A stretch of 64,000 nucleotides of DNA from IMG/VR virus record IMGVR_UViG_3300044991_001466. One strand, 5' to 3'. The stretch is from a virus (taxonomy: Duplodnaviria > Caudoviricetes). Within the stretch, counting starts at the first letter, position 1. Every line of letters starts with the position of its first letter. A program made the position numbers and the translations under genes. Below, piece by piece: positions 1 through 64,000 of the stretch. The notes beneath the pieces were generated by a model. It was given only the letters and a program-made list of their open reading frames with translations. It was not told where the DNA came from and made no database searches.

Positions 1-2
1 AA

Positions 3-1697
3 GGAGTTTTAGGTTCATTAAAATCACAAGAGGCTGGAGGTTCATATGGTGATAGTAAGGGGATTATGGGTGTTGACAAAATGGCCGAATTGGCATTTGA
101 TACCGAAGGTTCTTTTTTAAAAATAGATAAAATAATCGGTAATATTGCAAAATATGGTTTAGAACAAGTAAATCAAGAATGGGCTAATCAAGCAACATTA
201 CTAACAGATGTTAATACTAAAACTGGTTTAACAGGTAAATTATCAAAAGATTATAGAGAAGAAGTTTCGGCAGCATATCCTGCATTAGCAAGGTTAGGTA
301 TTGAATATTCTGAATTAGCAAACGCAGCAGTTTCATTAGTTCAACAATCTGGAAAGTTTAATTTAATAAATCAAGAGACGTTTGAGTCTATGGGTTTAGC
401 AGCTAAAGCCTATGTTGGTAGTTTGGCTGAAGTTGTTGAAATGATACCTGGATTTGAAAGGGTTGGTATTGGTGCAACGGGAGTTGTTAAATCGGTGTCA
501 GAAGCTGGTGCAAGATCATTAACTCTTGGTTTAAATTCACAAAAAATCACAAAAGAATTGGGTCAAAATATTGGATTATTGAATTCATACGGTTTTCAAA
601 ATGGTGTTCAAGGACTTGAAAGAATGGTTCAAAAAGCAACCGAGTTTAGAATTAGTATTGCTGAGGTTTCTAAATTGGCGGATAATGTGTTCACACCTGA
701 AAAGGCCATTGATTTGGCTGCAAATTTACAAGTGTTAGGTGGAGCAATAGGGGATTTTAACGACCCACTTAAATTAATGTATATGGCCACGAATAATGTG
801 GAAGGTTTACAAGATGCGTTAATTGGTGCTGCCGGTTCATTAGCAACATATAATCAAGAACAAGGAAGATTTGAAGTAACAGGACTTAACTTAAGAAAGG
901 CAAGAGAAATGGCTCAAGCGTTAGGTGTTGATTATAAGGAACTAACCAATGCTGCGGTTGCGGCACAAGAAAGGTTAACAGCGGGAGAATCTTTATCAGG
1001 ACTTAGTATAAAAGCGGAAGATAAGGAATTCTTAACAAATATTGCACAGATGAAAGACGGTAAAATGACCGTCGCATTACAATCTAAAGAATTACAAGAC
1101 TATTTTGGTAAAACGTCTGTAGCGTTGGAAGATTTATCATCATCACAAGCTGATAAGTTATTGGATTATAAAAAAGAATTTGAAAAATTACCACCAGAAG
1201 AAATTGTTAGAAAACAAGCCACTGATATTGAAAATATTAGAAGAGATTTAACTTTCTTAGTTGCATCTGCAAGACTTGAGGGTACTAAATTAATAAAGGC
1301 GGTTGCGGATAGTACTGGATTATCATTAGAAAAAGCTGCGAAATATGTAAAAGATATGACAGGTTCAAGTGAGTCCGAAGTTAAAAAACAATTAGCACAA
1401 TTAACTGCTGAACAGAAAAAAGATAATGATAAAAAGGCTCAAAAAGTTAATGTAAATGCCCCAAAATCAAACGAAAATATAACCGCAGAACAAGTTAAGA
1501 ATGCTGCCGATAAAAAAGTTGCAGACGCAGGAAACTCAACACGAAATGTAAACATGAATATTAAAACTGAAGTTCAAGTTCCTGCGGTTATGGACGCACT
1601 TCAAAGAGAAATTGTAAAAGACCAAAGTTTATTCTCAAGTTGGGGTGCAAAAATAGATTCGGAGTTAACAACACCTTCAGTTGCTAAAGGAAGATAA
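3..1697 (+). CDS. Tape-measure-like protein, 5'-truncated by the window edge
   Basis: The frame is open from position 3 to the ATG at 66, so the true start is probably upstream of the window. Ala/Gly/Leu-rich helical sequence typical of tape measure proteins, directly upstream of tail/baseplate genes. Confidence 0.7.
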   Translation, partial: GVLGSLKSQEAGGSYGDSKGIMGVDKMAELAFDTEGSFLKIDKIIGNIAKYGLEQVNQEWANQATLLTDVNTKTGLTGKLSKDYREEVSAAYPALARLGIEYSELANAAVSLVQQSGKFNLINQETFESMGLAAKAYVGSLAEVVEMIPGFERVGIGATGVVKSVSEAGARSLTLGLNSQKITKELGQNIGLLNSYGFQNGVQGLERMVQKATEFRISIAEVSKLADNVFTPEKAIDLAANLQVLGGAIGDFNDPLKLMYMATNNVEGLQDALIGAAGSLATYNQEQGRFEVTGLNLRKAREMAQALGVDYKELTNAAVAAQERLTAGESLSGLSIKAEDKEFLTNIAQMKDGKMTVALQSKELQDYFGKTSVALEDLSSSQADKLLDYKKEFEKLPPEEIVRKQATDIENIRRDLTFLVASARLEGTKLIKAVADSTGLSLEKAAKYVKDMTGSSESEVKKQLAQLTAEQKKDNDKKAQKVNVNAPKSNENITAEQVKNAADKKVADAGNSTRNVNMNIKTEVQVPAVMDALQREIVKDQSLFSSWGAKIDSELTTPSVAKGR

Positions 1698-1709
1698 TTA
1701 GTTTATACC

Positions 1710-1717
1710 TATTTATA
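1710..1717 (+). promoter_or_regulatory. TATTTAT(A/T) putative late-promoter motif (first of at least 12 gene-proximal copies)
   Basis: Also at 12561, 22175, 24513, 34122, 40172, 40959, 41595, 45009, 57139, 59814 and 63546, each a few to ~17 nt before a start codon. Confidence 0.65.
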
Positions 1718-1730
1718 TTAAAACAGAATA

Positions 1731-4700
1731 ATGCCAAGTTACTTAGATTTTGATTCAACCAAAAGTTTTAGGGATAAAATATTAGGTAAAACGTTAAATA
1801 AACCAAATGGTCCACAAACGTTTACCAATACAGACTATAGTGTACAAAATTTAAGTGATACTGCCAATAAAGATTTAGACAACGTTGACACTAATAGAGG
1901 TAAAGATTTATTAATACCACAGAATTCCAATACATTTAAACCTGAAATTTACACAATTAAAGAGGATTTAAATACATTACCAAGAAGGTCTAATTTAAAC
2001 CTATACCCATATTTTCCAACTAACGGACAATCATATAATTTGATTGGAATAATGAATACAGACCGATATGATACTGAGTCTGAATTATTCAAATTTGCGG
2101 CTAATAACATTAAAAATAACACAGATGGTCCTGTATATTCAAGAATTGCTCAAAATGTTGCAAAAAACACTTTAGGTAGAGTTAGAATTCTTGATGCGTT
2201 AAATGGTAATACAACCACCGCGGTAAACATTATCACAGGTAGGGAACCCTTAATTGAATCAAATTATAAAATTACGGTTGATAATACATTAAGTATTCCG
2301 GGTCAAGCTGCAAATTTTTTGGAGATTGTATCTGGCATCCAATTACCGTTCTCAACAATACCTGGAGATTACCTTAGTAATCCATCAAATCCAATCAATT
2401 ACAGACCTGTGGCTTCCACGGAGTTAGGTAAACTATATCAAGATGTAACTGGCGCTTTAGGTTCCTTAATTGGAATAAAAAGACGTCCTAAATTAGATAG
2501 AAAACCTTCTGACCTATTGATTGAACATATGGGTCAAGGACAGAAAAATAGATTATTTGATTTGTTGTCATTTTCAAAATATTCACCAAATTACACAACA
2601 ACCGCTAGATCACAAAACACATCAAAAATATTTAGTTATGTTGATAAAGCAGCACAAGGTGTTAAAAATTTATTAGGGTTAGAGGCACCAAAAGGTATTG
2701 CATATATTGGTGACGATAGAGGAGAGGATGTGAAATATGCGATGAATGATTTTAATGATAGACCTGTTAGAAGTAGTTACTATTTAACACTATTATTTGA
2801 TGAGGTGTCAGCAAATTTATTTCACTCAACTAAAAATTATACAGAAGGTGGTTCAGTTGGTGGTAAATTATCATGGATTAGTAAAAACTCTAAAAATGAG
2901 TTAGGAGCTAATAACCAACAATATACTGATAGTGCTTCAGCATTAACAGAATCCTTATCAACAAAATACGGTTTTAGGTCGGATTCTATATTAGGAATTA
3001 CACAAGAAATATTGGATTCAATGCCATCAGATGGTGGGGCCGCTCGTTCACATGTTGCAAATGTCATTGACCAAACAAGTAGAATATTCCAAGACGGTGA
3101 TATTAAAATATCACGAGGTTCAGCAATTAAGTATACCGATAAGTACGGTGGTGAAAAGGGTGTTGAGTATTGTAGAGTTTGGACAAAAGATAGACCATAT
3201 TCACATCTTTCAGATACAATGAAAAGAACGTCAATTATTAGAAAATATGACGGTAGTGTTATGGGTGGAGGAAGTCGTCCTTGGAATTTGAATATTGGAC
3301 CGATGTCAAATGGTAGAAAATCATTTGATAATTCAACCAACATCAAAGATGGACAAGCTAAAAAGTATATGTTTTCTTTTGAAAATTTGGCATGGAAATC
3401 GTCAAATAGAGATGGATTTAGAGTTTCAGACTTACCTGTTTGTGAAAGAGGTCCAAATGGTGGTCGTGTTATGTGGTTTCCACCTTATGATTTAAAGGTA
3501 AGTGAACAAAACGCGGCAAGATGGGAAGAAAATTCATTTTTAGGAAGACCTGAACCAATATACACATATCAAAACACAGCAAGAAGTGGACAAGTTTCAT
3601 TTAAAGTTGTTGTTGATCATCCAAGTATTTTAAATCTTTTAGTGAGAGAACATTTTGGTGGAATGAGTGATGAAGAATCTGAAAATTATATTAACGCATT
3701 TTTTGCTGGATGTAAAGATGAGGATTTTTATAGTTTAATTCAAAAATACACACAATTAGATCAGAATGATGTAAACAATATTAAGGCGTATTTGAATGCG
3801 GGTTCACCTAAAGAGATTATTAAAAAATTCAAATATACATCAGAGGATGTTAAAATATCAAAACCAGATACGAATTCAGAAAAAACTAATCAACCGGCAC
3901 CATTTGAAAAACAATTCTATTTTGATAATGATTTTCCAAAAGTTGGTAGTGACGATGAAAAATCAAGTCAAACATATTCACAATTATTTGCCGCTTATTC
4001 AGGAAAAAGCGGAACTTTTGTTACCGATTTAGATGGTGATTTAAAAAAATTATTTACAGGAACCACCACAAATTATATATCAGATATTAAAACGTTATTT
4101 GGTGACACTACGGTTACAGGTTCAACAATTAGTGCAACCACAATAAATAACCAAACAACTAAAATAACAAACGCATTTAGTGAATTAACTAACACATATA
4201 ATTCATATATTGGTAAGATTAATGAAATTAAAACGGGTTTAGAAAAAAATAATATTAAAGAAGTTAATTTTAGAATTTTTACATCAACATCAGAAGTTGC
4301 TGACGACACGTATAATTTTTATTTAGGTGTAAGAAGAATTCACAGTATAATTCTTGATATTTTTGATAAAATTAAAAAAGACAAAACACCAAATTTAAAG
4401 TGGCCGTCCAAAAAAGAGTTTTCAAATTTCCAAAAAAAGGGGTTTCCACTTTCACAATTTCCATTTGGTTATACATTTGAAGATTTTGGTTATGTTGGTA
4501 ATAAAGGTGTTATAACTTTTGTACATAAAACCGAGGGTGAAAGTGCTGTGTTATCAAACGGTGGAGGTGAAAAAAATCTTGATTGTAAGACAAAATTAAA
4601 TACAACATTTGGTTTAAAAACAACTGCACCTGTTGCATTCTTTTGTAGACAGGCTAATGTTAGTATTGAAGTTAGTACAAACCCAACAGAAACAAAAGAA

Positions 4701-6461
4701 CCTACTACAATTACAATACCTAAGATTAAAATTGAAGATGACGAACCACAAACAATATATAATTCAAAACCATCAATAGATGTGATGAAAAGAATCATCA
4801 TGAAAACTTTATCTGAATGTTTTTATTTTAAACAATTAGAGGAGAAATCACCGGTGGCATTTACATCACTAAAAGAAAAATTAAAATATTTCCATCCAGG
4901 ATTTCACTCAACAACACCAGAAGGTTTGAATAGTAGATTAACATTTTTATTACAATGTGTTAGACCTGGCGATACCATCCCAATTAAGGGTACCTCAGAT
5001 AATGCGGATTTAAATGCAAGAAACACTTCATTTGGTCCACCACCTGTTTGTGTTATGAGAATTGGTGATTTTTATCATTCTAAAATTATCATTCGTGATA
5101 TTAATATTAGTTATGACGATAGTCCATGGGATATGAATCCAGAGGGTATTGGATATCAACCAATGATTGCAACAGTTCAATTACAAGTTAGTTTTATTGG
5201 TGGTCAAGGTTTAGAAAAACCTGTGGAAAGATTACAAAATGCATTATCATCTAATTTCTTTGCAAACACTGAAATGTATGATGAAAGGTCTGATTCAACC
5301 ACAACTACAATGGGTGGTAAAAAGACTGATGAGTTTACTAAAGAATTTTTGGAAGAATTAACAAAGAAACCAGAATTCCAATTAGATAAAATGAAAGAAG
5401 ATAATAAAACCGAGGTAACCGAAGGAACATATATTGGGACATTATCTGGAACAAAATTAAACTATGATACTTTAGTTAATTCGGTATATAGTACTGTTGG
5501 TCAATATACAAACACATATCAATCAGCATACACACATATTGTTAAAACATATGGTAAAAAAATTGGTGATGTTTTATTATCACCAACATATAGAACAATT
5601 AATACAATAACGGGATCTACCATAGACTTTCCAATTTCAATATTAGGAGAATATCCAACAGGACTTTTTAATGATTTAGAATCAATAGTTTTAAACATAA
5701 AAAGTGCAATGAATTCGGCAATTACACTAATTCCATTAAGTTCTTCGGTCTTTGATTTACTTGAGTTTGCTGACCCTAAAGTTGATTCATATGATCAAAT
5801 TTTTAAAGATGAAATTACTTTTATTGTTAATCAGTCTCTCGATTCTTTAGTTGAAAATAAACAAATTAAGGATGTTGAAAATGCAAGAAATGAGGTAATA
5901 TCAGTTATAGATAAAATTAATTTTATTATTGAATATGAACATGATATTCAAATTTCGGGATTAACATATACTAAATCAAATTTAACAGGTTTTGACGGCA
6001 ACGCTTTTTATCTTCAATGGAGACCAGCAATAATGTATTTAAAATCGGCAAGTGAACAAAATGTTTTGGAGTTGGAACCGACAAATCCTAATTTTACTGA
6101 ATTGACATTAAGTTTTAATTCTGAAGATTTAAAAAGTATTTTATCAATATTATTAATTGGTAAAAAAGATACGATAGTACAACAATTTGCTAGAAACCCT
6201 TTAATGTCTGCAGACGATATTGGAAATGTTAGTACTATGTTAGATAGTTTTATTTATAAAGAACCTACTTCAACATTAGGTGAAGAGAATCGACTTAACA
6301 TTATATTAGGTCCATTTCCAGTTAGACCAAATGATAAACCAATAGAATTTGAAATTTCAAGTACAGAAGAAATGACAGATGATGATGAAGGATTGGTTGC
6401 TAATAATATTTTCATAAATAAAAATAAATTGGGGACCACATTAAATTTTTATAAACCATGA
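1731..6461 (+). CDS. Large tail/baseplate structural protein (tube-initiator-like domains plus a degenerate OmpA-like domain)
   Basis: 1576 aa. Two segments resemble contractile-tail tube initiators (WEENSFLGRPEPIYTYQNTARSGQVSFKVVVDHPS; PPVCVMRIGDFYHSKIIIRDINISY). Lies between the tape measure and the LysM-like gene. Confidence 0.6.
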   Translation: MPSYLDFDSTKSFRDKILGKTLNKPNGPQTFTNTDYSVQNLSDTANKDLDNVDTNRGKDLLIPQNSNTFKPEIYTIKEDLNTLPRRSNLNLYPYFPTNGQSYNLIGIMNTDRYDTESELFKFAANNIKNNTDGPVYSRIAQNVAKNTLGRVRILDALNGNTTTAVNIITGREPLIESNYKITVDNTLSIPGQAANFLEIVSGIQLPFSTIPGDYLSNPSNPINYRPVASTELGKLYQDVTGALGSLIGIKRRPKLDRKPSDLLIEHMGQGQKNRLFDLLSFSKYSPNYTTTARSQNTSKIFSYVDKAAQGVKNLLGLEAPKGIAYIGDDRGEDVKYAMNDFNDRPVRSSYYLTLLFDEVSANLFHSTKNYTEGGSVGGKLSWISKNSKNELGANNQQYTDSASALTESLSTKYGFRSDSILGITQEILDSMPSDGGAARSHVANVIDQTSRIFQDGDIKISRGSAIKYTDKYGGEKGVEYCRVWTKDRPYSHLSDTMKRTSIIRKYDGSVMGGGSRPWNLNIGPMSNGRKSFDNSTNIKDGQAKKYMFSFENLAWKSSNRDGFRVSDLPVCERGPNGGRVMWFPPYDLKVSEQNAARWEENSFLGRPEPIYTYQNTARSGQVSFKVVVDHPSILNLLVREHFGGMSDEESENYINAFFAGCKDEDFYSLIQKYTQLDQNDVNNIKAYLNAGSPKEIIKKFKYTSEDVKISKPDTNSEKTNQPAPFEKQFYFDNDFPKVGSDDEKSSQTYSQLFAAYSGKSGTFVTDLDGDLKKLFTGTTTNYISDIKTLFGDTTVTGSTISATTINNQTTKITNAFSELTNTYNSYIGKINEIKTGLEKNNIKEVNFRIFTSTSEVADDTYNFYLGVRRIHSIILDIFDKIKKDKTPNLKWPSKKEFSNFQKKGFPLSQFPFGYTFEDFGYVGNKGVITFVHKTEGESAVLSNGGGEKNLDCKTKLNTTFGLKTTAPVAFFCRQANVSIEVSTNPTETKEPTTITIPKIKIEDDEPQTIYNSKPSIDVMKRIIMKTLSECFYFKQLEEKSPVAFTSLKEKLKYFHPGFHSTTPEGLNSRLTFLLQCVRPGDTIPIKGTSDNADLNARNTSFGPPPVCVMRIGDFYHSKIIIRDINISYDDSPWDMNPEGIGYQPMIATVQLQVSFIGGQGLEKPVERLQNALSSNFFANTEMYDERSDSTTTTMGGKKTDEFTKEFLEELTKKPEFQLDKMKEDNKTEVTEGTYIGTLSGTKLNYDTLVNSVYSTVGQYTNTYQSAYTHIVKTYGKKIGDVLLSPTYRTINTITGSTIDFPISILGEYPTGLFNDLESIVLNIKSAMNSAITLIPLSSSVFDLLEFADPKVDSYDQIFKDEITFIVNQSLDSLVENKQIKDVENARNEVISVIDKINFIIEYEHDIQISGLTYTKSNLTGFDGNAFYLQWRPAIMYLKSASEQNVLELEPTNPNFTELTLSFNSEDLKSILSILLIGKKDTIVQQFARNPLMSADDIGNVSTMLDSFIYKEPTSTLGEENRLNIILGPFPVRPNDKPIEFEISSTEEMTDDDEGLVANNIFINKNKLGTTLNFYKP

Positions 6462-6784
6462 GTAGACAATATTTCGATAGGTACCAATATTTTGTAAAAG
6501 ATGGAAATTTTAGAATAATTCCTGGAATTGAAATACCAATTAAAGGTAGTGACAAATATATTCAATATAAAAGCGGTAAAGATAGATTAGATAAATTATC
6601 ACAAGAATATTATAACACCCCATTATATGGGTGGTTAATCTTGTTAGCCAATCCTTTGGCTGGTAGTATTGAATTTACAATACCAGATAATTTCTACATG
6701 AGAGTACCATTTCCTTTACTTGACACTTTACAAGATTACAAAAGTGCCGTAGAATTGTATAACTTATATTATGGCGAACAATAA
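6458..6784 (+). CDS. LysM/gpX(gp53)-like baseplate protein
   Basis: DRLDKLSQEYYNTPLYGWLILLANP matches the gpX/LysM-like pattern; canonical position in a myovirus baseplate module. Confidence 0.7.
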   Translation: MSRQYFDRYQYFVKDGNFRIIPGIEIPIKGSDKYIQYKSGKDRLDKLSQEYYNTPLYGWLILLANPLAGSIEFTIPDNFYMRVPFPLLDTLQDYKSAVELYNLYYGEQ

Positions 6785-9700
6785 TTTAAATAGTGGTGAA
6801 AACATATTGGTTAAAGTTGACCAAAACAATGTAATTTTAATTGACCCAAATAGCGTTTCAAACGGTCCAAATGTGGAAATGAGAAATGTGAAACAGGAAA
6901 ATTTGGTTATGTATGTTAATTTGGAAGCTGACTTAGTTCCGAGAACAACACTTGCGGCGTCAGGAGATGGTTCAGCTCAAAGTACATTATTGACTGTGGC
7001 TAAAGGAAATCTTAGTTTTTTGAGAGCACAAGATGGACAAGATTTAAACACAGGTTGGACAGATTCATTTTTTAATTCGACAGAAAAAACACAAACAGTA
7101 ACAGATAAGAATGGTAAGAAAACACCGGTAGGGACTGGTGAGTTTTTTCAAGCCGATTCTTCAGGTCAATCATTTGGTATTGAAAGTATTAACATAAATG
7201 TTAAAGGTTCAAATTTCATTCCACAGGTAAATATAAATTTTGTGGACGTTAGAGGTAAGACATTATTTGAATCACCAAACAACACCCCATATAAAGCATT
7301 CTTTCATTTACCGTGGCCAATTTTTTATCTAACAGTAAAAGGATATTATGGTAAAGCAATTAGATATCGATTACATTTAACAAAATTCACATCAAAGTAT
7401 AATGGTTCTAATGGTAATTTCGATATATCAACAACATTTGTTGGATCAACTTATGCATTTTTAAATGATATACCATTAGAGGGTATATTGAATGCTCCAT
7501 ATATGTACATGATTGAAAATGACGGAAAGAACTCAACATTTAACACAAATACAGGTACGTATCAAAAGAAAATATCAAAATCAAGTAGAGGGTATACTTT
7601 ACTAAGAACAATTTATAGTGAATATAAACAGAAAGGACTTTTACCAAAAAACTTTCCCGTCAAGACATTAAGAGAAGTTATTACCATTGCCAAATCACTT
7701 GATAACATATTAGAAAGAGAAATATTTGACCAAAAGGTTGATATGAAAATTTTTAATGGTATTAAAGAATTTGAAAAAATTGTACAAGATTTTGAGTCTG
7801 CTGTGGTTCAATGGGGTAAAAAATATTTAAGTAACGACAGTTATACTGATGCGACATCAAAAATAAAATATTATTATTTATCTGGTCAAAATAATGGTAA
7901 GTTAGATAACATTACAAATGCAACCGATAATAAAACTTTAGAATTTATTTTAACCAATAAAGTAAAAGAACTTCGTAAAACTGCCGATTTCTCATCAAGT
8001 TATATTAACAAATCGGGGATTGATTTTAAACAACAAACATTTAATTTTTTAAATAAAATTAAAGACATTTCTAAGTACTATCAACCAAAAGAAGGAAAAT
8101 ATTCGATAGCATATGATTTATTGTTAAGTGACATATATGAAATACAAAAATCATTTTTAGCCCAAAGAGATAAATTACAAAAGTATGTTGAGGAGGTAAT
8201 GAACCAAGTTATTAAAGACCCGTTAAAAGGTATTGGGTTCAAACCTACAATACGTAATATATTTGGTGTAATCATGGCTAATGCCGATGTATACATTAGA
8301 TTATTAAAAGATGTACATACAAAATCGTTTGAGGCGTCATCAAAAAGAAAAGACTTAGTTAACAACTATAGTAATGAATCTGAAGGTGATAACATTTATC
8401 CTTGGCCTGAAATTAGAAAAATTACATCAAACAAACAAAGTGTTATTGCATATCCTGGTGATTCAGATTTAAGGGCAATATTACGTGCTGATGATAAAAC
8501 AATGTGGCCTGAAGTTGATTTTATTGAAAACTATCAATCTGTTGCAACAAAAAGAACTGACCCATTAGCGGAAAAAGAGGGTGGAGTGGGTGCAATTAAT
8601 TATGTATTTGAAAGTAATTCACCCGATATTAATTTAAATAAAACAGCCACATTATTTCAAATTGAAAGTAGTCAACCATACATGGATAAATCTATGGCAG
8701 GATTACTTTATGAGATATTTGAAAGAGCAAGATATTCCACATTATTGGATTCATATAATAGTCAAACCATAATTGAGTTGGCAAATAATGAATTTGATAA
8801 TTTACAAAAAATATTAGAAGAAGATTTTGATATTGTTGATATAATGAAAACCATCAACAGTGCATCAACATTGACTGATTATATGTTATCATTTTCACCA
8901 TTTGATAGATATCCGTATTTCCAAGATAAATTACCAACAATACCATATATAAAAAATTTGGAGGAGTTTCCGTTTAAAATATCTCAATATAATATTGATT
9001 CAAATCCGTCAAGAAATGAAAATTATACTAAATTAATTGAAGAATTAAAAAACTATCAACCTGAGAGTTATAGAAAAAATATATATCCATTTAATTCTAG
9101 TCTTTATTTAAATTATTTAAATAAAACAGACTATAATTTAGACGATTTAAATTTAAGAAATATTACTAATGTTGATACAACAGAAGGTTTAGTTAGTACC
9201 GCACGCGATTCTAAAATGTGGGTTAAGTCTGAATATACTAAGAATTTATTTTTACAAAATTTTAATATTGTACAAAGTAATGGTAAAACTAACATTCTAA
9301 ACACACCATATTTTCACAAACAACTTTATACGGATTTTAAAAAAAGTAGTCCATTAGGAAAATATTCGGGTTCGGCATATCTTTTATTAAATTCTTTACC
9401 ATTTAAAGATTTAGAAGATAAAGTACTTCAGGATCAAACAAGAATGTCGAGTTTATTTAAAGAAATTGGGGCATCTCATTATGTGCCATATCATTTAATG
9501 TTAAAGTGGGGTGCAATTTATCATAGATATAAAAAGAAAATTTTAGAAGACGTTGATATACTATCAGGTTTTTTAACAAACAATATTACACAACCAATTA
9601 GTGGAAGTACTCTTTTTGATTTTGGAGTTGGAAGTACGTATACTATAAATTCAGAATCAATTACTCACTCATCTAGTAAACATATTGGATTACATCCTTT

Positions 9701-12548
9701 TTATGATTCAATATTTCATCAAATAGTAAATAATTACGCTATATCTGATACGGGTTCTACTATTTTTAATGCAAATGTAACCGGCGGTACAATAAATGCT
9801 AAAACAGAAACTTATGGTGACGGTATAAAGTACCACACCACATTTGTTAATAATTCAAAAACAGATCCCGACCTTTACAAATTTTATACCTTATTACCTT
9901 CAGTAGGTGGTAACCCAAAAGAAAGTGCACCTTATAGTGTTTCGGGATATGAGTCAAAAATACAATCAAGTTTTAGAGTTGTGTGGGTTGACGATGATAT
10001 TAAAACAATAGATTATAGTGGAGCAACTTTTCCAAGTTATAATCAATATGTTAAATCATATGTTAGTGAAACTATTAAAACAGATGATAACAAATTTGGG
10101 TTAGGTTCGGACTATAGAAAAGTGATGGATTTAATTGGAACTTTTAGTCCATCAATATTAGATGAATTTGAATCTTGTTTTATTGAATTTTCAACAGAGA
10201 AAGTTAATGAAGAAATACCTTATCACAAATTTCCACCGTATACAGGAACAACAAAGGAAGTTTACACATTAAAATATGATAAGTTTCAAGATTTATTAAA
10301 AGAAATTGTTACTGTACCAATAGACACCCAAACCGACCCGGCCGATTCTGGTGAGTTAATTAAAAGTTTAAAAACTAAACAATTAACTAAATTAGAATTA
10401 ATAACCGCAGAAATGTTAAAGGCTGATAATTTAATCAAATTAACTATGGGTAATCCAAAAGAGATTAACCCTAATGTTTGGTATGGTTTGGCTAAATTTG
10501 ATAATGTTAACACATTTAATTATGGAACATATAATTTAACAACACAATCGGGAGATACAAAATATGTGGAATTATATGTTGGACCATATGTAAGCGGAAC
10601 CTCTATTAATAACGAGTACTTAAATTTTTTCAAAGATTTAAATATTGAACTTAGTGAAAGTAATGTTCTTCAATTTAGACCATTAATACTAATATATGCT
10701 GGTTATATTAAAAATGGAGGTACAAATACGTTAACCGCATTTAGAACATATCTTACAGATAATGTACTAACCAAAGCGTCGGATAGATTGTCAATTTATT
10801 TAGTACAGTTAATTGGAAAATTTAGTTCATTAAAAACCAAAGAAAATAAAAATCAATTAACTGTTTTTAGTGGATTTAATGATCAAATCCTAAAACTTGA
10901 AGAATATAATTATTTTAAAACATTTAATGATAAATGGGTTTCAGGTAATTCATTAGGTAGTAGGTCATTAATGGAAGAATTTTTATTCTTTGATAAGGCC
11001 AATAAAGATATTGGTGACGTTGCATATATTAGTTTAGAAAAATTATTACCATTAGATGACCGTAAAAATGATAAGGCTAATTTATATAGTGTAATATCTA
11101 TGTTAATCCAAGGAACTGGTTTTGATATGAGAGCATTACCAGCATATGTTAATTTTTATGGAACTAATGTTAATGGTAAATCTAAAACAACATCTTCTAA
11201 AAAAGTCGCAGAAAATTTGTTCGGAACATTTTTAGATGTTGATTACCAAGAATCCTCACCAAAAATTATTATTCAATATACAGGACCCACATCAAAAAGA
11301 TTGGAGTTGTCTGACATTGAGGCAAAGGAAAATAAATTTAAAAACGATAGTGGTAACTTATTTGCAAACGCACAAAGTCCACTTGTTGTAACAATAGATG
11401 CTGGTAACCAAGTCGGTGATTTATATAAATCAAATAAGGTGGTTGCTTTTGAAGTAAGTGTTGGAGATGAAAATCAAGCGTTATTTAAAGGAGTTCAACT
11501 TGACCAATCCTCACAAAGAGAAACAACTGAATCAATGGCAGCAACCGAAAACTTAGGTCGTTCAGAATCGGGTGCTGGTGTTTATCAATTAGACACAAGT
11601 TTGTTTGATATCTATAGATTGAGGTCATATACTTGTGAGGTAACAATGATGGGTAATGTAATGATACAACCAACAATGTATTTCTACTTGAAGAACATAC
11701 CAATGTTTAGAGGTTCATATTGGATAACCGAAGTTTCACATAATATAAAACCTGGTAATATTTCAACCGTATTTAAAGGAACAAGAATACCATATACTTC
11801 TTTACCCGACCCAAAAGATTCTTTTTTATCAAGTTACAGAGTGTTATTTGATAAAATAACTAAGGCGGCACAAAATAGAGTTAAGGAAGAAAATTTAGTA
11901 TTATCAGGAGATACAAAAACTGAAAAAATACTTAACACGAATAACGGAGCACTAATCATTGATATGGGTGACCCTAAAGTTGCACCTAAAGGAGAAAAAT
12001 TACAATCCACATCAGGAGTTAATGAATTTGGAGTTAATTGGGGAGGTAGAAATGGTGAAAAATATATTCAAGAAGTTGAATATAATGGTATCAAATATCT
12101 TAGAGCAATTGCTTGTGTTATGGGAGGTAAAAATTATACACCCGATAACGATATTGAAATGTCAATTATAAATCGTGTTACAACTAAAACAATATCAGGT
12201 ACTACAATTTTAAATAAAATGACCTATCAAGATATTAAGGATAATAAAACAAATCAATTCTATTCAATGAAGTTTGATTTATCATCTTCTTTTCCAAGTT
12301 TAATTATAAGTGCTAAAACAACATTTGTAAATCCAAATGGGACAAAACCCAAAACGGTTATAGTTAAACCACTTCAAATTGAAAAACCAACCGACAATAG
12401 TGTAATTAGGCCGGACAATATATGGGGTCCAATTCATAGAGGACCAAATGTCTCGGGTTTTGGAGTTGCATTATCCAAGAAATTAATGACTGATTTAGGA
12501 TTAACTGACGGACAAGTTGTTTATTTTACAATGGAGAAGGGATATTAA
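6771..12548 (+). CDS. Baseplate hub-like protein (gp27/gpD-like)
   Basis: 1925 aa. SYTCEVTMMGNVMIQPTMYFYL...GSYWITEVSHNI is typical of the gpD/gp27 hub C-terminus; gene order agrees. Confidence 0.6.
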   Translation: MANNNLNSGENILVKVDQNNVILIDPNSVSNGPNVEMRNVKQENLVMYVNLEADLVPRTTLAASGDGSAQSTLLTVAKGNLSFLRAQDGQDLNTGWTDSFFNSTEKTQTVTDKNGKKTPVGTGEFFQADSSGQSFGIESININVKGSNFIPQVNINFVDVRGKTLFESPNNTPYKAFFHLPWPIFYLTVKGYYGKAIRYRLHLTKFTSKYNGSNGNFDISTTFVGSTYAFLNDIPLEGILNAPYMYMIENDGKNSTFNTNTGTYQKKISKSSRGYTLLRTIYSEYKQKGLLPKNFPVKTLREVITIAKSLDNILEREIFDQKVDMKIFNGIKEFEKIVQDFESAVVQWGKKYLSNDSYTDATSKIKYYYLSGQNNGKLDNITNATDNKTLEFILTNKVKELRKTADFSSSYINKSGIDFKQQTFNFLNKIKDISKYYQPKEGKYSIAYDLLLSDIYEIQKSFLAQRDKLQKYVEEVMNQVIKDPLKGIGFKPTIRNIFGVIMANADVYIRLLKDVHTKSFEASSKRKDLVNNYSNESEGDNIYPWPEIRKITSNKQSVIAYPGDSDLRAILRADDKTMWPEVDFIENYQSVATKRTDPLAEKEGGVGAINYVFESNSPDINLNKTATLFQIESSQPYMDKSMAGLLYEIFERARYSTLLDSYNSQTIIELANNEFDNLQKILEEDFDIVDIMKTINSASTLTDYMLSFSPFDRYPYFQDKLPTIPYIKNLEEFPFKISQYNIDSNPSRNENYTKLIEELKNYQPESYRKNIYPFNSSLYLNYLNKTDYNLDDLNLRNITNVDTTEGLVSTARDSKMWVKSEYTKNLFLQNFNIVQSNGKTNILNTPYFHKQLYTDFKKSSPLGKYSGSAYLLLNSLPFKDLEDKVLQDQTRMSSLFKEIGASHYVPYHLMLKWGAIYHRYKKKILEDVDILSGFLTNNITQPISGSTLFDFGVGSTYTINSESITHSSSKHIGLHPFYDSIFHQIVNNYAISDTGSTIFNANVTGGTINAKTETYGDGIKYHTTFVNNSKTDPDLYKFYTLLPSVGGNPKESAPYSVSGYESKIQSSFRVVWVDDDIKTIDYSGATFPSYNQYVKSYVSETIKTDDNKFGLGSDYRKVMDLIGTFSPSILDEFESCFIEFSTEKVNEEIPYHKFPPYTGTTKEVYTLKYDKFQDLLKEIVTVPIDTQTDPADSGELIKSLKTKQLTKLELITAEMLKADNLIKLTMGNPKEINPNVWYGLAKFDNVNTFNYGTYNLTTQSGDTKYVELYVGPYVSGTSINNEYLNFFKDLNIELSESNVLQFRPLILIYAGYIKNGGTNTLTAFRTYLTDNVLTKASDRLSIYLVQLIGKFSSLKTKENKNQLTVFSGFNDQILKLEEYNYFKTFNDKWVSGNSLGSRSLMEEFLFFDKANKDIGDVAYISLEKLLPLDDRKNDKANLYSVISMLIQGTGFDMRALPAYVNFYGTNVNGKSKTTSSKKVAENLFGTFLDVDYQESSPKIIIQYTGPTSKRLELSDIEAKENKFKNDSGNLFANAQSPLVVTIDAGNQVGDLYKSNKVVAFEVSVGDENQALFKGVQLDQSSQRETTESMAATENLGRSESGAGVYQLDTSLFDIYRLRSYTCEVTMMGNVMIQPTMYFYLKNIPMFRGSYWITEVSHNIKPGNISTVFKGTRIPYTSLPDPKDSFLSSYRVLFDKITKAAQNRVKEENLVLSGDTKTEKILNTNNGALIIDMGDPKVAPKGEKLQSTSGVNEFGVNWGGRNGEKYIQEVEYNGIKYLRAIACVMGGKNYTPDNDIEMSIINRVTTKTISGTTILNKMTYQDIKDNKTNQFYSMKFDLSSSFPSLIISAKTTFVNPNGTKPKTVIVKPLQIEKPTDNSVIRPDNIWGPIHRGPNVSGFGVALSKKLMTDLGLTDGQVVYFTMEKGY

Positions 12549-12573
12549 TAATAATTGAGATATTTATATGAAT

Positions 12574-12774
12574 ATGAGAAATAACTTAGATAACACAATA
12601 GACCAATTCTTAAGTCCTAAACAGACTAAAATAACATCAAATGATGGTATGGAAAGAGAAGAATGTGATATGTTAACAGGAGAATGTTACACTATCAGAG
12701 AAAAAGACGGAATCGTTGAAAGAATAAATAAAAGATATATTACCGATGACGGTAGACAATTATTACAAGATTAA
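12574..12774 (+). CDS. Small hypothetical protein
   Basis: ORF track starts at 12568, but that ATG overlaps the TATTTATA motif, so the ATG at 12574 is the more likely start. Confidence 0.55.
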   Translation: MRNNLDNTIDQFLSPKQTKITSNDGMEREECDMLTGECYTIREKDGIVERINKRYITDDGRQLLQD

Positions 12775-12777
12775 GCC

Positions 12778-13428
12778 ATGTTAGAACAAAAACTACAAGA
12801 AGAATTAAATCGTTACAAAGCCATCAATAGATATGGTAAAACGATGATAATGGAACAAGATGCTCTTGGTGGTGAATTACCTCCACCTGCTGACCCTGCG
12901 GCAGCACCTGCTGACCCTGCGGCATTACCTACGGATGTTCCACCTGCAGACCCTGCAATGGACCCTATGGCTGACGCGGGAGCGGCACCAGCATTACCTG
13001 AAGGTGATACTACAGAGGAAATTGATATTACTGATTTAGTTGATATGACTAAGAGTATTAAAAAAGACATTGAAACTAATAAACAAGACCATGGTGCTGT
13101 TGTAAGTAAAATGGACGACGTGTTCACTAAATTAGGTGACTTAGAACAAAAACTTGCTCAAATGGACCAAGTTATGGCTAAAATTGACCAATTAGGTACT
13201 CAAGTTCAACAAATGAAACCTGAAACTCCAGTTGAGAAATTAGAAATGAGATCTTTAGATTCATATCCATTTAACGAAAAACCACAAGAATTTTTCGCTC
13301 ACAAACAAGGTGAAATGAGACAAAGTGGTAAAAATGAATATATTCTAACTAAAGACGAGGTAAGTAATTACTCTCCTGACCAAGTTAAAACATCTTTTAA
13401 TCCAACACCTGATGAATATCAATTCTAA
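12778..13428 (+). CDS. Acidic Pro/Ala-rich coiled-coil protein, possibly head/scaffold-associated
   Basis: 216 aa with a PPPADPAAAPADPAA linker and a heptad-like C-terminal half. Confidence 0.5.
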   Translation: MLEQKLQEELNRYKAINRYGKTMIMEQDALGGELPPPADPAAAPADPAALPTDVPPADPAMDPMADAGAAPALPEGDTTEEIDITDLVDMTKSIKKDIETNKQDHGAVVSKMDDVFTKLGDLEQKLAQMDQVMAKIDQLGTQVQQMKPETPVEKLEMRSLDSYPFNEKPQEFFAHKQGEMRQSGKNEYILTKDEVSNYSPDQVKTSFNPTPDEYQF

Positions 13429-13783
13429 TATAAATTTTTTATTAGGATTAAGTGCTCAGTTAAAGGTGATGCATTGGCAAACTAAAGGTTATTCAAGACA
13501 TCAAGCTTTTGGTAGTACGTATGACACTTTGAGTGATTTAACGGATACTTTCGTTGAAGCTGCAATGGGAAAATATGGTCGTTTTAAGTTAGATGATGAG
13601 ACAAATACAATAACATTAGTTAATTTATCAGAGTTAAAACCTGAGGAAATGGTTAATACTGTGAAAAATGCTCTTATCCAATACAGCGAACAATTTGAAC
13701 CAACCGATACGGACATTTTAAACATTAGAGATGAGATGTTGGGTTTATTTAACAAATTATCATATCTATTAACTTTAGAATAA
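13412..13783 (+). CDS. Ferritin/Dps-like four-helix protein
   Basis: LKVMHWQTKGYSRHQAFGSTYDTLSDLTDTFVE carries the Dps-type HW...H...D...E ferroxidase pattern. Confidence 0.7.
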   Translation: MNINSNINFLLGLSAQLKVMHWQTKGYSRHQAFGSTYDTLSDLTDTFVEAAMGKYGRFKLDDETNTITLVNLSELKPEEMVNTVKNALIQYSEQFEPTDTDILNIRDEMLGLFNKLSYLLTLE

Positions 13784-13810
13784 GACTTAAAAACATTTTT
13801 AAAAATAATT

Positions 13811-13839
13811 GAACCGGATTTCTTAATTCGGTTTTTTTT
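13811..13839 (+). terminator. Intrinsic terminator after the ferritin-like gene
   Basis: AACCGGAT-TTCTTA-ATTCGGTT hairpin followed by a T run. Confidence 0.8.
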
Positions 13840-13884
13840 ATTTATATTTTACTATAACAGTTTTATAAATAAAAATTTTTAATT

Positions 13885-14733
13885 ATGTCAACATTTGATG
13901 CAGTACTAGCACAGTACGAGAAAAACAAAAATGCCACAAGTGGCAATTCTAACAAAATGTCCTCAGAAGACAGAATGAAGCGTTATTTCACTACCGTATT
14001 ACCTAAGGGTTCTAAGGGAGAAGAAAGACGTATTCGTATTTTACCTACAAAAGATGGTGGTTCACCATTTGTTGAGGTCTACTTCCACGAAGTTCAAGTG
14101 GATGGAAAATGGGTTAAATTATATGACCCTAAACAAGAAGGAAAACGTTCACCATTGAACGAAGTTCAAGAAGCTTTAATGGCTACAGGTGTTGAGTCAG
14201 ATAGAGAATCTGCTCGTCAATTTCGTTCTCGTAAATTCTATATCGTAAAAGTTATCGATAGAGACCACGAAAATGATGGCGTTAAATTTTGGAGATTTAA
14301 ACACAACGCAAAGGGTGACGGTATTTTAGACAAAGTATTCCCAATCTTCCGTAACAAAGGTGATATTACAAATCCTGAAAATGGTCGTGATATGATTTTA
14401 TCTTTAACACTAACTAAGGCGGGTACAGGTAAAGAATACACAGTAATCAACTCAGTAATTCCTGAAGATGCGGGTCCGTTACATGCCGATTCTAACGTAG
14501 CTAAAGCTTGGTTAGATGATGAATTAACATGGTCTGATGTTTATTCTAAGAAAGGTGAAGATTATTTAGAGATGGTTGCAAGAGGTGAAGTTCCACGTTG
14601 GGATTCTAATCAAAACAAATTTGTTTCAAGTAATAACACTACTGACGAAGAAACAATTTCAGCACCTAAAAAATCTACTCCTGTGGTTGACCCACAAGAA
14701 GAAGAAGAGGTTGATGGTGATTTACCATTCTAA
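13885..14733 (+). CDS. T4 gp32-like single-stranded DNA-binding protein
   Basis: RIRILP, FYIVKVIDRDHENDGVKFWRF, GRDMILSLT, and an acidic tail ending DGDLPF. Confidence 0.8.
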   Translation: MSTFDAVLAQYEKNKNATSGNSNKMSSEDRMKRYFTTVLPKGSKGEERRIRILPTKDGGSPFVEVYFHEVQVDGKWVKLYDPKQEGKRSPLNEVQEALMATGVESDRESARQFRSRKFYIVKVIDRDHENDGVKFWRFKHNAKGDGILDKVFPIFRNKGDITNPENGRDMILSLTLTKAGTGKEYTVINSVIPEDAGPLHADSNVAKAWLDDELTWSDVYSKKGEDYLEMVARGEVPRWDSNQNKFVSSNNTTDEETISAPKKSTPVVDPQEEEEVDGDLPF

Positions 14734-14742
14734 TTAATTTAT

Positions 14743-14777
14743 GATGTTCCCGACATTCGTGTCGGGAACATCCTTTT
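14743..14777 (+). terminator. Strong hairpin/terminator between SSB and recA
   Basis: Perfect 13-bp stem GATGTTCCCGACA-TTCG-TGTCGGGAACATC followed by CTTTT. Confidence 0.75.
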
Positions 14778-14789
14778 AAAAACAACAAC

Positions 14790-15770
14790 ATGGCAGGTAT
14801 AAAAAAGACTGATTTTTCAGCAATCAAAAAGAAATTCTCAAAAGAAGCAGAATATAAACCAGACCGTTTTTTCGATTTGGGAGATGCTTTCTTGGATGCA
14901 ACAGGAATTCCCGGTCCAGCAATGGGTCACATCAATATGTTGTTAGGACATAGTGATACAGGAAAAACAACTGCACTTGTAAAGTCAGCGGTAGATGCAC
15001 AAAAGAAAGGTATTGTTCCTGTATTTGTAATTACAGAACAGAAATGGAGTTGGGACCACGCAGAATTAATGGGTTTCAATAAAGACGGAGATTATCTTTT
15101 CAATAGTGATTTCGAGTACATCGAACAAATCACAGAGTATATTAATGAATTATTAGATGCTCAAGAAAAGGGAGACTTACCTCACGATTTATTAATACTT
15201 TGGGATTCAGTTGGTTCAGTTCCTTGTAAAATGACTTACGATGGTAAAGGTGGTAAACAACACAACGCATCAGTATTAGCTGACAAAATTGGAATGGGTA
15301 TCAACCAACGTATTTCAGGTTCAAGAAGAACAGATAAACCTTATACAAATACATTAATCATTGTTAACCAACCTTGGGTAGAATTACCTGACAATCCTTT
15401 TGGACAACCTAAGATTAAAGCAAAAGGTGGAGAAGCAATTTGGTTAAACTCAAGTATTGTGTTCTTATTCGGTAATCAAAAAGGTGCGGGTACAACTAAA
15501 ATCTCAATCACTAAAGATAAGAGAAAAGTTAAAATTGCAACAAGAACAAAAATCTCTATCATGAAGAATCACATCAATGGTTTAGGATATGAGGATGGAC
15601 GTATATTGGTTACATCACACGGATTTATGGGTGGAAGAGAAGAAGGAGAAGAAAAGAAATCTCTTGAAGAATACAAAAAAGAATGTGGAGAATACATCAG
15701 TAAGATGTTAGGTGTTAGTGTTACAGACATCGCAGACGTAGAAGTTGTAACAGAAGATTCAGACCTATAA
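14790..15770 (+). CDS. recA: RecA/UvsX recombinase
   Basis: Walker A GHSDTGKTT, Walker B ILWDSVGS, and IVNQ...GGEAI motifs. Confidence 0.9.
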   Translation: MAGIKKTDFSAIKKKFSKEAEYKPDRFFDLGDAFLDATGIPGPAMGHINMLLGHSDTGKTTALVKSAVDAQKKGIVPVFVITEQKWSWDHAELMGFNKDGDYLFNSDFEYIEQITEYINELLDAQEKGDLPHDLLILWDSVGSVPCKMTYDGKGGKQHNASVLADKIGMGINQRISGSRRTDKPYTNTLIIVNQPWVELPDNPFGQPKIKAKGGEAIWLNSSIVFLFGNQKGAGTTKISITKDKRKVKIATRTKISIMKNHINGLGYEDGRILVTSHGFMGGREEGEEKKSLEEYKKECGEYISKMLGVSVTDIADVEVVTEDSDL

Positions 15771-15779
15771 AATTTTTAA

Positions 15780-16802
15780 ATGTCCGTTTTACTTGTTGAT
15801 GGAGATAATTTACTTACGATTGGTTTTTATGGTGTCAAGAATATGTTCTATAAAGGGCAACATATTGGAGGAATTTATCATTTTCTCAATACTCTTAGGA
15901 GAACGTTTGAGTTATATCACTTAGATAAGATAGTTGTATTTTGGGATGGATTTGAAGGTTCTCAAAATAGAAAAAAAATCTACGTTCATTATAAAGAAAA
16001 TAGACGGCAAAGACTTAGGTCTGAAGAAGAATTAAGTTCATACTCATACCAAAGAGAACGAGTTAAACAATATCTCGAAGAGTTATTTGTGAGACAAGGT
16101 GAGTATGAATTTTGTGAAACAGATGATAGCATTGCTTATTATACACAAAACTCACCTAACGAAAAGAAAATCATTTATTCATCTGATGGAGATTTAACAC
16201 AATTAGTGTCAGATAATACGGAAATTTATAATCCGTCTCATCACAAATTATACAAACAAAATGATACGATAGTTTACGACCACGAAGAAATCTTAATTGA
16301 AAACGTTAAGTTAGTAAAAATGATGTGTGGTGATTCCTCAGACAACATTGCAGGAATTAAAGGAATGGGAGTTAAGAAATTCATCTCCTTATTTCCCGAA
16401 ATCAGAACCGAAAGAATATCTGTTCAACAAGTTAAAGAAAGGGGTAATCTCCTTTTTGAACAGGACAAACACAACAAATTAATTGCAAATTTATTAACAG
16501 GAGTTACAAAGTACGGTGTATTTGGTGACGAGTTCTTCGACGTAAACAATCGTATTGTTAGTTTGGATGAACCCTTTTTGACTGACGAGGCAATCGAAAA
16601 TATTACATTGTTAATAAATGAATCATTAGACCCTGAGGGTAGGTCGTATAAAAATACAATGAGAATGATGATGGAAGATGGATTGTTTAATGTGTTACCA
16701 AAATCAGACGACGCATGGACAAAATTTTTAAACCCATTTCTCCGTTTAACAAGAAAAGAAAAAAACAATAAAAAAACAATAAAAATCAAAAATTATGAGT
16801 AA
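15780..16802 (+). CDS. 5'-3' exonuclease (T4 RNase H / PolA N-terminal family)
   Basis: LLVDGDNL, ETDDSIAY, SSDGDLTQL and GDSSDNIAGIKGMG motifs. Confidence 0.9.
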   Translation: MSVLLVDGDNLLTIGFYGVKNMFYKGQHIGGIYHFLNTLRRTFELYHLDKIVVFWDGFEGSQNRKKIYVHYKENRRQRLRSEEELSSYSYQRERVKQYLEELFVRQGEYEFCETDDSIAYYTQNSPNEKKIIYSSDGDLTQLVSDNTEIYNPSHHKLYKQNDTIVYDHEEILIENVKLVKMMCGDSSDNIAGIKGMGVKKFISLFPEIRTERISVQQVKERGNLLFEQDKHNKLIANLLTGVTKYGVFGDEFFDVNNRIVSLDEPFLTDEAIENITLLINESLDPEGRSYKNTMRMMMEDGLFNVLPKSDDAWTKFLNPFLRLTRKEKNNKKTIKIKNYE

Positions 16803-17244
16803 TCAACAGCCAGACATTACAAAATTCGAATTTATTCTAACATTAGAAGGGAACATAATATGCCAAAGATACTTCAATGTAAAAGATCACGTTGACCAAG
16901 CTAGACGTTCAATGGACTTACACTATTATATAAAAAATATTTGTGAGGAAATTAGTGAAGATTTGAAAATAAAAAGTTCCAATTATTTGTGTGAAAATCA
17001 AAATTATTTCTTATCTTCCGACTATGTGGAAGATTTACCAGAGAAGGATAGAGAACATTTTTTGTTAGAAATTAAGTTGGAAGACGATGTATTTATTCAG
17101 AGGATATTTCCCGCATATTGTTACCACCCAAAAGTTAGATATACGGTTGACATACGTCCAAAACTCAAAATAATTTTATCAGAGTTAACTGATATTTTAT
17201 CATCCGAAGAGTTGGAGACCACATATTTGAACTACGAGTTATAA
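16795..17244 (+). CDS. Hypothetical protein in the replication operon
   Basis: 149 aa, translationally coupled between the exonuclease and helicase genes. Confidence 0.6.
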   Translation: MSNQQPDITKFEFILTLEGNIICQRYFNVKDHVDQARRSMDLHYYIKNICEEISEDLKIKSSNYLCENQNYFLSSDYVEDLPEKDREHFLLEIKLEDDVFIQRIFPAYCYHPKVRYTVDIRPKLKIILSELTDILSSEELETTYLNYEL

Positions 17245-17270
17245 TTTAAAAATATATATAAAAAATAAAC

Positions 17271-18653
17271 ATGGAAGAGAGGAATTTTGGGTATTTAGGG
17301 TTTTCATTTCAACAATCCCTAATTAAAGCAATAGTTGAAGATAAAAAATATGCAGAATCAATAATTGACGTATTAGAAACTAAATTTTTTGAGAACGCCT
17401 CATTTAAATTTATCATTGAGAACATTAAAGAGTTATATAAGACCTATAATAGAATTCCCGATTACAATACCCTGGCCCAAAAAATTATGGCTGAAGGTGG
17501 TAATAAAGATTCCTCTAAGGTACATCTTGATACGTTGGAATCGATAAAGGAAAATGAAGACCAAATTGCGTATGTTAAAGACACGGCTCTTAATTTTTGT
17601 AAACAACAAAATTTAAAAAGAGAACTTAAAAGTGTTCAAAATATCATTGAAAGTGGTGAATTTGAGGCGTATAATAAAATTGAACAAATCATTCAAAAGG
17701 CGTTACAAATTGGTATTACAAATGATGAAGCTCATGATGTGTTTTTTGATATTGATGGAGCGTTAGAAAAGGATTTTAGACACCCATTACCGACAGGTAT
17801 TGTTGGGGTTGACAACTTACTTAAAGGTGGATTAGGAATTGGAGAATTGGGGGTTGTATTGGCTCCTACGGGTACTGGTAAAACCACATTACTTACTAAG
17901 TTTGCTAATACGGCATATAACTTAGGATATAATGTTGTTCAAATATTTTTTGAAGATAATCCAGGTAACATTAAAAGAAAACATTATACCATTTGGTCGG
18001 ACATTGCACCTGACGAACAACCTGAATTTAAAGACTTGGTAAAAGAAAAAGTTGAGGAAGCTCAATCTCGTTCTACAGGTACTTTAAAATTATTAAAATT
18101 GGCTAGTGATAATGTTACGGTTTCTGAAATTAAAAATAAAATCAGAAAAATGAATTCAGATGGTATTAAAGTGGATTTATTGGTGTTAGATTATGTGGAT
18201 TGTATTTCTTCAGATAAATCAACTAACGGTGAAGAATGGAAGGGTGAGGGTTCGGTAATGAGAAGTTTGGAATCAATGACAGGTGAATTTGAAATGGCGA
18301 TATGGACCGCAACTCAAGGTAATCGTGAATCAATTTCAAGTGAAGTTGTAACGGGAGACCAAATGGGTGGGTCAATTAAGAAAGCACAAATTGCTCACGT
18401 CATTTTATCTATCGGTAAAACGTTAGAACAAAAAGAACATAACTTAGCCACATTAACTTTGCTTAAATCACGTATTGGTAAAGATGGTGTAGTATTTCAA
18501 AACTGTAAGTTCAATAACGAATATTTGGTAATCGATACCGAATCACAAAATACTTTGTTAGGTCACGAACAAGATGAAGTTGAAAAGAGAAAAAATAGAG
18601 TTGCCGATGTCTACAGAAAGGCACAAGAAAAAAAAGTATCACAAATTAAATAA
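17271..18653 (+). CDS. dnaB: Replicative DNA helicase (DnaB/gp41-like)
   Basis: Walker A APTGTGKTT, LVLDYVD, WTATQGNRES and KSRIGKDG motifs. Confidence 0.92.
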   Translation: MEERNFGYLGFSFQQSLIKAIVEDKKYAESIIDVLETKFFENASFKFIIENIKELYKTYNRIPDYNTLAQKIMAEGGNKDSSKVHLDTLESIKENEDQIAYVKDTALNFCKQQNLKRELKSVQNIIESGEFEAYNKIEQIIQKALQIGITNDEAHDVFFDIDGALEKDFRHPLPTGIVGVDNLLKGGLGIGELGVVLAPTGTGKTTLLTKFANTAYNLGYNVVQIFFEDNPGNIKRKHYTIWSDIAPDEQPEFKDLVKEKVEEAQSRSTGTLKLLKLASDNVTVSEIKNKIRKMNSDGIKVDLLVLDYVDCISSDKSTNGEEWKGEGSVMRSLESMTGEFEMAIWTATQGNRESISSEVVTGDQMGGSIKKAQIAHVILSIGKTLEQKEHNLATLTLLKSRIGKDGVVFQNCKFNNEYLVIDTESQNTLLGHEQDEVEKRKNRVADVYRKAQEKKVSQIK

Positions 18654-18659
18654 ATTAAC

Positions 18660-19634
18660 ATGACAGAGAAAATATTAATGGAGAATCCCCATAGATTCGT
18701 TTTGTTCCCTATTGAACATAATGATTTATGGAAAATGTATAAACAACAACAAGCTTGTATATGGACGGCGGAAGAGATTGATTTAGGTCAAGACGTAACA
18801 GATTGGGAAAATAAATTGAATTCAGATGAACAACATTTCATTAAACACGTATTGGCATTTTTTGCAGCGTCTGATGGTATTGTGAATGAAAATATTGCTG
18901 AAAACTTCGTAAACGAAGTACAATATACTGAGGCTAAAATGTTTTACGGTTTCCAAATTATGATGGAAAACATTCATAGTGAGACATACTCATTACTGAT
19001 TGATTCATATATTAAAGACAAAGAAGAACAATTACATTTATTTCACGCAATAGATACAATTCCAGCAATTCAAAAGAAAGCGGAATGGGCGGTAAAATGG
19101 ATTAGTTCAGAATCTTTTGTTGAGAGACTAATTGCATTTGCTGCGGTTGAGGGTATTTTCTTTTCAGGATCATTCTGTTCAATATTTTGGTTGAAGAAAA
19201 GAGGTTTAATGCCAGGGTTAACATTCTCAAATGAACTAATCTCAAGAGATGAGGGAATGCATTGTGATTTTGCTTGTCACCTATATAATAACCACATTGA
19301 AAATAAATTAAGTGAAAAGAAAATTAGAGAGATTATCTGTGGAGCGTTAGAAATTGAAAAAGAATTTATTCTTGAAGCATTACCAGTTAGGTTAATTGGT
19401 ATGAATTCAGAATTAATGGCTCAATATCTTGAGTTTGTAACAGATAGGTTATTAACTGCGTTAGGTTGTTCAAAAGTATATAACTCTACAAATCCATTTG
19501 ATTTTATGGAGAACATTGCAATACAAGGGAAAACAAATTTCTTTGAAAAACGAGTTGCCGAATATCAAAAGATGGGAGTAAATAACAACGGTTCCGAAGA
19601 TTTAGATTCGGCATTTGGTGACGTAGATTTTTAA
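18660..19634 (+). CDS. nrdB: Ribonucleotide reductase class Ia beta subunit
   Basis: [38 protein letters not shown] and RDEGMH di-iron motifs. Confidence 0.97.
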
Positions 19635-19650
19635 AAAAATTAAATATAAG

Positions 19651-22092
19651 ATGAAAGTAAAGAAAAGAGATGGGTCCCTTGAGGAAATGAGATATGATAA
19701 AATTACAAGAAGAATAAGTATTTTTTGTAGTGATTTAAATTTAGAATATATTGACCCAACATATGTTACCTTAAAAGTAACACAAGGTATATATGATGGA
19801 ATTTCAACAACAGAATTAGATGTTTTAGCTGCTGAGACCGCAGCATCAATGACAACAACACATCCAGACTATGCTAAGTTATCTGGTAGATTGGCGGTTT
19901 CTAATTTACATAAAACCACACCAAAAAAATTCTCACAATGTATTAAAGAGTTATATTCTTTTATTGAACCAAAAACAGGGAAAGAATCTTCATTAATATC
20001 AACTGAGGTTTATGAGTTTGTCATGAACAATAAAGAATCACTTGACGGTTCAATTCATCAAGAAAGAGATTTAGAATTTGATTATTTTGGTTTTAAGACA
20101 TTAGAACGTTCATATCTTTTAAAAATAGGTTCACGAGTTGTAGAAAGACCACAGTATATGTACATGAGAGTTGCTGTAGGTATATGTAATGGAGATTTAT
20201 CAATGGCGTTAAGAATTTATGATGATTTGTCACAACATTATTATACACACGCAACACCAACATTATTTAATGCAGGAACAAAACGACCACAAATGTCATC
20301 TTGTTTTTTAATTGGAAATAAAGGAGACGATATCAACGGATTGTTTGATACTATTAAAGACGTTGCAAACATTTCTAAGTGGGCTGGCGGTATTGGATTA
20401 CATGTACATGATGTTCGTGCTAAGGGTGCATATATTAAAGGAACTGGTGGAGAATCTGATGGTATTGTACCAATGATGAAAACATATAATGAAGTTGCTC
20501 GTTGGATTAATCAAGGAGGAAAACGTAAAGGTTCATTTGCCGTTTATCTTGAACCATGGCATGCAGACGTTTTTGAATTTATTGATTTAAGAAAAAATAC
20601 AGGTAAGGAAGAAATGAGAGCAAGAGATTTATTCTTAGCTATGTGGACACCTGATTTATTTATGCAACGTGTTGAACAAGATGGTGATTGGTCTTTATTT
20701 TCACCAGATGAAGCTCCAGGTTTATCTGATGTATATGACACACCTGAAGAAAAGAAATTCACTAAGTTATATGAATCATATGAAAAGCAAGGAAGGGCAA
20801 GAAAAGTAATTAAGGCGAGAAAGTTAATGGACGCAATTTTAACTTCTCAAATTGAAACGGGAACACCTTATATGTTATATAAAGATCCCGCAAACTATAA
20901 ATCAAATCAAAAAAACTTAGGTACAATTAAATCTTCAAATTTATGTACCGAAATTATTGAATACTCTTCACCAACAGAACAAGCTGTTTGTAATTTGGCA
21001 TCAATCGCATTACCTAAGTATATCATTAACGGTGAGTTTAATCACGAAATGTTATATGAATATACCTACCAAGTTGTTAAAAACTTGAACAACGTAATCG
21101 ATTTAAATTTTTACCCAACCGAAGAAACAAAACGTTCAAATTTCAAACATCGACCTGTTGGTTTAGGGGTTCAAGGATTGGCGGATGTATTTTGTTTATT
21201 GGGTTTACCATTTGAAAGTGAATTGTCAGATACATTACAGACAGATATTTTTGAAACAATTTATTTTGCGGCATTAACATCATCTAAAGATTTGGCTAAA
21301 GAATTTGGACCATATGAGTCTATTGTTGGTTCACCTATTGAAAAAGGTATTTTCCAATATGAAATGTGGGGTAAAAAAGATTCAGATTTGTCAGGTCGTT
21401 GGGATTGGAAATCTTTAAGAAAAGAAATAAAATCCAATGGTGTTAGAAACTCATTATTAGTTGCACCGATGCCAACAGCATCTACAGCACAGATTTTAGG
21501 AAATAATGAGGCGTTTGAACCATTTACAACTAACTTATATTCTCGTAGAACATTAGGTGGTGAATTTATTGTTATCAATAAACATTTAGTTAAAGAACTA
21601 ATTAAATTAAATGTTTGGAATGACAACTTAAAAAATAAATTAATAATGGAAAATGGGTCAGTTCAAAATATCCCTGAAATACCTACCGAAATAAAAGAAA
21701 GATATAAAACTGTTTGGGAAATGTCACAAAAGAGAATTCTACAAATGGCGGCAAATAGAAGTGTTTTTATTGACCAATCTCAATCTTTAAATTTATTTAT
21801 TGATAATGCAACTAAACCTAAATTATTGGCGGCGCATTTATTTGGTTGGAAATTAGGATTAAAAACGGGTATGTATTATTTAAGAACAAGAGCTGCGGTG
21901 GATGCGTTAAAAGGTTTGGGTATTGATATGTCAAGTTCAAAACCTGTGGAACAAAATCCTGGACAACAAACTGCGGTGTTTTTATCCACCCCAACAAATA
22001 ACACATTAATAAGTGAAGAAACTCCGGAAATGGAAATGACAACTGTAAAACCAACAGATTCTCCATTTGATTGTGAGGGTTGTGGTTCTTAA
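19651..22092 (+). CDS. nrdA: Ribonucleotide reductase class Ia alpha subunit with ATP cone
   Basis: VKKRDG ATP cone, ATPTLFNAG, SNLCTEI, APMPTAST and C-terminal CEGCGS. Confidence 0.97.
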   Translation: MKVKKRDGSLEEMRYDKITRRISIFCSDLNLEYIDPTYVTLKVTQGIYDGISTTELDVLAAETAASMTTTHPDYAKLSGRLAVSNLHKTTPKKFSQCIKELYSFIEPKTGKESSLISTEVYEFVMNNKESLDGSIHQERDLEFDYFGFKTLERSYLLKIGSRVVERPQYMYMRVAVGICNGDLSMALRIYDDLSQHYYTHATPTLFNAGTKRPQMSSCFLIGNKGDDINGLFDTIKDVANISKWAGGIGLHVHDVRAKGAYIKGTGGESDGIVPMMKTYNEVARWINQGGKRKGSFAVYLEPWHADVFEFIDLRKNTGKEEMRARDLFLAMWTPDLFMQRVEQDGDWSLFSPDEAPGLSDVYDTPEEKKFTKLYESYEKQGRARKVIKARKLMDAILTSQIETGTPYMLYKDPANYKSNQKNLGTIKSSNLCTEIIEYSSPTEQAVCNLASIALPKYIINGEFNHEMLYEYTYQVVKNLNNVIDLNFYPTEETKRSNFKHRPVGLGVQGLADVFCLLGLPFESELSDTLQTDIFETIYFAALTSSKDLAKEFGPYESIVGSPIEKGIFQYEMWGKKDSDLSGRWDWKSLRKEIKSNGVRNSLLVAPMPTASTAQILGNNEAFEPFTTNLYSRRTLGGEFIVINKHLVKELIKLNVWNDNLKNKLIMENGSVQNIPEIPTEIKERYKTVWEMSQKRILQMAANRSVFIDQSQSLNLFIDNATKPKLLAAHLFGWKLGLKTGMYYLRTRAAVDALKGLGIDMSSSKPVEQNPGQQTAVFLSTPTNNTLISEETPEMEMTTVKPTDSPFDCEGCGS

Positions 22093-22123
22093 GATATTTG
22101 TATCAATTTTAAAATAGTATATT

Positions 22124-22149
22124 AAATCCAACTTAGGTTGGATTTTTTA
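22124..22149 (+). terminator. Intrinsic terminator after nrdA
   Basis: AAATCCAAC-TTAG-GTTGGATTT hairpin followed by T-rich sequence. Confidence 0.85.
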
Positions 22150-22185
22150 TTTATTACCATTTTAGTATTGTTTATATTTATTGTT

Positions 22186-22638
22186 ATGGCAGTAACATAT
22201 GGTATAGATTTCCCTTTTAGGGATAGTCTCCAAGGTAAGTTTATAAAGATGACTAGTAGTCCTGAAAGAGAGATTAGAGCCAATCTAATTCATCTTTTAT
22301 TGACAAAAAAAGGAAGTAGGTATTATCTACCTGATTTTGGGACTAGATTATATCAATATATTTTTGACCAAAACGATAGCGTGACGTTTAATTTAATTGA
22401 AGATGAAATTAGGGAATCTGTAAAAAAGTATATACCAAATTTAGATATCAATTCAATTTTGGTTATGTCGGCAGAAGATGACCCTGACCATACAACTACA
22501 TTTACAGAAAATGAAGATGAAAGACTTTTTAGAGTAAGTGACAATGCAACTAAACCATACACTGCGGTGGTTAAAATAAACTACACAGTTAATAACGGAG
22601 CTTTTTCATCTTCGGACTTTATAATATTAAACATATAA
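22186..22638 (+). CDS. Baseplate wedge protein, gp25-like
   Basis: GIDFPF...IRANLIHLLLTKKGSRYYLPDFGTRL. True start is probably the ATG at 22186; the track's start at 22138 lies inside the terminator. Confidence 0.85.
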   Translation: MAVTYGIDFPFRDSLQGKFIKMTSSPEREIRANLIHLLLTKKGSRYYLPDFGTRLYQYIFDQNDSVTFNLIEDEIRESVKKYIPNLDINSILVMSAEDDPDHTTTFTENEDERLFRVSDNATKPYTAVVKINYTVNNGAFSSSDFIILNI

Positions 22639-22639
22639 A

Positions 22640-24472
22640 ATGGCTAAAAAAATATCATACGCAACCAGAGATTTCGCTGGATTAAGACAAGAGTTAGTAA
22701 ACCTAACTACCGAATACTATCCTGATTTAATCAAGAACACAAACGACGCATCCATATTCTCGGTATTATTAGATTTGAATGCTGCGGTTGCGGATAATTT
22801 ACATTTCCACATTGATAGAGTTTGGCAAGAAACTATGTTGGACTTTGCACAACAAAGACAATCGTTATTTCATATTGCAAAAACATATGGTATTAAGATA
22901 CCAGGTAATAGACCTTCAGTTTCTTTAGCTGATTTCTCAATAAATGTTCCTGTTAGAGGCGATAAGGAAGACGAAAGATATTTGGGTACAATTAGAATTG
23001 GTGCTCAAGTTTCAGGTGCGGGTCAAATATTTGAGTCTATTACTGATATTGATTTTTCAAGTCCTTTTAATGACAAAGGTGAACCAAATCGATTAAAAAT
23101 ACCAAATTTTGATAGTAACAATACATTAGTATCATATACAATAACTAAAAGAGAACCTGTCGTTAATGGGGTTTCAAGAATATATAGAAGGGTTATCACA
23201 GAATTAGACCAAAAACCTTTTTTAAGACTTTATTTACCTGAACAAAATGTATTAGGAGTTACTTCAGTTATTCATAAGGATGGTACAAGTTTTAACGCTA
23301 ATCCAACGTCTAGTGAATTTACAACGATAACAAATAAATGGTATGAAGTTAAATCTTTAATACAAGATAAAGTTTTCATCCCCGACCCAACTGCGGTATC
23401 TGACAAAGATAATTTTAAGGCGGGAAAATATATTAATGTTGTAAATAAATTTTATACGGAACATACCCCTGAAGGTTATTATTCTTTGACATTTGGTTCA
23501 GGAAATGTAGACCCATTGGATAATTTAGACAATTACATGAATGGTTCACTTAAAGTGAACTTAGCAAGTTATTTGAATAACATGTCTTTGGGGTCAATAC
23601 CAAAAGCTGGTACCACATTATTTGTTAAGTACAGAATTGGTGGTGGAAAAAGTTCAAACTTAGGTGTGAATGTTATTAACAGTGTGGATGAGGTTGAATT
23701 TAATGTAAACGGTCCAAACGGAACTGTTAATAGTCAAGTAGTTAGTTCATTAAGAGTATCCAATGTAACTCCCGCAATCGGTGGTGCTGACCAACCAACA
23801 ATCGAAGAAATTAGAAACATGGTTGCATATAATTTTGCAGCACAAAATAGAGCGGTAACATTAAATGATTATAAATCATTAATTGAAACGATGCCATCTA
23901 CATTTGGTGCACCGGCTAAAGTTAATGTAATGGAAGAAGATAATAAAGTTAGAATTAAATTACTATCATATGATGATTTGGGTAATTTGACTGACACAGT
24001 TTCTAACACATTAAAGAATAACATTATAAATTATCTTTCTGAATATAGAATGATAAATGACTATATAGACATTGCAAGTGGTGAGGTTATAGATTTTGGT
24101 TTAGAGATTGATTTACATATTGATAAAAATGAAAACCCAACTGACATTGTTAGAACGGTTATTCAAAACACAACAAGTTTCTTTGCCATTGAAAAAAGAA
24201 AAATGGGAGACCCATTGTTTGTTGGTGATTTAAAAAGAGAAATTGGTAATGTTGGTGGAGTGACTAACGTAATTGATGTTCGCGTTTTTAATAAAATTGG
24301 AGGTCAATATTCTTCAACTGAAGTATCTCAATCATATAGTGATACTTTAACAAAAGAAATTTTACAATCAGATATGACCATTTTTATGAAATCAAATCAA
24401 ATTTTTCAAATTAGGTTCCCAAATATTGATATAAAAGTGAGGACCAAAACATTAGGAACGACTACATATTAA
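22640..24472 (+). CDS. Baseplate wedge subunit (gp6/baseplate J-like)
   Basis: RDFAGLRQEL N-terminus and AQNRAVTLNDY motif; follows gp25. Confidence 0.85.
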   Translation: MAKKISYATRDFAGLRQELVNLTTEYYPDLIKNTNDASIFSVLLDLNAAVADNLHFHIDRVWQETMLDFAQQRQSLFHIAKTYGIKIPGNRPSVSLADFSINVPVRGDKEDERYLGTIRIGAQVSGAGQIFESITDIDFSSPFNDKGEPNRLKIPNFDSNNTLVSYTITKREPVVNGVSRIYRRVITELDQKPFLRLYLPEQNVLGVTSVIHKDGTSFNANPTSSEFTTITNKWYEVKSLIQDKVFIPDPTAVSDKDNFKAGKYINVVNKFYTEHTPEGYYSLTFGSGNVDPLDNLDNYMNGSLKVNLASYLNNMSLGSIPKAGTTLFVKYRIGGGKSSNLGVNVINSVDEVEFNVNGPNGTVNSQVVSSLRVSNVTPAIGGADQPTIEEIRNMVAYNFAAQNRAVTLNDYKSLIETMPSTFGAPAKVNVMEEDNKVRIKLLSYDDLGNLTDTVSNTLKNNIINYLSEYRMINDYIDIASGEVIDFGLEIDLHIDKNENPTDIVRTVIQNTTSFFAIEKRKMGDPLFVGDLKREIGNVGGVTNVIDVRVFNKIGGQYSSTEVSQSYSDTLTKEILQSDMTIFMKSNQIFQIRFPNIDIKVRTKTLGTTTY

Positions 24473-24529
24473 AATGTTTTTAGTTTATAATAGTGGAAAA
24501 TGGGATAGTTTCTATTTATTATAAGAACC

Positions 24530-27500
24530 ATGCAGAAACATAGAATTTCAACAAATATAGGGAAGGACCAAAGAGTCACAGTCGAAATTAAACAAGATTA
24601 CGACTTGCTTGAAATTTTGTCTTTAAAATTTAGTCAACAAGACATCTACACATCCCTTTGTGCTGATTATGGGGTTGTTTGCGGTAGGGTAACAGCGAAT
24701 GACGGGTTTGGTATTCCAAACGCTAAAGTATCGATTTTTGTACCCCAATTAACTATACATTCGGATGACCCGGTTATATCTGCATTATACCCATACACAT
24801 CAATATCAGAAAAAGACGAAAATAACTATCGATACAACTTATTACCGGCAAGAAAACAACATGGTGGACACGTACCAACCGGTACATTTCCCGACCAAAC
24901 TGAAATTTTAACAAGAGAAGAATACTTGGAGGTATATGAAAGTTATTACACATATACCGTTAAGACTAATGAATCGGGTGATTTCATGATTTGGGGGGTT
25001 CCTTTAGGTCAACAAACAATAAATGTTGATATTGATTTATCTGACATTGGATGCTTTTCTTTAAGACCATATGACTTTATTAAAAAGGGAGTTGGTATTG
25101 ACCAATTTGATAGGTACTACAATTTTAAATCGGGTTCAGATGTAGATGGTTTACCACAAATTGTTAATTTTCAAAAAACAGTTGAAGTATATCCGTTCTG
25201 GGGTAATATAGATTTATGTCAGATTGGTATAACAAGAACTGATTTTGACTTGTTAGATAAGGGAATTAAAATTGAACCAATATCATTAATTTTAGCTTCC
25301 ACCATTACAGATGATAATGGGGATGCGATTAAAAGAAGTGGTGTAATTAGACGTAAGTCTGGTTACAAATGTAATTTACAAACAACAGAGGGTAGAATTG
25401 AAGCGGTTAGATATACAGGTAATAAAATACTTGGTTCTGATAAAGTTACGTTATATCCTGAATTGGAATATTTTAATCCGAGTGAATCTATTGATTCAGA
25501 TGGAACCGCAATGGTTGTATTACCAATGAACATGGAGTATGTTTACACAAATGAATTTGGTGAACAAGAAATAACAAACGATATAAATAAAGGAATACCA
25601 ACCACAACGGTTGCACGTTTTAGATTTACCTTAGATGGTAACAACGATAAAACAGGTACTGCAAAATATTTGGTTCCACAAATTAGAGAGTATAATAAAA
25701 ACGCTAATGGGTCAAATAATTTAGGTGAATATGACGAAGAGTTATTAACTACTTATCAATTCTCAAATGTTTTTGAAGATTATTTAAATATTGTACCACC
25801 GGAAGGTGTTACGACATCTGTAATGTCATCCGAATTTAGTGATGATAAAAAGGATTTGATGTTAGGTAAAAATAATGGTGGAGTACCTGAAGATGTTTTT
25901 TATAAATTTATTTTTGGTAAGGTATATACGGTTTCATCATTTCAAGGTTCTCATTATGAAACATCAGGAGTTGAGAATTTTTTAGGACTATCAAGAAAAG
26001 ACGCCTTCTTAGGGATTAAAGAAATTAGACCAAGTGTTGAAGATGATTGTGCTTCTAAAGCAAATTATTTCCCAACAAATTTTGGATTTAGAAATAGAAT
26101 AAAATTTGGATTAATTGTTTCTGAAATATTATTGTTTTTACAATATATTTTTACAATAGCGTATATTTTTATTATTGAAACATTGGCAGGTACATTGTGG
26201 TCTATTGCAAGATTTTTAGGACCTAAAGATTATACCTTTGCAGATCATCCATTTTTTGATTTTTCGGTTAAATTAATAAAACTGGCATATGATTTACAAG
26301 AATCGGGTCAAACTGTTTTACCGTTAACCACATATCCGGATTGTGAAGAATGTACTTCTGATGTGGATACTGTTGACCCCTCAAATAACACAACATTTGT
26401 CATTGAAGAAGGATGTAAAAAATATGATAAATTCTACAATGAGAGTTTAGTTTATGCTTATATATGGTCAAATGATGGTAGTTACGGTAGAAATGATTTA
26501 CCATCTAATAGTGGTAACAAAAATGGTCCTAGTTGGACACAAGCGTCTGTACGAATTTCTTATGGTTATTTAAAAACAACAAACCCGTGGCATTTATTAG
26601 GAAAACCATATTATGAAAGTACTCCAAATTTAAAAGAACAACTAACCAGTCCAGGGTCTGGTTGGACAATAATGGCTGCGGTTGTCGGTGCAACTGGCGT
26701 TAATGTTAATATTAATGTTTCCGGAACGGCCTACGATGTCTCCACATTTAACACAACAACAAGAAGATTACCGAATGTTGTTGATAATGAGGGAGGATTA
26801 TTATATTATAATAAAAAAACAAAATCAGGATTAACTGAGATTAGAGATGGTGTTATTACTATTGTACCAGTAATTGATGGGGAATCAAAAAATTTAAGTG
26901 TAATTAAAGAATGGTATAAAAGAAAAAGAGTTGGTGTATTTTTCTGTGGTGGAGTTGTTAACTATTCATTTATTGATAACTGGTTAAACGGAATTTTATA
27001 TTTCTTCAAATTTGACAAAAGAGTTAGATGGGATGATGAGGCTGCGTTAGATTTAAACCAAAGAGGTACAAAGTATCCGAGAGAATTGGTATTTTTTAAT
27101 GTTTTAGATAAAGAATTTTATTATAGAGCAACACCATATAACCCAACAAGTGGATTTATTGGACAAAAATATTTTGATATTTATGGTAATCTAAAATATA
27201 GAGAAATTTTACACCCAACAACATTTTATGATGTTGGTGTTAGAGATGAATTCTTATTTGAGATTTGTCAAGATCCAAGAGTTGATGCAACCTGTTCGGT
27301 TGTTAGAGATATTAATGCAACATCTTATCAAGATCCGGCAAATATTGTTGAATATGCAATTAACTATAGATTAGACACAAACAACGGTAATTTTGATGTA
27401 GGTGATTTTTTCACTGGAACAGGAATGGGAACTAACGTGAATGTATTTGATGGTGACATCACACAACTAATGTCAATAAATTGTGAAGCGGGTATTGAGG

Positions 27501-29074
27501 CATTTGACTTAGATAGTCCACATTATTTCTTTTACAATGGAGAAATAATGGACCCTGAAGACCCTACGTTAGTTGATTTTTTTACCGATGGAAATGGTAA
27601 TTATGGTCCAACACCTATTGATTTAAAATTAGATAATAATGGTGCATTTATTAGACAATGTTTAAATTTTAGATTAGGAGATTATACACAAAAAGTACCT
27701 TTTTATTTGTGGGATAAAAAAGGATATGGTGATGTGGGATTTGGTTCATTCGATCCAGATTTATTAGATGACCAACAATGGGATAAGACTGTAATTGCGG
27801 TTGAACCATTACAAAGATTACATTCAATCTCAGGAATGGCAAATTCAGGTATATTTTCAACTGAAAATACTACAAACTATGTTATGGCAGATGGAGAAGA
27901 AGAATATCTTTTAAAACCAATCACTAAAGACCATCCTGGTTATGTCTTTGATGGTGACTATGCCGATATGTTAGAGAGATTTGAAAACATTAGTTTTTTG
28001 GCACCAAGTGGGTCTGCAGTTGGTTATGTTGAGGGAGACGTATGGTTACAAGTTACGTCAGGTACAAAGAAAAATCCGTTAGGTGGTAACATATATGTTG
28101 TGGTAGATGAGACTTGGACCTTAGAACCAAATCAATATGTTTCCGGTTCTAAAGAAACCTTCTTATTTAAAACAATAAATAATTACACAGGAAGCAAACA
28201 AGTATTATCAACACCGTTCTTATTTTATTTTGGTTTGAGACCAGATAAAACATCTTTGGATACCTTAATAAAATATTATGGACCTAAGGGTGTATTCCCA
28301 TCAACAGATTCTTGTGTGAATATTGATGTTGTAAGTGATCCATTGGCATCACCAACACCAACACCAACACCAACGCCAACCACTACGATTGGAGGTACTC
28401 CAGTTGGAACACCACCAGCAACTCCTGTTGCGTCCCCAACCGCAACACCATATTATAGATATTACAAATTACAAAGGTGTTCCGATAATGAAATTTTCTA
28501 TTCAATAAAATATATTAATGACACATTTGATTATGGACAACGAGTTTACTCTAGTTCTCAAGATATTTCATATGTGATTACCGATAAGTTAAATGCAACA
28601 TTAACTCCGGGAACCACTGGTGCAATACCCGATAATATTAGTTCGTATAGTTTATTACAAATCACCAGATCATTTGATGTTAATTCATTAGAACCATTAT
28701 TTGGTTGTCCAGACACGGGTGTATCAACACCTAATTACACTAGAATAACATTAATACGTGGAGGTACCAATACTTGGTATAATGGAACATATGCTAAAGA
28801 ACAACTTTGTGGTAAAACCCCAATATCAGCATTTAATTATGTACAAGGAGAAACAGGAGGTGGTAATATTTTCACCAAATTTATTAATTATATTCCTGGA
28901 AGTATGACACCATCAACAACATATAATGTATGGGACGAAGAAGATAGATTTACACCATTTAATGGAGGCAATTATAACTATGGAGTTATGATACCTGAAT
29001 CTGGCGCAACAATTACACATATTGTTGAAGTTTCATCAAGTGGACAAATAACTAACTGGCGTAGTTGTACGTAA
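24530..29074 (+). CDS. Large virion structural protein (N-terminal carboxypeptidase-regulatory-like Ig domain, internal hydrophobic segment, TPTP linker)
   Basis: 1514 aa; VVCGRVTANDGFGIPNAKVSIF; located in the baseplate module. Confidence 0.55.
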   Translation: MQKHRISTNIGKDQRVTVEIKQDYDLLEILSLKFSQQDIYTSLCADYGVVCGRVTANDGFGIPNAKVSIFVPQLTIHSDDPVISALYPYTSISEKDENNYRYNLLPARKQHGGHVPTGTFPDQTEILTREEYLEVYESYYTYTVKTNESGDFMIWGVPLGQQTINVDIDLSDIGCFSLRPYDFIKKGVGIDQFDRYYNFKSGSDVDGLPQIVNFQKTVEVYPFWGNIDLCQIGITRTDFDLLDKGIKIEPISLILASTITDDNGDAIKRSGVIRRKSGYKCNLQTTEGRIEAVRYTGNKILGSDKVTLYPELEYFNPSESIDSDGTAMVVLPMNMEYVYTNEFGEQEITNDINKGIPTTTVARFRFTLDGNNDKTGTAKYLVPQIREYNKNANGSNNLGEYDEELLTTYQFSNVFEDYLNIVPPEGVTTSVMSSEFSDDKKDLMLGKNNGGVPEDVFYKFIFGKVYTVSSFQGSHYETSGVENFLGLSRKDAFLGIKEIRPSVEDDCASKANYFPTNFGFRNRIKFGLIVSEILLFLQYIFTIAYIFIIETLAGTLWSIARFLGPKDYTFADHPFFDFSVKLIKLAYDLQESGQTVLPLTTYPDCEECTSDVDTVDPSNNTTFVIEEGCKKYDKFYNESLVYAYIWSNDGSYGRNDLPSNSGNKNGPSWTQASVRISYGYLKTTNPWHLLGKPYYESTPNLKEQLTSPGSGWTIMAAVVGATGVNVNINVSGTAYDVSTFNTTTRRLPNVVDNEGGLLYYNKKTKSGLTEIRDGVITIVPVIDGESKNLSVIKEWYKRKRVGVFFCGGVVNYSFIDNWLNGILYFFKFDKRVRWDDEAALDLNQRGTKYPRELVFFNVLDKEFYYRATPYNPTSGFIGQKYFDIYGNLKYREILHPTTFYDVGVRDEFLFEICQDPRVDATCSVVRDINATSYQDPANIVEYAINYRLDTNNGNFDVGDFFTGTGMGTNVNVFDGDITQLMSINCEAGIEAFDLDSPHYFFYNGEIMDPEDPTLVDFFTDGNGNYGPTPIDLKLDNNGAFIRQCLNFRLGDYTQKVPFYLWDKKGYGDVGFGSFDPDLLDDQQWDKTVIAVEPLQRLHSISGMANSGIFSTENTTNYVMADGEEEYLLKPITKDHPGYVFDGDYADMLERFENISFLAPSGSAVGYVEGDVWLQVTSGTKKNPLGGNIYVVVDETWTLEPNQYVSGSKETFLFKTINNYTGSKQVLSTPFLFYFGLRPDKTSLDTLIKYYGPKGVFPSTDSCVNIDVVSDPLASPTPTPTPTPTTTIGGTPVGTPPATPVASPTATPYYRYYKLQRCSDNEIFYSIKYINDTFDYGQRVYSSSQDISYVITDKLNATLTPGTTGAIPDNISSYSLLQITRSFDVNSLEPLFGCPDTGVSTPNYTRITLIRGGTNTWYNGTYAKEQLCGKTPISAFNYVQGETGGGNIFTKFINYIPGSMTPSTTYNVWDEEDRFTPFNGGNYNYGVMIPESGATITHIVEVSSSGQITNWRSCT

Positions 29075-29089
29075 TAAAAAAATATAAAA

Positions 29090-30841
29090 TTGGAAGAGAA
29101 TAAAAAAATAGTATTACCAAGTAAAAAGTTTGCCAACGCACCTGACGAAGAATTAGATTTAAAATTAAATCTTGATACTTCAGAATCTTTGCTAAGAATT
29201 GGTGAAAGGGATATTGTATTGGATGTTGCCAAGTTATATTCTAAAGAAAGAAATGACTCCATTAATTATAAAATTTATGGTAAGTTAAAAATGATTTTTC
29301 GTAATCTTTATTGTGGAAATACAGATTATACTTATTTGAAAGATAGATTATATTTGGTTGGAGATGGGACAACTACAGACCATACTGGTTTTTTACCATA
29401 TGATGAATTTGCGTTCATGAGACGTGATGTTTACCGAGAGATTAATACTTCAGAAACAAGAGATACTGTACCCACATTATTTACAAAAAATATATCTTAT
29501 ACTGGTTCAACTTCTCACACAACTATAACCCCAATTAATGCTCCATATCAAAATTGGAATTTATATTTAAGTTATGTTTATAGTGGAGATACTAATTTCC
29601 CAATGACATATAGTTTAACTGGTAGTACATATAGTGGTTTTACCGCTAACGATGGTATACCATTTAGGGTAACATACACTGGTGGAACATATTACGAATT
29701 AACAAGTCCTGTTGAACATGGAATGACTAATGGTGATTATATCGTTTTATCAGGAGGAACATTTACAGGTAACGCATCGGGAAGAACATATTCAATCACA
29801 AGTGTTGGAAATGAAATTTATGGTTCAGAAAAATATGTTGTTAATATTCTTAAATCACAAATACCTAAAACTAATATTTTTAATATCATCATGTTTGGTA
29901 AGAGATGCTTGGATATAAATAACATATCGGCATCAACATCAACCTATTATGTACATAAACATAAAACATTAACAGATGTTAATGGATATATTTTAGATAA
30001 AGTCGGATTTGAAACTCCAATATGGGAAGATGAAAAGAAATTAGTATTTGAAAATTTTTCAGGTGCTAATGATGTGTTGGTTGAAAGAAATAGAATGGAA
30101 TCTGTCTTATATGATTTTAAAGAACCATTTAAGTTAAGTGGGTTAACAAACAATTTAGGATTTACACCAACGGAAGTTTATGTAACCGCATTGTTTAGAA
30201 ATGGAAATGGATATTTTAATTACCCACCAAAAGTTGGTTACAAATTTAATTTTCATGATACTTGGATTGACCGTCAATTTAGTGGAACAACAGCAAATGA
30301 AACGAGTTTAAGTGGAGAAACATTTACAAGAGATTCTTTCACATTTACTAGTGGGAATACAATTCCTATTGATACGATATTAAATGGTGCCTTTGTTGAA
30401 TATAATCCAAAGGAGATGAAAGAGAGAATTGTAAGTGAATCTTTTCATAAAATAACAAACCCAACGACAATTTTTGACCATAGTCAAACCGTAGGGTCAT
30501 TAAATGCTTCATCTGATAATTTAGAGGGGTTATTATATCAACCACATTACAGAGTTAAATTAAGAGAGTTGTCACCATATGTTGAAACGGCAACAACCAA
30601 TGATATTTTTAATTTACCTGAAAATACAAATTATGATGCAGATGAAAATGTTTGGAGATGGAGAGATTTATATGACCAAGGTTATGTAGACCAAGATGGT
30701 TATGGTACTAATTTTCCATTTGTAAATGGTACACACTATGTTAGAACAAATATTAATTTCTATTTAAGAAATGAAAGATATTATACAAATAAACAGGATG
30801 GAGTTACCAACTTCAACAATAGAAAAAATATTAATTGTTAA
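29090..30841 (+). CDS. Virion structural protein
   Basis: 583 aa, Thr/Gly/Tyr-rich, in the tail module. Confidence 0.5.
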   Translation: MEENKKIVLPSKKFANAPDEELDLKLNLDTSESLLRIGERDIVLDVAKLYSKERNDSINYKIYGKLKMIFRNLYCGNTDYTYLKDRLYLVGDGTTTDHTGFLPYDEFAFMRRDVYREINTSETRDTVPTLFTKNISYTGSTSHTTITPINAPYQNWNLYLSYVYSGDTNFPMTYSLTGSTYSGFTANDGIPFRVTYTGGTYYELTSPVEHGMTNGDYIVLSGGTFTGNASGRTYSITSVGNEIYGSEKYVVNILKSQIPKTNIFNIIMFGKRCLDINNISASTSTYYVHKHKTLTDVNGYILDKVGFETPIWEDEKKLVFENFSGANDVLVERNRMESVLYDFKEPFKLSGLTNNLGFTPTEVYVTALFRNGNGYFNYPPKVGYKFNFHDTWIDRQFSGTTANETSLSGETFTRDSFTFTSGNTIPIDTILNGAFVEYNPKEMKERIVSESFHKITNPTTIFDHSQTVGSLNASSDNLEGLLYQPHYRVKLRELSPYVETATTNDIFNLPENTNYDADENVWRWRDLYDQGYVDQDGYGTNFPFVNGTHYVRTNINFYLRNERYYTNKQDGVTNFNNRKNINC

Positions 30842-33658
30842 ATGGAAATTCTTAGAAAAAATGTTGATTTAAATATCATTCTTAATCAAGAAACTGATTT
30901 TCAAACTAATGCGGGTTGGCAAGAGAATTTAGTTGCATTTGAAGATGAGATATTGTCTACAATAATTAATCCGATTGAAAATTACGAAACTATTAGGTAT
31001 ATACATAAACCTTATAGTGGGATGACAACAAATGTCGACGATAAACAAACCGATATTTGGTTTTATTTTTATTTTGCAACAAGTGGAAACACACCAAATT
31101 ATGTTCAAGATTATTCAGCACAAGGAATTACAATATTAGAAAATGAAAAAATGATGAAACAATCATCAGAAAGTTTTTTCAGATTAGAATTTTTTAAAAC
31201 ACCAGGTATTTTAGATGTTAGTGGAAATACGATAGGTTATCAACCACCAACAAGACAAAATAGAAAATTGGTTTTTGCAAAAAACCTTTCATTACCGTTA
31301 GGTGAAAAATATTATTATACACCATTAAATGGATATGTTCATTTACCGGTCTTTAAAGGTTCAAATTATGAAAATAAAGAAAACATGTATTTCTTTTGGT
31401 TTCAAGATGAGAGCGTTTTAAAAGAAACTAATTTAAGTGGAAGTACAACAGGAAACACTTTCTTTATGACCGCTAAATTCTTTAACGCAAAAGATGGTAG
31501 CATTCAAGATTTTACAAACGATTGTCACGCCACTGGTTATACAATAAATGAACAAAATGATATGTATTATCAAGTTGATATTGATAAGACAGATTACTCA
31601 TATAAAGTATATTATTTTAACGGTGTTGTTAAATGTGACCAAGTTGGTTTTATTAAAAAACCAATTAACTTTTTTGAAAAGGGTGGAGGAAGTTGTCCTA
31701 ATGGATTAACATATTATACATGTTCTAACGTTACCCCAACCCCAACCCCAACGTTAACACCGGTTAGTCCGACACCAACACCTACATTAACGGCAACTCC
31801 AACGGCAACGCCTGTGTTTAGTAAATGTTCTGATTGTGGATTATCATTAAATGGTGTTCCTGGTGGATTACTTAGTGTAATGACAGCTGGTGTTATTACG
31901 TCAAGTATTGGTTGTACCGTTGGCGAATATGCCATTGATTGGTATTTAAATGACAAAATAGGAGACCCTGAATTTACATCGGCTTCAACTATTGGTGCTG
32001 ACCCTAATGCAACTGTTGCTCACCCTTTTGCAAATGAACCGGTTCAAGGTGGAACTTGGTATCCCGTAATAAAATCAATTTATTTAAATGGAACAAAATA
32101 TTCGGCATATAATGTAAATGGTGTATCATATAGTCCTGATTTATTAAATTGTTTAAGTACAGTTACGGTAAGCAATTATAATTGTACTACGGGTTATCAA
32201 AATTCTACATACCCAATATACATTAATTATACTAACACAACAACAAACTCAGCGTTAGCGAATAGAAGTATTAGATTTGATTTATCGAGTGGAATTAATT
32301 ATTTCGCTTGGAATTTTGCGGGACAAGTAGTTTCTGATTTTATTAAAATAAGTTATTTTAATGTATTGACCCAAACTAAAACTCAACTTGAATATTGGCA
32401 AATTGGTCGAGATGCAGGGTCGACTAATTTAACCTCAAATCCTAAAGTGTGTAGTGATTATTCATTACAAAGAGCAACAGATTTAACATCTTTTAATTTT
32501 TCAGAGGGTAATTATTTAATTATTGAACTAACACCTAATTCAGGTAATAGTAATACAAACTGGAGTTTCCAATGTAAATGTTTAACAGATAGTGGATGTG
32601 CTGACATTATTGACCCAACCGAAGATTTTGGATATACAACTGCAGGAATTACAATGTATTATGATAATGTAAATTGTGGATATGGAATTAATGGTTTAGT
32701 TAAAACAAATGTACTTTCAGGAACATCATTTTATGATAATAATTTTACTAGATATAATACTTCATATATCAATGCTTATATTCACTCACAGTCATCCTTA
32801 CCAACACCTTTAATTTTAAGTGGAAGAACTACCGCTCAAGAACATGGAAATGGTTATGTGTACTACTATTGTCAAAATCAAAATTCGTATACCACAGTTA
32901 CAAAAGTTGGTAATGTTATCACATTTGATTTTGATAATTTAGCGGATTACAACGTATATAAAACACAACATACTGAAGCAATGAATAGTAGTTATATGTC
33001 AAATTACACCTCAGATACTACTAATATAAATCATTATAAGTTTTTTCAAATTGGAGTAATTGAAGGTTTAACTTGTGGTGATAATACACAAGGACAGGCT
33101 TGGTATACGTCACACGTATCGAGTCCAATCGTTTTCAATGATTCAACTAAAAAGATTACATATACTATTGTTAATGTTGTTAATGGATTACCAACTGGAA
33201 ATGTATGTGATACACGTCACACTAATGTAAATTATTATATTAGTAATATTAATAATGCAATTAACGCGAGTAATTTCACATACCAAACTTATATAAGAAA
33301 AGGTGACGGTGGATATTATAGAGCACTTGCCGTTAGGTCTTTGTATGAGTACGTATTCACACAAACCGAAAGTAATACTGGAATTTACACTGACTATATT
33401 CCCGTAAAGCCAGGTGTTTGTGAATCAACACTAATTTCTAAAAATTGGATAGATAGAGGAGTCTCATATTATAATTACATACACGGTATTCAAGTTACAA
33501 TTACTAATGAGAGTGACCCATTAAATAATTTTAAAGTTAATAGTATGGTAAATTATACCACGAAAACATATAATGGTGTTTACACTAAAATCTTTGAAAA
33601 AATAAACGGAGTGGTAAAAACATCCTCAGTTGGTACAACAATAACAACAATACCTTAA
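30842..33658 (+). CDS. Tail appendage/fibre-like protein
   Basis: 938 aa: N-terminal domain, TPTP linker, then a Cys/Asn/Thr-rich beta-type region. Confidence 0.5.
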   Translation: MEILRKNVDLNIILNQETDFQTNAGWQENLVAFEDEILSTIINPIENYETIRYIHKPYSGMTTNVDDKQTDIWFYFYFATSGNTPNYVQDYSAQGITILENEKMMKQSSESFFRLEFFKTPGILDVSGNTIGYQPPTRQNRKLVFAKNLSLPLGEKYYYTPLNGYVHLPVFKGSNYENKENMYFFWFQDESVLKETNLSGSTTGNTFFMTAKFFNAKDGSIQDFTNDCHATGYTINEQNDMYYQVDIDKTDYSYKVYYFNGVVKCDQVGFIKKPINFFEKGGGSCPNGLTYYTCSNVTPTPTPTLTPVSPTPTPTLTATPTATPVFSKCSDCGLSLNGVPGGLLSVMTAGVITSSIGCTVGEYAIDWYLNDKIGDPEFTSASTIGADPNATVAHPFANEPVQGGTWYPVIKSIYLNGTKYSAYNVNGVSYSPDLLNCLSTVTVSNYNCTTGYQNSTYPIYINYTNTTTNSALANRSIRFDLSSGINYFAWNFAGQVVSDFIKISYFNVLTQTKTQLEYWQIGRDAGSTNLTSNPKVCSDYSLQRATDLTSFNFSEGNYLIIELTPNSGNSNTNWSFQCKCLTDSGCADIIDPTEDFGYTTAGITMYYDNVNCGYGINGLVKTNVLSGTSFYDNNFTRYNTSYINAYIHSQSSLPTPLILSGRTTAQEHGNGYVYYYCQNQNSYTTVTKVGNVITFDFDNLADYNVYKTQHTEAMNSSYMSNYTSDTTNINHYKFFQIGVIEGLTCGDNTQGQAWYTSHVSSPIVFNDSTKKITYTIVNVVNGLPTGNVCDTRHTNVNYYISNINNAINASNFTYQTYIRKGDGGYYRALAVRSLYEYVFTQTESNTGIYTDYIPVKPGVCESTLISKNWIDRGVSYYNYIHGIQVTITNESDPLNNFKVNSMVNYTTKTYNGVYTKIFEKINGVVKTSSVGTTITTIP

Positions 33659-33662
33659 TAAA

Positions 33663-34103
33663 ATGATAAAAAATTTAAATTGGACAAATAACGGAATACC
33701 TAATTATGATACAAATAAATGGGTATTTTCAAATGATAAGTTACACATTAACTTATTAATTACTGACAATGATTATGCAGAACAATATAATTTATTTGGA
33801 ACATTTATCGTTGGTGAAGAAGAAATAAATCTACATGTTAATATTTGCGGAATTGGTGACGGGAAAATTGAAAATAACGAGAATATTACATTTTTTTTAG
33901 ATGGTGAGAACATAATAAATGGTTTAACACCTCAAATTGACAATTTAGAAAATGGAACAGGTTCAATTCTACAAATGTTAAATAAACAACTACCACTTTC
34001 ATTAACCGCAAACAGTTCTCATGTTATTAGTATACAGTTTCATAATTTAAGTGGATTTTTAAAAGAAAACACCAATTACCAAATAAGTTTAAATTGTATA
34101 TAA
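33663..34103 (+). CDS. Hypothetical protein
   Basis: 146-aa ORF closely packed between fibre-like genes. Confidence 0.5.
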   Translation: MIKNLNWTNNGIPNYDTNKWVFSNDKLHINLLITDNDYAEQYNLFGTFIVGEEEINLHVNICGIGDGKIENNENITFFLDGENIINGLTPQIDNLENGTGSILQMLNKQLPLSLTANSSHVISIQFHNLSGFLKENTNYQISLNCI

Positions 34104-34133
34104 AATAAAAATTAAATAAGTTATTTATAAAAG

Positions 34134-36977
34134 GTGAAAAAAATTAAACATTCGATAAGTAGAAAATCAATCCCCCAAGTGAAATTAGTTTCATTAACGG
34201 GTAAGACATGGTTTGATGCGGACGGAAGTTTATTTGAATGGTCAGGAACTACGGGTAATTTACCTACGGGATTAACCCCAACAACCGGTTATGTTGTTTA
34301 TAACGTAACTGGCGGAACTGTAACTGGTGGTTATTATTATAAATGGGGAATACCTACAGGTAACACATGGAATAAAATCACAGGAACAACATCCTATATT
34401 AATTCACAAATATATGATACTCACCAAGTACCATTATTTTTAGAATCATCGGTTGATGAATATGGTCCAATGGTTGATTTTGATGGTGATGTTGAACAAA
34501 ATACAATTACCGCCAATTTTGATTATGATATTAGTTGTACGGATTATACAATAACAATCAATAACACCACAAATTTTGGTAAGTTAAAACAACTTAGAAA
34601 TGCAACATACACGGTACATTTTGACGACGGTTTAAAATTACCAATGAATGCAAATCAATCACTTATTAGGAATTTTTCAACAAATGGAGTTCAAAATATT
34701 AAAATCACATTAGATTCACCATTCTTTACTTCACATATTTCTAAAAGTGTTATTGTAGATTGTACTCAATTTGTTAATGCGTCACCAACGCCAACAAATA
34801 CGGTAACACCGACTATAACCGCTACACCAACCGTAACCCCAAGTGTTACACCAACAAGAAACGCAACACCAACTGTTACTAGAACAAGTACCGTAACACC
34901 AACTATTACCAAAACAAATACATTAACACCTACGGTTACACCAACTATAACTGTAACAAATACTGTTACACCAACAGGAACTCCAACAAGATCGGTTGAT
35001 AGTACTCCAACGCCAACAAGTACTGTTACTCCAACATCACTTACACCAACACCTACAACTACAGTAACACCAACTGTTACCCCAACAATAACTGTATCAC
35101 CAACAAATACAGTTACACCAACTGTTACATCCACAACTACTGTTACTCCAACTGTAACCTCAACAGTAACTCCATCAACACCAGACCCAACACCGGCGGA
35201 AACATCTTCACCAACCCCAACTGCCACGGTTACTCCAACAACTACCGTTACACCAACTGTGACATCAACTACAACTGTTACTCCAACCGTAACACTAACA
35301 CCAACAGTAACACCTACGGTGAATTGTTCATTCGGTATCGGAGTTGTGGTATTAGCACCTTCACCTACACCAACAACTACGGTAACACCTACAACAACTG
35401 TTACGTCAACTGTAACACCAACTGTTACGTCAACAATCACATTAACACCTACAGTGACTTCAACAATAACTGCAACACCAACAGTTACAACCACAGTTAC
35501 CCCAACAACAACCGTAACACTAACACCGACAGTTACACCTACGGTTGATTGTTCTTTTGGAATTGGTGTTGTGGTATTAGCGCCTTCACCGACGCCAACT
35601 ACCACGGTTACAAGTACTGTAACTCCAACAATAACAATCACACCAACTGTAACATCAACAACTACTGTTACTCCAACCGTAACACTAACACCGACAGTTA
35701 CACCTACGGTTGATTGTTCATTTGGTATTGGCGTTGTTGTGTTAGCACCGTCACCGACGCCAACAACTACAGTTACAAGTACAGTTACACCGACAGTCAC
35801 AGTAACACCAACTTTAACATCGACAGTTACATTAACACCAACAGTGACCCCAACAAATACGGTCACATCAACTATAACTTTAACACCTACAGTTACTACA
35901 ACACCAACAGTGACATCTACGGTAACACCTACGGTGGATTGTTCATTTGGTATTGGGGTGGTAGTATTGGCTCCTTCACCTACGCCAACAACTACGGTTA
36001 CACCAACTGTAACTTTAACTCCAACTGTAACCTCTACAGTTACACCAACTATAACTCTAACACCAACCGTAACACCTACTAAGGATTGTTTCTTTGATGC
36101 AACATTTACTGAAACATTTACACCACCAAATGAATCTCCAACTTGTGCCTGTTATTCATATACAAATACAACTGATACTAATGGTGAAGTTTATTATACT
36201 TCTTGTTTAGGTAATTCTCCAACAACATCATATGTTAATGCCGGTTTAACCATTACATTTTGTGCGGTATATGGACAATCTGTAACTGCAACATCAGGAA
36301 CAATCGGTGGATTATGTGGTGGTTTTGTTCAATCTTGTCAGGATGATAGTTGGTGTAGCTCTTGTGGTTCTAATATCCCAAGTTCAACTCCAACTCCAAC
36401 AATAACCGCAACACCAACTCTAACACCAAAACCTGCGTCAGTTCCAAGTATTAGAACTAATTCATGTCCTATAGTAACATACAATTCGTTACCTCAAAGT
36501 GGTAATGGTACAATAACTATTGGAAGTAATACCATAACTACAACATATAGTGGTGTTAATACATTATTAACCAATCAAGCTGGCAATTTATTGGTACAAC
36601 CTGTAAATTGCTTACCGGGGTCATATCCAACCGGATATAATTTATGGTTAGGAACATATGCTGGAGCCTTCACATATACCATGACATTTTCACAATCAGT
36701 TAATAACATTTTATTAATGGGTTACGGTAGTGGACAACGACAAGCACCTTCATTATATGAACGTTTTATTATTACAACAAATTCAGGTAATCCAAGCTTA
36801 GTAATATGTAATGGGTGTGGTGGTTATACACAAGGAAATAATTTATACGTGAATTACCCCGGAGATCAAGGTGGTAATACACAAACATTAATAACAGCGA
36901 GTTCATCATTTACTAGTTTAACAATAACAGGAAATGGTGGTCTATTAGGAACTTTGTTCTTACTAGGATTACAATGA
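34134..36977 (+). CDS. Mucin-like Thr/Pro/Val-rich tail fibre/appendage protein
   Basis: 947 aa, GTG start after TATTTATA. About 430 aa of TPTVT repeats with four V(D/N)CSFGIGVVVLAPSP motifs. Confidence 0.65.
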   Translation: MKKIKHSISRKSIPQVKLVSLTGKTWFDADGSLFEWSGTTGNLPTGLTPTTGYVVYNVTGGTVTGGYYYKWGIPTGNTWNKITGTTSYINSQIYDTHQVPLFLESSVDEYGPMVDFDGDVEQNTITANFDYDISCTDYTITINNTTNFGKLKQLRNATYTVHFDDGLKLPMNANQSLIRNFSTNGVQNIKITLDSPFFTSHISKSVIVDCTQFVNASPTPTNTVTPTITATPTVTPSVTPTRNATPTVTRTSTVTPTITKTNTLTPTVTPTITVTNTVTPTGTPTRSVDSTPTPTSTVTPTSLTPTPTTTVTPTVTPTITVSPTNTVTPTVTSTTTVTPTVTSTVTPSTPDPTPAETSSPTPTATVTPTTTVTPTVTSTTTVTPTVTLTPTVTPTVNCSFGIGVVVLAPSPTPTTTVTPTTTVTSTVTPTVTSTITLTPTVTSTITATPTVTTTVTPTTTVTLTPTVTPTVDCSFGIGVVVLAPSPTPTTTVTSTVTPTITITPTVTSTTTVTPTVTLTPTVTPTVDCSFGIGVVVLAPSPTPTTTVTSTVTPTVTVTPTLTSTVTLTPTVTPTNTVTSTITLTPTVTTTPTVTSTVTPTVDCSFGIGVVVLAPSPTPTTTVTPTVTLTPTVTSTVTPTITLTPTVTPTKDCFFDATFTETFTPPNESPTCACYSYTNTTDTNGEVYYTSCLGNSPTTSYVNAGLTITFCAVYGQSVTATSGTIGGLCGGFVQSCQDDSWCSSCGSNIPSSTPTPTITATPTLTPKPASVPSIRTNSCPIVTYNSLPQSGNGTITIGSNTITTTYSGVNTLLTNQAGNLLVQPVNCLPGSYPTGYNLWLGTYAGAFTYTMTFSQSVNNILLMGYGSGQRQAPSLYERFIITTNSGNPSLVICNGCGGYTQGNNLYVNYPGDQGGNTQTLITASSSFTSLTITGNGGLLGTLFLLGLQ
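34782..36083 (+). repeat. Coding low-complexity TPTVT/TPTTT repeat array
   Basis: Degenerate ACACCAAC/GTTAC repeats encoding Thr-Pro-Thr-Val. Confidence 0.95.
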
Positions 36978-36989
36978 TAATTATAAAGA

Positions 36990-38060
36990 ATGGCTAGATA
37001 TTTTGACATAAAAATTACAACGGGAACAGCCCCTGGACCATATACAATCTATTATGATTCTATAGGTGCGGGAAATATTGCTACGTTAACAAGTAATAGT
37101 CAACCAGCCACTAATTTATCATATAATACACTAACAGCGGGAAATGGTGTTAGTGTTACAATACCCGATGGTAGTTATGCATTATTTCTTTATAATGAAA
37201 CTTGTGATATTAATATTCCAACATCTTTCCCAAGTCCAACACCAACCACAACACCAACGTTAACACCGACAAATACTGTTACACCAACATTAACCGCAAC
37301 ACCAACCGTCACACCTACTGTTGACTGTTCATTTGGTATCGGAGTGGTAGTATTGGTTCCTTCACCTACACCAACAACTACGGTTACACCAACTATAACA
37401 GTAACACCAACAATTACACCAACTGTAACTTCAACTGTAACCGTTACACCAACGGTAACACCAACTAAGGATTGTACATATGAATTTGAATTTAATCCAA
37501 TTACAGTTCAACCACCATCAACTATTGAAGTTGGTAGTGCATTAATTGACGTGTTTGTTAATTCAAGTGTTACAGAAATGAAGTTAGTACAATCAACATC
37601 AGCCACATCTGAATTTAATCAGTTTGTTTCTTTATCTGGCACAAAATCTGATAGAAGATTACCGTCAAATATTATACCGGTGTCTAATAGTTATTTATTG
37701 GCACCATTTGATAAATCATTGACTACGTTCTATAGATTTGGTATTAACATTTCATTATTAAAACAAAATTATCCAAATATTAATGTTTTTGAATTTGATT
37801 TATTTGGAAAAAGAACAGATGGTTCATCAGGTGATATTGGAATTAAATTTACCAAAGGAATTAAGATTAATTCATTGATTGATGCCTCATCAAATAACGG
37901 AATAGATTTTGCTCCAGTTACAGCACATCCAAATGACGTTGTTGAGGTAGACCCATCAAATGTTACACGTATAACAGAGTTAGACGAAGTTTTCCAAAGA
38001 TTTGCAACATTTGTCTATAATAAAACTAATAATACTTTTACCTACACAAACCTTATTTAA
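36990..38060 (+). CDS. Tail appendage protein with shared N-terminal module and TPT stalk
   Basis: N-terminal ~75 aa paralogous to 38066..40129; one VDCSFGIGVVVL motif. Confidence 0.6.
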   Translation: MARYFDIKITTGTAPGPYTIYYDSIGAGNIATLTSNSQPATNLSYNTLTAGNGVSVTIPDGSYALFLYNETCDINIPTSFPSPTPTTTPTLTPTNTVTPTLTATPTVTPTVDCSFGIGVVVLVPSPTPTTTVTPTITVTPTITPTVTSTVTVTPTVTPTKDCTYEFEFNPITVQPPSTIEVGSALIDVFVNSSVTEMKLVQSTSATSEFNQFVSLSGTKSDRRLPSNIIPVSNSYLLAPFDKSLTTFYRFGINISLLKQNYPNINVFEFDLFGKRTDGSSGDIGIKFTKGIKINSLIDASSNNGIDFAPVTAHPNDVVEVDPSNVTRITELDEVFQRFATFVYNKTNNTFTYTNLI

Positions 38061-38065
38061 TATAA

Positions 38066-40129
38066 ATGGCGATATATTATAACATAAAATTAACTTCAGG
38101 AACTTCAAGCGGACCGTATACAATTTATTACGATACGATTGGCCCGAGTAATATTGCCACGATAATTTCATCTGGCGACCCTGCTAGTGGTTTAAATTAT
38201 AATACCGTTACAATCGGGGTTAATGTTTCAGTACCTGATAATGCAACGTCAATTTATGTTTATAACACAACTTGTAGTAGTAGTGATATCTTCCAAATAC
38301 CAGCTCCAAGTCCAACACCGACACTCACAAGTACACCAACGTTGACACCAACAATAACAGTAACACCTACGGTGGATTGTTCATTCGGTATTGGGGTGGT
38401 AGTATTGGCGCCTTCACCTACACCAACAACTACAGTTACGTCAACTGCAACGGTAACACCAACAATTACACCAACATTGACACCGGCCCCAACATCAGAT
38501 GTAACATCTACACCAACGGTTACGCCAACAAATACGGGTACACCGGCACCGACATCTGATGTAACATCTACACCAACACCTACAATAACACCTACGGTTG
38601 ACTGTTCATTTGGTATTGGGGTTGTGGTATTGGGACCATCTCAAACACCAACACCAACTCATACATCTGCAGTTACATCCACACCAACTGTAACACCAAC
38701 CCCAACCACAACATCTGAGGTAACGTCTACCCCAACTGTAACACCAACAACGGCAGCGACATCGACACCAGCACCAACATCGACACCAGCATCAACACCA
38801 ACATTGCCAGCACTTTCAGTTTCAGTAAGTTCAGCAACATTACAAACTTGTTGGAATTCTAATGATGCGTCATTTACGTTAAGTGCTAGTGGTGGTAACG
38901 GAGCACCATATGAATATTCAAGAGATAATTCAAATTGGCAGTCAAGTGATACATTTAGTGGTTTAGCTGGTACGTCATATACAGGATATGTTAGAAATGA
39001 TGATCGTTTAGGTACTGTGGCAAGTACTGCAGTTGGTAGTTTAGCTAGAAGTCAACCAGAAGTAAGTGTTTCAAGTGCCGGTTACCCATCTTGTTGGAAT
39101 AGTAGTAATGGTTCATTAGTATTAAGTGGTTCTGGTGGTTCTGGAACATTTTATTATAGTATCGATAATGGTGCTAATTATCAATATAATGATGCCTATT
39201 TCCCTAATTTAACATCTCAAACATATTACATTAGAGTTAAAGATACTAATAATTGTGAATCACAGTCATTAGTACCATATAACTTAACTACAGGAGAACC
39301 GTCAGCTGATTTTACACCTACAAATATATCATGTAATGGTGGTTCAGATGGAACGATTGCGACTTCTGTAATTAATTCTAATGGAATTTATTACAGATAC
39401 AATGCGGGTGCTGGATTCACAAACACAAGTGGAACTAGATATAATGTTGGTACGTCTAGAGGAAGTTTAACCTCAGGTTCATATACTTTTAGAATTTATA
39501 ACTCTAACGAATCATGTTATAAAGATTATACTATTACATTAACACAACCAACTCTACAAACAGCATCTATCACAAGTATTGTAGGAGCCACAAGTGGTGA
39601 CAATGGTTCATTAACAATATCTTCAGGTGGAGGTACTTGGAATAAAACATATAGATTATACAAAGATAGTACAACACCATACAATGATTATCCTACCGAT
39701 AATTTAATCGCAACTTACAGTAACGTAACTGCAGGTTCACCATCATTTAATGTGACAGGATTAGCTTGTGGATATTATTGGTTACAAGTTACTGACGCAA
39801 ATGGATGTCAAACAAATACAATAGCATATCAAGTTACATGTCCAACACCTGCAGTAACATACTATCCTGTTGAATTACGTACAGGTCAAGCTGGTGATAA
39901 CAGTGATTTTGGTAGTGCATGTTACAACTTGGCTAATGGTGCTTTGATGGATGTTGTAATATACACAGAAACGGGATATTTTGATGATGGATATCAAGCA
40001 TATACTAACAGTGGTACACTTTATACGGGTCTTGGTTATTATACTGACGGAATAAATTATGGAAGAATAATAGGAGGAACTATAACCCTTCAAAATTCAT
40101 GTACCGGTGGACCAGTAACTCGGTATTAA
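38066..40129 (+). CDS. Tail appendage/adhesin with TPT stalk and SprB-like repeats
   Basis: SCNGGSDGTI, SGSGGSGTFYYSIDNG and YWLQVTDANGC resemble SprB repeats; two VDCSFGIGVVVL motifs. Confidence 0.6.
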   Translation: MAIYYNIKLTSGTSSGPYTIYYDTIGPSNIATIISSGDPASGLNYNTVTIGVNVSVPDNATSIYVYNTTCSSSDIFQIPAPSPTPTLTSTPTLTPTITVTPTVDCSFGIGVVVLAPSPTPTTTVTSTATVTPTITPTLTPAPTSDVTSTPTVTPTNTGTPAPTSDVTSTPTPTITPTVDCSFGIGVVVLGPSQTPTPTHTSAVTSTPTVTPTPTTTSEVTSTPTVTPTTAATSTPAPTSTPASTPTLPALSVSVSSATLQTCWNSNDASFTLSASGGNGAPYEYSRDNSNWQSSDTFSGLAGTSYTGYVRNDDRLGTVASTAVGSLARSQPEVSVSSAGYPSCWNSSNGSLVLSGSGGSGTFYYSIDNGANYQYNDAYFPNLTSQTYYIRVKDTNNCESQSLVPYNLTTGEPSADFTPTNISCNGGSDGTIATSVINSNGIYYRYNAGAGFTNTSGTRYNVGTSRGSLTSGSYTFRIYNSNESCYKDYTITLTQPTLQTASITSIVGATSGDNGSLTISSGGGTWNKTYRLYKDSTTPYNDYPTDNLIATYSNVTAGSPSFNVTGLACGYYWLQVTDANGCQTNTIAYQVTCPTPAVTYYPVELRTGQAGDNSDFGSACYNLANGALMDVVIYTETGYFDDGYQAYTNSGTLYTGLGYYTDGINYGRIIGGTITLQNSCTGGPVTRY

Positions 40130-40196
40130 TTTGACATAAAAAAAGATTTAAAATGAAACAAAATAAACATATATTTATAAATAAACATAATTAATT

Positions 40197-40904
40197 ATGC
40201 CAGGCGCACTTATACAAACACAGGTCTCAATAAATCTAACAGGAAATTCTTCAGTTCCAGATAATTTTACAATTAAAATATATCCTTGGGATTCCGCAAC
40301 TGATGCGGTTTCAACGACTAGTAGAACCTACGCCACAGGAGTTTCAAGATCTACAACCTCAGCAATAAATGGTGGAACATTAATTAGTGGATATGGAATT
40401 TCACCCATTTATCAAACTGACTATCAAATTGAATTAATTAGTACAACAACCTGTACAACGTCAGCAACTATTACTGTTGAAGGTGACCCCGATTTCTTAG
40501 AACAAATTAAATCAATTTATCAACCAAGTACTTTCACCATTAGTGAAAATTTCCCAAATACTGGACAGGTTGATACTGTCAATAATAATGGGATGTACTT
40601 AATTGGAGGATTTTCAACTTTAGCTACCGTAGAAATATTACCATATTTAGACGCGGCAGATTTTACTGTAAATGCTGGACAACAACGATTTGGGGACGAT
40701 ATGCCAGTGTATGATCAATATCAATATGGGCCATTTAGTTCTTTTATTATAACCAAAGTGGGTAAAATACTTACACTTAAAGGAAACCCAAATCAATCGC
40801 TACAAACTTCAAATAATACTTATAAGGGATCGTTTACATTAACATACGTTCCATCTAATGAAGATTTAAATTTTACATATTGTTATACTGCGGGAATGAT
40901 TTAA
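40197..40904 (+). CDS. Putative virion protein
   Basis: 235 aa, Thr/Ser-rich, preceded by TATTTATA. Confidence 0.5.
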   Translation: MPGALIQTQVSINLTGNSSVPDNFTIKIYPWDSATDAVSTTSRTYATGVSRSTTSAINGGTLISGYGISPIYQTDYQIELISTTTCTTSATITVEGDPDFLEQIKSIYQPSTFTISENFPNTGQVDTVNNNGMYLIGGFSTLATVEILPYLDAADFTVNAGQQRFGDDMPVYDQYQYGPFSSFIITKVGKILTLKGNPNQSLQTSNNTYKGSFTLTYVPSNEDLNFTYCYTAGMI

Positions 40905-40982
40905 TATTGACTTTATATAGTTCCTAAAATTAATTACATTAGATAAACCTTATAAAGATATTTATAGGTGTAACTAAATAAT

Positions 40983-41588
40983 ATGGCGGATTCCTTAGGT
41001 TCAATAACATTTACAATTCCTTATACTTCAAGTGAGATTACACAAACTTACTTGAATGACTATGATTATTCAAAAACGGGGTTTACCGCCACATCCACAG
41101 GATATACGTTTATTGCTATTGGTACAAGTAGATTATCAGAATTAAAAAAATATGGTTCAGGTGGTTATACTCAATCATTAACGTCAGGTTCAATGAGTGA
41201 CGGAACAACATACACTGGATATACGATTGATACACTTAATTTTCAAGATTTTTCGGATGGTACCACTCAAATTATAGGAACCACACCAAATTTTAGACAT
41301 ACAACAACAGGTTTCACTATGAGTGGTGCAACCGACGGGTTTTCTACCAAATTTGGATACACCACAGGTAATACTACAAATTTTGCAACTGAATACGTAA
41401 TAAATAATATGTTAACTCGAAACGAACATTTCTTGGGATTTGTGGAACAACCTACCGTTTATTCGGATGTTTTTGTGGAGAGGGGAAAACAAGGAGTGAT
41501 GGAGAATAACCTTCGTTTGGGGGAGATTGACAACATGGGAGAATTAAGCGTTTATGGAAATAAATTCTTTACGATTAAAAAACAATAA
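40983..41588 (+). CDS. Putative virion structural protein
   Basis: 201 aa, Thr/Gly-rich, preceded by TATTTATA. Confidence 0.5.
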   Translation: MADSLGSITFTIPYTSSEITQTYLNDYDYSKTGFTATSTGYTFIAIGTSRLSELKKYGSGGYTQSLTSGSMSDGTTYTGYTIDTLNFQDFSDGTTQIIGTTPNFRHTTTGFTMSGATDGFSTKFGYTTGNTTNFATEYVINNMLTRNEHFLGFVEQPTVYSDVFVERGKQGVMENNLRLGEIDNMGELSVYGNKFFTIKKQ

Positions 41589-41613
41589 GATTTATATTTA
41601 TTAATAAAAGAAA

Positions 41614-42534
41614 ATGGCAGTAGGATCATATGGTATAATTAGACCGGCGGACGTTTCACCATCAGATGTGGAGATTTTATATCATTACACAGCTAATAGA
41701 ACATCCACGGCCGAAGTAACATTAAAGAAATTAGTATCTGAGGATATATTGACACCTGTGTATCATAATGATGCAACCACAGATTCAACAACCGCACCTA
41801 ATAATGAAATTATTGGGGGATTGTATAATTTGAAATTAAAATCTGCGGATTTCTCAGAATTGGGAATTTACACATTACATATTAGACCAAAACAAATTAG
41901 AACTTCAATTACGGATTGTGGTGTTTTAGCGGCATTACCATCGGTTAGGGGTTTGGTTATTGATTTAACAAATGTACCTTCACTTGATAAAAATAAGTTT
42001 ACACCACAGGGTTTAGTGGGATATAGAGTTGAGTATATTAATAGTGCAAACAATCAAAAAGTACCCAATTTTTACAGGGTGGTCACATCTTCTTTCTTTT
42101 GTGAACCGGTTGTTTCTAACTTAACAACCACAACAGAAAAGGCTATAAGATATCGTTATAAGGATTCAGCAACAAACTTAATGTTTTTAACTTTAACACC
42201 ATCTTCAGCACCTTCAAGTAGACCAAACGTGGTTCCATTTATTGGTGAACCAAGTCAAAAAATTATATTAACAAATACCTTCTTTAATCCAACAACAGTT
42301 GAGGTTGAAATGGTTGAACATGATTCATCAACATTGGCACACGCACTTTACGGTAATCAATCTAAGGCGGTTGCCCCTGGTATATACACAATTTACGATG
42401 AGGCTAATAACATCTATAAACAATATAACTTATTTGAAATTAAGGATGAGTTTAATAATAGTCTTTTCGAGGTTAGAGAAGAAAGAACAAATATTGATGA
42501 GACTTTAAATTTAGATAATATCACTAACGCATAA
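41614..42534 (+). CDS. Putative virion structural protein
   Basis: 306 aa, in the baseplate/tail module, preceded by TATTTATT. Confidence 0.5.
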   Translation: MAVGSYGIIRPADVSPSDVEILYHYTANRTSTAEVTLKKLVSEDILTPVYHNDATTDSTTAPNNEIIGGLYNLKLKSADFSELGIYTLHIRPKQIRTSITDCGVLAALPSVRGLVIDLTNVPSLDKNKFTPQGLVGYRVEYINSANNQKVPNFYRVVTSSFFCEPVVSNLTTTTEKAIRYRYKDSATNLMFLTLTPSSAPSSRPNVVPFIGEPSQKIILTNTFFNPTTVEVEMVEHDSSTLAHALYGNQSKAVAPGIYTIYDEANNIYKQYNLFEIKDEFNNSLFEVREERTNIDETLNLDNITNA

Positions 42535-44999
42535 TGACAGTAGTAAAAAGAAGAGTTCCAAGTTTGGCCGCAAGCGGTAATCAAACCTTTAGTGATAGTT
42601 TAGTCGGTGTACAAATTACCGACGGAAGCTCACAACTGGCGAACACGAACTTTGCTGTTGATAAAATTATACCAGAAAAAGATAGTAAAAATTTTAAAAC
42701 ATCACCATTTTCTGAATTTTTAACATTAGATAATTTAAAGACTGAAGAAGATGTTCCATCAACTCAAGATGGTAGTATTCAAAAAGATGAAAAGATAAAG
42801 TTTAAAGGTGGAATTGATGATGCAGGTAAATCACTTTATGGTTCATTAAAACAAAGATTAAATGTTTCTGTTGGTAAAATTATTACAAAATTTCCAGCAT
42901 CAATTTTAGTTGATAGTGATAGTCTTGTTAAATCATCAGATTATACCGCATCAGGAATTACATATAGTGCTATTACAACAAGTACAGATTTTTATGTTCA
43001 AAAATCAATCTTATATAACCCGTTTGATGTTGTTTTAGTTACACCAAGTAGTAACACAACACCAGCAACTAAAAATAAAATTAGAAATTTTTATTCCTCA
43101 TATAAAAAATATGTGGTTGATTATAGTGGTCAAACTTATAATATATTAAGTTATACTGAACCTGACGCAAACAATTTAATAAAATTAAGAGTATCGGGAA
43201 AACCATTTGGTACAGGTTCAACAATTAATGATAATTTTTTAATAAGACCGAACGATACGATTAATGAGGAGTTCTTTAAAAATTTAGATGACTTAGAAGA
43301 ACTATTATTAAATAGAGAATCTAATCCTAAATTTACTGCATCATTTAAAGTACCAAGAGATAGTTTTGACCAAACCACAACGGATATTATTTCTGTTGAC
43401 GTTTCATGGCCATTATCAAGAGACGGATGGAACCCACAAATTATTGGAACCAACTACGAATATTATGTTAGTAAGTTAAGTGACCTCGCTGATGAGATTG
43501 ATGATTATAAATCAAATTTAATTGTTAGATTTTTAACATCACCACAACTATTTGAATTTGATACCGAAGACCGAAAGGCGGAAGCGGTATTTCAATTATA
43601 CGGACAATCTTTTGATAGAGTTAAAAAATATATAGATAACATCGCCTTCATGAGGAATGTTAGTTATGATGGATTAAATAATGTTCCCGATATTTTATTA
43701 AAAAATTTATCAGAAACATTAGGTTTATCTACCGTTAATTTATTTAACGAGAAAAGTTTAAAAGACACAATACATACAAGAACAGACACACAATATTCGG
43801 GAGTATCGATTGGTAAAACATTAATTGAAGCTGAATATGAATTTTATAGGAGACTATTAACAAATTTAGCTTACCTATATAAATCAAAAGGTACAAGACA
43901 ATCTTTAGAATTCTTTTTAAAATTTTTAGGAGCACCAAATCAGTTAATTAGAATTAATGAATTTGTATATGATGTGAAATCTAAAATTAATTTAAATTAT
44001 TCTGGTGACACATATGAAACAGTACAAGGAACAAAAATAGATACCGTTATAACAGGAACAACTGCAGTTACGGGAAGTACTTTCATATATTATAGTGAGG
44101 GAACAACAGGATTAACAAGTGGTAACACTTTTAACACAGGTTCAATAACAGGGTCAACAAATCTAACATTAGATGAATATCCGATTGATGAGGACGGTCT
44201 ACCAAGAAAAGTTACAAGTTTAAATTCTGACATTTATTTCCAAAAAGGTTCGGGTTGGAATAATATCACGTTAGACCATAGGTCATCAAATATTATTGAT
44301 ACGGACTTATCAAGTGGTTCATTTGTTGATGGGGTTTTTCAATTAACAGGTAGAACTAAAACAATAAAAACAAAACCAAAAGATTATACGTATGGTGAAG
44401 ACTATTTTGATAGTTTTAGAACTTTAGATGGTCTTGATTATGGATTTGAATTAGAAAAAAGAATTGATAATAAGAAAGTTAGTGTTAGTGATGATGAAAC
44501 ATTATCTAAATTTATTTTAAATAGAAAAAACATTGAGGTTTATTTGGTACCGTCACAAGGAATTGAATATGACATATATAGACAAGGTAGAAATTTAGAA
44601 TTAACATTTGGTAATTTAATACCACAAACCGGAAGTACATTTGACAACTATATTGACACCGTATTGGGTCAAGTAATTACTAATTCAAATAGTGCTAAAT
44701 TTAGTAAATCATATAGTGGACTAACAAAAGTCTTTTATGATTACACAACCAACACAAACACAGGGTTTACTCCTTATAATTTTACATCAGTAAATGAATT
44801 CATTAATAAGATGAGTCCATATTGGATTCAAGTTGTTGAACAATTTGTTCCAGCAACTACGTTATGGACGGGTGGAAATTTAATTGGAAATAATATTTTC
44901 AATAGGTCAAAATACGATTATAGAAAACCAAGATATGGTGTTCCTGTGGTTAGTACAACTTATGATAGTGTAACATTTAATTGTGAAGAAATAGAATAA
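42534..44999 (+). CDS. Baseplate wedge-like protein (gpI/gp7-like)
   Basis: LLKNLSETLG...YRRLLTNLAYLYKSKGTRQSLEFFLKFLG resembles the P2 gpI-type wedge motif. Confidence 0.6.
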   Translation: MTVVKRRVPSLAASGNQTFSDSLVGVQITDGSSQLANTNFAVDKIIPEKDSKNFKTSPFSEFLTLDNLKTEEDVPSTQDGSIQKDEKIKFKGGIDDAGKSLYGSLKQRLNVSVGKIITKFPASILVDSDSLVKSSDYTASGITYSAITTSTDFYVQKSILYNPFDVVLVTPSSNTTPATKNKIRNFYSSYKKYVVDYSGQTYNILSYTEPDANNLIKLRVSGKPFGTGSTINDNFLIRPNDTINEEFFKNLDDLEELLLNRESNPKFTASFKVPRDSFDQTTTDIISVDVSWPLSRDGWNPQIIGTNYEYYVSKLSDLADEIDDYKSNLIVRFLTSPQLFEFDTEDRKAEAVFQLYGQSFDRVKKYIDNIAFMRNVSYDGLNNVPDILLKNLSETLGLSTVNLFNEKSLKDTIHTRTDTQYSGVSIGKTLIEAEYEFYRRLLTNLAYLYKSKGTRQSLEFFLKFLGAPNQLIRINEFVYDVKSKINLNYSGDTYETVQGTKIDTVITGTTAVTGSTFIYYSEGTTGLTSGNTFNTGSITGSTNLTLDEYPIDEDGLPRKVTSLNSDIYFQKGSGWNNITLDHRSSNIIDTDLSSGSFVDGVFQLTGRTKTIKTKPKDYTYGEDYFDSFRTLDGLDYGFELEKRIDNKKVSVSDDETLSKFILNRKNIEVYLVPSQGIEYDIYRQGRNLELTFGNLIPQTGSTFDNYIDTVLGQVITNSNSAKFSKSYSGLTKVFYDYTTNTNTGFTPYNFTSVNEFINKMSPYWIQVVEQFVPATTLWTGGNLIGNNIFNRSKYDYRKPRYGVPVVSTTYDSVTFNCEEIE

Positions 45000-45020
45000 T
45001 AATATAAATATTTATAACAT

Positions 45021-46538
45021 ATGAGCTTTTTAAAAACAGAATATTCAGCAACGGTCGCAGCGAGATTAACACAAAAGGGTAGAAACTCTATTGCAAAAGG
45101 TAATTTTGTTGTAAGTTACTTTGCGGTGGGAGATTCTGAATACAATTATAACGGAACCGCAAGTCAAAATACATTATCACCATTCGATAAAGACAGTCAT
45201 GTAAAATACCCATTGTGGTATACAAGTGGAAGTACATTTTTTGGAATACCAATAGACGGTTCAAATACTACAATATGTAAGAATTTAGTTACTGCAAATA
45301 GTGATTGGACATTGAGTACAGTTTGGGATAAAAATCCAATCGGATTAGCAAATTCGTATACAACTAACGCATATGTAGGTGTTAAAAATTTATTAGGTTA
45401 TTCATCATCTTCAGGACAAACATATAATACTGGCACAACAATATATGACACTTTTGGAACTGGAGTAACCATTTCACCTGAAGAACAAAAAGCAATTGCA
45501 ATATTACATTATACACAGAGCGGAACCACTGGTGACCCTTATAGATTTTTTAAGTATGATGATTACATCTGTATAGATAACACAACAGGTCAAACATCGT
45601 TTAATGTTACATTGACCTCAATTATGTATCACAGATCATCATTGGGAACATCTGGTGCAACATTTACAATGGGAACCGTTGATAAAAAAATGGTATCTAA
45701 TTATAATTCAAGATATGAATTACCATATAGAGATTTAGTAGATTCACAAACTAATAGAGTTGGTAAAATATTTCACAATCAAAAACTTGTAGTATTTGAT
45801 GATGAGGAAATTGTTGCAGCATTAGACACATCATCATCAAGAAATTACACATTAACAGCACCAAAAGTTGATGTACTTGTTACAAGTAATAGTCCAATTA
45901 CAGATTTAACCGTTGGTAAAACTATGTGGGTTACCTATAAATTTGGAGGAGGAACAGTATCGGACGACTTACCTTGTAATTATTTTATGAAAGTCACAGG
46001 GTCAACTAATGATGAGAATGTTACTGTTAAATTTAATAGTGGTGGATTTAAACATTTAAATAGTGGTTATACCGCAACAGAATTTCATATATTAACTCAA
46101 ATTAATACAGGACAAACACCTTCAAGTAGTTTGTGGTACAAAAGAGATTATACACTCGATTTAGGTGGAGATATTAATAATATTAAAACTGGACATACAT
46201 TTACAATTAATCAAACCAAAATTGCCGAAGCAATTGCTGGTGGAACTTATTCATCAGGTCTATCTTCTTTTGGAACAGATAGGGCATTGACAGGAGCCAC
46301 AATATCTGGTACAGTTGCATTGGTAAGATCAAGTGATATTGAAGAAATGGTGTTTAATTTAAACTTACCTACTAACACATTCAAAACATCTCAAAACCCA
46401 ACGTATGTTTCAGGGAACCCAAAGATTACAGAAGTTGCATTACTTAATTCCAATAAAGAAACATTGGCGATGGGTAAATTAGCTTCTCCAATACCAAGAG
46501 ATGGTAATCAAGTAATCCAAGTTAAAATAGATTTCTAA
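45021..46538 (+). CDS. Baseplate/tail-fibre attachment protein
   Basis: N-terminal RLTQKGRNSIAKGNFVVSYFAVGDSE and C-terminal ITEVALLNSNKETLAMGKL patterns typical of fibre-proximal wedge proteins. Confidence 0.55.
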   Translation: MSFLKTEYSATVAARLTQKGRNSIAKGNFVVSYFAVGDSEYNYNGTASQNTLSPFDKDSHVKYPLWYTSGSTFFGIPIDGSNTTICKNLVTANSDWTLSTVWDKNPIGLANSYTTNAYVGVKNLLGYSSSSGQTYNTGTTIYDTFGTGVTISPEEQKAIAILHYTQSGTTGDPYRFFKYDDYICIDNTTGQTSFNVTLTSIMYHRSSLGTSGATFTMGTVDKKMVSNYNSRYELPYRDLVDSQTNRVGKIFHNQKLVVFDDEEIVAALDTSSSRNYTLTAPKVDVLVTSNSPITDLTVGKTMWVTYKFGGGTVSDDLPCNYFMKVTGSTNDENVTVKFNSGGFKHLNSGYTATEFHILTQINTGQTPSSSLWYKRDYTLDLGGDINNIKTGHTFTINQTKIAEAIAGGTYSSGLSSFGTDRALTGATISGTVALVRSSDIEEMVFNLNLPTNTFKTSQNPTYVSGNPKITEVALLNSNKETLAMGKLASPIPRDGNQVIQVKIDF

Positions 46539-46541
46539 AGC

Positions 46542-46570
46542 TTTACATTTAAACTTATTAGGTTTAAATT
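46542..46570 (+). promoter_or_regulatory. Sigma70-like promoter upstream of ruvC
   Basis: TTTACA-17 bp-TAAATT, 7 nt before the ATG at 46578. Confidence 0.45.
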
Positions 46571-46577
46571 TTATATT

Positions 46578-47186
46578 ATGATTACAGATGTAAAATTTAA
46601 AAACAAACCAAAAATTCTTGGTTTGGATATAAGTACAAAAACCATAGGTTTTGCTTTATTTGATATAAGTGGTTCTAAATTATTGGAATTAACTCACTTC
46701 TCCCCAAAAATTAAGCCTCAACCAGAAGATAAGTTAGAAGAACTTATGATGAAAGCAAATGCATTTCAGAAAGTTTTAGATAACTATAAAGACATGGGTA
46801 TAACTCGTGTTATCATTGAAGAACCATTATTGAATTCAAATAACGTTTATACCGTAGGTACATTACTAAGATATAACACATTAATTTGTAAACTTATTTA
46901 CGATAATTTTCAAATCGTACCAACATTCATATCAACATATAACGCAAGAAAATTTGCATTTCCTGATTTGGTTGGACCAAATGATAAAGGACGTAATGTA
47001 TTATTTGGAGGTTATCCAAAAGATATCGACAAGAAAAAAGTAATATGGGAACATGTTAATGATGTTTGTCCTGATATTAATTGGTTAAAAGGAAAGAATG
47101 ATGTTTTGAAGAAAGAAAATTTTGATATGGCGGATGCGGTAACTTGTGTTATTGGTTATTTCAACATGATTAAACAAGAAAAATAA
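46578..47186 (+). CDS. ruvC: RuvC-like Holliday junction resolvase
   Basis: ILGLDISTKTIGFAL, VIIEEPL and FDMADAV catalytic pattern. Confidence 0.85.
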   Translation: MITDVKFKNKPKILGLDISTKTIGFALFDISGSKLLELTHFSPKIKPQPEDKLEELMMKANAFQKVLDNYKDMGITRVIIEEPLLNSNNVYTVGTLLRYNTLICKLIYDNFQIVPTFISTYNARKFAFPDLVGPNDKGRNVLFGGYPKDIDKKKVIWEHVNDVCPDINWLKGKNDVLKKENFDMADAVTCVIGYFNMIKQEK

Positions 47187-47239
47187 TATCCGGCAACTCA
47201 TATTTCATTATAAGAGTTGTTTGTGTTATACTTATTAAT

Positions 47240-47314
47240 AGGACGGGACAGAGCGTAAAAAACTTTGTTTGGTTGGTAGGGAGTCGATGTGGTGGTCGGC
47301 TCCCATTTTTTTTT
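47240..47314 (+). ncRNA. Candidate small non-coding RNA
   Basis: 35 of 64 bases are G/C over 47241-47304. Two hairpins with G-U pairs, an extended -10 (TGtTATACT, 47224-47232) upstream and a T9 tail downstream. Confidence 0.45.
47279..47314 (+). terminator. Intrinsic terminator
   Basis: GGGAGTCGAT-GTGGTG-GTCGGCTCCC followed by A and T9. Confidence 0.85.
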
Positions 47315-47343
47315 ATCATATTTTTTTCTTATAATTCTACTGT

Positions 47344-48285
47344 ATGAACAATCAAGAAGTAGATTATACCGCAATTTTTGAGATACTAGAAGATATTTTT
47401 GGTGACTATAAAAATCATAGTGACTATAAATCTCAGGTTAGTTTTGATTGTCCGGTTTGCTCATATGATATTAAAAGTTTAGACCACGGAGATGGAAAGG
47501 GTAATTTAGAAATCAATTATAGGTATGGGGTTTATAAATGTTGGGTGTGTGCTGAATCACATGAAACACATGGGTCTATCTATAAACTAATTAAAAAATA
47601 TGGTAATCCTAAACAACTCAAAAAATATCTTTTATTAAAACCCGAAGAACAACACGACGGAGTAAAAAAAGTATATAATCAAATTAAGTTGCCGTCAGAA
47701 TTTATTCCATTCAAAGATGCAAGTTTTGGAATGAAATTAACTCCCGGTTATAAACAAGCTTACAACTACATTAAAAGAAGAAACATTACTGATTTAATGT
47801 TACAGATTTATAATATTGGATTTTGTGCTACGGGAATATATGAAAATAGAATTATTATTCCATCTTATGATGAGAACAATAGAATAAATTATTTCATTGC
47901 TCGTTCATACTTGAACAATACAAAAATGAAATATAAAAATCCACAGGCACAAAAAGAGATTATAATATTCAACGAGAAATTAATTGATTGGAATGAAACT
48001 GTTTATATAGTTGAAGGCGCATTCGACAGTATATTCATTCCAAATGCAATTCCAATGTTAGGTAAATTTATGAGTGAACATTTATTCAATAAACTTTACA
48101 ATAACGCAAAAAAAATTATAATAGTGTTAGACCCTGATGCATATAACGACCAAGAGAGATTGTATCATAGATTGAATTGTGGTAAGTTAATGGGTAAGGT
48201 GTGGTCAATAAAATTAGAGGGGGATAAAGATATTGCCGATTTAAAAGGTGATTTAAGTGAGTATAAAATAAAAAAAATAGAATAA
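47344..48285 (+). CDS. dnaG: DNA primase (DnaG/gp61-like)
   Basis: Zn finger CPVC...CWVC; TOPRIM motifs VEGAFD, LDPDA and KDIAD. Confidence 0.88.
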   Translation: MNNQEVDYTAIFEILEDIFGDYKNHSDYKSQVSFDCPVCSYDIKSLDHGDGKGNLEINYRYGVYKCWVCAESHETHGSIYKLIKKYGNPKQLKKYLLLKPEEQHDGVKKVYNQIKLPSEFIPFKDASFGMKLTPGYKQAYNYIKRRNITDLMLQIYNIGFCATGIYENRIIIPSYDENNRINYFIARSYLNNTKMKYKNPQAQKEIIIFNEKLIDWNETVYIVEGAFDSIFIPNAIPMLGKFMSEHLFNKLYNNAKKIIIVLDPDAYNDQERLYHRLNCGKLMGKVWSIKLEGDKDIADLKGDLSEYKIKKIE

Positions 48286-49155
48286 ATGAATTTAAAAGAC
48301 ATCTCATTAGAGATTAATGACTTATTAGAAAAAAGAAGAAAAGAATTAGAGTTAACCTTTATTGAAGAGGAACACATCTATTATATGAAAGATGTTGATG
48401 GTGAAATTAAAAAGAACTTCCCATCGGTATCTAAAATTATAAAAAAATTCTATAAACCATTTGACGCTGACGGTATGGCATTGAAGATGTCTAAAGGTGA
48501 TCCTGAAGGGCAAGCAAATTTGCTTGCGGAATGGAAACAAGCTGGTGACCTATCAACCAATATGGGTAGTAGAGTTCACTTTGAATTGGAATCTGATTTG
48601 ATTGGTCGTTTTGATAACTACAAAGAAGTTAGACAACCATTATTTGATATCAATGAAGAACAACAACGTAAGAGTGATAACATGATTGTTGCGGGAAAAC
48701 AATTTCTTGATTTAATGTTAGAGAGAGGTGGGGTGTTATTAGATACTGAAATTGTATTAGGTGACCCTAATGAACAATATACAGGACAACCTGATAAAGT
48801 TTGGTTAATGGAAAATAAAACTAAAGATGATTTTGGATTTGTTATAACAGATTGGAAGACGAATCAACCAAAGAACTTTGAGGTACATCATTATACTGGT
48901 AAATTATATCCACCATTTAGTGAATATCACGATAACGCACTAAGTCATTATTATTTACAACTACCATTATATGGAAGATTATTACGTAAGATGTTAGAAG
49001 GTACGAAATATAACGACACCAAATTATTAGGTAATGTGGTTGTTTTATTAAAAGAAGACGGAACATTTGTTGAATATAAAGTTCCACCACAAATTAACAA
49101 CACAATCCAAACAATGGATTTAACAAAATATATTTCAAGATGGTCAAAAAAATAA
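48286..49155 (+). CDS. PD-(D/E)xK exonuclease
   Basis: GSRVHFELE, GQPDKVW, ITDWKTN and YYLQLPLY motifs. Confidence 0.8.
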   Translation: MNLKDISLEINDLLEKRRKELELTFIEEEHIYYMKDVDGEIKKNFPSVSKIIKKFYKPFDADGMALKMSKGDPEGQANLLAEWKQAGDLSTNMGSRVHFELESDLIGRFDNYKEVRQPLFDINEEQQRKSDNMIVAGKQFLDLMLERGGVLLDTEIVLGDPNEQYTGQPDKVWLMENKTKDDFGFVITDWKTNQPKNFEVHHYTGKLYPPFSEYHDNALSHYYLQLPLYGRLLRKMLEGTKYNDTKLLGNVVVLLKEDGTFVEYKVPPQINNTIQTMDLTKYISRWSKK

Positions 49156-49964
49156 TTCACATTGCAGATTTACATATTCGTACAATTCAAATGCATGATT
49201 TATACAAAGAACAGTTTCAAAAACTGTTGGATGAATTAAGTGTAAAATTTTTAGAATGGGCAGATGAAAATATATCGCATAACGAAATTAGAATTGTTGT
49301 TGCGGGTGATATCGCACATCAAAAAATTAATATTTCAAATGAACAATTATTATTAACGAGTTGGTTTTTAAAAGAGTTAACTCGTTTTGGTAAGGTTGTA
49401 ATAATACCAGGTAATCACGACTTCTTGGAGAATAATACACAACGTATGGATAGTATAACACCAGTCGTTCAATTATTAGACAATCAACATATCACATACC
49501 TAAAAGATAGTGGTGATTATGTTGATACCGATGGTAGCGTTCAATGGGTTGTTTATTCATTATATCAACACAACGTAAGACCTGAATTTACAAAACAAGA
49601 AGGTTTATTAACGGTTGGACTGTTCCATGGACCGATTATGGGGTTATCGACAGACTTAGGTTTTGAGTTTGAAGATGCGTATGACCAATTAAACTTTGTC
49701 GATTTGGATTTATTGTTATGTGGTGACATTCATAAGAGACAACAATTCACATTACCTAGTGGTGGTAAAGCAATTATGGTCGGTAGTCTTATTCAGCAAA
49801 ACTTTGGTGAAACAGTTAAACATCATGGTTACGGAGTTTATGACGTAGAGACAGATGGATATACATTTCACGATTTACCAAATGAACAATCATTTCTTCA
49901 TTTTACAATAAACGATATTAAAGACATAGAAAATGGAGAAGAAGTTCACGTTAACATTGGATAA
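49140..49964 (+). CDS. sbcD: SbcD/Mre11/gp47-like nuclease
   Basis: HIADLH, AGDIAH, PGNHD, LFHG and GDIH metallophosphoesterase motifs. Confidence 0.88.
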   Translation: MVKKIIHIADLHIRTIQMHDLYKEQFQKLLDELSVKFLEWADENISHNEIRIVVAGDIAHQKINISNEQLLLTSWFLKELTRFGKVVIIPGNHDFLENNTQRMDSITPVVQLLDNQHITYLKDSGDYVDTDGSVQWVVYSLYQHNVRPEFTKQEGLLTVGLFHGPIMGLSTDLGFEFEDAYDQLNFVDLDLLLCGDIHKRQQFTLPSGGKAIMVGSLIQQNFGETVKHHGYGVYDVETDGYTFHDLPNEQSFLHFTINDIKDIENGEEVHVNIG

Positions 49965-50472
49965 TGAATTTTCGCAGTATTGTGAATTAAATAACATTAA
50001 AGATGTTAATAAATTGGGTAAGGAAACATTCAATAGAGGGTTCTCACTGTTGAAATATGGAGAAACACCATACGGACAAAGAACTAAAGAAATTGTAGAG
50101 GTACCTAAAGAAACCATTAAAGAAATTATCGTTGAAAAGATTGTAGAACGAATTGTAGAGGTGCCGGTTGAAGTCATTAGGGAGGTTATTAAAGAAGTAA
50201 GAATAGAGGTACCTATTGAGGTGATTAGAGAGGTTATTATTGAAAAACAAGGTAAGACTAAGACGGTAACAAAAGAGGTCATTAAAGAGGTTCCTGTTGA
50301 AAAGATAGTTGAAGTTACAAGGGAGGTTTTTAACAATTCGGAAATTGATAAACTTAAGTCTGAAAATGAAAAATTGAGAAATGAATTGGATAAAATAACC
50401 AGTTCCTTAAATAACTTAGGTAAAGGGAGGATGATGAAGAAGAGTGATTTATCAAATTTATATGACGAGTAA
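49933..50472 (+). CDS. EKIVEVPV-repeat protein with coiled-coil C-terminus
   Basis: EKIVERIVEVPVEVIREVIKEVRIEVPIEVIREV repeats. Confidence 0.6.
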   Translation: MEKKFTLTLDNEFSQYCELNNIKDVNKLGKETFNRGFSLLKYGETPYGQRTKEIVEVPKETIKEIIVEKIVERIVEVPVEVIREVIKEVRIEVPIEVIREVIIEKQGKTKTVTKEVIKEVPVEKIVEVTREVFNNSEIDKLKSENEKLRNELDKITSSLNNLGKGRMMKKSDLSNLYDE

Positions 50473-50537
50473 TTTCCGGCAACTCACTTTTTTTTACGGA
50501 ATGTTTTCTCTATATTTTAAATAATAAACTAATAATT

Positions 50538-50846
50538 ATGATACTACTATTTTGGGTTTTAGCGGCATACGGGATGACATCAATTCTTGTTTGGGGTAAA
50601 ATTTTCGACAATCAAAGAGAATGGATTAAGAAACATTCTAAATTTTTTGGTGATTTAATTAGTTGTACACTTTGTACATCGACATGGGTTGGTTTCTTTA
50701 TGTCACTTGTTTTAGGTGGATTAACTAAAAATTATTTTAACACGCCATGGTTCATGTCTTTATTTTTTGATGGGATGTTTACTGCTGGTTCAGTATGGGC
50801 AATCAACGCCATAATCGAATTTTTCGAAGAGAATAGAATTAAATAA
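50538..50846 (+). CDS. Small membrane protein, DUF1360-like with CxxC
   Basis: Three hydrophobic segments; GDLISCTLCTSTWVG. Confidence 0.6.
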   Translation: MILLFWVLAAYGMTSILVWGKIFDNQREWIKKHSKFFGDLISCTLCTSTWVGFFMSLVLGGLTKNYFNTPWFMSLFFDGMFTAGSVWAINAIIEFFEENRIK

Positions 50847-50850
50847 TCAC

Positions 50851-51645
50851 ATGGCAATTACTAAAAAAGAGAAAGGGTATTTGAAAAGACAGTTAAATTT
50901 ATTTCAAGAGGAAGTTTTTATTGATATTCCTTTAAAGAACGCAGTTAATAGAAAATCTAAGAATTCATCATATAGAAGATTTTTTCCTAACAACACCATA
51001 TTTGATAAAGTATTTGATTTAGTAAGTGATATTGGCACGGCAATGCAATCCTTAGCGATATCAGAAGGTATTAAGTTAGAAACATATATTTTTGATGAAT
51101 TTAAGGGAGAAAAACATGAAGACATTAAATTTGAAAATGTTATTAAAATAATTAACAATAAACCAAATGAAACCATTTTATTTAAAAGAGTTAAAATAAC
51201 TAAAAATATTTTAAATGAAAATACAACATATACACATAACAGATCTAAATCATTACATTTAGATTTATTAATTTTACATGAAAATGAATTATATATTGAT
51301 GAAGTAAAAGATGGTATGAGTTTAGACACCAAAAAAAGTGATGCGGAAATTACTGAAATAAAAATGGTAAAAGAATTATGTGAAAATAAAACAAACTTAA
51401 AATGTAAATCAAGTATTATATTATGGACATGTCAAGATTTATCAAATGCATCGATTAAAAGTGACGAAGCGAGTGATTATATTGTAATAGGTAGGGATTT
51501 ATGTGAAATTTTAAATGTTAGTTTTGATGATATTGAAAATAAAAGATACCAATCAAATCGACATAATGGAGAATTTGCCATGAATTATATAAAAGAAATA
51601 AATGAAGAAATTATAAAAATAGAAAAAAATGAAACCACTCTGTAA
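50851..51645 (+). CDS. Putative Type II restriction endonuclease
   Basis: DLLILHENELYIDEVKDG fits a PD-(D/E)xK active site; overlaps the methyltransferase start. Confidence 0.6.
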   Translation: MAITKKEKGYLKRQLNLFQEEVFIDIPLKNAVNRKSKNSSYRRFFPNNTIFDKVFDLVSDIGTAMQSLAISEGIKLETYIFDEFKGEKHEDIKFENVIKIINNKPNETILFKRVKITKNILNENTTYTHNRSKSLHLDLLILHENELYIDEVKDGMSLDTKKSDAEITEIKMVKELCENKTNLKCKSSIILWTCQDLSNASIKSDEASDYIVIGRDLCEILNVSFDDIENKRYQSNRHNGEFAMNYIKEINEEIIKIEKNETTL

Positions 51646-52453
51646 ATGGTCGGGAGGCAAAAGAAATGAAATAAAGTTGTTTCAAAAATACTATCCACAA
51701 GAATTTAATGTTTATATTGAACCATTTATCGGAGGAGGAGCCGTTTATTTTGATTTGAATTTTAAAGGTAAAAATGTTATTAATGATGTTCATCCAGATT
51801 TAGTTAATTTTTATAAAATGATTGCAGATGGTCATAGTAAAGAAATTTACGATTTAGCTAGTTCTTGGGGAACTACTGAGATTGATTTTTATATTGTGAG
51901 AGGGGGTAGTAAACAAAAATTAAAAAACGGTGAACTACCTTTTGTTCCAAAAAACGATATTGAAAGAGCCGCACAATTTTATTATTTAAGAAAAACTTGT
52001 TTTAGAGGAATGATTAGATATAACGATGAAGGTAAATTCAATATCCCATGGGGAAGATATAAAACAGTTAATTTTGAGGATTTATTAGTACCGGATTACA
52101 ATCATCTTTTAAATAGAACTGATGTAAGTTTAGGTGATTACAAACATATCTTTGAAAAATACAATTCACCTGATAATTTTGTTTTTTTAGACCCACCGTA
52201 CGATTCTGAATTTAATGATTATGGTTTTGATGATTTTAATAGACAATCTCAAATAGAGTTGGCTGAAATTTTTAAAACAACTAAAAATAAATGTTTAATG
52301 GTGATATCCGAAACTGATTTTATTAAAAATCTTTATAAGGATTTTATTGTTGGAACATACCCTAAAAAATATGCATTCAAAATATATAAAGGTAGAATTG
52401 GTGATGAAATCGATAAAAATCATCTTATTATAATGAATTATAAAAATGAGTAA
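51629..52453 (+). CDS. dam: DNA N6-adenine methyltransferase (Dam/D12 family)
   Basis: KPLCKWSGGK, EPFIGGGAV, INDVHPDL and FLDPPY motifs. Confidence 0.92.
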   Translation: MKPLCKWSGGKRNEIKLFQKYYPQEFNVYIEPFIGGGAVYFDLNFKGKNVINDVHPDLVNFYKMIADGHSKEIYDLASSWGTTEIDFYIVRGGSKQKLKNGELPFVPKNDIERAAQFYYLRKTCFRGMIRYNDEGKFNIPWGRYKTVNFEDLLVPDYNHLLNRTDVSLGDYKHIFEKYNSPDNFVFLDPPYDSEFNDYGFDDFNRQSQIELAEIFKTTKNKCLMVISETDFIKNLYKDFIVGTYPKKYAFKIYKGRIGDEIDKNHLIIMNYKNE

Positions 52454-54782
52454 TCCTTTTATTAAAGTTACGTGGCAGGATGTTCCTGAAAATTTCACCC
52501 CTGAGAAAATCAGAAGGGTGAAATCTTATTTTGAGAAAAAGTATGGTGCGAAGTCAGTTCAAGTTATTACTAAAACATTGGCCAACGTAAATCAAACACG
52601 TTTAGAATCCTTAGAGGCATCTGATAATATTTTAGACCATCAGTATCAAAAGAAACTGATGAAAGATTTCCTTAGAGATAACAACATTGTTATTAAAGAG
52701 GAACTGATGGAAAGACTAGATAATAAAGTCAACACTCAAATAGATAAGTTAAATGAAAATAAAGTTAGATATAACAAATGGTACATCAAGAAAGTTGAAT
52801 TCTCAAACTTTTTATCATTTGGTGATAATAATGTTATTGATTTTACAGGTTTGGACGGCATTACTGTAATTGAATCCACACCCAAAAATTTTGGTGGTAA
52901 ATCAACATCATCAGTTGACCTTTTAATGTTCTTATTTTTTAATGCAACAACCAAAACTAAAACCAACGGTGAAATCTTTAACAGATTTACAGATAAAAAT
53001 GAGGTAAGTGTTCGAGGTGAAATTACTATTGACGGAGAAGATTATGTAATTGAAAGAAAGACTTCTCGTAAAATGAGTAAGTCGGGTGAATATACAATTA
53101 AAAACGAATTAGAATTCTTTAAGAAAGATGAAGATGGGACTATCGTCAATTTATCTGGTGAACAAAGAAGGGAAACCGAAGCGTTTATAACTTCAGCAAT
53201 TGGAACCCAAGAAGATTTCTTGTCAACCATTTTAACAACAGGATATAATTTAGAAGAGTTAATTGAATCTAAACCAACTGCTCGTGGACAAATTTTAACA
53301 AAGTTCATGGGATTAGAAAGTCTTAAATTAAAAGAGGAAATTGCTAAAGAAATTTTCAACGATTGGAGTAAAAAATTAATTTCTAACACACACGACAAAG
53401 TTAATTTAGAATCTGATAATCAAACATATAAAGAAAGTATCACTAACTCCGAAAGTGATATTGTTAGATTAACAAAAGACTTAGGTAAGTTTGAAAAGGA
53501 TTTAGAAAAGTTAGAAAAGAAAAGAGACGAAGTATTCTTAAAAAGAAACAATGATGTTGATAAAGAATTATTGAATACAAACCCAACTTTATTACAAAGA
53601 GAAGTTACTTTTTTATTAACTCAAAAAAACGTAAGTCAAACAAACGCGGATAATATTTCAGTTATAGAACCATCACAATATTATCATGAGGACCAACACA
53701 AAGAGTTAAGAGGTGAGATGGCCAATCTTCAAGGAATTGATGTTGTATGCAAACACGAAAAAAGTGACAGAGAAAAACTAATAAAGAAATTTGAAGAAGG
53801 GACAGTTTGTCCAACTTGTAATAGAGCGTTAGATGAGGTAGACCACACAGATGAAATCAATAAAATTAAAAAAGAAATTGAAGACATCATCAAGTCAATG
53901 GAAGAAAATCAAATTCAATTTGATTTATTAAAAGAACAATCCGAATCGTTTGACACATTAAAGACTGAGTTTGAAACTTACGAAAAGAATAAACTTCGTA
54001 AAGAAAGATATGAATTGGAGGTTGAACAAAAACAACTTGAGATTGATACTAAACAAACAAGACTAGATAATTACGAAAGTAATAAAAAGAAACTTGAGGA
54101 TAATCAAAAAATAGATGCTGAAGTAATATCCCTTAAGACTAAAATTGAAACGGCAAACGGAGACATAAGACAAACAAATACTAACATTGAAAAACATACC
54201 AACAATATCACTAACATGAATGATAAGATTGGTATCAATGAAGAGTTGATTAAAAAAATAACAGCCGAAGAAGAGTTGTTGTCTGTGTTTAAAATATACC
54301 TAACTGTTTATGGTAAGAATGGTATTTCAAAAATCATACTTAAAAATATGGTACCGTTAATCAACCAAGAGTTATATCGTTTGTTAGTGGATAGTTGTCA
54401 TTTCATTTTAGAGATGAATATAAACGATAAGAACGAGGTTGAATTTATAATGATAGATACTGAGACACGAATTGTTAAACCTCTTAATGCGGGGTCTGGT
54501 TACGAAAGAACCATATCCTCTTTAGCACTTCGTAGTGTGTTAACTAAAATTTCATCATTACCTAAACCAAACATTGTGGTAATGGATGAAGTATTTGGTA
54601 AGATAGCGGATGAGAACTTAGAAATGGTAGGGGAATTCTTTAAGAAAATTAAAAATTACTTTGACCACATACTTGTTATATCACACAATTCTTTAATACG
54701 CAACTGGTCAGATAATATTATCATGATTAAGAAAGAAGAAAACGTTTCATCAATAGATTTTATCACTACCAAGATTTCTTAA
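52446..54782 (+). CDS. sbcC: SbcC/Rad50/gp46-like ATPase
   Basis: Walker A NFGGKST, long coiled coil with CPTC zinc hook, signature GSGYE, Walker B VMDEVF and ISH. Confidence 0.92.
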   Translation: MSNPFIKVTWQDVPENFTPEKIRRVKSYFEKKYGAKSVQVITKTLANVNQTRLESLEASDNILDHQYQKKLMKDFLRDNNIVIKEELMERLDNKVNTQIDKLNENKVRYNKWYIKKVEFSNFLSFGDNNVIDFTGLDGITVIESTPKNFGGKSTSSVDLLMFLFFNATTKTKTNGEIFNRFTDKNEVSVRGEITIDGEDYVIERKTSRKMSKSGEYTIKNELEFFKKDEDGTIVNLSGEQRRETEAFITSAIGTQEDFLSTILTTGYNLEELIESKPTARGQILTKFMGLESLKLKEEIAKEIFNDWSKKLISNTHDKVNLESDNQTYKESITNSESDIVRLTKDLGKFEKDLEKLEKKRDEVFLKRNNDVDKELLNTNPTLLQREVTFLLTQKNVSQTNADNISVIEPSQYYHEDQHKELRGEMANLQGIDVVCKHEKSDREKLIKKFEEGTVCPTCNRALDEVDHTDEINKIKKEIEDIIKSMEENQIQFDLLKEQSESFDTLKTEFETYEKNKLRKERYELEVEQKQLEIDTKQTRLDNYESNKKKLEDNQKIDAEVISLKTKIETANGDIRQTNTNIEKHTNNITNMNDKIGINEELIKKITAEEELLSVFKIYLTVYGKNGISKIILKNMVPLINQELYRLLVDSCHFILEMNINDKNEVEFIMIDTETRIVKPLNAGSGYERTISSLALRSVLTKISSLPKPNIVVMDEVFGKIADENLEMVGEFFKKIKNYFDHILVISHNSLIRNWSDNIIMIKKEENVSSIDFITTKIS

Positions 54783-55580
54783 TTTTAAAATATAATCTTT
54801 AAGACCATTTTCTAAATTCCATTTAGATTTCCAACCAAACATCCATTTATGTGGTTTACTTTCAGTATGGAATTGATATCCATTAGGAATATCTTTTTCA
54901 TCATGATATGTGTATGGTATGTTTAAATTATCTAACACATCTTCAAAGGTTCTTGCAACACCATTACCAACTTCATACCAATCACCTGCGTTTTCTTTGT
55001 AATTTTCCATTGCAAATATGTTGGCACTTATAATGTCTTTTACATAAACAAAATCTCGTTTAGGTTTAAGTGGAAATAATTTAATTTCCAAACCTTCTTC
55101 TTGTTTTTGTAACATTTGATATGCAACTGAAGCCATCTTTCCTTTATTATGTTCTAAAGGACCATAGACATTAAAATAACGTAAAGCAATCCCACCATTT
55201 TTAATTACTAATTGTTCCGCAACGTACTTACTCCAACCATATAGGTTAGATGGGTGTATACCATTAGTTCCGTAATTTGCTGCTGACGATGAATATATGA
55301 GTTTACTGTTCATTGTGTTTGACCATTCAGATAAACAACGTGTAAATTCGTAGTTTCTGGTCATCATATAATTGACATCTGTTTCCAAAGTATCGGAACA
55401 AGCACCTACGTGAAATATGACATCAGGGACAAAATCGTCTAATAAATCAAATATTTCATCATACCATTTAGGTAGGTCAAAAATGTCTTCATTTATTTCT
55501 AAAATTACATGGTTATTTACAAGTTCATTTAATAGGTTTTTTCCAATAAAACCATTTGTTCCTGTTATTAAAATTCTCAT
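54750..55580 (-). CDS. hldD: ADP-L-glycero-D-manno-heptose 6-epimerase
   Basis: ITGTNGFIG, HVGACSDT, YSSSAANYG, YGWSK and RYFNVYGP..HNKGKMASV motifs. Confidence 0.88.
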   Translation of the reverse strand: MRILITGTNGFIGKNLLNELVNNHVILEINEDIFDLPKWYDEIFDLLDDFVPDVIFHVGACSDTLETDVNYMMTRNYEFTRCLSEWSNTMNSKLIYSSSAANYGTNGIHPSNLYGWSKYVAEQLVIKNGGIALRYFNVYGPLEHNKGKMASVAYQMLQKQEEGLEIKLFPLKPKRDFVYVKDIISANIFAMENYKENAGDWYEVGNGVARTFEDVLDNLNIPYTYHDEKDIPNGYQFHTESKPHKWMFGWKSKWNLENGLKDYILKLRNLGSDKIY

Positions 55581-55581
55581 A

Positions 55582-56346
55582 TTATTTTTTTTTTCTAATT
55601 ATTGGAACACTAACACCTCTTTTTTGAACAACGATAGATGCCATTTCATTTGCGTATATTATTGACTCCTCAATATTTTTTGTTTCTAAATATTTTACGG
55701 TAAATGATGCGGTAAAAGTATCACCAGCACCACTCACATCAATGGTTTCACGTGGATCAGGTGATGGATATATATTATCCATATATTTTGCACCTTTTGA
55801 ACCTAACGTTACAATTAACTTATTTGGATAAAGTTTCTTAACATCATCACTAAAATTACGATACTCATGTTCATTTAATTTAATAAAATTAAAATTAGAT
55901 ACGAGGTCAGGTGAGATTTGTTTTTTTGTATCCATAACAATAAAACGAGAATGATAAGCAATCTCTAATAGTAATTTTTCATTTAAAAATCCTTTATTAT
56001 AATCACTCACAATAATTGCATCCGAATCTTTTATCTCATCGATGACACTATCAGTTAATTCCAAGGGTGTAATTGTCTCCTCACCCTCATCAACCCTAAT
56101 AAACATGTGGTTAGATTTATCGTCCACATATCTTGTTTTCTTAATTGGTTGAAATTGATGTATATGTTTTATTATAATATCATAGTTTAACGATTTCAAA
56201 TTTTCAATTACATTCCCACCCATTCCAAAATTTCTCTCCACGTATAATGGATTAAAAACGGGGACAGGAGCTTCAGGACTTAATCTTTTAGTTTCACCAT
56301 ATACGAATATATCCGTACATATCTCACCTATTACAGTTATTTTCAT
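55582..56346 (-). CDS. hldE: D-glycero-beta-D-manno-heptose 7-phosphate kinase (HldE/RfaE domain I only)
   Basis: RLSPEAPVPV, GGNV, SDYNKG and DVSGAGDT PfkB-family motifs; no nucleotidyltransferase domain. Confidence 0.85.
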   Translation of the reverse strand: MKITVIGEICTDIFVYGETKRLSPEAPVPVFNPLYVERNFGMGGNVIENLKSLNYDIIIKHIHQFQPIKKTRYVDDKSNHMFIRVDEGEETITPLELTDSVIDEIKDSDAIIVSDYNKGFLNEKLLLEIAYHSRFIVMDTKKQISPDLVSNFNFIKLNEHEYRNFSDDVKKLYPNKLIVTLGSKGAKYMDNIYPSPDPRETIDVSGAGDTFTASFTVKYLETKNIEESIIYANEMASIVVQKRGVSVPIIRKKK

Positions 56347-56351
56347 AATAA

Positions 56352-56380
56352 AATATAAAATAAATAATTAACAGTTTCAA
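56352..56380 (-). promoter_or_regulatory. Sigma70-like promoter for the heptose cassette
   Basis: On the minus strand: TTGAAA-17 bp-TATATT, 5 nt before the ATG. Confidence 0.5.
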
Positions 56381-56404
56381 TTTTTTATTCTAAATAAAAT
56401 TCCA

Positions 56405-56412
56405 TATATTTG
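56405..56412 (+). promoter_or_regulatory. Bacteroidota-type -7 element upstream of clpP
   Basis: TATATTTG is an exact match to the TAnnTTTG consensus, 21 nt before the ATG at 56434. Confidence 0.5.
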
Positions 56413-56433
56413 TCACATACAAATAAACTTATT

Positions 56434-57108
56434 ATGACACCAAAAGATTATCAAAGTTTCGGTCTTTACGCTAAAGATCAAGGGATTAGTTCGTTAAAGT
56501 TACATCACTACAATAAACGGATTGAGGATAGTCTAACCCCCTATATATTAGAGGAAAGACAAATGAATGTAACCATTATGGATGTGTTTTCACGTTTAAT
56601 GATGGAACGAATTATATGGGTTGCTGGTGGGGTTGATGACCATATGTCAACAATCTGTCAAGCACAATTAATGTTTTTAGATAGTTTAGATAATAATGAC
56701 ATTACAATGCACATCGATTCTCCGGGTGGTAGTGTTAAGTCTGGGTTATCTATTGTAGATGTTATGGATTATATCTCATCGGATATTAGAACCATTAACA
56801 CAGGGATGGCGGCATCAATGGGTTCGGTTTTATTAGGTGCGGGAACTAAAGGAAAAAGAGGTTCTTTAAGATTTTCACAAACCATGTTACATCAATCTTC
56901 AGGTGGGGCAGTCGGTAATATCCAAGACGCTGAAATTAGTATGGTTGAGTGGAGAAAGGTAAATGACACCTTATTTACCCTTTTAGGTGAGTATTGTGGT
57001 AAAACAGCCGAACAGGTTAAAACTGATGCAACTAGAGATTTATGGTTAAATGCGGAGGATGCACTTTCATATGGTATTATTGACGAAATAGTTAAGAAAA
57101 AGAAATAA
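56434..57108 (+). CDS. clpP: ATP-dependent Clp protease proteolytic subunit
   Basis: DVFSRLMMERII, DSPGGSV, GMAASMGS (Ser), MLHQ (His), RDLWL (Asp). The ATG at 56434 is preferred over the TTG at 56410. Confidence 0.93.
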   Translation: MTPKDYQSFGLYAKDQGISSLKLHHYNKRIEDSLTPYILEERQMNVTIMDVFSRLMMERIIWVAGGVDDHMSTICQAQLMFLDSLDNNDITMHIDSPGGSVKSGLSIVDVMDYISSDIRTINTGMAASMGSVLLGAGTKGKRGSLRFSQTMLHQSSGGAVGNIQDAEISMVEWRKVNDTLFTLLGEYCGKTAEQVKTDATRDLWLNAEDALSYGIIDEIVKKKK

Positions 57109-57111
57109 GTA

Positions 57112-57136
57112 AAAGGGAACAAAAGTTCCCTTTCTT
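57112..57136 (+). terminator. Hairpin terminator after clpP
   Basis: AAAGGGAAC-AAAA-GTTCCCTTT followed by CTT. Confidence 0.7.
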
Positions 57137-57159
57137 CATATTTATAATAAACACATAAT

Positions 57160-57495
57160 ATGAAGATTGATAAAACAAACGTACTATTAGTTTTAATCGC
57201 TTGTTTGGCCGCATACACAATATTTCAGAATCAAGGTATAAAAACCGACGTTGCTGGTTATAATGCGAAAATTGAATCCCTACAAAAAGAGATAGATTCG
57301 GTTTATGTTGCAAACAAAAAGATTGATAATCAAATTGAAAAGGTTGATAACCACATCGTTAACGTAGATAAAGAAATTGACAATGTGACTAAAAACATAA
57401 CTATTATTAAAAACAACACAGATGAAAAAGTTAATTCTATTACTACTATTGGTAATGTCGAGCTTGAGCAGTTATTCACAAACAGATACAACTAA
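57160..57495 (+). CDS. N-terminally anchored coiled-coil protein (i-spanin-like)
   Basis: Single N-terminal hydrophobic helix followed by a heptad coiled coil. Confidence 0.5.
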   Translation: MKIDKTNVLLVLIACLAAYTIFQNQGIKTDVAGYNAKIESLQKEIDSVYVANKKIDNQIEKVDNHIVNVDKEIDNVTKNITIIKNNTDEKVNSITTIGNVELEQLFTNRYN

Positions 57496-57847
57496 AATTA
57501 TCGTTTCTGATACAAATAAGGTCACCTTACCAACAAGAGTTGCTAGATTAGCATTTCAAGATTTACTTCGTTACGACGGTGCCAAATTAGAGATTAATGA
57601 GTTAAATAAGGTAATAACACTTAAAGACGAACAAATTGGTTTGTTTAAACAAAAAGATTCATTAAAGGACCAAAAAATTGGAAATTTAGAATTAATCATC
57701 AATAAAAAAGATGAACAATTTGGATTAGAAAGACAAAAATCTGAAAGTTTATTAAAAGAACTTAAAGGTCAAAGAGCTAAAACATTCCTTTATAAAGTTG
57801 GGTCCTTTGTTGGAATAATTGCAACTTCATTATATCTTCTTAAGTAA
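57422..57847 (+). CDS. Secreted coiled-coil protein with C-terminal hydrophobic segment (spanin-like partner)
   Basis: Signal peptide MKKLILLLLLVMSSLSSYS followed by Q; overlaps the upstream ORF by 74 nt. Confidence 0.5.
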   Translation: MKKLILLLLLVMSSLSSYSQTDTTKIIVSDTNKVTLPTRVARLAFQDLLRYDGAKLEINELNKVITLKDEQIGLFKQKDSLKDQKIGNLELIINKKDEQFGLERQKSESLLKELKGQRAKTFLYKVGSFVGIIATSLYLLK

Positions 57848-57849
57848 AG

Positions 57850-58497
57850 ATGAAAAAATATTTAAACGTCAAGAATTTTACGATTGTTATTCTGATAATA
57901 CTATTATTCTTGGCATTTTTTAATCCAGGAGGATACCTACCTAATAGGACAAATATAATGGTTGATTCAATACCATATGCGGTTCATGATACCATCTCTG
58001 TTGATAATTTAGTTGAGGTTGAAGTAGAAGTCGAGGTTCCTGTTGAGGTTGAAGTTGAGAAAAGGGTTGAGGTACCCGTTCTAACTCCTGTTGATACTAA
58101 TGAAATATTGAAAGTTTATTTTGCAAAAATCCAACACAAGGAAGTATTAACGTTACCTAACAATCAAGGGATTGTAACTATAACTGACACAATTTCGAAA
58201 AACAACATAGTCAATCGTAAGTTTATTGCAGATATAAAACGTATGATTGTTAAAGATACTATCTACACACAAATACCAAGAAAAACTGAGGCTTATTTAG
58301 GTATTGATGCTAAATTTGATAAACCTAATGTTGTGAATATCATTGGATTGAGCATGTTATTTAAAAATAAAGATGATAATCACATGTATAGATTGGGTGT
58401 CGGGGTCACAAATAGAACTGATGACCAAGGAAGTACAGGTAAATTAACACCGTTTATTGGAGGGGGAGTTTATTGGAAAGTTAAATTAAGAAAGTAA
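57850..58497 (+). CDS. Membrane-anchored protein with VEVEVPV repeat and beta-strand C-terminus
   Basis: N-terminal transmembrane segment; C-terminal FIGGGVYWKV resembles a beta-signal. Confidence 0.5.
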   Translation: MKKYLNVKNFTIVILIILLFLAFFNPGGYLPNRTNIMVDSIPYAVHDTISVDNLVEVEVEVEVPVEVEVEKRVEVPVLTPVDTNEILKVYFAKIQHKEVLTLPNNQGIVTITDTISKNNIVNRKFIADIKRMIVKDTIYTQIPRKTEAYLGIDAKFDKPNVVNIIGLSMLFKNKDDNHMYRLGVGVTNRTDDQGSTGKLTPFIGGGVYWKVKLRK

Positions 58498-58521
58498 TTC
58501 ACCAACCAATATTTTATTTAA

Positions 58522-58962
58522 ATGAAGACATATATTTTATTCATATTTGGAATGTTCGACGACCATGAAGATATTGAATTTTTCTGTACCCAAGTTCTTG
58601 CTGAAAGTAAAGTAATTGAATCTGTTAGGTTTGTAATTGAAAATTCCCAAAACATTATTGTCATTTTTGACTCAGAATTTGACCATAAAAACATATCAAA
58701 TGAACTTTTTGGTTTACTGATAAATGATAATATTAAATTTTACTTTATATTTGATAGGGAGAATTTAGTAACAGCACACTTACCTGCCGAGGTAAAAGAT
58801 TTTATATTTAAACCATCAAATGCTAATCACATAGTTAGAGTTGAATATGAAAAAACAAGTCCTATTTTGGATTTAGACCAACTACTTGAAAAAATAGAAG
58901 AATCAGGAATTGCTAGTTTAACTTCCGAAGAAAAAAAATTCTTAGATAATTTTGATAATTAA
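58522..58962 (+). CDS. Hypothetical protein with DUF6576-like C-terminal helix pair
   Basis: LDLDQLLEKIEESGIASLTSEEKKFL. Confidence 0.55.
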   Translation: MKTYILFIFGMFDDHEDIEFFCTQVLAESKVIESVRFVIENSQNIIVIFDSEFDHKNISNELFGLLINDNIKFYFIFDRENLVTAHLPAEVKDFIFKPSNANHIVRVEYEKTSPILDLDQLLEKIEESGIASLTSEEKKFLDNFDN

Positions 58963-58982
58963 TCAAAAAATTCGTATCTTAG
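58951..58982 (+). promoter_or_regulatory. Bacteroidota-like promoter upstream of the sigma gene
   Basis: TTTG-N20-TATCTTAG, one mismatch to TTTG-N19-21-TAnnTTTG. Confidence 0.4.
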
Positions 58983-59006
58983 TCCTACACTAACAATAAC
59001 TTACCA

Positions 59007-59822
59007 ATGAAGAAATCCATCTTAGTCAACGCCGACGAACTAACAAACTACATCAAAGATTTACGTAAAATTCCTGTAATCACACACGAAAGACAGGAAA
59101 TTATTTTTAATTTGTTGAATAATAAAAATACAACAAAGGAAGATAAAAAGAAATTACATGATGAGTTAATTGTTGGTAATCTTAGATTTGTAATATCCGT
59201 ATCAAAAGCGTATCAAAATCAAGGGATGGATTTACTTGATATCATATCTGAAGGTAACATAGGATTAATTAAAGCGGCCGAAAGGTTTGACCCTACAAGT
59301 GGGTTAAAATTTATATCTTATGCGGTGTGGTGGGTTAGACAATCAATCATGGCATTTTTAAATGAAAATGCTAGAACAATTAGAATCCCTTCAAATTTAG
59401 TTCAAGAGGCTCAAAAGAATAAAAAATTAGATTTAAGCGACGAGGATAAATTCTACACAAATAATTCAGAAGAAAGTACACCAATAGGAACACAATTACC
59501 ATATTGTGTTGGTCTATATCGTGAAATTAATGAGGATGGGGACCAACTAATTGATGTAATTCCAAATAGAGAAGTTATAAGTCCTGATGAAATATTAAAC
59601 ACACCTGAAGAAATAAAAAAGAAAGTGTCTTTAATGTTGGGGGTTTTAGACGAAAGAGAAAAAACAATTATTGAAAAATATTACGGATTAACTGGTATAG
59701 AATCCAATTTAGAAGATTTGGGTGATGAATTTGGATGTACAAAAGAACGTATCCGACAACTAAGAGATAAAGCAATAAAGAAGCTCAGAAACGAGAGTTT
59801 TGGGTTATTAAACTATTTATAA
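59007..59822 (+). CDS. rpoD: Sigma70-family factor (Bacteroidota RpoD-like, no region 1.1)
   Basis: NLRFVISVSK, EGNIGLIKAAERFD, KFISYAVWWVRQ and region 4 TKERIRQLRDKAIKKLR. Confidence 0.9.
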   Translation: MKKSILVNADELTNYIKDLRKIPVITHERQEIIFNLLNNKNTTKEDKKKLHDELIVGNLRFVISVSKAYQNQGMDLLDIISEGNIGLIKAAERFDPTSGLKFISYAVWWVRQSIMAFLNENARTIRIPSNLVQEAQKNKKLDLSDEDKFYTNNSEESTPIGTQLPYCVGLYREINEDGDQLIDVIPNREVISPDEILNTPEEIKKKVSLMLGVLDEREKTIIEKYYGLTGIESNLEDLGDEFGCTKERIRQLRDKAIKKLRNESFGLLNYL

Positions 59823-59834
59823 AAATATAACATT

Positions 59835-60128
59835 ATGAAAAAGTTAATCGAATTAATAAAAACATATAAACTACAGATACTGATTTTTTTAACAGTCATA
59901 TTCTTTTTTCGCTCTTGTAGTAATTCAAGTAAAGTGACTAAATTAGAAAAAATTGTAAAACAACAGGTTACCATTAATGATAGTCTTAAAATCACACATA
60001 AAAACGAAAAAATAGCAATTCACGGTTTTTATGATAATTGGATTACACAAAAAGATAGGGGACCACAGTTAATGGAACTACATTTCATTGTTAAAGAAAA
60101 ACTAAAAAAAGAACAAGAATCTAAATGA
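59835..60128 (+). CDS. Putative lipoprotein
   Basis: Hydrophobic stretch ending FFFRSC (lipobox-like Cys). Confidence 0.5.
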   Translation: MKKLIELIKTYKLQILIFLTVIFFFRSCSNSSKVTKLEKIVKQQVTINDSLKITHKNEKIAIHGFYDNWITQKDRGPQLMELHFIVKEKLKKEQESK

Positions 60129-61078
60129 AACATTGGTTAAACCAAAATTTTAAAACATTAATTATTGCTGCATTTTTGATTCCAATCATTACTGTGGCAA
60201 TTGTTTCTATTTCACACGTTACAAAATGGTATGGTATATCTAATCCTGTAAGTTGGGCTGTTTATTTGTCAATTGGAATTGAGATTGCCGCATTATCAGC
60301 ATTGGCAGCCATTTCCGCAAACATGGGTAAGAAAGTTTATTTTCCATTTGCGGTTGTGACATTAATTCAATTTATTGGTAACATATTTTTCGCATATACA
60401 TATATCGACATCAACGGACAATCATTTAAAGATTGGGTTGATTTGGTATCCCCATTAACAGAATTAATGGGAGTTGACCCCACAGATATGATAGGTAATA
60501 AAAGATTTTTGGCATTTTTTGCTGGAGGTATGTTACCAATCATTTCATTATCTTTTCTACATATGTTAGTTAAATTTACCGAAGAAGATAGATTAAAAGA
60601 GAATGGATTAATTCAAAATAAAGAACCTATATCTAATCCAGAAGAACTAAAAGATTTTGTTGATGAGACAACAAGAATACGTTTAAGTGAAAATGATTTA
60701 AAGAAACTTGAAGAAGTGTTATTAAATCCACCCCCACCAAATGATGAATTAAAGAAGGCGGCGGAAGAATATAAAAGACGTGGAGAGTTATTGGCGGAGA
60801 TAATGAAGAATGATGAAGAATTGGGTTTATATAACGAACCATTTGATAATCCATTAATTAAAGTAGAAGAAATTCATCAAATAAATGAAGATAGTGGAAA
60901 AAATTCATCAAACAAGGAAGAATCTGAAGTTATAGTGGAAAATAAAACACTAACCGCTAAATTAGGGGAACTTAAAAAAAACGGGTATAAGGTCAGTCAA
61001 CTTGAAGAAGAAGATATAACACCTGAAACTACAATTGAAACTACGTTACCTGAAAAGGAAGACGAAAAAAAAAAATAA
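60125..61078 (+). CDS. Multi-pass membrane protein (holin-like) with acidic tail
   Basis: Four hydrophobic helices in the first ~150 aa; ends at an A11 run. Confidence 0.55.
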   Translation: MKHWLNQNFKTLIIAAFLIPIITVAIVSISHVTKWYGISNPVSWAVYLSIGIEIAALSALAAISANMGKKVYFPFAVVTLIQFIGNIFFAYTYIDINGQSFKDWVDLVSPLTELMGVDPTDMIGNKRFLAFFAGGMLPIISLSFLHMLVKFTEEDRLKENGLIQNKEPISNPEELKDFVDETTRIRLSENDLKKLEEVLLNPPPPNDELKKAAEEYKRRGELLAEIMKNDEELGLYNEPFDNPLIKVEEIHQINEDSGKNSSNKEESEVIVENKTLTAKLGELKKNGYKVSQLEEEDITPETTIETTLPEKEDEKKK

Positions 61079-61311
61079 AAAGGTCAACATCCAAGAACCG
61101 CAAAAAAGAAATCTCAGAATTTCCAGAGATTTTTAATCTCAACCCTACTTTACAAAGTCAAGAAGAAGAATTATATTGGGAAAAGGACGATATTAATCCA
61201 AATCAAATAATATATGATTTGGAAAATAATAAAACCATAATCCCAACTTCCGATGAAGAATTAATTGGACCATCAACGGATGATAATTAGTTTTAAATTT
61301 TGATATATTAA

Positions 61312-61929
61312 ATGTTAGTAATAAATGATATTGAAACCTTAGATAAGGACAAATTAAATATTGTTAAAAGGAAATCCAAGAAAACACAAATTTTTCTTTA
61401 CGACACTCAGAGAAGAGTTGATGATTTTGTTAATAAAATAAAACATAGAAAAAATGGTACATACGATGATGTACCACATTTTATAATTTCAAAATTGGGT
61501 TTGGTGTATCAGTTATTTGATACCGATTACAGTTCAAACACTTTTAATAACCCCAATAACGATAAGAAACAGATTAAAATTGCCATCGAGAATTTGGGGT
61601 GGTTAAATAAAAATACAATCACTGGTGTCCTTAATAATTGGATTGATGACCCATATAGGTCCGAACCTTATGTTCGTAATTGGAGAAATTACTATTTTTG
61701 GGATAGATATGGAGAAGACCAATTAAAATCATTATCTGAATTGTGTACCTACCTCACGGAAAAACACAATATATACAAACAAGTCGTACCGTCCCAAGGA
61801 TATATGGAAAAGGTATCTAATTTTAAGGGAATTGTTTGTAAATCCAATTTTTCAAGTATTTATACAGATATAAACCCGTCCTTTAATTTTAAGGTATTTT
61901 TCAATGATGCAAAAGAAAATGAAAACTGA
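61312..61929 (+). CDS. Amidase_2-like (N-acetylmuramoyl-L-alanine amidase) protein, apparently degenerate
   Basis: PHFIISKLGLVYQL, IAIENLGWL, YWRNYYFWDRY..DQLKSLSEL and TDINPSF patterns. Confidence 0.65.
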   Translation: MLVINDIETLDKDKLNIVKRKSKKTQIFLYDTQRRVDDFVNKIKHRKNGTYDDVPHFIISKLGLVYQLFDTDYSSNTFNNPNNDKKQIKIAIENLGWLNKNTITGVLNNWIDDPYRSEPYVRNWRNYYFWDRYGEDQLKSLSELCTYLTEKHNIYKQVVPSQGYMEKVSNFKGIVCKSNFSSIYTDINPSFNFKVFFNDAKENEN

Positions 61930-62440
61930 TGAGTATGACGTAACAAAGAACATGTTAAAGACTATTAGAACTTTAACTGAGTCTAAGGTATCGTCCAATA
62001 TCATCAATGAAAACCAAACTGAACTCCAAACCCCTCAGGTCAACACCACTAACGATGAAAATCAAAAAAATGATATTGATGTGATTAATGATGTTGACGT
62101 TAAGTTATTATCAAGTGATCAAAACGACTTGAAATTAACTGATCAACAAAAAACCGCCATTTCTGAATTAATTGATGGATTTAAACAACAAGTTAGTCAA
62201 ATTGTAGAATTTGAACCAGGAATGACATTAACCAGAGAACAAATAAGGTTAGATGGTTATTTACCTGATGAGGATATTAACTTTGTTTTTATCTCAGGTA
62301 AAGAAAGTGGGGTATATATTAACGCAGATATGTTAAAGTTAGAACAAGATGTTGCTACATCATTAGAAAAATTGGCAAAATTTGAAATAACATTTAAATC
62401 CGCGATGGACCCAATAATACAAGAAAGAACTAATAACTAA
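61904..62440 (+). CDS. Hypothetical protein, possibly head-associated
   Basis: 178-aa acidic ORF; the start may be the ATG near 61919. Confidence 0.5.
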   Translation: MMQKKMKTDEYDVTKNMLKTIRTLTESKVSSNIINENQTELQTPQVNTTNDENQKNDIDVINDVDVKLLSSDQNDLKLTDQQKTAISELIDGFKQQVSQIVEFEPGMTLTREQIRLDGYLPDEDINFVFISGKESGVYINADMLKLEQDVATSLEKLAKFEITFKSAMDPIIQERTNN

Positions 62441-62441
62441 A

Positions 62442-62681
62442 ATGGCATTAACAGATCAAGATAGAAGAGATATTGAAAAAATCACCAAAAAGGAGATTAA
62501 AGACTTTATGGATTCAACTCAAGCAACCAAAATTGTTGTTAAAATGATTCAAGATGAATTGGGTACTAAAAAGATTGATGACAAAATTGTAGATTTGTCC
62601 ACTAAGGTTGTGGTTGAGTTATTTAAAACCTTATGGCAAAGAAAGTCATTTTGGGAGAGCGCATTAAAGAATGTTAAATAA
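62442..62681 (+). CDS. Small hypothetical protein
   Basis: 79-aa ORF coupled to both neighbours. Confidence 0.55.
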   Translation: MALTDQDRRDIEKITKKEIKDFMDSTQATKIVVKMIQDELGTKKIDDKIVDLSTKVVVELFKTLWQRKSFWESALKNVK

Positions 62682-63556
62682 TGGATAAAAAACTAATAGC
62701 AGATGAAATTGATGAATTACAAAGAGTAGTTCAAGACCTCAAAAGAAATGAGGACCTTGATATTAGTCTTGGTAAATTAGTCACCGCTTTTAGTAAATCT
62801 AAAGAAGTTGAATTAAGTAAAGATATTTGGGATAAATTAGAAAACACGGAATCAAACGACGTTGAGAAGGGTCAAATGAATTTGGTTAAAAAAATCGCCA
62901 AAAGATATGGTAAAACCGACCCCGAAATATTATCTAAGTCGTTAGAAAGTGGAGAATATCACCGTCCATTAATAGTTAAGTTAGATGGTGACAGATACCA
63001 TTTAGTTGCGGGTAACACAAGATTGTGTACCGCCAAAGCAATGGGAATGATACCTAATGTGTTTATTGCGGACATATCAGGAAATAAAGAAGAGACCAAA
63101 GAATCCACAGACGCTGGTTCATCTGGTTCATCTGAAGGTCCTCTATTTGGTAAATCGAGTACAATTAAAAGAAGAATCTCTAAAATCCCTAATATGAACC
63201 TAAATGAGGTTACTACAGGGGATGCGGGTGAATATGATGTCCCATTATTTGGAACGTCACCAAAGGGTCGTAAAAACCCATTAAAGATAGATGGTCCTGA
63301 TAGTATCTATAAGGGTAGGGCGGTAAAAGATAGGGATTTCCCAAAATGGGGTGGTCCTGATAGTGTTTTTGTTAAGGTAAAGGAAAAATGTAAAAAATTC
63401 CCTTATTGTAACCAAGGAGATATGAATGCGTTAGAAATCATAAAAGAAGACGATGAATTGATATTAACAATTAAAGAAACGGCTAAAAAATACGGAATTT
63501 CATATAAACATATGGAATCTATCGTATTAAATGAGATTAACAAGATATTTATTTAA
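62681..63556 (+). CDS. ParB/Srx-like N-terminal domain fused to a low-complexity region
   Basis: RPLIVKLDGDRYHLVAGNTRL. Confidence 0.6.
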   Translation: MDKKLIADEIDELQRVVQDLKRNEDLDISLGKLVTAFSKSKEVELSKDIWDKLENTESNDVEKGQMNLVKKIAKRYGKTDPEILSKSLESGEYHRPLIVKLDGDRYHLVAGNTRLCTAKAMGMIPNVFIADISGNKEETKESTDAGSSGSSEGPLFGKSSTIKRRISKIPNMNLNEVTTGDAGEYDVPLFGTSPKGRKNPLKIDGPDSIYKGRAVKDRDFPKWGGPDSVFVKVKEKCKKFPYCNQGDMNALEIIKEDDELILTIKETAKKYGISYKHMESIVLNEINKIFI

Positions 63557-63558
63557 TT

Positions 63559-64000
63559 ATGAAAGTAAGTGAACTAAACACCATTATTGAAAATATTTTA
63601 TCTGAAGAAGTTAAGAGAGCAATCCTTAATGAATCTAAAGGTAAATCTAAAGAAGTATTTCACATAATTTGTGATGGGGAACCATATATGAATTGCGACA
63701 CTCAAAATGAGGCTGAAGAACACTTAGATAAATTAAAAAAAGAACATCCAGGTAAACAATTTATCATCGAAAAAACAATGTACGAATCTCATGAAGATAT
63801 GTTACATAAATTAGATAAAATGGGTGAACAATTAGAAGAAAAAGAAAATACAAATATGGAAAATCAAGAACCAATGGAAGGTAACTCTTTCGGTCAAGCG
63901 GTATTAAACGCAAAAGAAAAGGGAGAAAAGACTTTTGAATTTGACGGAGAACAACATGATGTTGAGGAATGTTGGAAACAATTAGAAGAAGAAGAGATGG
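63559..64000 (+). CDS. Acidic protein, 3'-truncated and absent from the ORF track
   Basis: ATG at 63559 after TATTTATT; open to the window end (MKVSELNTIIENILSEEVKRAILNESK...). Confidence 0.7.
   Translation, partial: MKVSELNTIIENILSEEVKRAILNESKGKSKEVFHIICDGEPYMNCDTQNEAEEHLDKLKKEHPGKQFIIEKTMYESHEDMLHKLDKMGEQLEEKENTNMENQEPMEGNSFGQAVLNAKEKGEKTFEFDGEQHDVEECWKQLEEEEM

Follow-up and report, generated by a model that had tools for sequence, protein, structure and literature searches.

Three neighbouring genes of an uncultured lake-water phage encode proteins in which a long (Thr-x)n stalk is interrupted by copies of a short cysteine-bearing peptide, and this Cys-Phe node appears, from database comparisons, to be a rare and undescribed repeat family. 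The genes lie in a stretch of 64,000 nucleotides, here called the window. As to function, we infer, with a probability of about 0.4, that the node is a self-pairing amphipathic beta-strand of 11 residues whose cysteine would cross-link like nodes, stapling a stalk that sits between an anchor and an exchangeable tip. The genes and their setting are as follows.

22138..24472, plus strand, baseplate wedge genes at the head of the appendage block (PHROG: phrog_261, phrog_43, phrog_219, phrog_6)
22138-22638, plus strand, gp25-like wedge gene (PHROG match)
22640-24472, plus strand, gp6-like wedge gene (PHROG match)
34134..36977, plus strand, appendage gene A, 947 aa: N-terminal module, Thr-x stalk of ~435 aa with 4 nodes, Cys-rich tip
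36990..38060, plus strand, appendage gene B, 356 aa: anchor module of ~80 aa, stalk with 1 node, tip domain of ~195 aa
38066..40129, plus strand, appendage gene C, 687 aa: anchor module (paralogous), two-node stalk, tip resembling SprB repeats

Downstream of the wedge genes a block of same-strand genes continues unbroken up to 46538, and the order of wedge and appendage genes is also kept in the relatives L002, L005, L007, L008 and G001. By this position genes A to C fall into the baseplate or tail-module class and, going by gene order for their place in the virion, they appear to be baseplate-linked appendages. The tip of gene C has a weak match to Pfam SprB (PF13573; 22.3 bits, E=1e-4, gathering cutoff 28). 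SprB matches are also found on the L005 and L007 homologues, and in the relatives P0119 (SprB, 52 bits) and P0142 (a cadherin tip) the Pfam cutoff is exceeded. The source lineage is an uncultured one of large freshwater myophages, whose hosts are probably Flavobacteriaceae. Annotation pipelines see only low complexity in the stalks, and an antisense frame has even been called as a gene; the antisense ORF at 34766-35866 was rejected here, being the mirror image of the low-complexity repeat.

The stalks are neither random PT sequence nor generic mucin-like linkers, but strict (Thr-x)n dipeptide repeats between nodes:

34776..36086, plus strand, gene A stalk: strict (Thr-x)n between nodes, phase slips upstream of the first node; in-phase Thr/Ser 31/32, 21/22, 31/32 and 18/19 for the four successive segments between node 1 and the exit Cys
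37230..37472, plus strand, gene B stalk: (Thr-x)n, in-phase Thr/Ser 15/15 and 18/19, Cys spacings 41 and 49 between Cys72, Cys113 and Cys162, the three Cys of the protein
38306..38803, plus strand, gene C stalk: (Thr-x)n, in-phase Thr/Ser 11/12 and 27/32, Cys spacings 35 and 75

Over the between-node segments of the three genes, alternate positions are Thr or Ser in 172 of 183 cases, while the other alternate position is Pro in about one third to one half and otherwise mostly V, I, L, S or T. The Thr phase is shifted by one residue at every node, so that node spacing is odd, as it is in 145 of 149 distinct intervals. Within the window, nodes stand 55-75 aa apart; among relatives the distance takes all sorts of values between 19 and 117 aa in a continuous range. 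The commonest value is 23 aa (27 distinct intervals), the only shorter ones are 19 and 20 aa, and in the relative P0111 arrays of up to nine nodes are spaced at exactly 23 aa. TRF identified tandem duplication units of 165 and 390 nt in the stalk region. When lake-water contigs were compared with the locus, the assemblies were found to end inside the stalks, with joints that are repeat artefacts, and the tip regions were uncovered in two runs.

The motif first described as V(D/N)CSFGIGVVVL(A/V/G)PS, in seven in-frame copies across the three genes, was confirmed by ORF translation at exactly the positions given for it, and a search of all six frames of the whole 64,000-nt window yielded no further copies.

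35319..35366, plus strand, node 1, VNCSFGIGVVVLAPSP, gene A
35544..35591, plus strand, node 2, VDCSFGIGVVVLAPSP, gene A
35709..35756, plus strand, node 3, VDCSFGIGVVVLAPSP, gene A
35934..35981, plus strand, node 4, VDCSFGIGVVVLAPSP, gene A
37320..37367, plus strand, node 5, VDCSFGIGVVVLVPSP, gene B
38372..38419, plus strand, node 6, VDCSFGIGVVVLAPSP, gene C
38597..38644, plus strand, node 7, VDCSFGIGVVVLGPSQ, gene C

A D-to-N variant of node 7 is found in lake-water contigs and in L002. The synonymous codon variants that had been quoted (TTCGGTATCGGA, TTTGGAATTGGT and TTTGGTATTGGG) are all present in the window, and the selection at the protein level that they were thought to imply is borne out: synonymous sites are near saturation and the core protein is almost constant. 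For the core DCSFGIGVVVL, pS is 0.59 and pN 0.012, a ratio of 0.02 (Nei-Gojobori, 21 copy pairs), compared with pN/pS of 0.41-0.75 by the same method in the 16-codon blocks flanking the nodes. Near-saturated pS with a constant peptide means that the copies are old in DNA and that the protein has been held fixed, and the same pattern of divergence leaves neither chance nor recent gene conversion as the source of the seven copies. Nodes in L002 and L008 have the same selection pattern as those of the window. Both faces of the window node are apolar or small, C-F-I-V-V on one and S-G-G-V-L on the other. The strand is probably fully buried, and full burial would account for the constancy of all 11 residues here.

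The window motif is one local version of an element of broader occurrence, which can be written [D/N]-C-x-F-x-h-x-h-x-h-h (where h is hydrophobic). In other lineages only the C-x-F pattern and the hydrophobic face of the initial motif are conserved; its exact sequence is specific to the lineage. A first node profile was built from 105 distinct contexts, and 222 distinct node copies were counted in metagenomic relatives over all contexts; 56 of 1.84 billion protein clusters match the node profile. In the 105-context profile, every context has C at position 0 and F at position 2, positions 4, 6 and 8 are V, I or L, the odd positions are variable (D/S/E/G/N/T), and 101 contexts have N, D, E or Q at position -1. 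The cysteine is effectively invariant: of 113 distinct hydrophobic islands that lack Pro and lie between PT runs, 110 have it, and one of the other three was inspected and is a degenerate node in which the Cys is still there. Strict alternation of hydrophobic residues over the 222 variants indicates the beta-strand character that was originally suggested. Polar-face variation is large in some lineages (pN 0.22 in L005-L007), and none is tolerated in the window lineage. Several node types stand side by side within single proteins of L006 and L007; in L008 the node sequence is identical across genes. Nodes occur irrespective of linker length (19-117 aa) and of the accompanying anchor or tip. Some proteins have one node only (gene B, P0013, P0019), and there are long stalks with none (P0015, P0016, P0025), so a stalk can exist without them.

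The motif had not been recognised when it was first noted, and comparisons with Pfam, NCBIfam, PHROGs and PDB sequences place it outside known repeat families. Neither Pfam-A nor NCBIfam has a family on the stalk or nodes. PHROGs gave only sub-significant matches of unknown function, forming no stretch, at residues 398-409 and 600-613 (phrog_3087, phrog_9715), and the best PDB chain against the node profile (E=0.87) matched the PT part only and no node. Cultured phages gave no match to gene B by tblastn, look-alikes of gene B in the ESM Atlas were weak viral hypothetical clusters only, and literature searches on PT-rich or Thr-rich phage fibres and on freshwater Flavobacterium jumbophages yielded no description of the motif. 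A scan of IMG/VR for the exact window-type motif returned a single contig, L001, with a homologue of gene C. A degenerate DNA pattern run against 185,579 species genomes gave 71 hits, but real nodes on one contig only; this contig, L011, is part of a Flavobacteriaceae MAG and carries a related phage with nodes.

The stalks are bounded by further, Cys-bearing strands:

34755..34781, plus strand, entry strand of gene A, VDCTQFVNA, the final strand ahead of the stalk
37197..37229, plus strand, entry strand of gene B, ETCDINIPTSF, from sequence alignment
38267..38305, plus strand, entry strand of gene C, TTCSSSDIFQIPA, from sequence alignment
36072..36119, plus strand, exit strand of gene A, TPTKDCFFDATFTETF, containing TPTKDCFF (start 36072)
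37458..37502, plus strand, exit strand of gene B, TPTKDCTYEFEFNPI, with which the tip domain begins, containing TPTKDCTY (start 37458)

TPTKDCFF and TPTKDCTY are present at the stalk exits as the initial annotation had it, but they are not degenerate copies of the motif; each is the first strand of the tip cassette, or lies just before it, and travels with the tip. In L002 and likewise in P0017/P0018, the gene A exit strand stands ahead of a vWA tip. Mosaic breakpoints relative to L002 fall at the stalk ends: colinear homology of gene A stops at 36122 and that of gene B at 37466, and the L002 homologue of gene A shares its N-terminus and its stalk, there with 3 nodes, but carries a vWA-like tip. 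The tip domain of gene B is common to P0001-P0012, all with other anchors, and its anchor is common to P0013, P0015 and P0019, all with other tips. Overall, the connector carries at least 8 kinds of N-terminal module and many tips (SprB-like, cadherin, vWA, delta-60 repeat), and one anchor family is paired with at least 8 different node variants and also with none. The suspicion of a modular system is supported by this recombination of anchors, stalks and tips among relatives.

The stalks link conserved N-terminal anchors with exchangeable C-terminal tips of adhesin or receptor-binding type. In the stapling that we favour, like nodes would pair side by side with their residues in register, so that Asp/Asn, Cys, Phe and aliphatics each form a ladder; stacks of conserved Asn/Asp, Cys and aromatics are a recurrent feature of beta structures that are parallel and in register. 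As each node has only one invariant Cys, the partner of this Cys would have to lie outside the node, and the thiols might be cross-linked by a disulfide after release or by a shared metal ion, which would hold the chains of an oligomeric stalk together at set positions. At the 23-residue spacing, stapling may perhaps occur between successive nodes within one chain. Counted in favour are the low pN/pS, the invariant C and F, the Cys-bearing islands, the independence from linker length and the gene position after the wedge genes; an AF2 model of a nine-node array, of low confidence and so a lead only, has a beta-strand on most nodes. Counted against it is that phage fibres are usually trimeric, and one Cys per node is not fully pairable in a symmetric trimer, so that a metal site, a dimer or a free thiol is needed, and also that phage assembly takes place in a reducing cytoplasm. 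The node-less long stalks also weigh against it, and one mechanism must cover both the variable polar face of L005-L007 and the frozen nodes of the window.

A rather unlikely alternative is that the stalk is compact, with successive nodes and the Cys-bearing entry and exit strands forming a small beta-sheet or solenoid within one chain and the Thr-x segments acting as loops or return arms. This would suit the nine-node arrays at exactly 23 aa in P0111 and the fact that 23 aa is the commonest and nearly the shortest spacing, since by a geometry estimate a 12-residue extended linker is about the return length along an 11-residue strand; the near-absolute odd spacing could then be a register constraint between neighbouring nodes. 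An AF2 monomer of the array (P0111:262-500) has eight strands of 7-14 residues on or near nodes, arranged in a sheet, a lead only at a mean pLDDT of 40, where model confidence is too low to serve as evidence. Foldseek of this model against the PDB returned nothing at E<=0.001, the top non-significant rows being beta-solenoids. The AF2 monomer of gene B, made from a 24-row alignment, shows the node as coil at a mean pLDDT of 46 and is uninformative, and a homotrimer prediction for gene B residues 60-180 (score 0.03) is evidence neither way. A compact fold is at odds with the 55-75 aa spacings of the window, with a continuous range of spacings unlike that of a solenoid and with the single-node proteins, and loops would not need strict Thr periodicity.

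It is also conceivable, though unlikely, that the node is a docking or recognition tag, to which one shared partner adds a beta-strand or which a modifying enzyme recognises; candidate partners would be an assembly chaperone, the anchor module of another appendage (giving branched fibres) or a decoration protein. A shared reader fits nodes that are identical in three proteins of one genome despite saturated synonymous divergence, and likewise across L008 genes. The donor strands of chaperone-usher pili have an alternating hydrophobic pattern resembling the nodes. However, node types differ within single L006 and L007 proteins, no candidate partner gene tracks the node type, and the anchor family with at least 8 node variants or none lacks co-variation with an obvious partner; strand docking alone also leaves the invariant Cys unexplained. 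Far less probable is that nodes are functionless evolutionary scars, the leftover first strands of former tips after tip swapping and duplication of stalk units. Nodes do resemble the exit strands of tip cassettes (TPTKDCTYEFEF, TPTKDCFFDATF), mosaic breakpoints lie at node-like stalk/tip junctions and the 165- and 390-nt units are duplicated, but unselected remnants would decay as the flanks do, and strong purifying selection in the window lineage (the pN/pS of 0.02 at saturated pS), with C and F invariant over the 222 copies, disfavours this origin. A recombination or regulatory site in DNA with an incidental peptide, as the location in a recombining, cassette-swapping region might suggest, is hardly credible and is refuted by the synonymous divergence among copies: third codon positions are free, the peptide is constant and a conserved nucleotide core is absent.

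Three other identities were tried and rejected. The sequon for O-glycosylation in Bacteroidota, D-[S/T]-[AILVMT], does not fit a motif with D-C-S; a lipobox or a transmembrane segment is contradicted by the absence of lipobox context and by there being only 9 hydrophobic residues; and an intein-like N|C junction is contradicted by the lack of His and by the E, Q and S that are also found before the Cys.

Several known systems resemble parts of this architecture. Pro/Thr-rich linkers, and the PTS regions of gel-forming mucins with their CysD domains, share Thr/Pro low-complexity spacers between globular modules, a bias seen in the stalks too, and Cys-bearing hydrophobic interruptions thought to cross-link chains. 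However, mucin PTS sequence is irregular and without register whereas the stalk is a dipeptide repeat in strict register, and CysD is a domain of ~110 residues, unrelated in sequence to an 11-residue strand with one Cys. Immunoglobulin hinges (IgA1, IgG3) are likewise extended Pro/Thr segments with spaced single Cys tying parallel chains in register, but those Cys lie in CPxCP-type contexts without a hydrophobic beta-strand, and the hinges are dimeric and not homologous to nodes. In phage T4, metal nodes sit on the threefold axis, as His-x-His iron sites in the gp37 tip and a Zn site in gp12. The likeness is one of short repeated fibre motifs at which like residues of each chain meet and lock the chains. 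T4 uses His, whereas the nodes here have no His and no HxH, the putative ligand being Cys with Asp/Asn, and T4 shafts are beta-structured repeats and not Thr-x repeats. Ladders in beta-solenoids (Asn/Cys in LRRs, Asn plus aromatics in the pectate-lyase type) recall the node with its pre-strand Asn/Asp, its Cys, its aromatic and its beta-branched aliphatics, and the commonest node period, 23 residues, is one that LRRs also have within their range. The node period is unfixed (19-117 aa), in contrast to a constant period of 20-29 residues; there is no LxxLxLxxN pattern, and neither LRR nor beta-helix has a Pfam match in the window proteins and relatives. The amyloid-core heptapeptides of Candida Als proteins are also beta-branched aliphatic stretches in a Thr-rich adhesin stalk, proposed to act as a molecular zipper, but they lack the invariant Cys-x-Phe and regular parity and belong to a eukaryotic cell wall protein without homology. 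TonB (Glu-Pro)n(Lys-Pro)n and trypanosome procyclin (Glu-Pro)n are strict dipeptide rods with alternate Pro, forming rigid extended spacers; in the stalks, by contrast, the constant residue is Thr, Pro is only partial, and hydrophobic Cys nodes interrupt. Collagen-like fibres have Gly at every third residue, whereas the stalks are almost Gly-free with a period of 2. It is possible, and we hold it tentatively, that (Thr-x)n stalks with Cys-Phe nodes constitute an undescribed fibrous architecture, a ribbon of 2-residue period whose register is reset by one residue at each Cys/Phe ladder node and which would act for phages as a plug-and-play scaffold with free exchange of anchors and adhesin tips; parity would then be structural and not due to hexanucleotide slippage.

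A defined structure, in a region that annotation treats as low complexity, is suggested by the strict Thr periodicity together with the parity rule. Which hosts a phage can infect is decided by its receptor-binding appendages, and the joining and exchange of their modules is of practical concern in phage engineering. The Thr-x stalk with its Cys-Phe nodes is a compact and very regular connector with natural recombination breakpoints at its ends. Should the stapling of chains prove real, the node would be a minimal, 11-residue element for oligomerisation or cross-linking that is independent of linker length, and as such of interest to protein designers.

The motif V(D/N)CSFGIGVVVL(A/V/G)PS is found in three consecutive genes (A, B and C), which are preceded by the baseplate wedge genes and by three further large ORFs:

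22138-22638, plus strand: gp25-like baseplate wedge protein (PHROG match)
22640-24472, plus strand: gp6-like baseplate wedge protein (PHROG match)
34134-36977, plus strand: gene A, ORF of 947 aa
36990-38060, plus strand: gene B, ORF of 356 aa
38066-40129, plus strand: gene C, ORF of 687 aa

ORF translation and a six-frame scan place seven copies in these genes, exactly where the initial annotation had them, and no further copy in the six frames of the window. The versions on the exit strands, where a stalk meets its C-terminal tip domain, are also real (TPTKDCFF at 36072 and TPTKDCTY at 37458). Comparing the copies in all 21 pairs gives the 11-codon core a pN of only 0.012 against a pS of 0.59 (nonsynonymous and synonymous differences, Nei-Gojobori), while the 16-codon blocks beside it have pN/pS of 0.41–0.75. 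This bears out the proposed protein-level selection: the copies are old at the DNA level and are not homogenised by gene conversion, the peptide being kept by selection.

The window motif is one form of a wider element, here called a node: a Cys-Phe strand of the form (D/N)-C-x-F-x-h-x-h-x-h-h (h, hydrophobic) set into Thr-x stalks. Many variants occur in the same setting in metagenomic homologues of gene B and their contigs (for example NCDFDVDLNIA, NCEFVVTVDIA, NCDFNVNIGVV, DCSFGVDIQIL, ECYFGIDVNVI and QCFFGIDVNVV, all six with TPTPT on their flanks). Every one of 105 distinct contexts (the final tally is 222) has C at position 0 and F at position 2, with V, I or L at positions 4, 6 and 8, and 101 of them have N, D, E or Q at position -1; positions 1, 3, 5 and 7 vary, being acidic, amide or Gly in most. 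Such a pattern is typical of an amphipathic beta-strand whose hydrophobic face is conserved. Distinct Pro-free hydrophobic islands between PT runs contain Cys in 110 of 113 cases, and the one examined among the other three is a degenerate node that retains it. The invariance of the Cys in nodes suggests that its thiol chemistry matters, beyond packing alone. In the window, its 154-kb syntenic relative L002 and the related contig L008, the entire node is frozen (pN 0.01-0.06 at pS 0.46-0.76), and contigs L005-L007 keep the pattern only (pN 0.22). The variable face of the window-type node is S-G-G-V-L, so that both faces are apolar or small, and for this reason the strand is probably fully buried in the window lineage.

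Outside these contigs the node is hard to find. A profile built from the 105 contexts and run on 1.84 billion representative proteins gave 56 matches at E<=0.001, of which 27 reached E<=1e-10; every match contains PT-flanked nodes or PT runs. There was no node match in Pfam, NCBIfam or PDB sequences, and PHROGs gave only sub-threshold hits of unknown function. The exact window-type motif is found on one contig in IMG/VR, cultured phages have no gene B homologue, and among 185,579 species genomes real nodes occur only on a phage-bearing Flavobacteriaceae MAG contig. The searchable literature holds no description of the motif.

In the inter-node stalks of the window, Thr (rarely Ser) occupies alternate residues at 172 of 183 in-phase positions, the residues in between being P, V, I, L, S, T, A or N; such stalks differ from ordinary PT linkers. 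Thr lies at offsets -11 to -3 upstream and +10 to +22 downstream of the node Cys, so that the Thr phase moves by one residue at each node. Because of this shift, successive nodes are an odd number of residues apart, Cys to Cys, in 145 of 149 distinct intervals (window and relatives); in three of the four even intervals a degenerate node or inserted domain is hidden. The most frequent interval is 23 aa. In the window, gene A has intervals of 75, 55 and 75 and gene C one of 75, Cys-bearing strands in gene B are 41 and 49 apart, and Thr phase slips are present ahead of gene A's first node (interval 188). The odd-spacing rule may be mutational in origin, given that every tandem repeat has a period that is a multiple of 6 nt, or it may be structural. 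It is worth noting that the antisense of the gene A stalk (34766-35866, minus strand) is a long open ORF of 366 aa (GVTVGV...). The public entry for L002 calls such a frame as a 406-aa gene (8050-9270, minus strand) and reduces the real 856-aa plus-strand gene to a 226-aa 'VWA' fragment; these antisense ORFs look like artefacts of annotation that stem from the low-complexity repeat. An upstream 938-aa protein (30842-33658, plus strand) has a short PT linker at about residues 296-325, bounded by the Cys-containing segments YYTCSNVTPTPTP ... FSKCSDCGLSL, and no internal node.

The node is a selected, amphipathic Cys-x-Phe strand, unaffected by linker length or neighbouring modules, and its genes sit in the baseplate appendage block. 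In the preferred reading, like nodes would pair in register, and their thiols would join them, by a disulfide that forms once they are released into oxic water or via a metal that they share, stapling the stalk chains together. Against this, a single Cys per node gives no clean pairing in a trimer, node-free stalks exist, and structure predictions lent it no support. The main rival is that nodes form an intrachain sheet or solenoid, which fits 23 aa as both minimum and mode of the spacing as well as the odd-spacing rule, but fits poorly with the broad spread of spacings and with proteins that have a single node. A docking partner common to all nodes is possible, although L006 and L007 mix node types inside one protein. 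The selection data lead us to reject the readings of nodes as evolutionary leftovers and of the motif as a DNA signal.

The window is AT-rich (G+C about 31%) with nearly all genes on the plus strand, and PHROG matches include a UvsX-like recombinase, exonuclease, DnaB-like helicase, both RNR subunits, primase, RuvC and SbcC. Our reading is of a large myophage from fresh water, not yet cultured, whose hosts are probably Flavobacteriaceae. The closest named DNA is from Tenacibaculum and Cellulophaga phages, with similarity confined to the RNR genes. The gp6-like protein of a 248-kb contig in a Flavobacteriaceae MAG bin shares 76% identity with that of the window; the contig carries a related phage, and the bin thus contains phage DNA. 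Contigs from 20 lake-water metagenome runs (2024-2025) contain the gene B stretch (36990-38060) in full, which suggests that the phage is a recurrent population of fresh water; the window itself may come from some of these runs. Clear minus-strand genes occur only at 54750-56346, where an NAD-dependent epimerase/dehydratase and a PfkB-family sugar kinase could form a nucleotide-sugar (heptose-like) module; a tie to the Thr-rich stalks is speculative, as the window ORFs scanned include no glycosyltransferase. A ClpP-family protease and a sigma-70-type factor with regions 2 and 4 are encoded on the plus strand (56410-57108 and 59007-59822).

Anchors (N-terminal modules) and tips are exchanged between these proteins. 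The gene B tip follows no fewer than three different N-terminal modules (proteins P0001-P0012), and the gene B and C anchor is joined elsewhere to a vWA tip (P0017/P0018), a delta-60 repeat tip (P0025-P0033), a cadherin tip (P0142) or an SprB tip (P0119). L002 is colinear with the window at 84-92% DNA identity, but homology ends at 36122, immediately past the gene A exit strand, and at 37466, immediately ahead of that of gene B; it restarts at 38314, the start of the gene C stalk, ends again at 39843 and restarts at 40143. Stalks and flanking genes are retained, and since tips and one anchor differ between the breakpoints, the stalk ends are where exchange takes place. Exit strands move with tips: the strand KDC(F/I)FDATFTETF precedes the Cys-rich tip of the window and also the vWA tip of L002 and P0017/P0018. 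In the MAG-borne phage (L081, G001:C1), the homologue of the node-free 821-aa window gene at 42534-44999 is enlarged to 2808 aa (8528-16951), with 14 nodes of the form NCDFD(V/I)D(I/V)(D/N)IA and a C-terminus unlike that of the window homologue. ORFs of 72 aa lie between the appendage genes of L005 (12912-13130) and L008 (9770-9988), are absent in the window, and may encode assembly chaperones. The initial description is thus borne out, and the initial interpretation in part. The node, of putative function, is real and under strong selection, and it represents a rare repeat family, hitherto undescribed, of a modular appendage system in phages.

What the first reader, a model, noticed from the sequence alone, without database searches (positions are those of the whole stretch)
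47224..47314. Candidate stand-alone ~70-nt small RNA between ruvC and primase
Seen: an extended -10 (TGtTATACT, 47224-47232), then a G-rich start near 47241. Hairpin 1 is GACAGAG/CTTTGTT (two G-U pairs), followed by a GGTTGGTA linker. Hairpin 2 is GGGAGTCGAT/GTCGGCTCCC (two G-U pairs) followed by T9. The segment is ~55% GC in a very AT-rich genome, encodes no credible protein, and primase appears to have its own TATAAT at 47330. The G-U pairs favour a + strand RNA structure over a DNA cruciform. It is not tRNA-like. Inference: an undescribed phage sRNA (regulator, anti-defence decoy or protein sponge) or a primase-linked element.
Basis: partly seen in the sequence, partly recalled or inferred. 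Interest (0 to 1): 0.7.

Follow-up and report, generated by a model that had tools for sequence, protein, structure and literature searches.

The report
New small RNA gene in jumbo phages
Between the resolvase and primase genes of this large freshwater phage lies a roughly 73-base two-hairpin RNA gene, kept through many compensatory mutations in well over a hundred related phage contigs and matching no described RNA family; its function is still unknown.

Summary
Window 47240-47314 (+) folds into a 5' hairpin (P1) and a terminator hairpin (P2) followed by nine U. The same element occurs in 79 IMG/VR phage contigs and more than 54 metagenome contigs.

Across 40 and 46 distinct sequences, about 97.5% of stem cells pair. 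All 10 P2 pairs and the upper P1 pairs covary. There are 194 G-U cells and no A-C cells, so the fold belongs to the + strand.

Invariant parts:
- the G-U-rich base of P1 (5' GACGGGAC opposite GUUURGUU);
- a GG linker;
- the P2 loop GUGGUG, unique among the 28 strong terminators of a complete 335,630-bp relative.

A copy of the phage's commonest upstream box (TATTTAT type) sits 5-8 nt before the first conserved base. Primase has its own conserved box. Other genes can be inserted on either side of the element. It is single-copy, non-coding, and has no Rfam, tRNA or VIPR match.

Best reading: a stand-alone small RNA of a new family that also ends the upstream transcription unit. Expression and function are not shown. 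Rivals are a read-through gate for the primase operon, or a 3'-UTR element.

Two first-stage notes of this scan describe what appears to be the same RNA, by position and architecture, in other genomes.

The parts
46578..47186 (+). Upstream gene: RuvC-like Holliday-junction resolvase (context)
   Evidence: ORF of 202 aa; phrog_159, E 3.7e-8.
47189..47200 (+). 12-nt box TCCGGCAACTCA upstream of the RNA's promoter-like box. A second identical copy lies at 50475-50486.
   Evidence: Only two intergenic copies occur in the complete relative G001, at the two equivalent places. The second copy is kept in many relatives. Mean column identity is 0.80. The box is missing in some RNA-bearing relatives (L031, L037, L064, L065, L073, L186).
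47224..47235 (+). Promoter-like box: TG-extended TATACT (47224-47232), overlapping a one-mismatch copy (TACTTAT, 47229-47235) of the phage's commonest upstream heptamer TATTTAT
   Evidence: Mean column identity is 0.94 over 48 distinct intergenic sequences. The box ends 5-8 nt before the first conserved RNA base in 46 of 48. The TATTTAT class is enriched 22-24 fold upstream of genes in G001 and is present in 49 of 146 upstream regions. No transcription start was measured.
47240..47314 (+). Predicted small RNA, about 73-75 nt (start inferred, end inferred within the U-tract)
   Evidence: Covariance-model hit of 85.4 bits, E 4e-20, the only real hit in the window. Homologues are 67-80 nt long and differ by indels that are not multiples of 3.
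47242..47274 (+). P1 hairpin. The base is invariant and G-U-rich: 47242-47249 pairs with 47267-47274, with one G-G (elsewhere G-A) mismatch. The upper stem varies and carries an A-rich loop.
   Evidence: The upper four pairs covary, for example 20-23 sequences changed on both sides at two pairs. The base pairs show only G-U to A-U changes. Base strands have identity 0.97 and 0.95.
47275..47278 (+). Linker: invariant GG plus 0-3 variable nt
   Evidence: Alignment A1.
47279..47304 (+). P2, the intrinsic-terminator hairpin (10 bp), with the invariant loop GUGGUG at 47289-47294
   Evidence: All 10 pairs covary, and the 5' arm switches between G-rich and C-rich forms. Loop identity is 1.00. UGGUG is invariant in A1. 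It is the only one of 28 strong terminators in G001 with this loop.
47306..47314 (+). U-tract (T9) of the terminator
   Evidence: identity 0.99.
47330..47335 (+). Separate -10-like box (TATAAT) of the primase gene, preceded by a conserved T-rich stretch at 47315-47328
   Evidence: Identity 0.93. Its distance to the ATG (8 nt) fits the phage's usual geometry of box to ATG, 4-17 nt.
47344..48285 (+). Downstream gene: DnaG/gp61-type DNA primase (context)
   Evidence: phrog_47, E 2e-38; PF08275 below its cut-off.

Best explanation
Window 47240-47314 (+) is a gene for a compact, almost fully structured small RNA of a previously undescribed family. The family is specific to a clade of aquatic, mostly freshwater, jumbo phages.

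Transcription most likely starts 5-8 nt after a phage-type promoter box at about 47240-47242. It ends at the intrinsic terminator P2 plus U9.

The same terminator also closes the upstream ruvC transcription unit. Primase is restarted from its own box.

The RNA most likely acts in trans. The parts that never change are the G-U-rich base helix of P1 with its purine-purine mismatch, the GG linker, and the exposed GUGGUG loop. These would be recognition surfaces for a protein, or for a short loop-type base-pairing partner. The variable, covarying stems only hold them in place.

Shown: conservation, covariation, strand, single copy, no coding potential, and no known family. Inferred: the start site, independent transcription, and action in trans. 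Unknown: the partner.
For: Conservation and structure:
- The element is present in 73 of 74 loci whose primase is at least 60% identical, and in six further viral contigs.
- It is present in 54 of the first 80 metagenome loci.
- 97.7% and 97.5% of stem cells pair, against 75% and 71% in shuffles.
- The covariation score is 0.60 and 0.65, against 0.16-0.18 in shuffles (0 of 500) and 0.05-0.24 for slid partners.
- Eight divergent homologues fold alike on their own, with z -4.4 to -6.3.

Strand:
- 194 G-U cells and 0 A-C cells.
- The U-tract lies only on the 3' side.

Own transcription unit:
- The box has identity 0.94 and ends 5-8 nt before the first conserved base, while the spacers around it drift (0.57).
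- The box belongs to the phage's most enriched upstream motif.
- Primase keeps a separate box (0.93).
- A 274-aa gene lies between ruvC and the RNA in L024 and L047. An aminotransferase gene lies between the RNA and primase in L186.

More than a terminator:
- The P2 loop, the P1 base and the linker are the most conserved columns (0.95-1.00).
- The GUGGUG loop is unique among the 28 strong terminators of G001.
- Relatives without the RNA have a plain terminator or nothing at this place.

Other points:
- Single copy in a complete 335,630-bp genome.
- No alternative pairing competes with P2 in the nascent RNA.
Against: - No transcript end has been seen. The metatranscriptome contigs cover parts of ruvC and primase but not 47195-47760, which says nothing either way.
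- In this window the -35 region is poor, and the sigma-70 scan lists no promoter here.
- No complementary target motif is enriched at phage translation starts. The host genome is unknown.
- A possibly related element in another phage lineage follows a stop codon directly and has no promoter-like box. There it is a 3'-UTR-type element.
- The layout of promoter, short RNA, strong terminator and operon is also that of antitermination gates.
Confidence: 0.55

Rival explanations
1. The element is a cis-acting leader or gate. The boxed promoter is the regulated promoter of the primase-exonuclease-SbcD block. The 73-nt RNA is its leader, and P2 stops transcription unless a phage factor makes RNA polymerase read through. 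That factor would bind the invariant P1 base or P2 loop, or the DNA box. The model is lambda PR'-6S RNA-tR' with Q, or N with nut.
For: The layout is promoter, then a short RNA, then a strong terminator directly before an operon. The same GGCAACT box precedes a second promoter-like site that drives a protein gene directly. P1 often carries a GAAA or A-rich loop, as boxB-type hairpins do.
Against: Primase keeps its own conserved box at the phage's usual distance from the ATG. In L186 the gene after the RNA is an aminotransferase, not primase. P2 is among the strongest terminators of the genome, and no competing pairing exists. The loop-to-loop complementarity reported for the other leaders is absent here, since an A-rich loop faces a G/U loop.
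Confidence: 0.2
2. The element is a 3'-UTR element of the upstream unit. It has no promoter of its own. It is the structured 3' end of the ruvC (or inserted-gene) mRNA, acting as terminator and stabiliser, and perhaps released as a 3'-UTR-derived small RNA.
For: It always follows a co-directional gene. In another phage lineage, a similar element starts 6-10 nt after a stop codon and has no promoter-like box. That element consists of a hairpin, a U/G-rich tract ending in UUGGUUGG, and a terminator.
Against: The conserved box belongs to the phage's own upstream motif class and lies 5-8 nt before the first conserved base. Conservation starts exactly there, while the spacer before it drifts. A plain terminator would not need an invariant loop or P1 base.
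Confidence: 0.15
3. The element is a ligand-sensing riboswitch or classical attenuator that controls primase through a terminator/antiterminator choice.
For: A conserved structured leader ends in a terminator upstream of a gene.
Against: The P2 arms change completely between relatives while all upstream conserved sequence stays fixed, so no antiterminator pairing can be conserved. In nascent RNA lacking the 3' arm, the P2 5' arm stays essentially unpaired in 27 of 40 sequences, and in all ten folds that were printed P1 stays intact and any pairing of the arm is local. No Rfam riboswitch matches. The downstream gene varies.
Confidence: 0.03
4. The element works at the DNA level, as a replication origin, a primase-loading hairpin or a cruciform next to the primase gene.
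For: It is adjacent to replication genes, and an AT-rich stretch lies downstream.
Against: 194 G-U cells and no A-C cells mean the complementary strand cannot form the stems. The U-tract is one-sided. Cumulative GC skew in the complete relative shows no turning point at the locus. The element can be separated from primase.
Confidence: 0.02

Closest known systems
Small phage regulatory RNAs of about 70 nt with their own promoter and intrinsic terminator (lambda oop RNA, P22 sar RNA, P4 CI RNA; recalled from established literature)
   Same: Size, phage origin, a compact hairpin architecture ending in a terminator, and a position between genes of the replication/regulation region.
   Different: Those RNAs are antisense to, or processed from, a neighbouring gene and act by long base pairing. 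This one is co-directional, overlaps no gene, has almost no single-stranded sequence, and shares no sequence or Rfam model with them.
Lambda PR'-6S RNA-tR' late gate (Q antitermination) and HK022 put RNA (recalled from established literature)
   Same: A promoter is followed within about 70-200 nt by a terminator directly before an operon. put is likewise a two-hairpin RNA of about 70 nt.
   Different: No Q-type pause or binding signals were tested. put hairpins are not terminators. Here the downstream gene has its own conserved box and can be replaced.
T-box antiterminator bulge (UGGN) and RNase P L15 (GGU), which pair with the tRNA 3' NCCA end (recalled from established literature)
   Same: An invariant, exposed UGGU(G) that is exactly complementary to ACCA or CACCA.
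   Different: There is no Stem I or specifier and no antiterminator. The motif sits in the terminator loop itself. Four to five nucleotides of complementarity is weak evidence. No T-box model matches.
Candidate structured RNAs catalogued from IMG/VR (8,495 csRNAs, 1,241 of them with terminators; PMC10690425)
   Same: Same data source and same kind of evidence (covariation in phage intergenic regions).
   Different: The paper's text does not mention primase or jumbo phages, and its tables are not held here. I therefore cannot tell whether this RNA is listed there anonymously.
VIPR vrRNAs (bioRxiv 10.64898/2026.04.26.720920)
   Same: Phage-encoded, about 100 nt, G-rich, with a structured 3' part.
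   Different: vrRNAs have 9-16 tandem YNNGG units with hypervariable NN. This RNA has at most two UUGG units, and its only variable parts are paired stems.

Membership tests
Intrinsic (Rho-independent) terminator | G+C-rich hairpin directly followed by a U-tract on the transcribed strand | tested here: met
   A 10-bp stem with 6 G-C pairs, a 6-nt loop, then A and T9. The stem covaries and the U-tract has identity 0.99. Termination itself was not measured.
Stand-alone bacterial/phage small RNA gene | Own promoter giving a primary 5' end | tested here: inconclusive
   A conserved box of the phage's upstream motif class lies 5-8 nt before the first conserved base. There are no 5'-end data. The sigma-70 scan is negative in this window.
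Stand-alone bacterial/phage small RNA gene | Structure or sequence conserved beyond what a terminator needs, and no coding potential | tested here: met
   The P1 base, linker and P2 loop have identity 0.95-1.00. P1 covaries. Length differences are not multiples of 3, and arm swaps rule out a conserved frame.
Any Rfam 15 family (4,227 models) | Score at or above the family's gathering threshold | tested here: not met
   The best overlapping matches score 8.8-13.6 bits against thresholds of 39.5-70. Nothing on the element reached E 10 in the 2.5-kb search.
tRNA / tmRNA | Cloverleaf detected by ARAGORN | tested here: not met
   0 genes in the 64-kb window.
Riboswitch / attenuator with terminator-antiterminator switch | Conserved alternative pairing that competes with the terminator | tested here: not met
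   Folds of the nascent RNA: the terminator's 5' arm is essentially unpaired in 27 of 40 sequences. In all ten folds that were printed P1 is intact and any pairing of the arm is local. The arms vary while the upstream conserved blocks do not.
VIPR vrRNA | 9-16 tandem YNNGG repeats with hypervariable NN plus an invariant tail | tested here: not met
   Only two UUGG units, and no hypervariable unpaired dinucleotides.
T-box leader | Stem I with specifier loop and an antiterminator bulge UGGN | tested here: not met
   No Rfam T-box match. The RNA is only about 73 nt with two hairpins. UGGU lies in the terminator loop.
Antitermination gate (lambda Q or N type) | Factor-dependent read-through of the terminator into the downstream operon | not testable with these tools
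   This needs transcription assays or time-resolved RNA data. Only layout arguments are available.

The most novel reading that the evidence does not exclude
The invariant loop pentamer UGGUG, and the UUGG units before it, recognise the universal tRNA 3' end (A/C-ACCA). A T-box antiterminator bulge or RNase P does the same, but here the recognition would work in trans. The phage would then carry a small RNA that binds or senses uncharged tRNA acceptor ends. It might couple the infection programme to the host's translational state, or interfere with defences that act on acceptor ends. The D-loop-like RGUUGGUA stretch would fit a tRNA-related origin or mimicry.
Probability: 0.06. Interest if true: 0.85.

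Novelty: new variant of a known kind. Interest (0 to 1): 0.6.

Why it matters
Small regulatory RNAs of virulent and jumbo phages are barely known. I found no paper describing one for Flavobacterium phages; freshwater phages of uncultured hosts were not searched for separately.

This candidate is unusually clean. It has a defined start region and end, two helices proven by many independent compensatory changes, and three short invariant elements that point to a specific partner. It is present in over a hundred environmental phage genomes.

It therefore offers a ready-made covariance model for annotating these phages. It also offers a small, easily synthesised RNA for pull-down and structure work, and a test case for whether large phages use protein-binding or loop-pairing RNAs to organise the boundary between transcription units.

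If the gate reading is right instead, it would be a new antitermination signal controlling phage replication genes.

Tried and rejected
Expression
- Twelve freshwater or marine RNA runs held small parts of the 1.7-kb stretch.
- Contigs of four runs covered parts of ruvC (some 100% identical) and of primase, but nothing over 47195-47760.
- Contigs of size-selected libraries cannot show a 73-nt RNA, so this is no evidence either way.

Whole genome
- None is held for the window. A complete relative, G001, was used instead.

DNA similarity to isolated phages
- None was found. The closest primase is 31% identical, from Flavobacterium phages.

Loose pattern scans
- Scans of viral and genome collections were swamped by chance hits.

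Origin of replication
- Cumulative GC skew in G001 follows gene orientation and has no turning point at the locus.

Target search
- Complements of the loop, linker and 5' block are not enriched at phage translation starts, and no extended match stands out.

Other ideas dropped
- Pairing between the loop and the primase start is not conserved (read).
- Host RRM protein RbpB as partner: its published ligand motifs are unrelated.
- VIPR guide RNA: rejected.
- A weak second hit in G001 (36166-36239, minus strand) overlaps a gene end and is chance.
- The GGCAAT-like 'box' before the portal-linked element is coding sequence, not a box.
- Calling the TATTTAT box 'late' was dropped. It precedes a baseplate gene but also an SSB gene.

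Full report
WHAT IS THERE

Folded alone, 47238-47318 gives two hairpins:
- P1 at 47242-47274, with one unpaired G on each side.
- P2 at 47279-47304, a 10-bp stem with a 6-nt loop, followed by A and nine T.

The energy is -28.5 kcal/mol against -16.6 +/- 2.75 for shuffles. P2 is the only strong + strand terminator-like hairpin in the window by my scan. G+C is 54% against about 30% for the window. There is no tRNA. No Rfam family comes near threshold, even when the 101 nt are searched alone.

RELATIVES

No isolated phage shares DNA with the region. The nearest isolate primases are 31% identical, from Flavobacterium phages.

IMG/VR holds at least 120 relatives of the primase, on contigs of up to 335 kb. 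These are uncultured jumbo phages. One record, G001, is rated 100% complete at 335,630 bp.

The element is present upstream of primase in 73 of the 74 loci whose primase is 60-98% identical. The exception, L072, has a degenerate form that keeps a UUGGUG loop. The element is also present in L094, L096, L098, L099, L186 and L224.

It is absent where primase is about 50% identical (L075-L080). It is also absent from the ruvC relatives L100-L111, which carry a plain terminator (L100, L101) or nothing (L102, L104, L105) at this place.

A metagenome scan added 54 strong hits among its first 80 loci.

The element is single-copy in the window and in G001.

STRUCTURE UNDER SELECTION

Forty distinct sequences (alignment A1) give the same two helices by RNAalifold.
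- 97.7% of stem cells are standard pairs, against 74.8% after shuffling.
- The covariation score is 0.604, against 0.160 in shuffles (0 of 500) and 0.05-0.19 when partners are slid.
- Further pair types number 41, against 32.7 (0 of 500).

An independent set of 46 distinct metagenome sequences repeats this: 97.5% paired and a score of 0.650 against 0.178. That alignment was fitted to the model.

All ten P2 pairs covary. The 5' arm even switches between G-rich and C-rich versions, which requires many independent double changes. The upper P1 pairs covary too. The base of P1 shows only G-U to A-U exchanges.

Eight divergent members fold into the same shape on their own, with z -4.4 to -6.3.

The stems hold 194 G-U cells and no A-C cell, so only the + strand can form them. 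Lengths range over 67-80 nt, with indels that are not multiples of three, and the arm swaps destroy any frame. The element is therefore not coding.

WHAT DOES NOT VARY

Column identity over 48 distinct intergenic sequences:

| Segment | Identity |
|---|---|
| 5' strand of the P1 base (GACGGGAC) | 0.97 |
| 3' strand of the P1 base plus GG | 0.95 |
| P2 loop GUGGUG | 1.00 |
| U-tract | 0.99 |
| Upper P1 | 0.59 |
| P2 arms | 0.64-0.66 |

The loop is not a general habit of this phage group. Of the 28 strong terminators in G001, most have GAAA or UUCU loops, and only this one has GUGGUG.

The element is therefore more than a terminator. Its invariant parts look like recognition surfaces: a wobble-rich helix with a purine-purine mismatch, and an exposed hexaloop.

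TRANSCRIPTION SIGNALS

A box (TATACTTAT in the window, mostly TATATTTAT elsewhere; identity 0.94) ends 5-8 nt before the first conserved RNA base in 46 of 48 sequences. The spacer before it drifts (0.57).

In G001 the most enriched 8-mers upstream of genes contain TATTTAT. They are enriched 22-24 fold, occur in 49 of 146 upstream regions, lie 4-17 nt before the ATG, and have no -35 partner. The RNA thus carries the phage's own common promoter-type box, with no ATG behind it.

I could not assign the box to a time class. It precedes a baseplate-wedge gene but also an SSB gene.

Further upstream lies the 12-mer TCCGGCAACTCA. Its only other intergenic copy in the window (50475), and in G001, precedes another promoter-like site about 3.3 kb downstream. 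This suggests common control.

Primase has its own conserved box (identity 0.93) at the usual distance from its ATG.

The sigma-70 consensus scan does not call a promoter for the RNA in this window. No 5' end has been measured.

INDEPENDENCE FROM THE NEIGHBOURS

- In L024-L029 and L047, a 274-aa gene lies between ruvC and the element.
- In L186, an aminotransferase gene lies between the element and primase.
- The 12-mer and the box travel with the RNA, not with ruvC.
- The nascent RNA has no pairing that competes with P2. With the 3' arm removed, the P2 5' arm stays essentially unpaired in 27 of 40 sequences, and in the ten folds printed P1 is intact throughout.
- The P2 arms change while everything upstream stays fixed.

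This excludes a classical riboswitch or attenuator.

READING

The best-supported reading is a stand-alone small RNA gene of a new family. Its terminator also insulates the upstream unit from the primase block, and its invariant elements bind a still unknown partner.

I put this at 0.55. The share that is certain is 'a structured + strand RNA element under strong selection'. The start site, the independent transcription and the action in trans are inferred.

The main rivals are:
- A read-through gate for the primase block (0.2). The loop-loop complementarity reported there is absent here.
- A pure 3'-UTR element (0.15).

The 3'-UTR rival gained some weight from a side finding. In an unrelated phage lineage with the gene order terminase, small ORF, element, portal, there is a hairpin, a conserved single-stranded U/G-rich tract ending in UUGGUUGG, and a terminator. 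Only a subset of those terminators has the GUGGUG loop. The element follows a stop codon directly and has no promoter-like box. Whether that element is homologous or convergent is open.

WHAT LED NOWHERE

Metatranscriptome contigs, GC skew, target-motif searches, and the RbpB and VIPR comparisons gave nothing.

A catalogue of 8,495 candidate structured RNAs from IMG/VR may already list this element anonymously, but its tables are not available here.

Two first-stage notes of this scan (e1-5342745, e1-5342752) describe what appears to be the same RNA, by position and architecture, in other genomes. I did not examine those windows. They are not independent evidence.

MOST NOVEL OPEN READING

The invariant UGGUG is exactly complementary to the tRNA 3' end CACCA, and the linker resembles a tRNA D-loop. 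A trans-acting binder of tRNA acceptor ends is not excluded. However, it rests on 4-5 nt of complementarity, found after trying several partners, so I give it about 0.06.

Noticed in passing
window 47189-47200 and 50475-50486: The 12-mer TCCGGCAACTCA occurs twice, each time just after a stop codon and 24-28 nt before a TATAYT box. The two copies bracket the block of primase, exonuclease, SbcD and a 179-aa ORF. The complete relative G001 has exactly the same two intergenic copies, and many relatives keep the second one although the gene behind it varies. It is probably a shared operator or activator site. In some relatives the ruvC reading frame runs into the first copy (ending SGN*).
   Followed up: partly
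G001 (loci L354-L370), whole genome; window e.g. 1710, 12561, 24513, 40172, 45009: A single-element promoter-like motif, purine-purine-TATTTAT(A/T), is the most enriched upstream word (22-24 fold). It lies 4-17 nt before the ATG of about a third of genes that have an intergenic spacer. There is no -35 partner, which is reminiscent of T4 late promoters. It precedes both baseplate and SSB genes.
   Followed up: partly
L396:7388-7461(-), L434:600-672(-), L479-L534 about 1330-1440: An undescribed conserved non-coding element lies between the terminase and portal genes of a different, smaller phage type. It has a covarying hairpin with a GUUC(UG) loop, a conserved single-stranded U/G-rich tract ending in UUGGUUGG, and a terminator whose loop is GUGGUG only in some members. 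There is no Rfam match. It may be related to the jumbo-phage RNA.
   Followed up: partly
L186:12218-13441: One relative carries an aminotransferase gene (phrog_2736) inserted between the small RNA and primase. L024-L029 and L047 carry a 274-aa gene of unknown function between ruvC and the RNA.
   Followed up: no
L072:2894-2954: In the most divergent RNA-bearing relative (primase 60% identical), P1 and its conserved base are gone. The terminator still shows a UUGGUG loop, so the loop motif may be the oldest or most constrained part.
   Followed up: no
G001, 28 terminators: Strong intrinsic terminators are rare, about one per 12 kb, in the 335-kb genome. Most carry GAAA (GNRA) tetraloops, often on CCCTC...GGGGG stems.
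   Followed up: no
window 47270-47278 and relatives: The conserved stretch RGUUGGUA is identical to the commonest tRNA D-loop sequence, although the RNA is not a cloverleaf.
   Followed up: no
window 47287-47334: In this window and its closest relatives only, an AUG in the P2 stem opens a 15-codon frame starting Met-Trp-Trp. The AUG is absent from the other relatives, so it is probably meaningless.
   Followed up: yes
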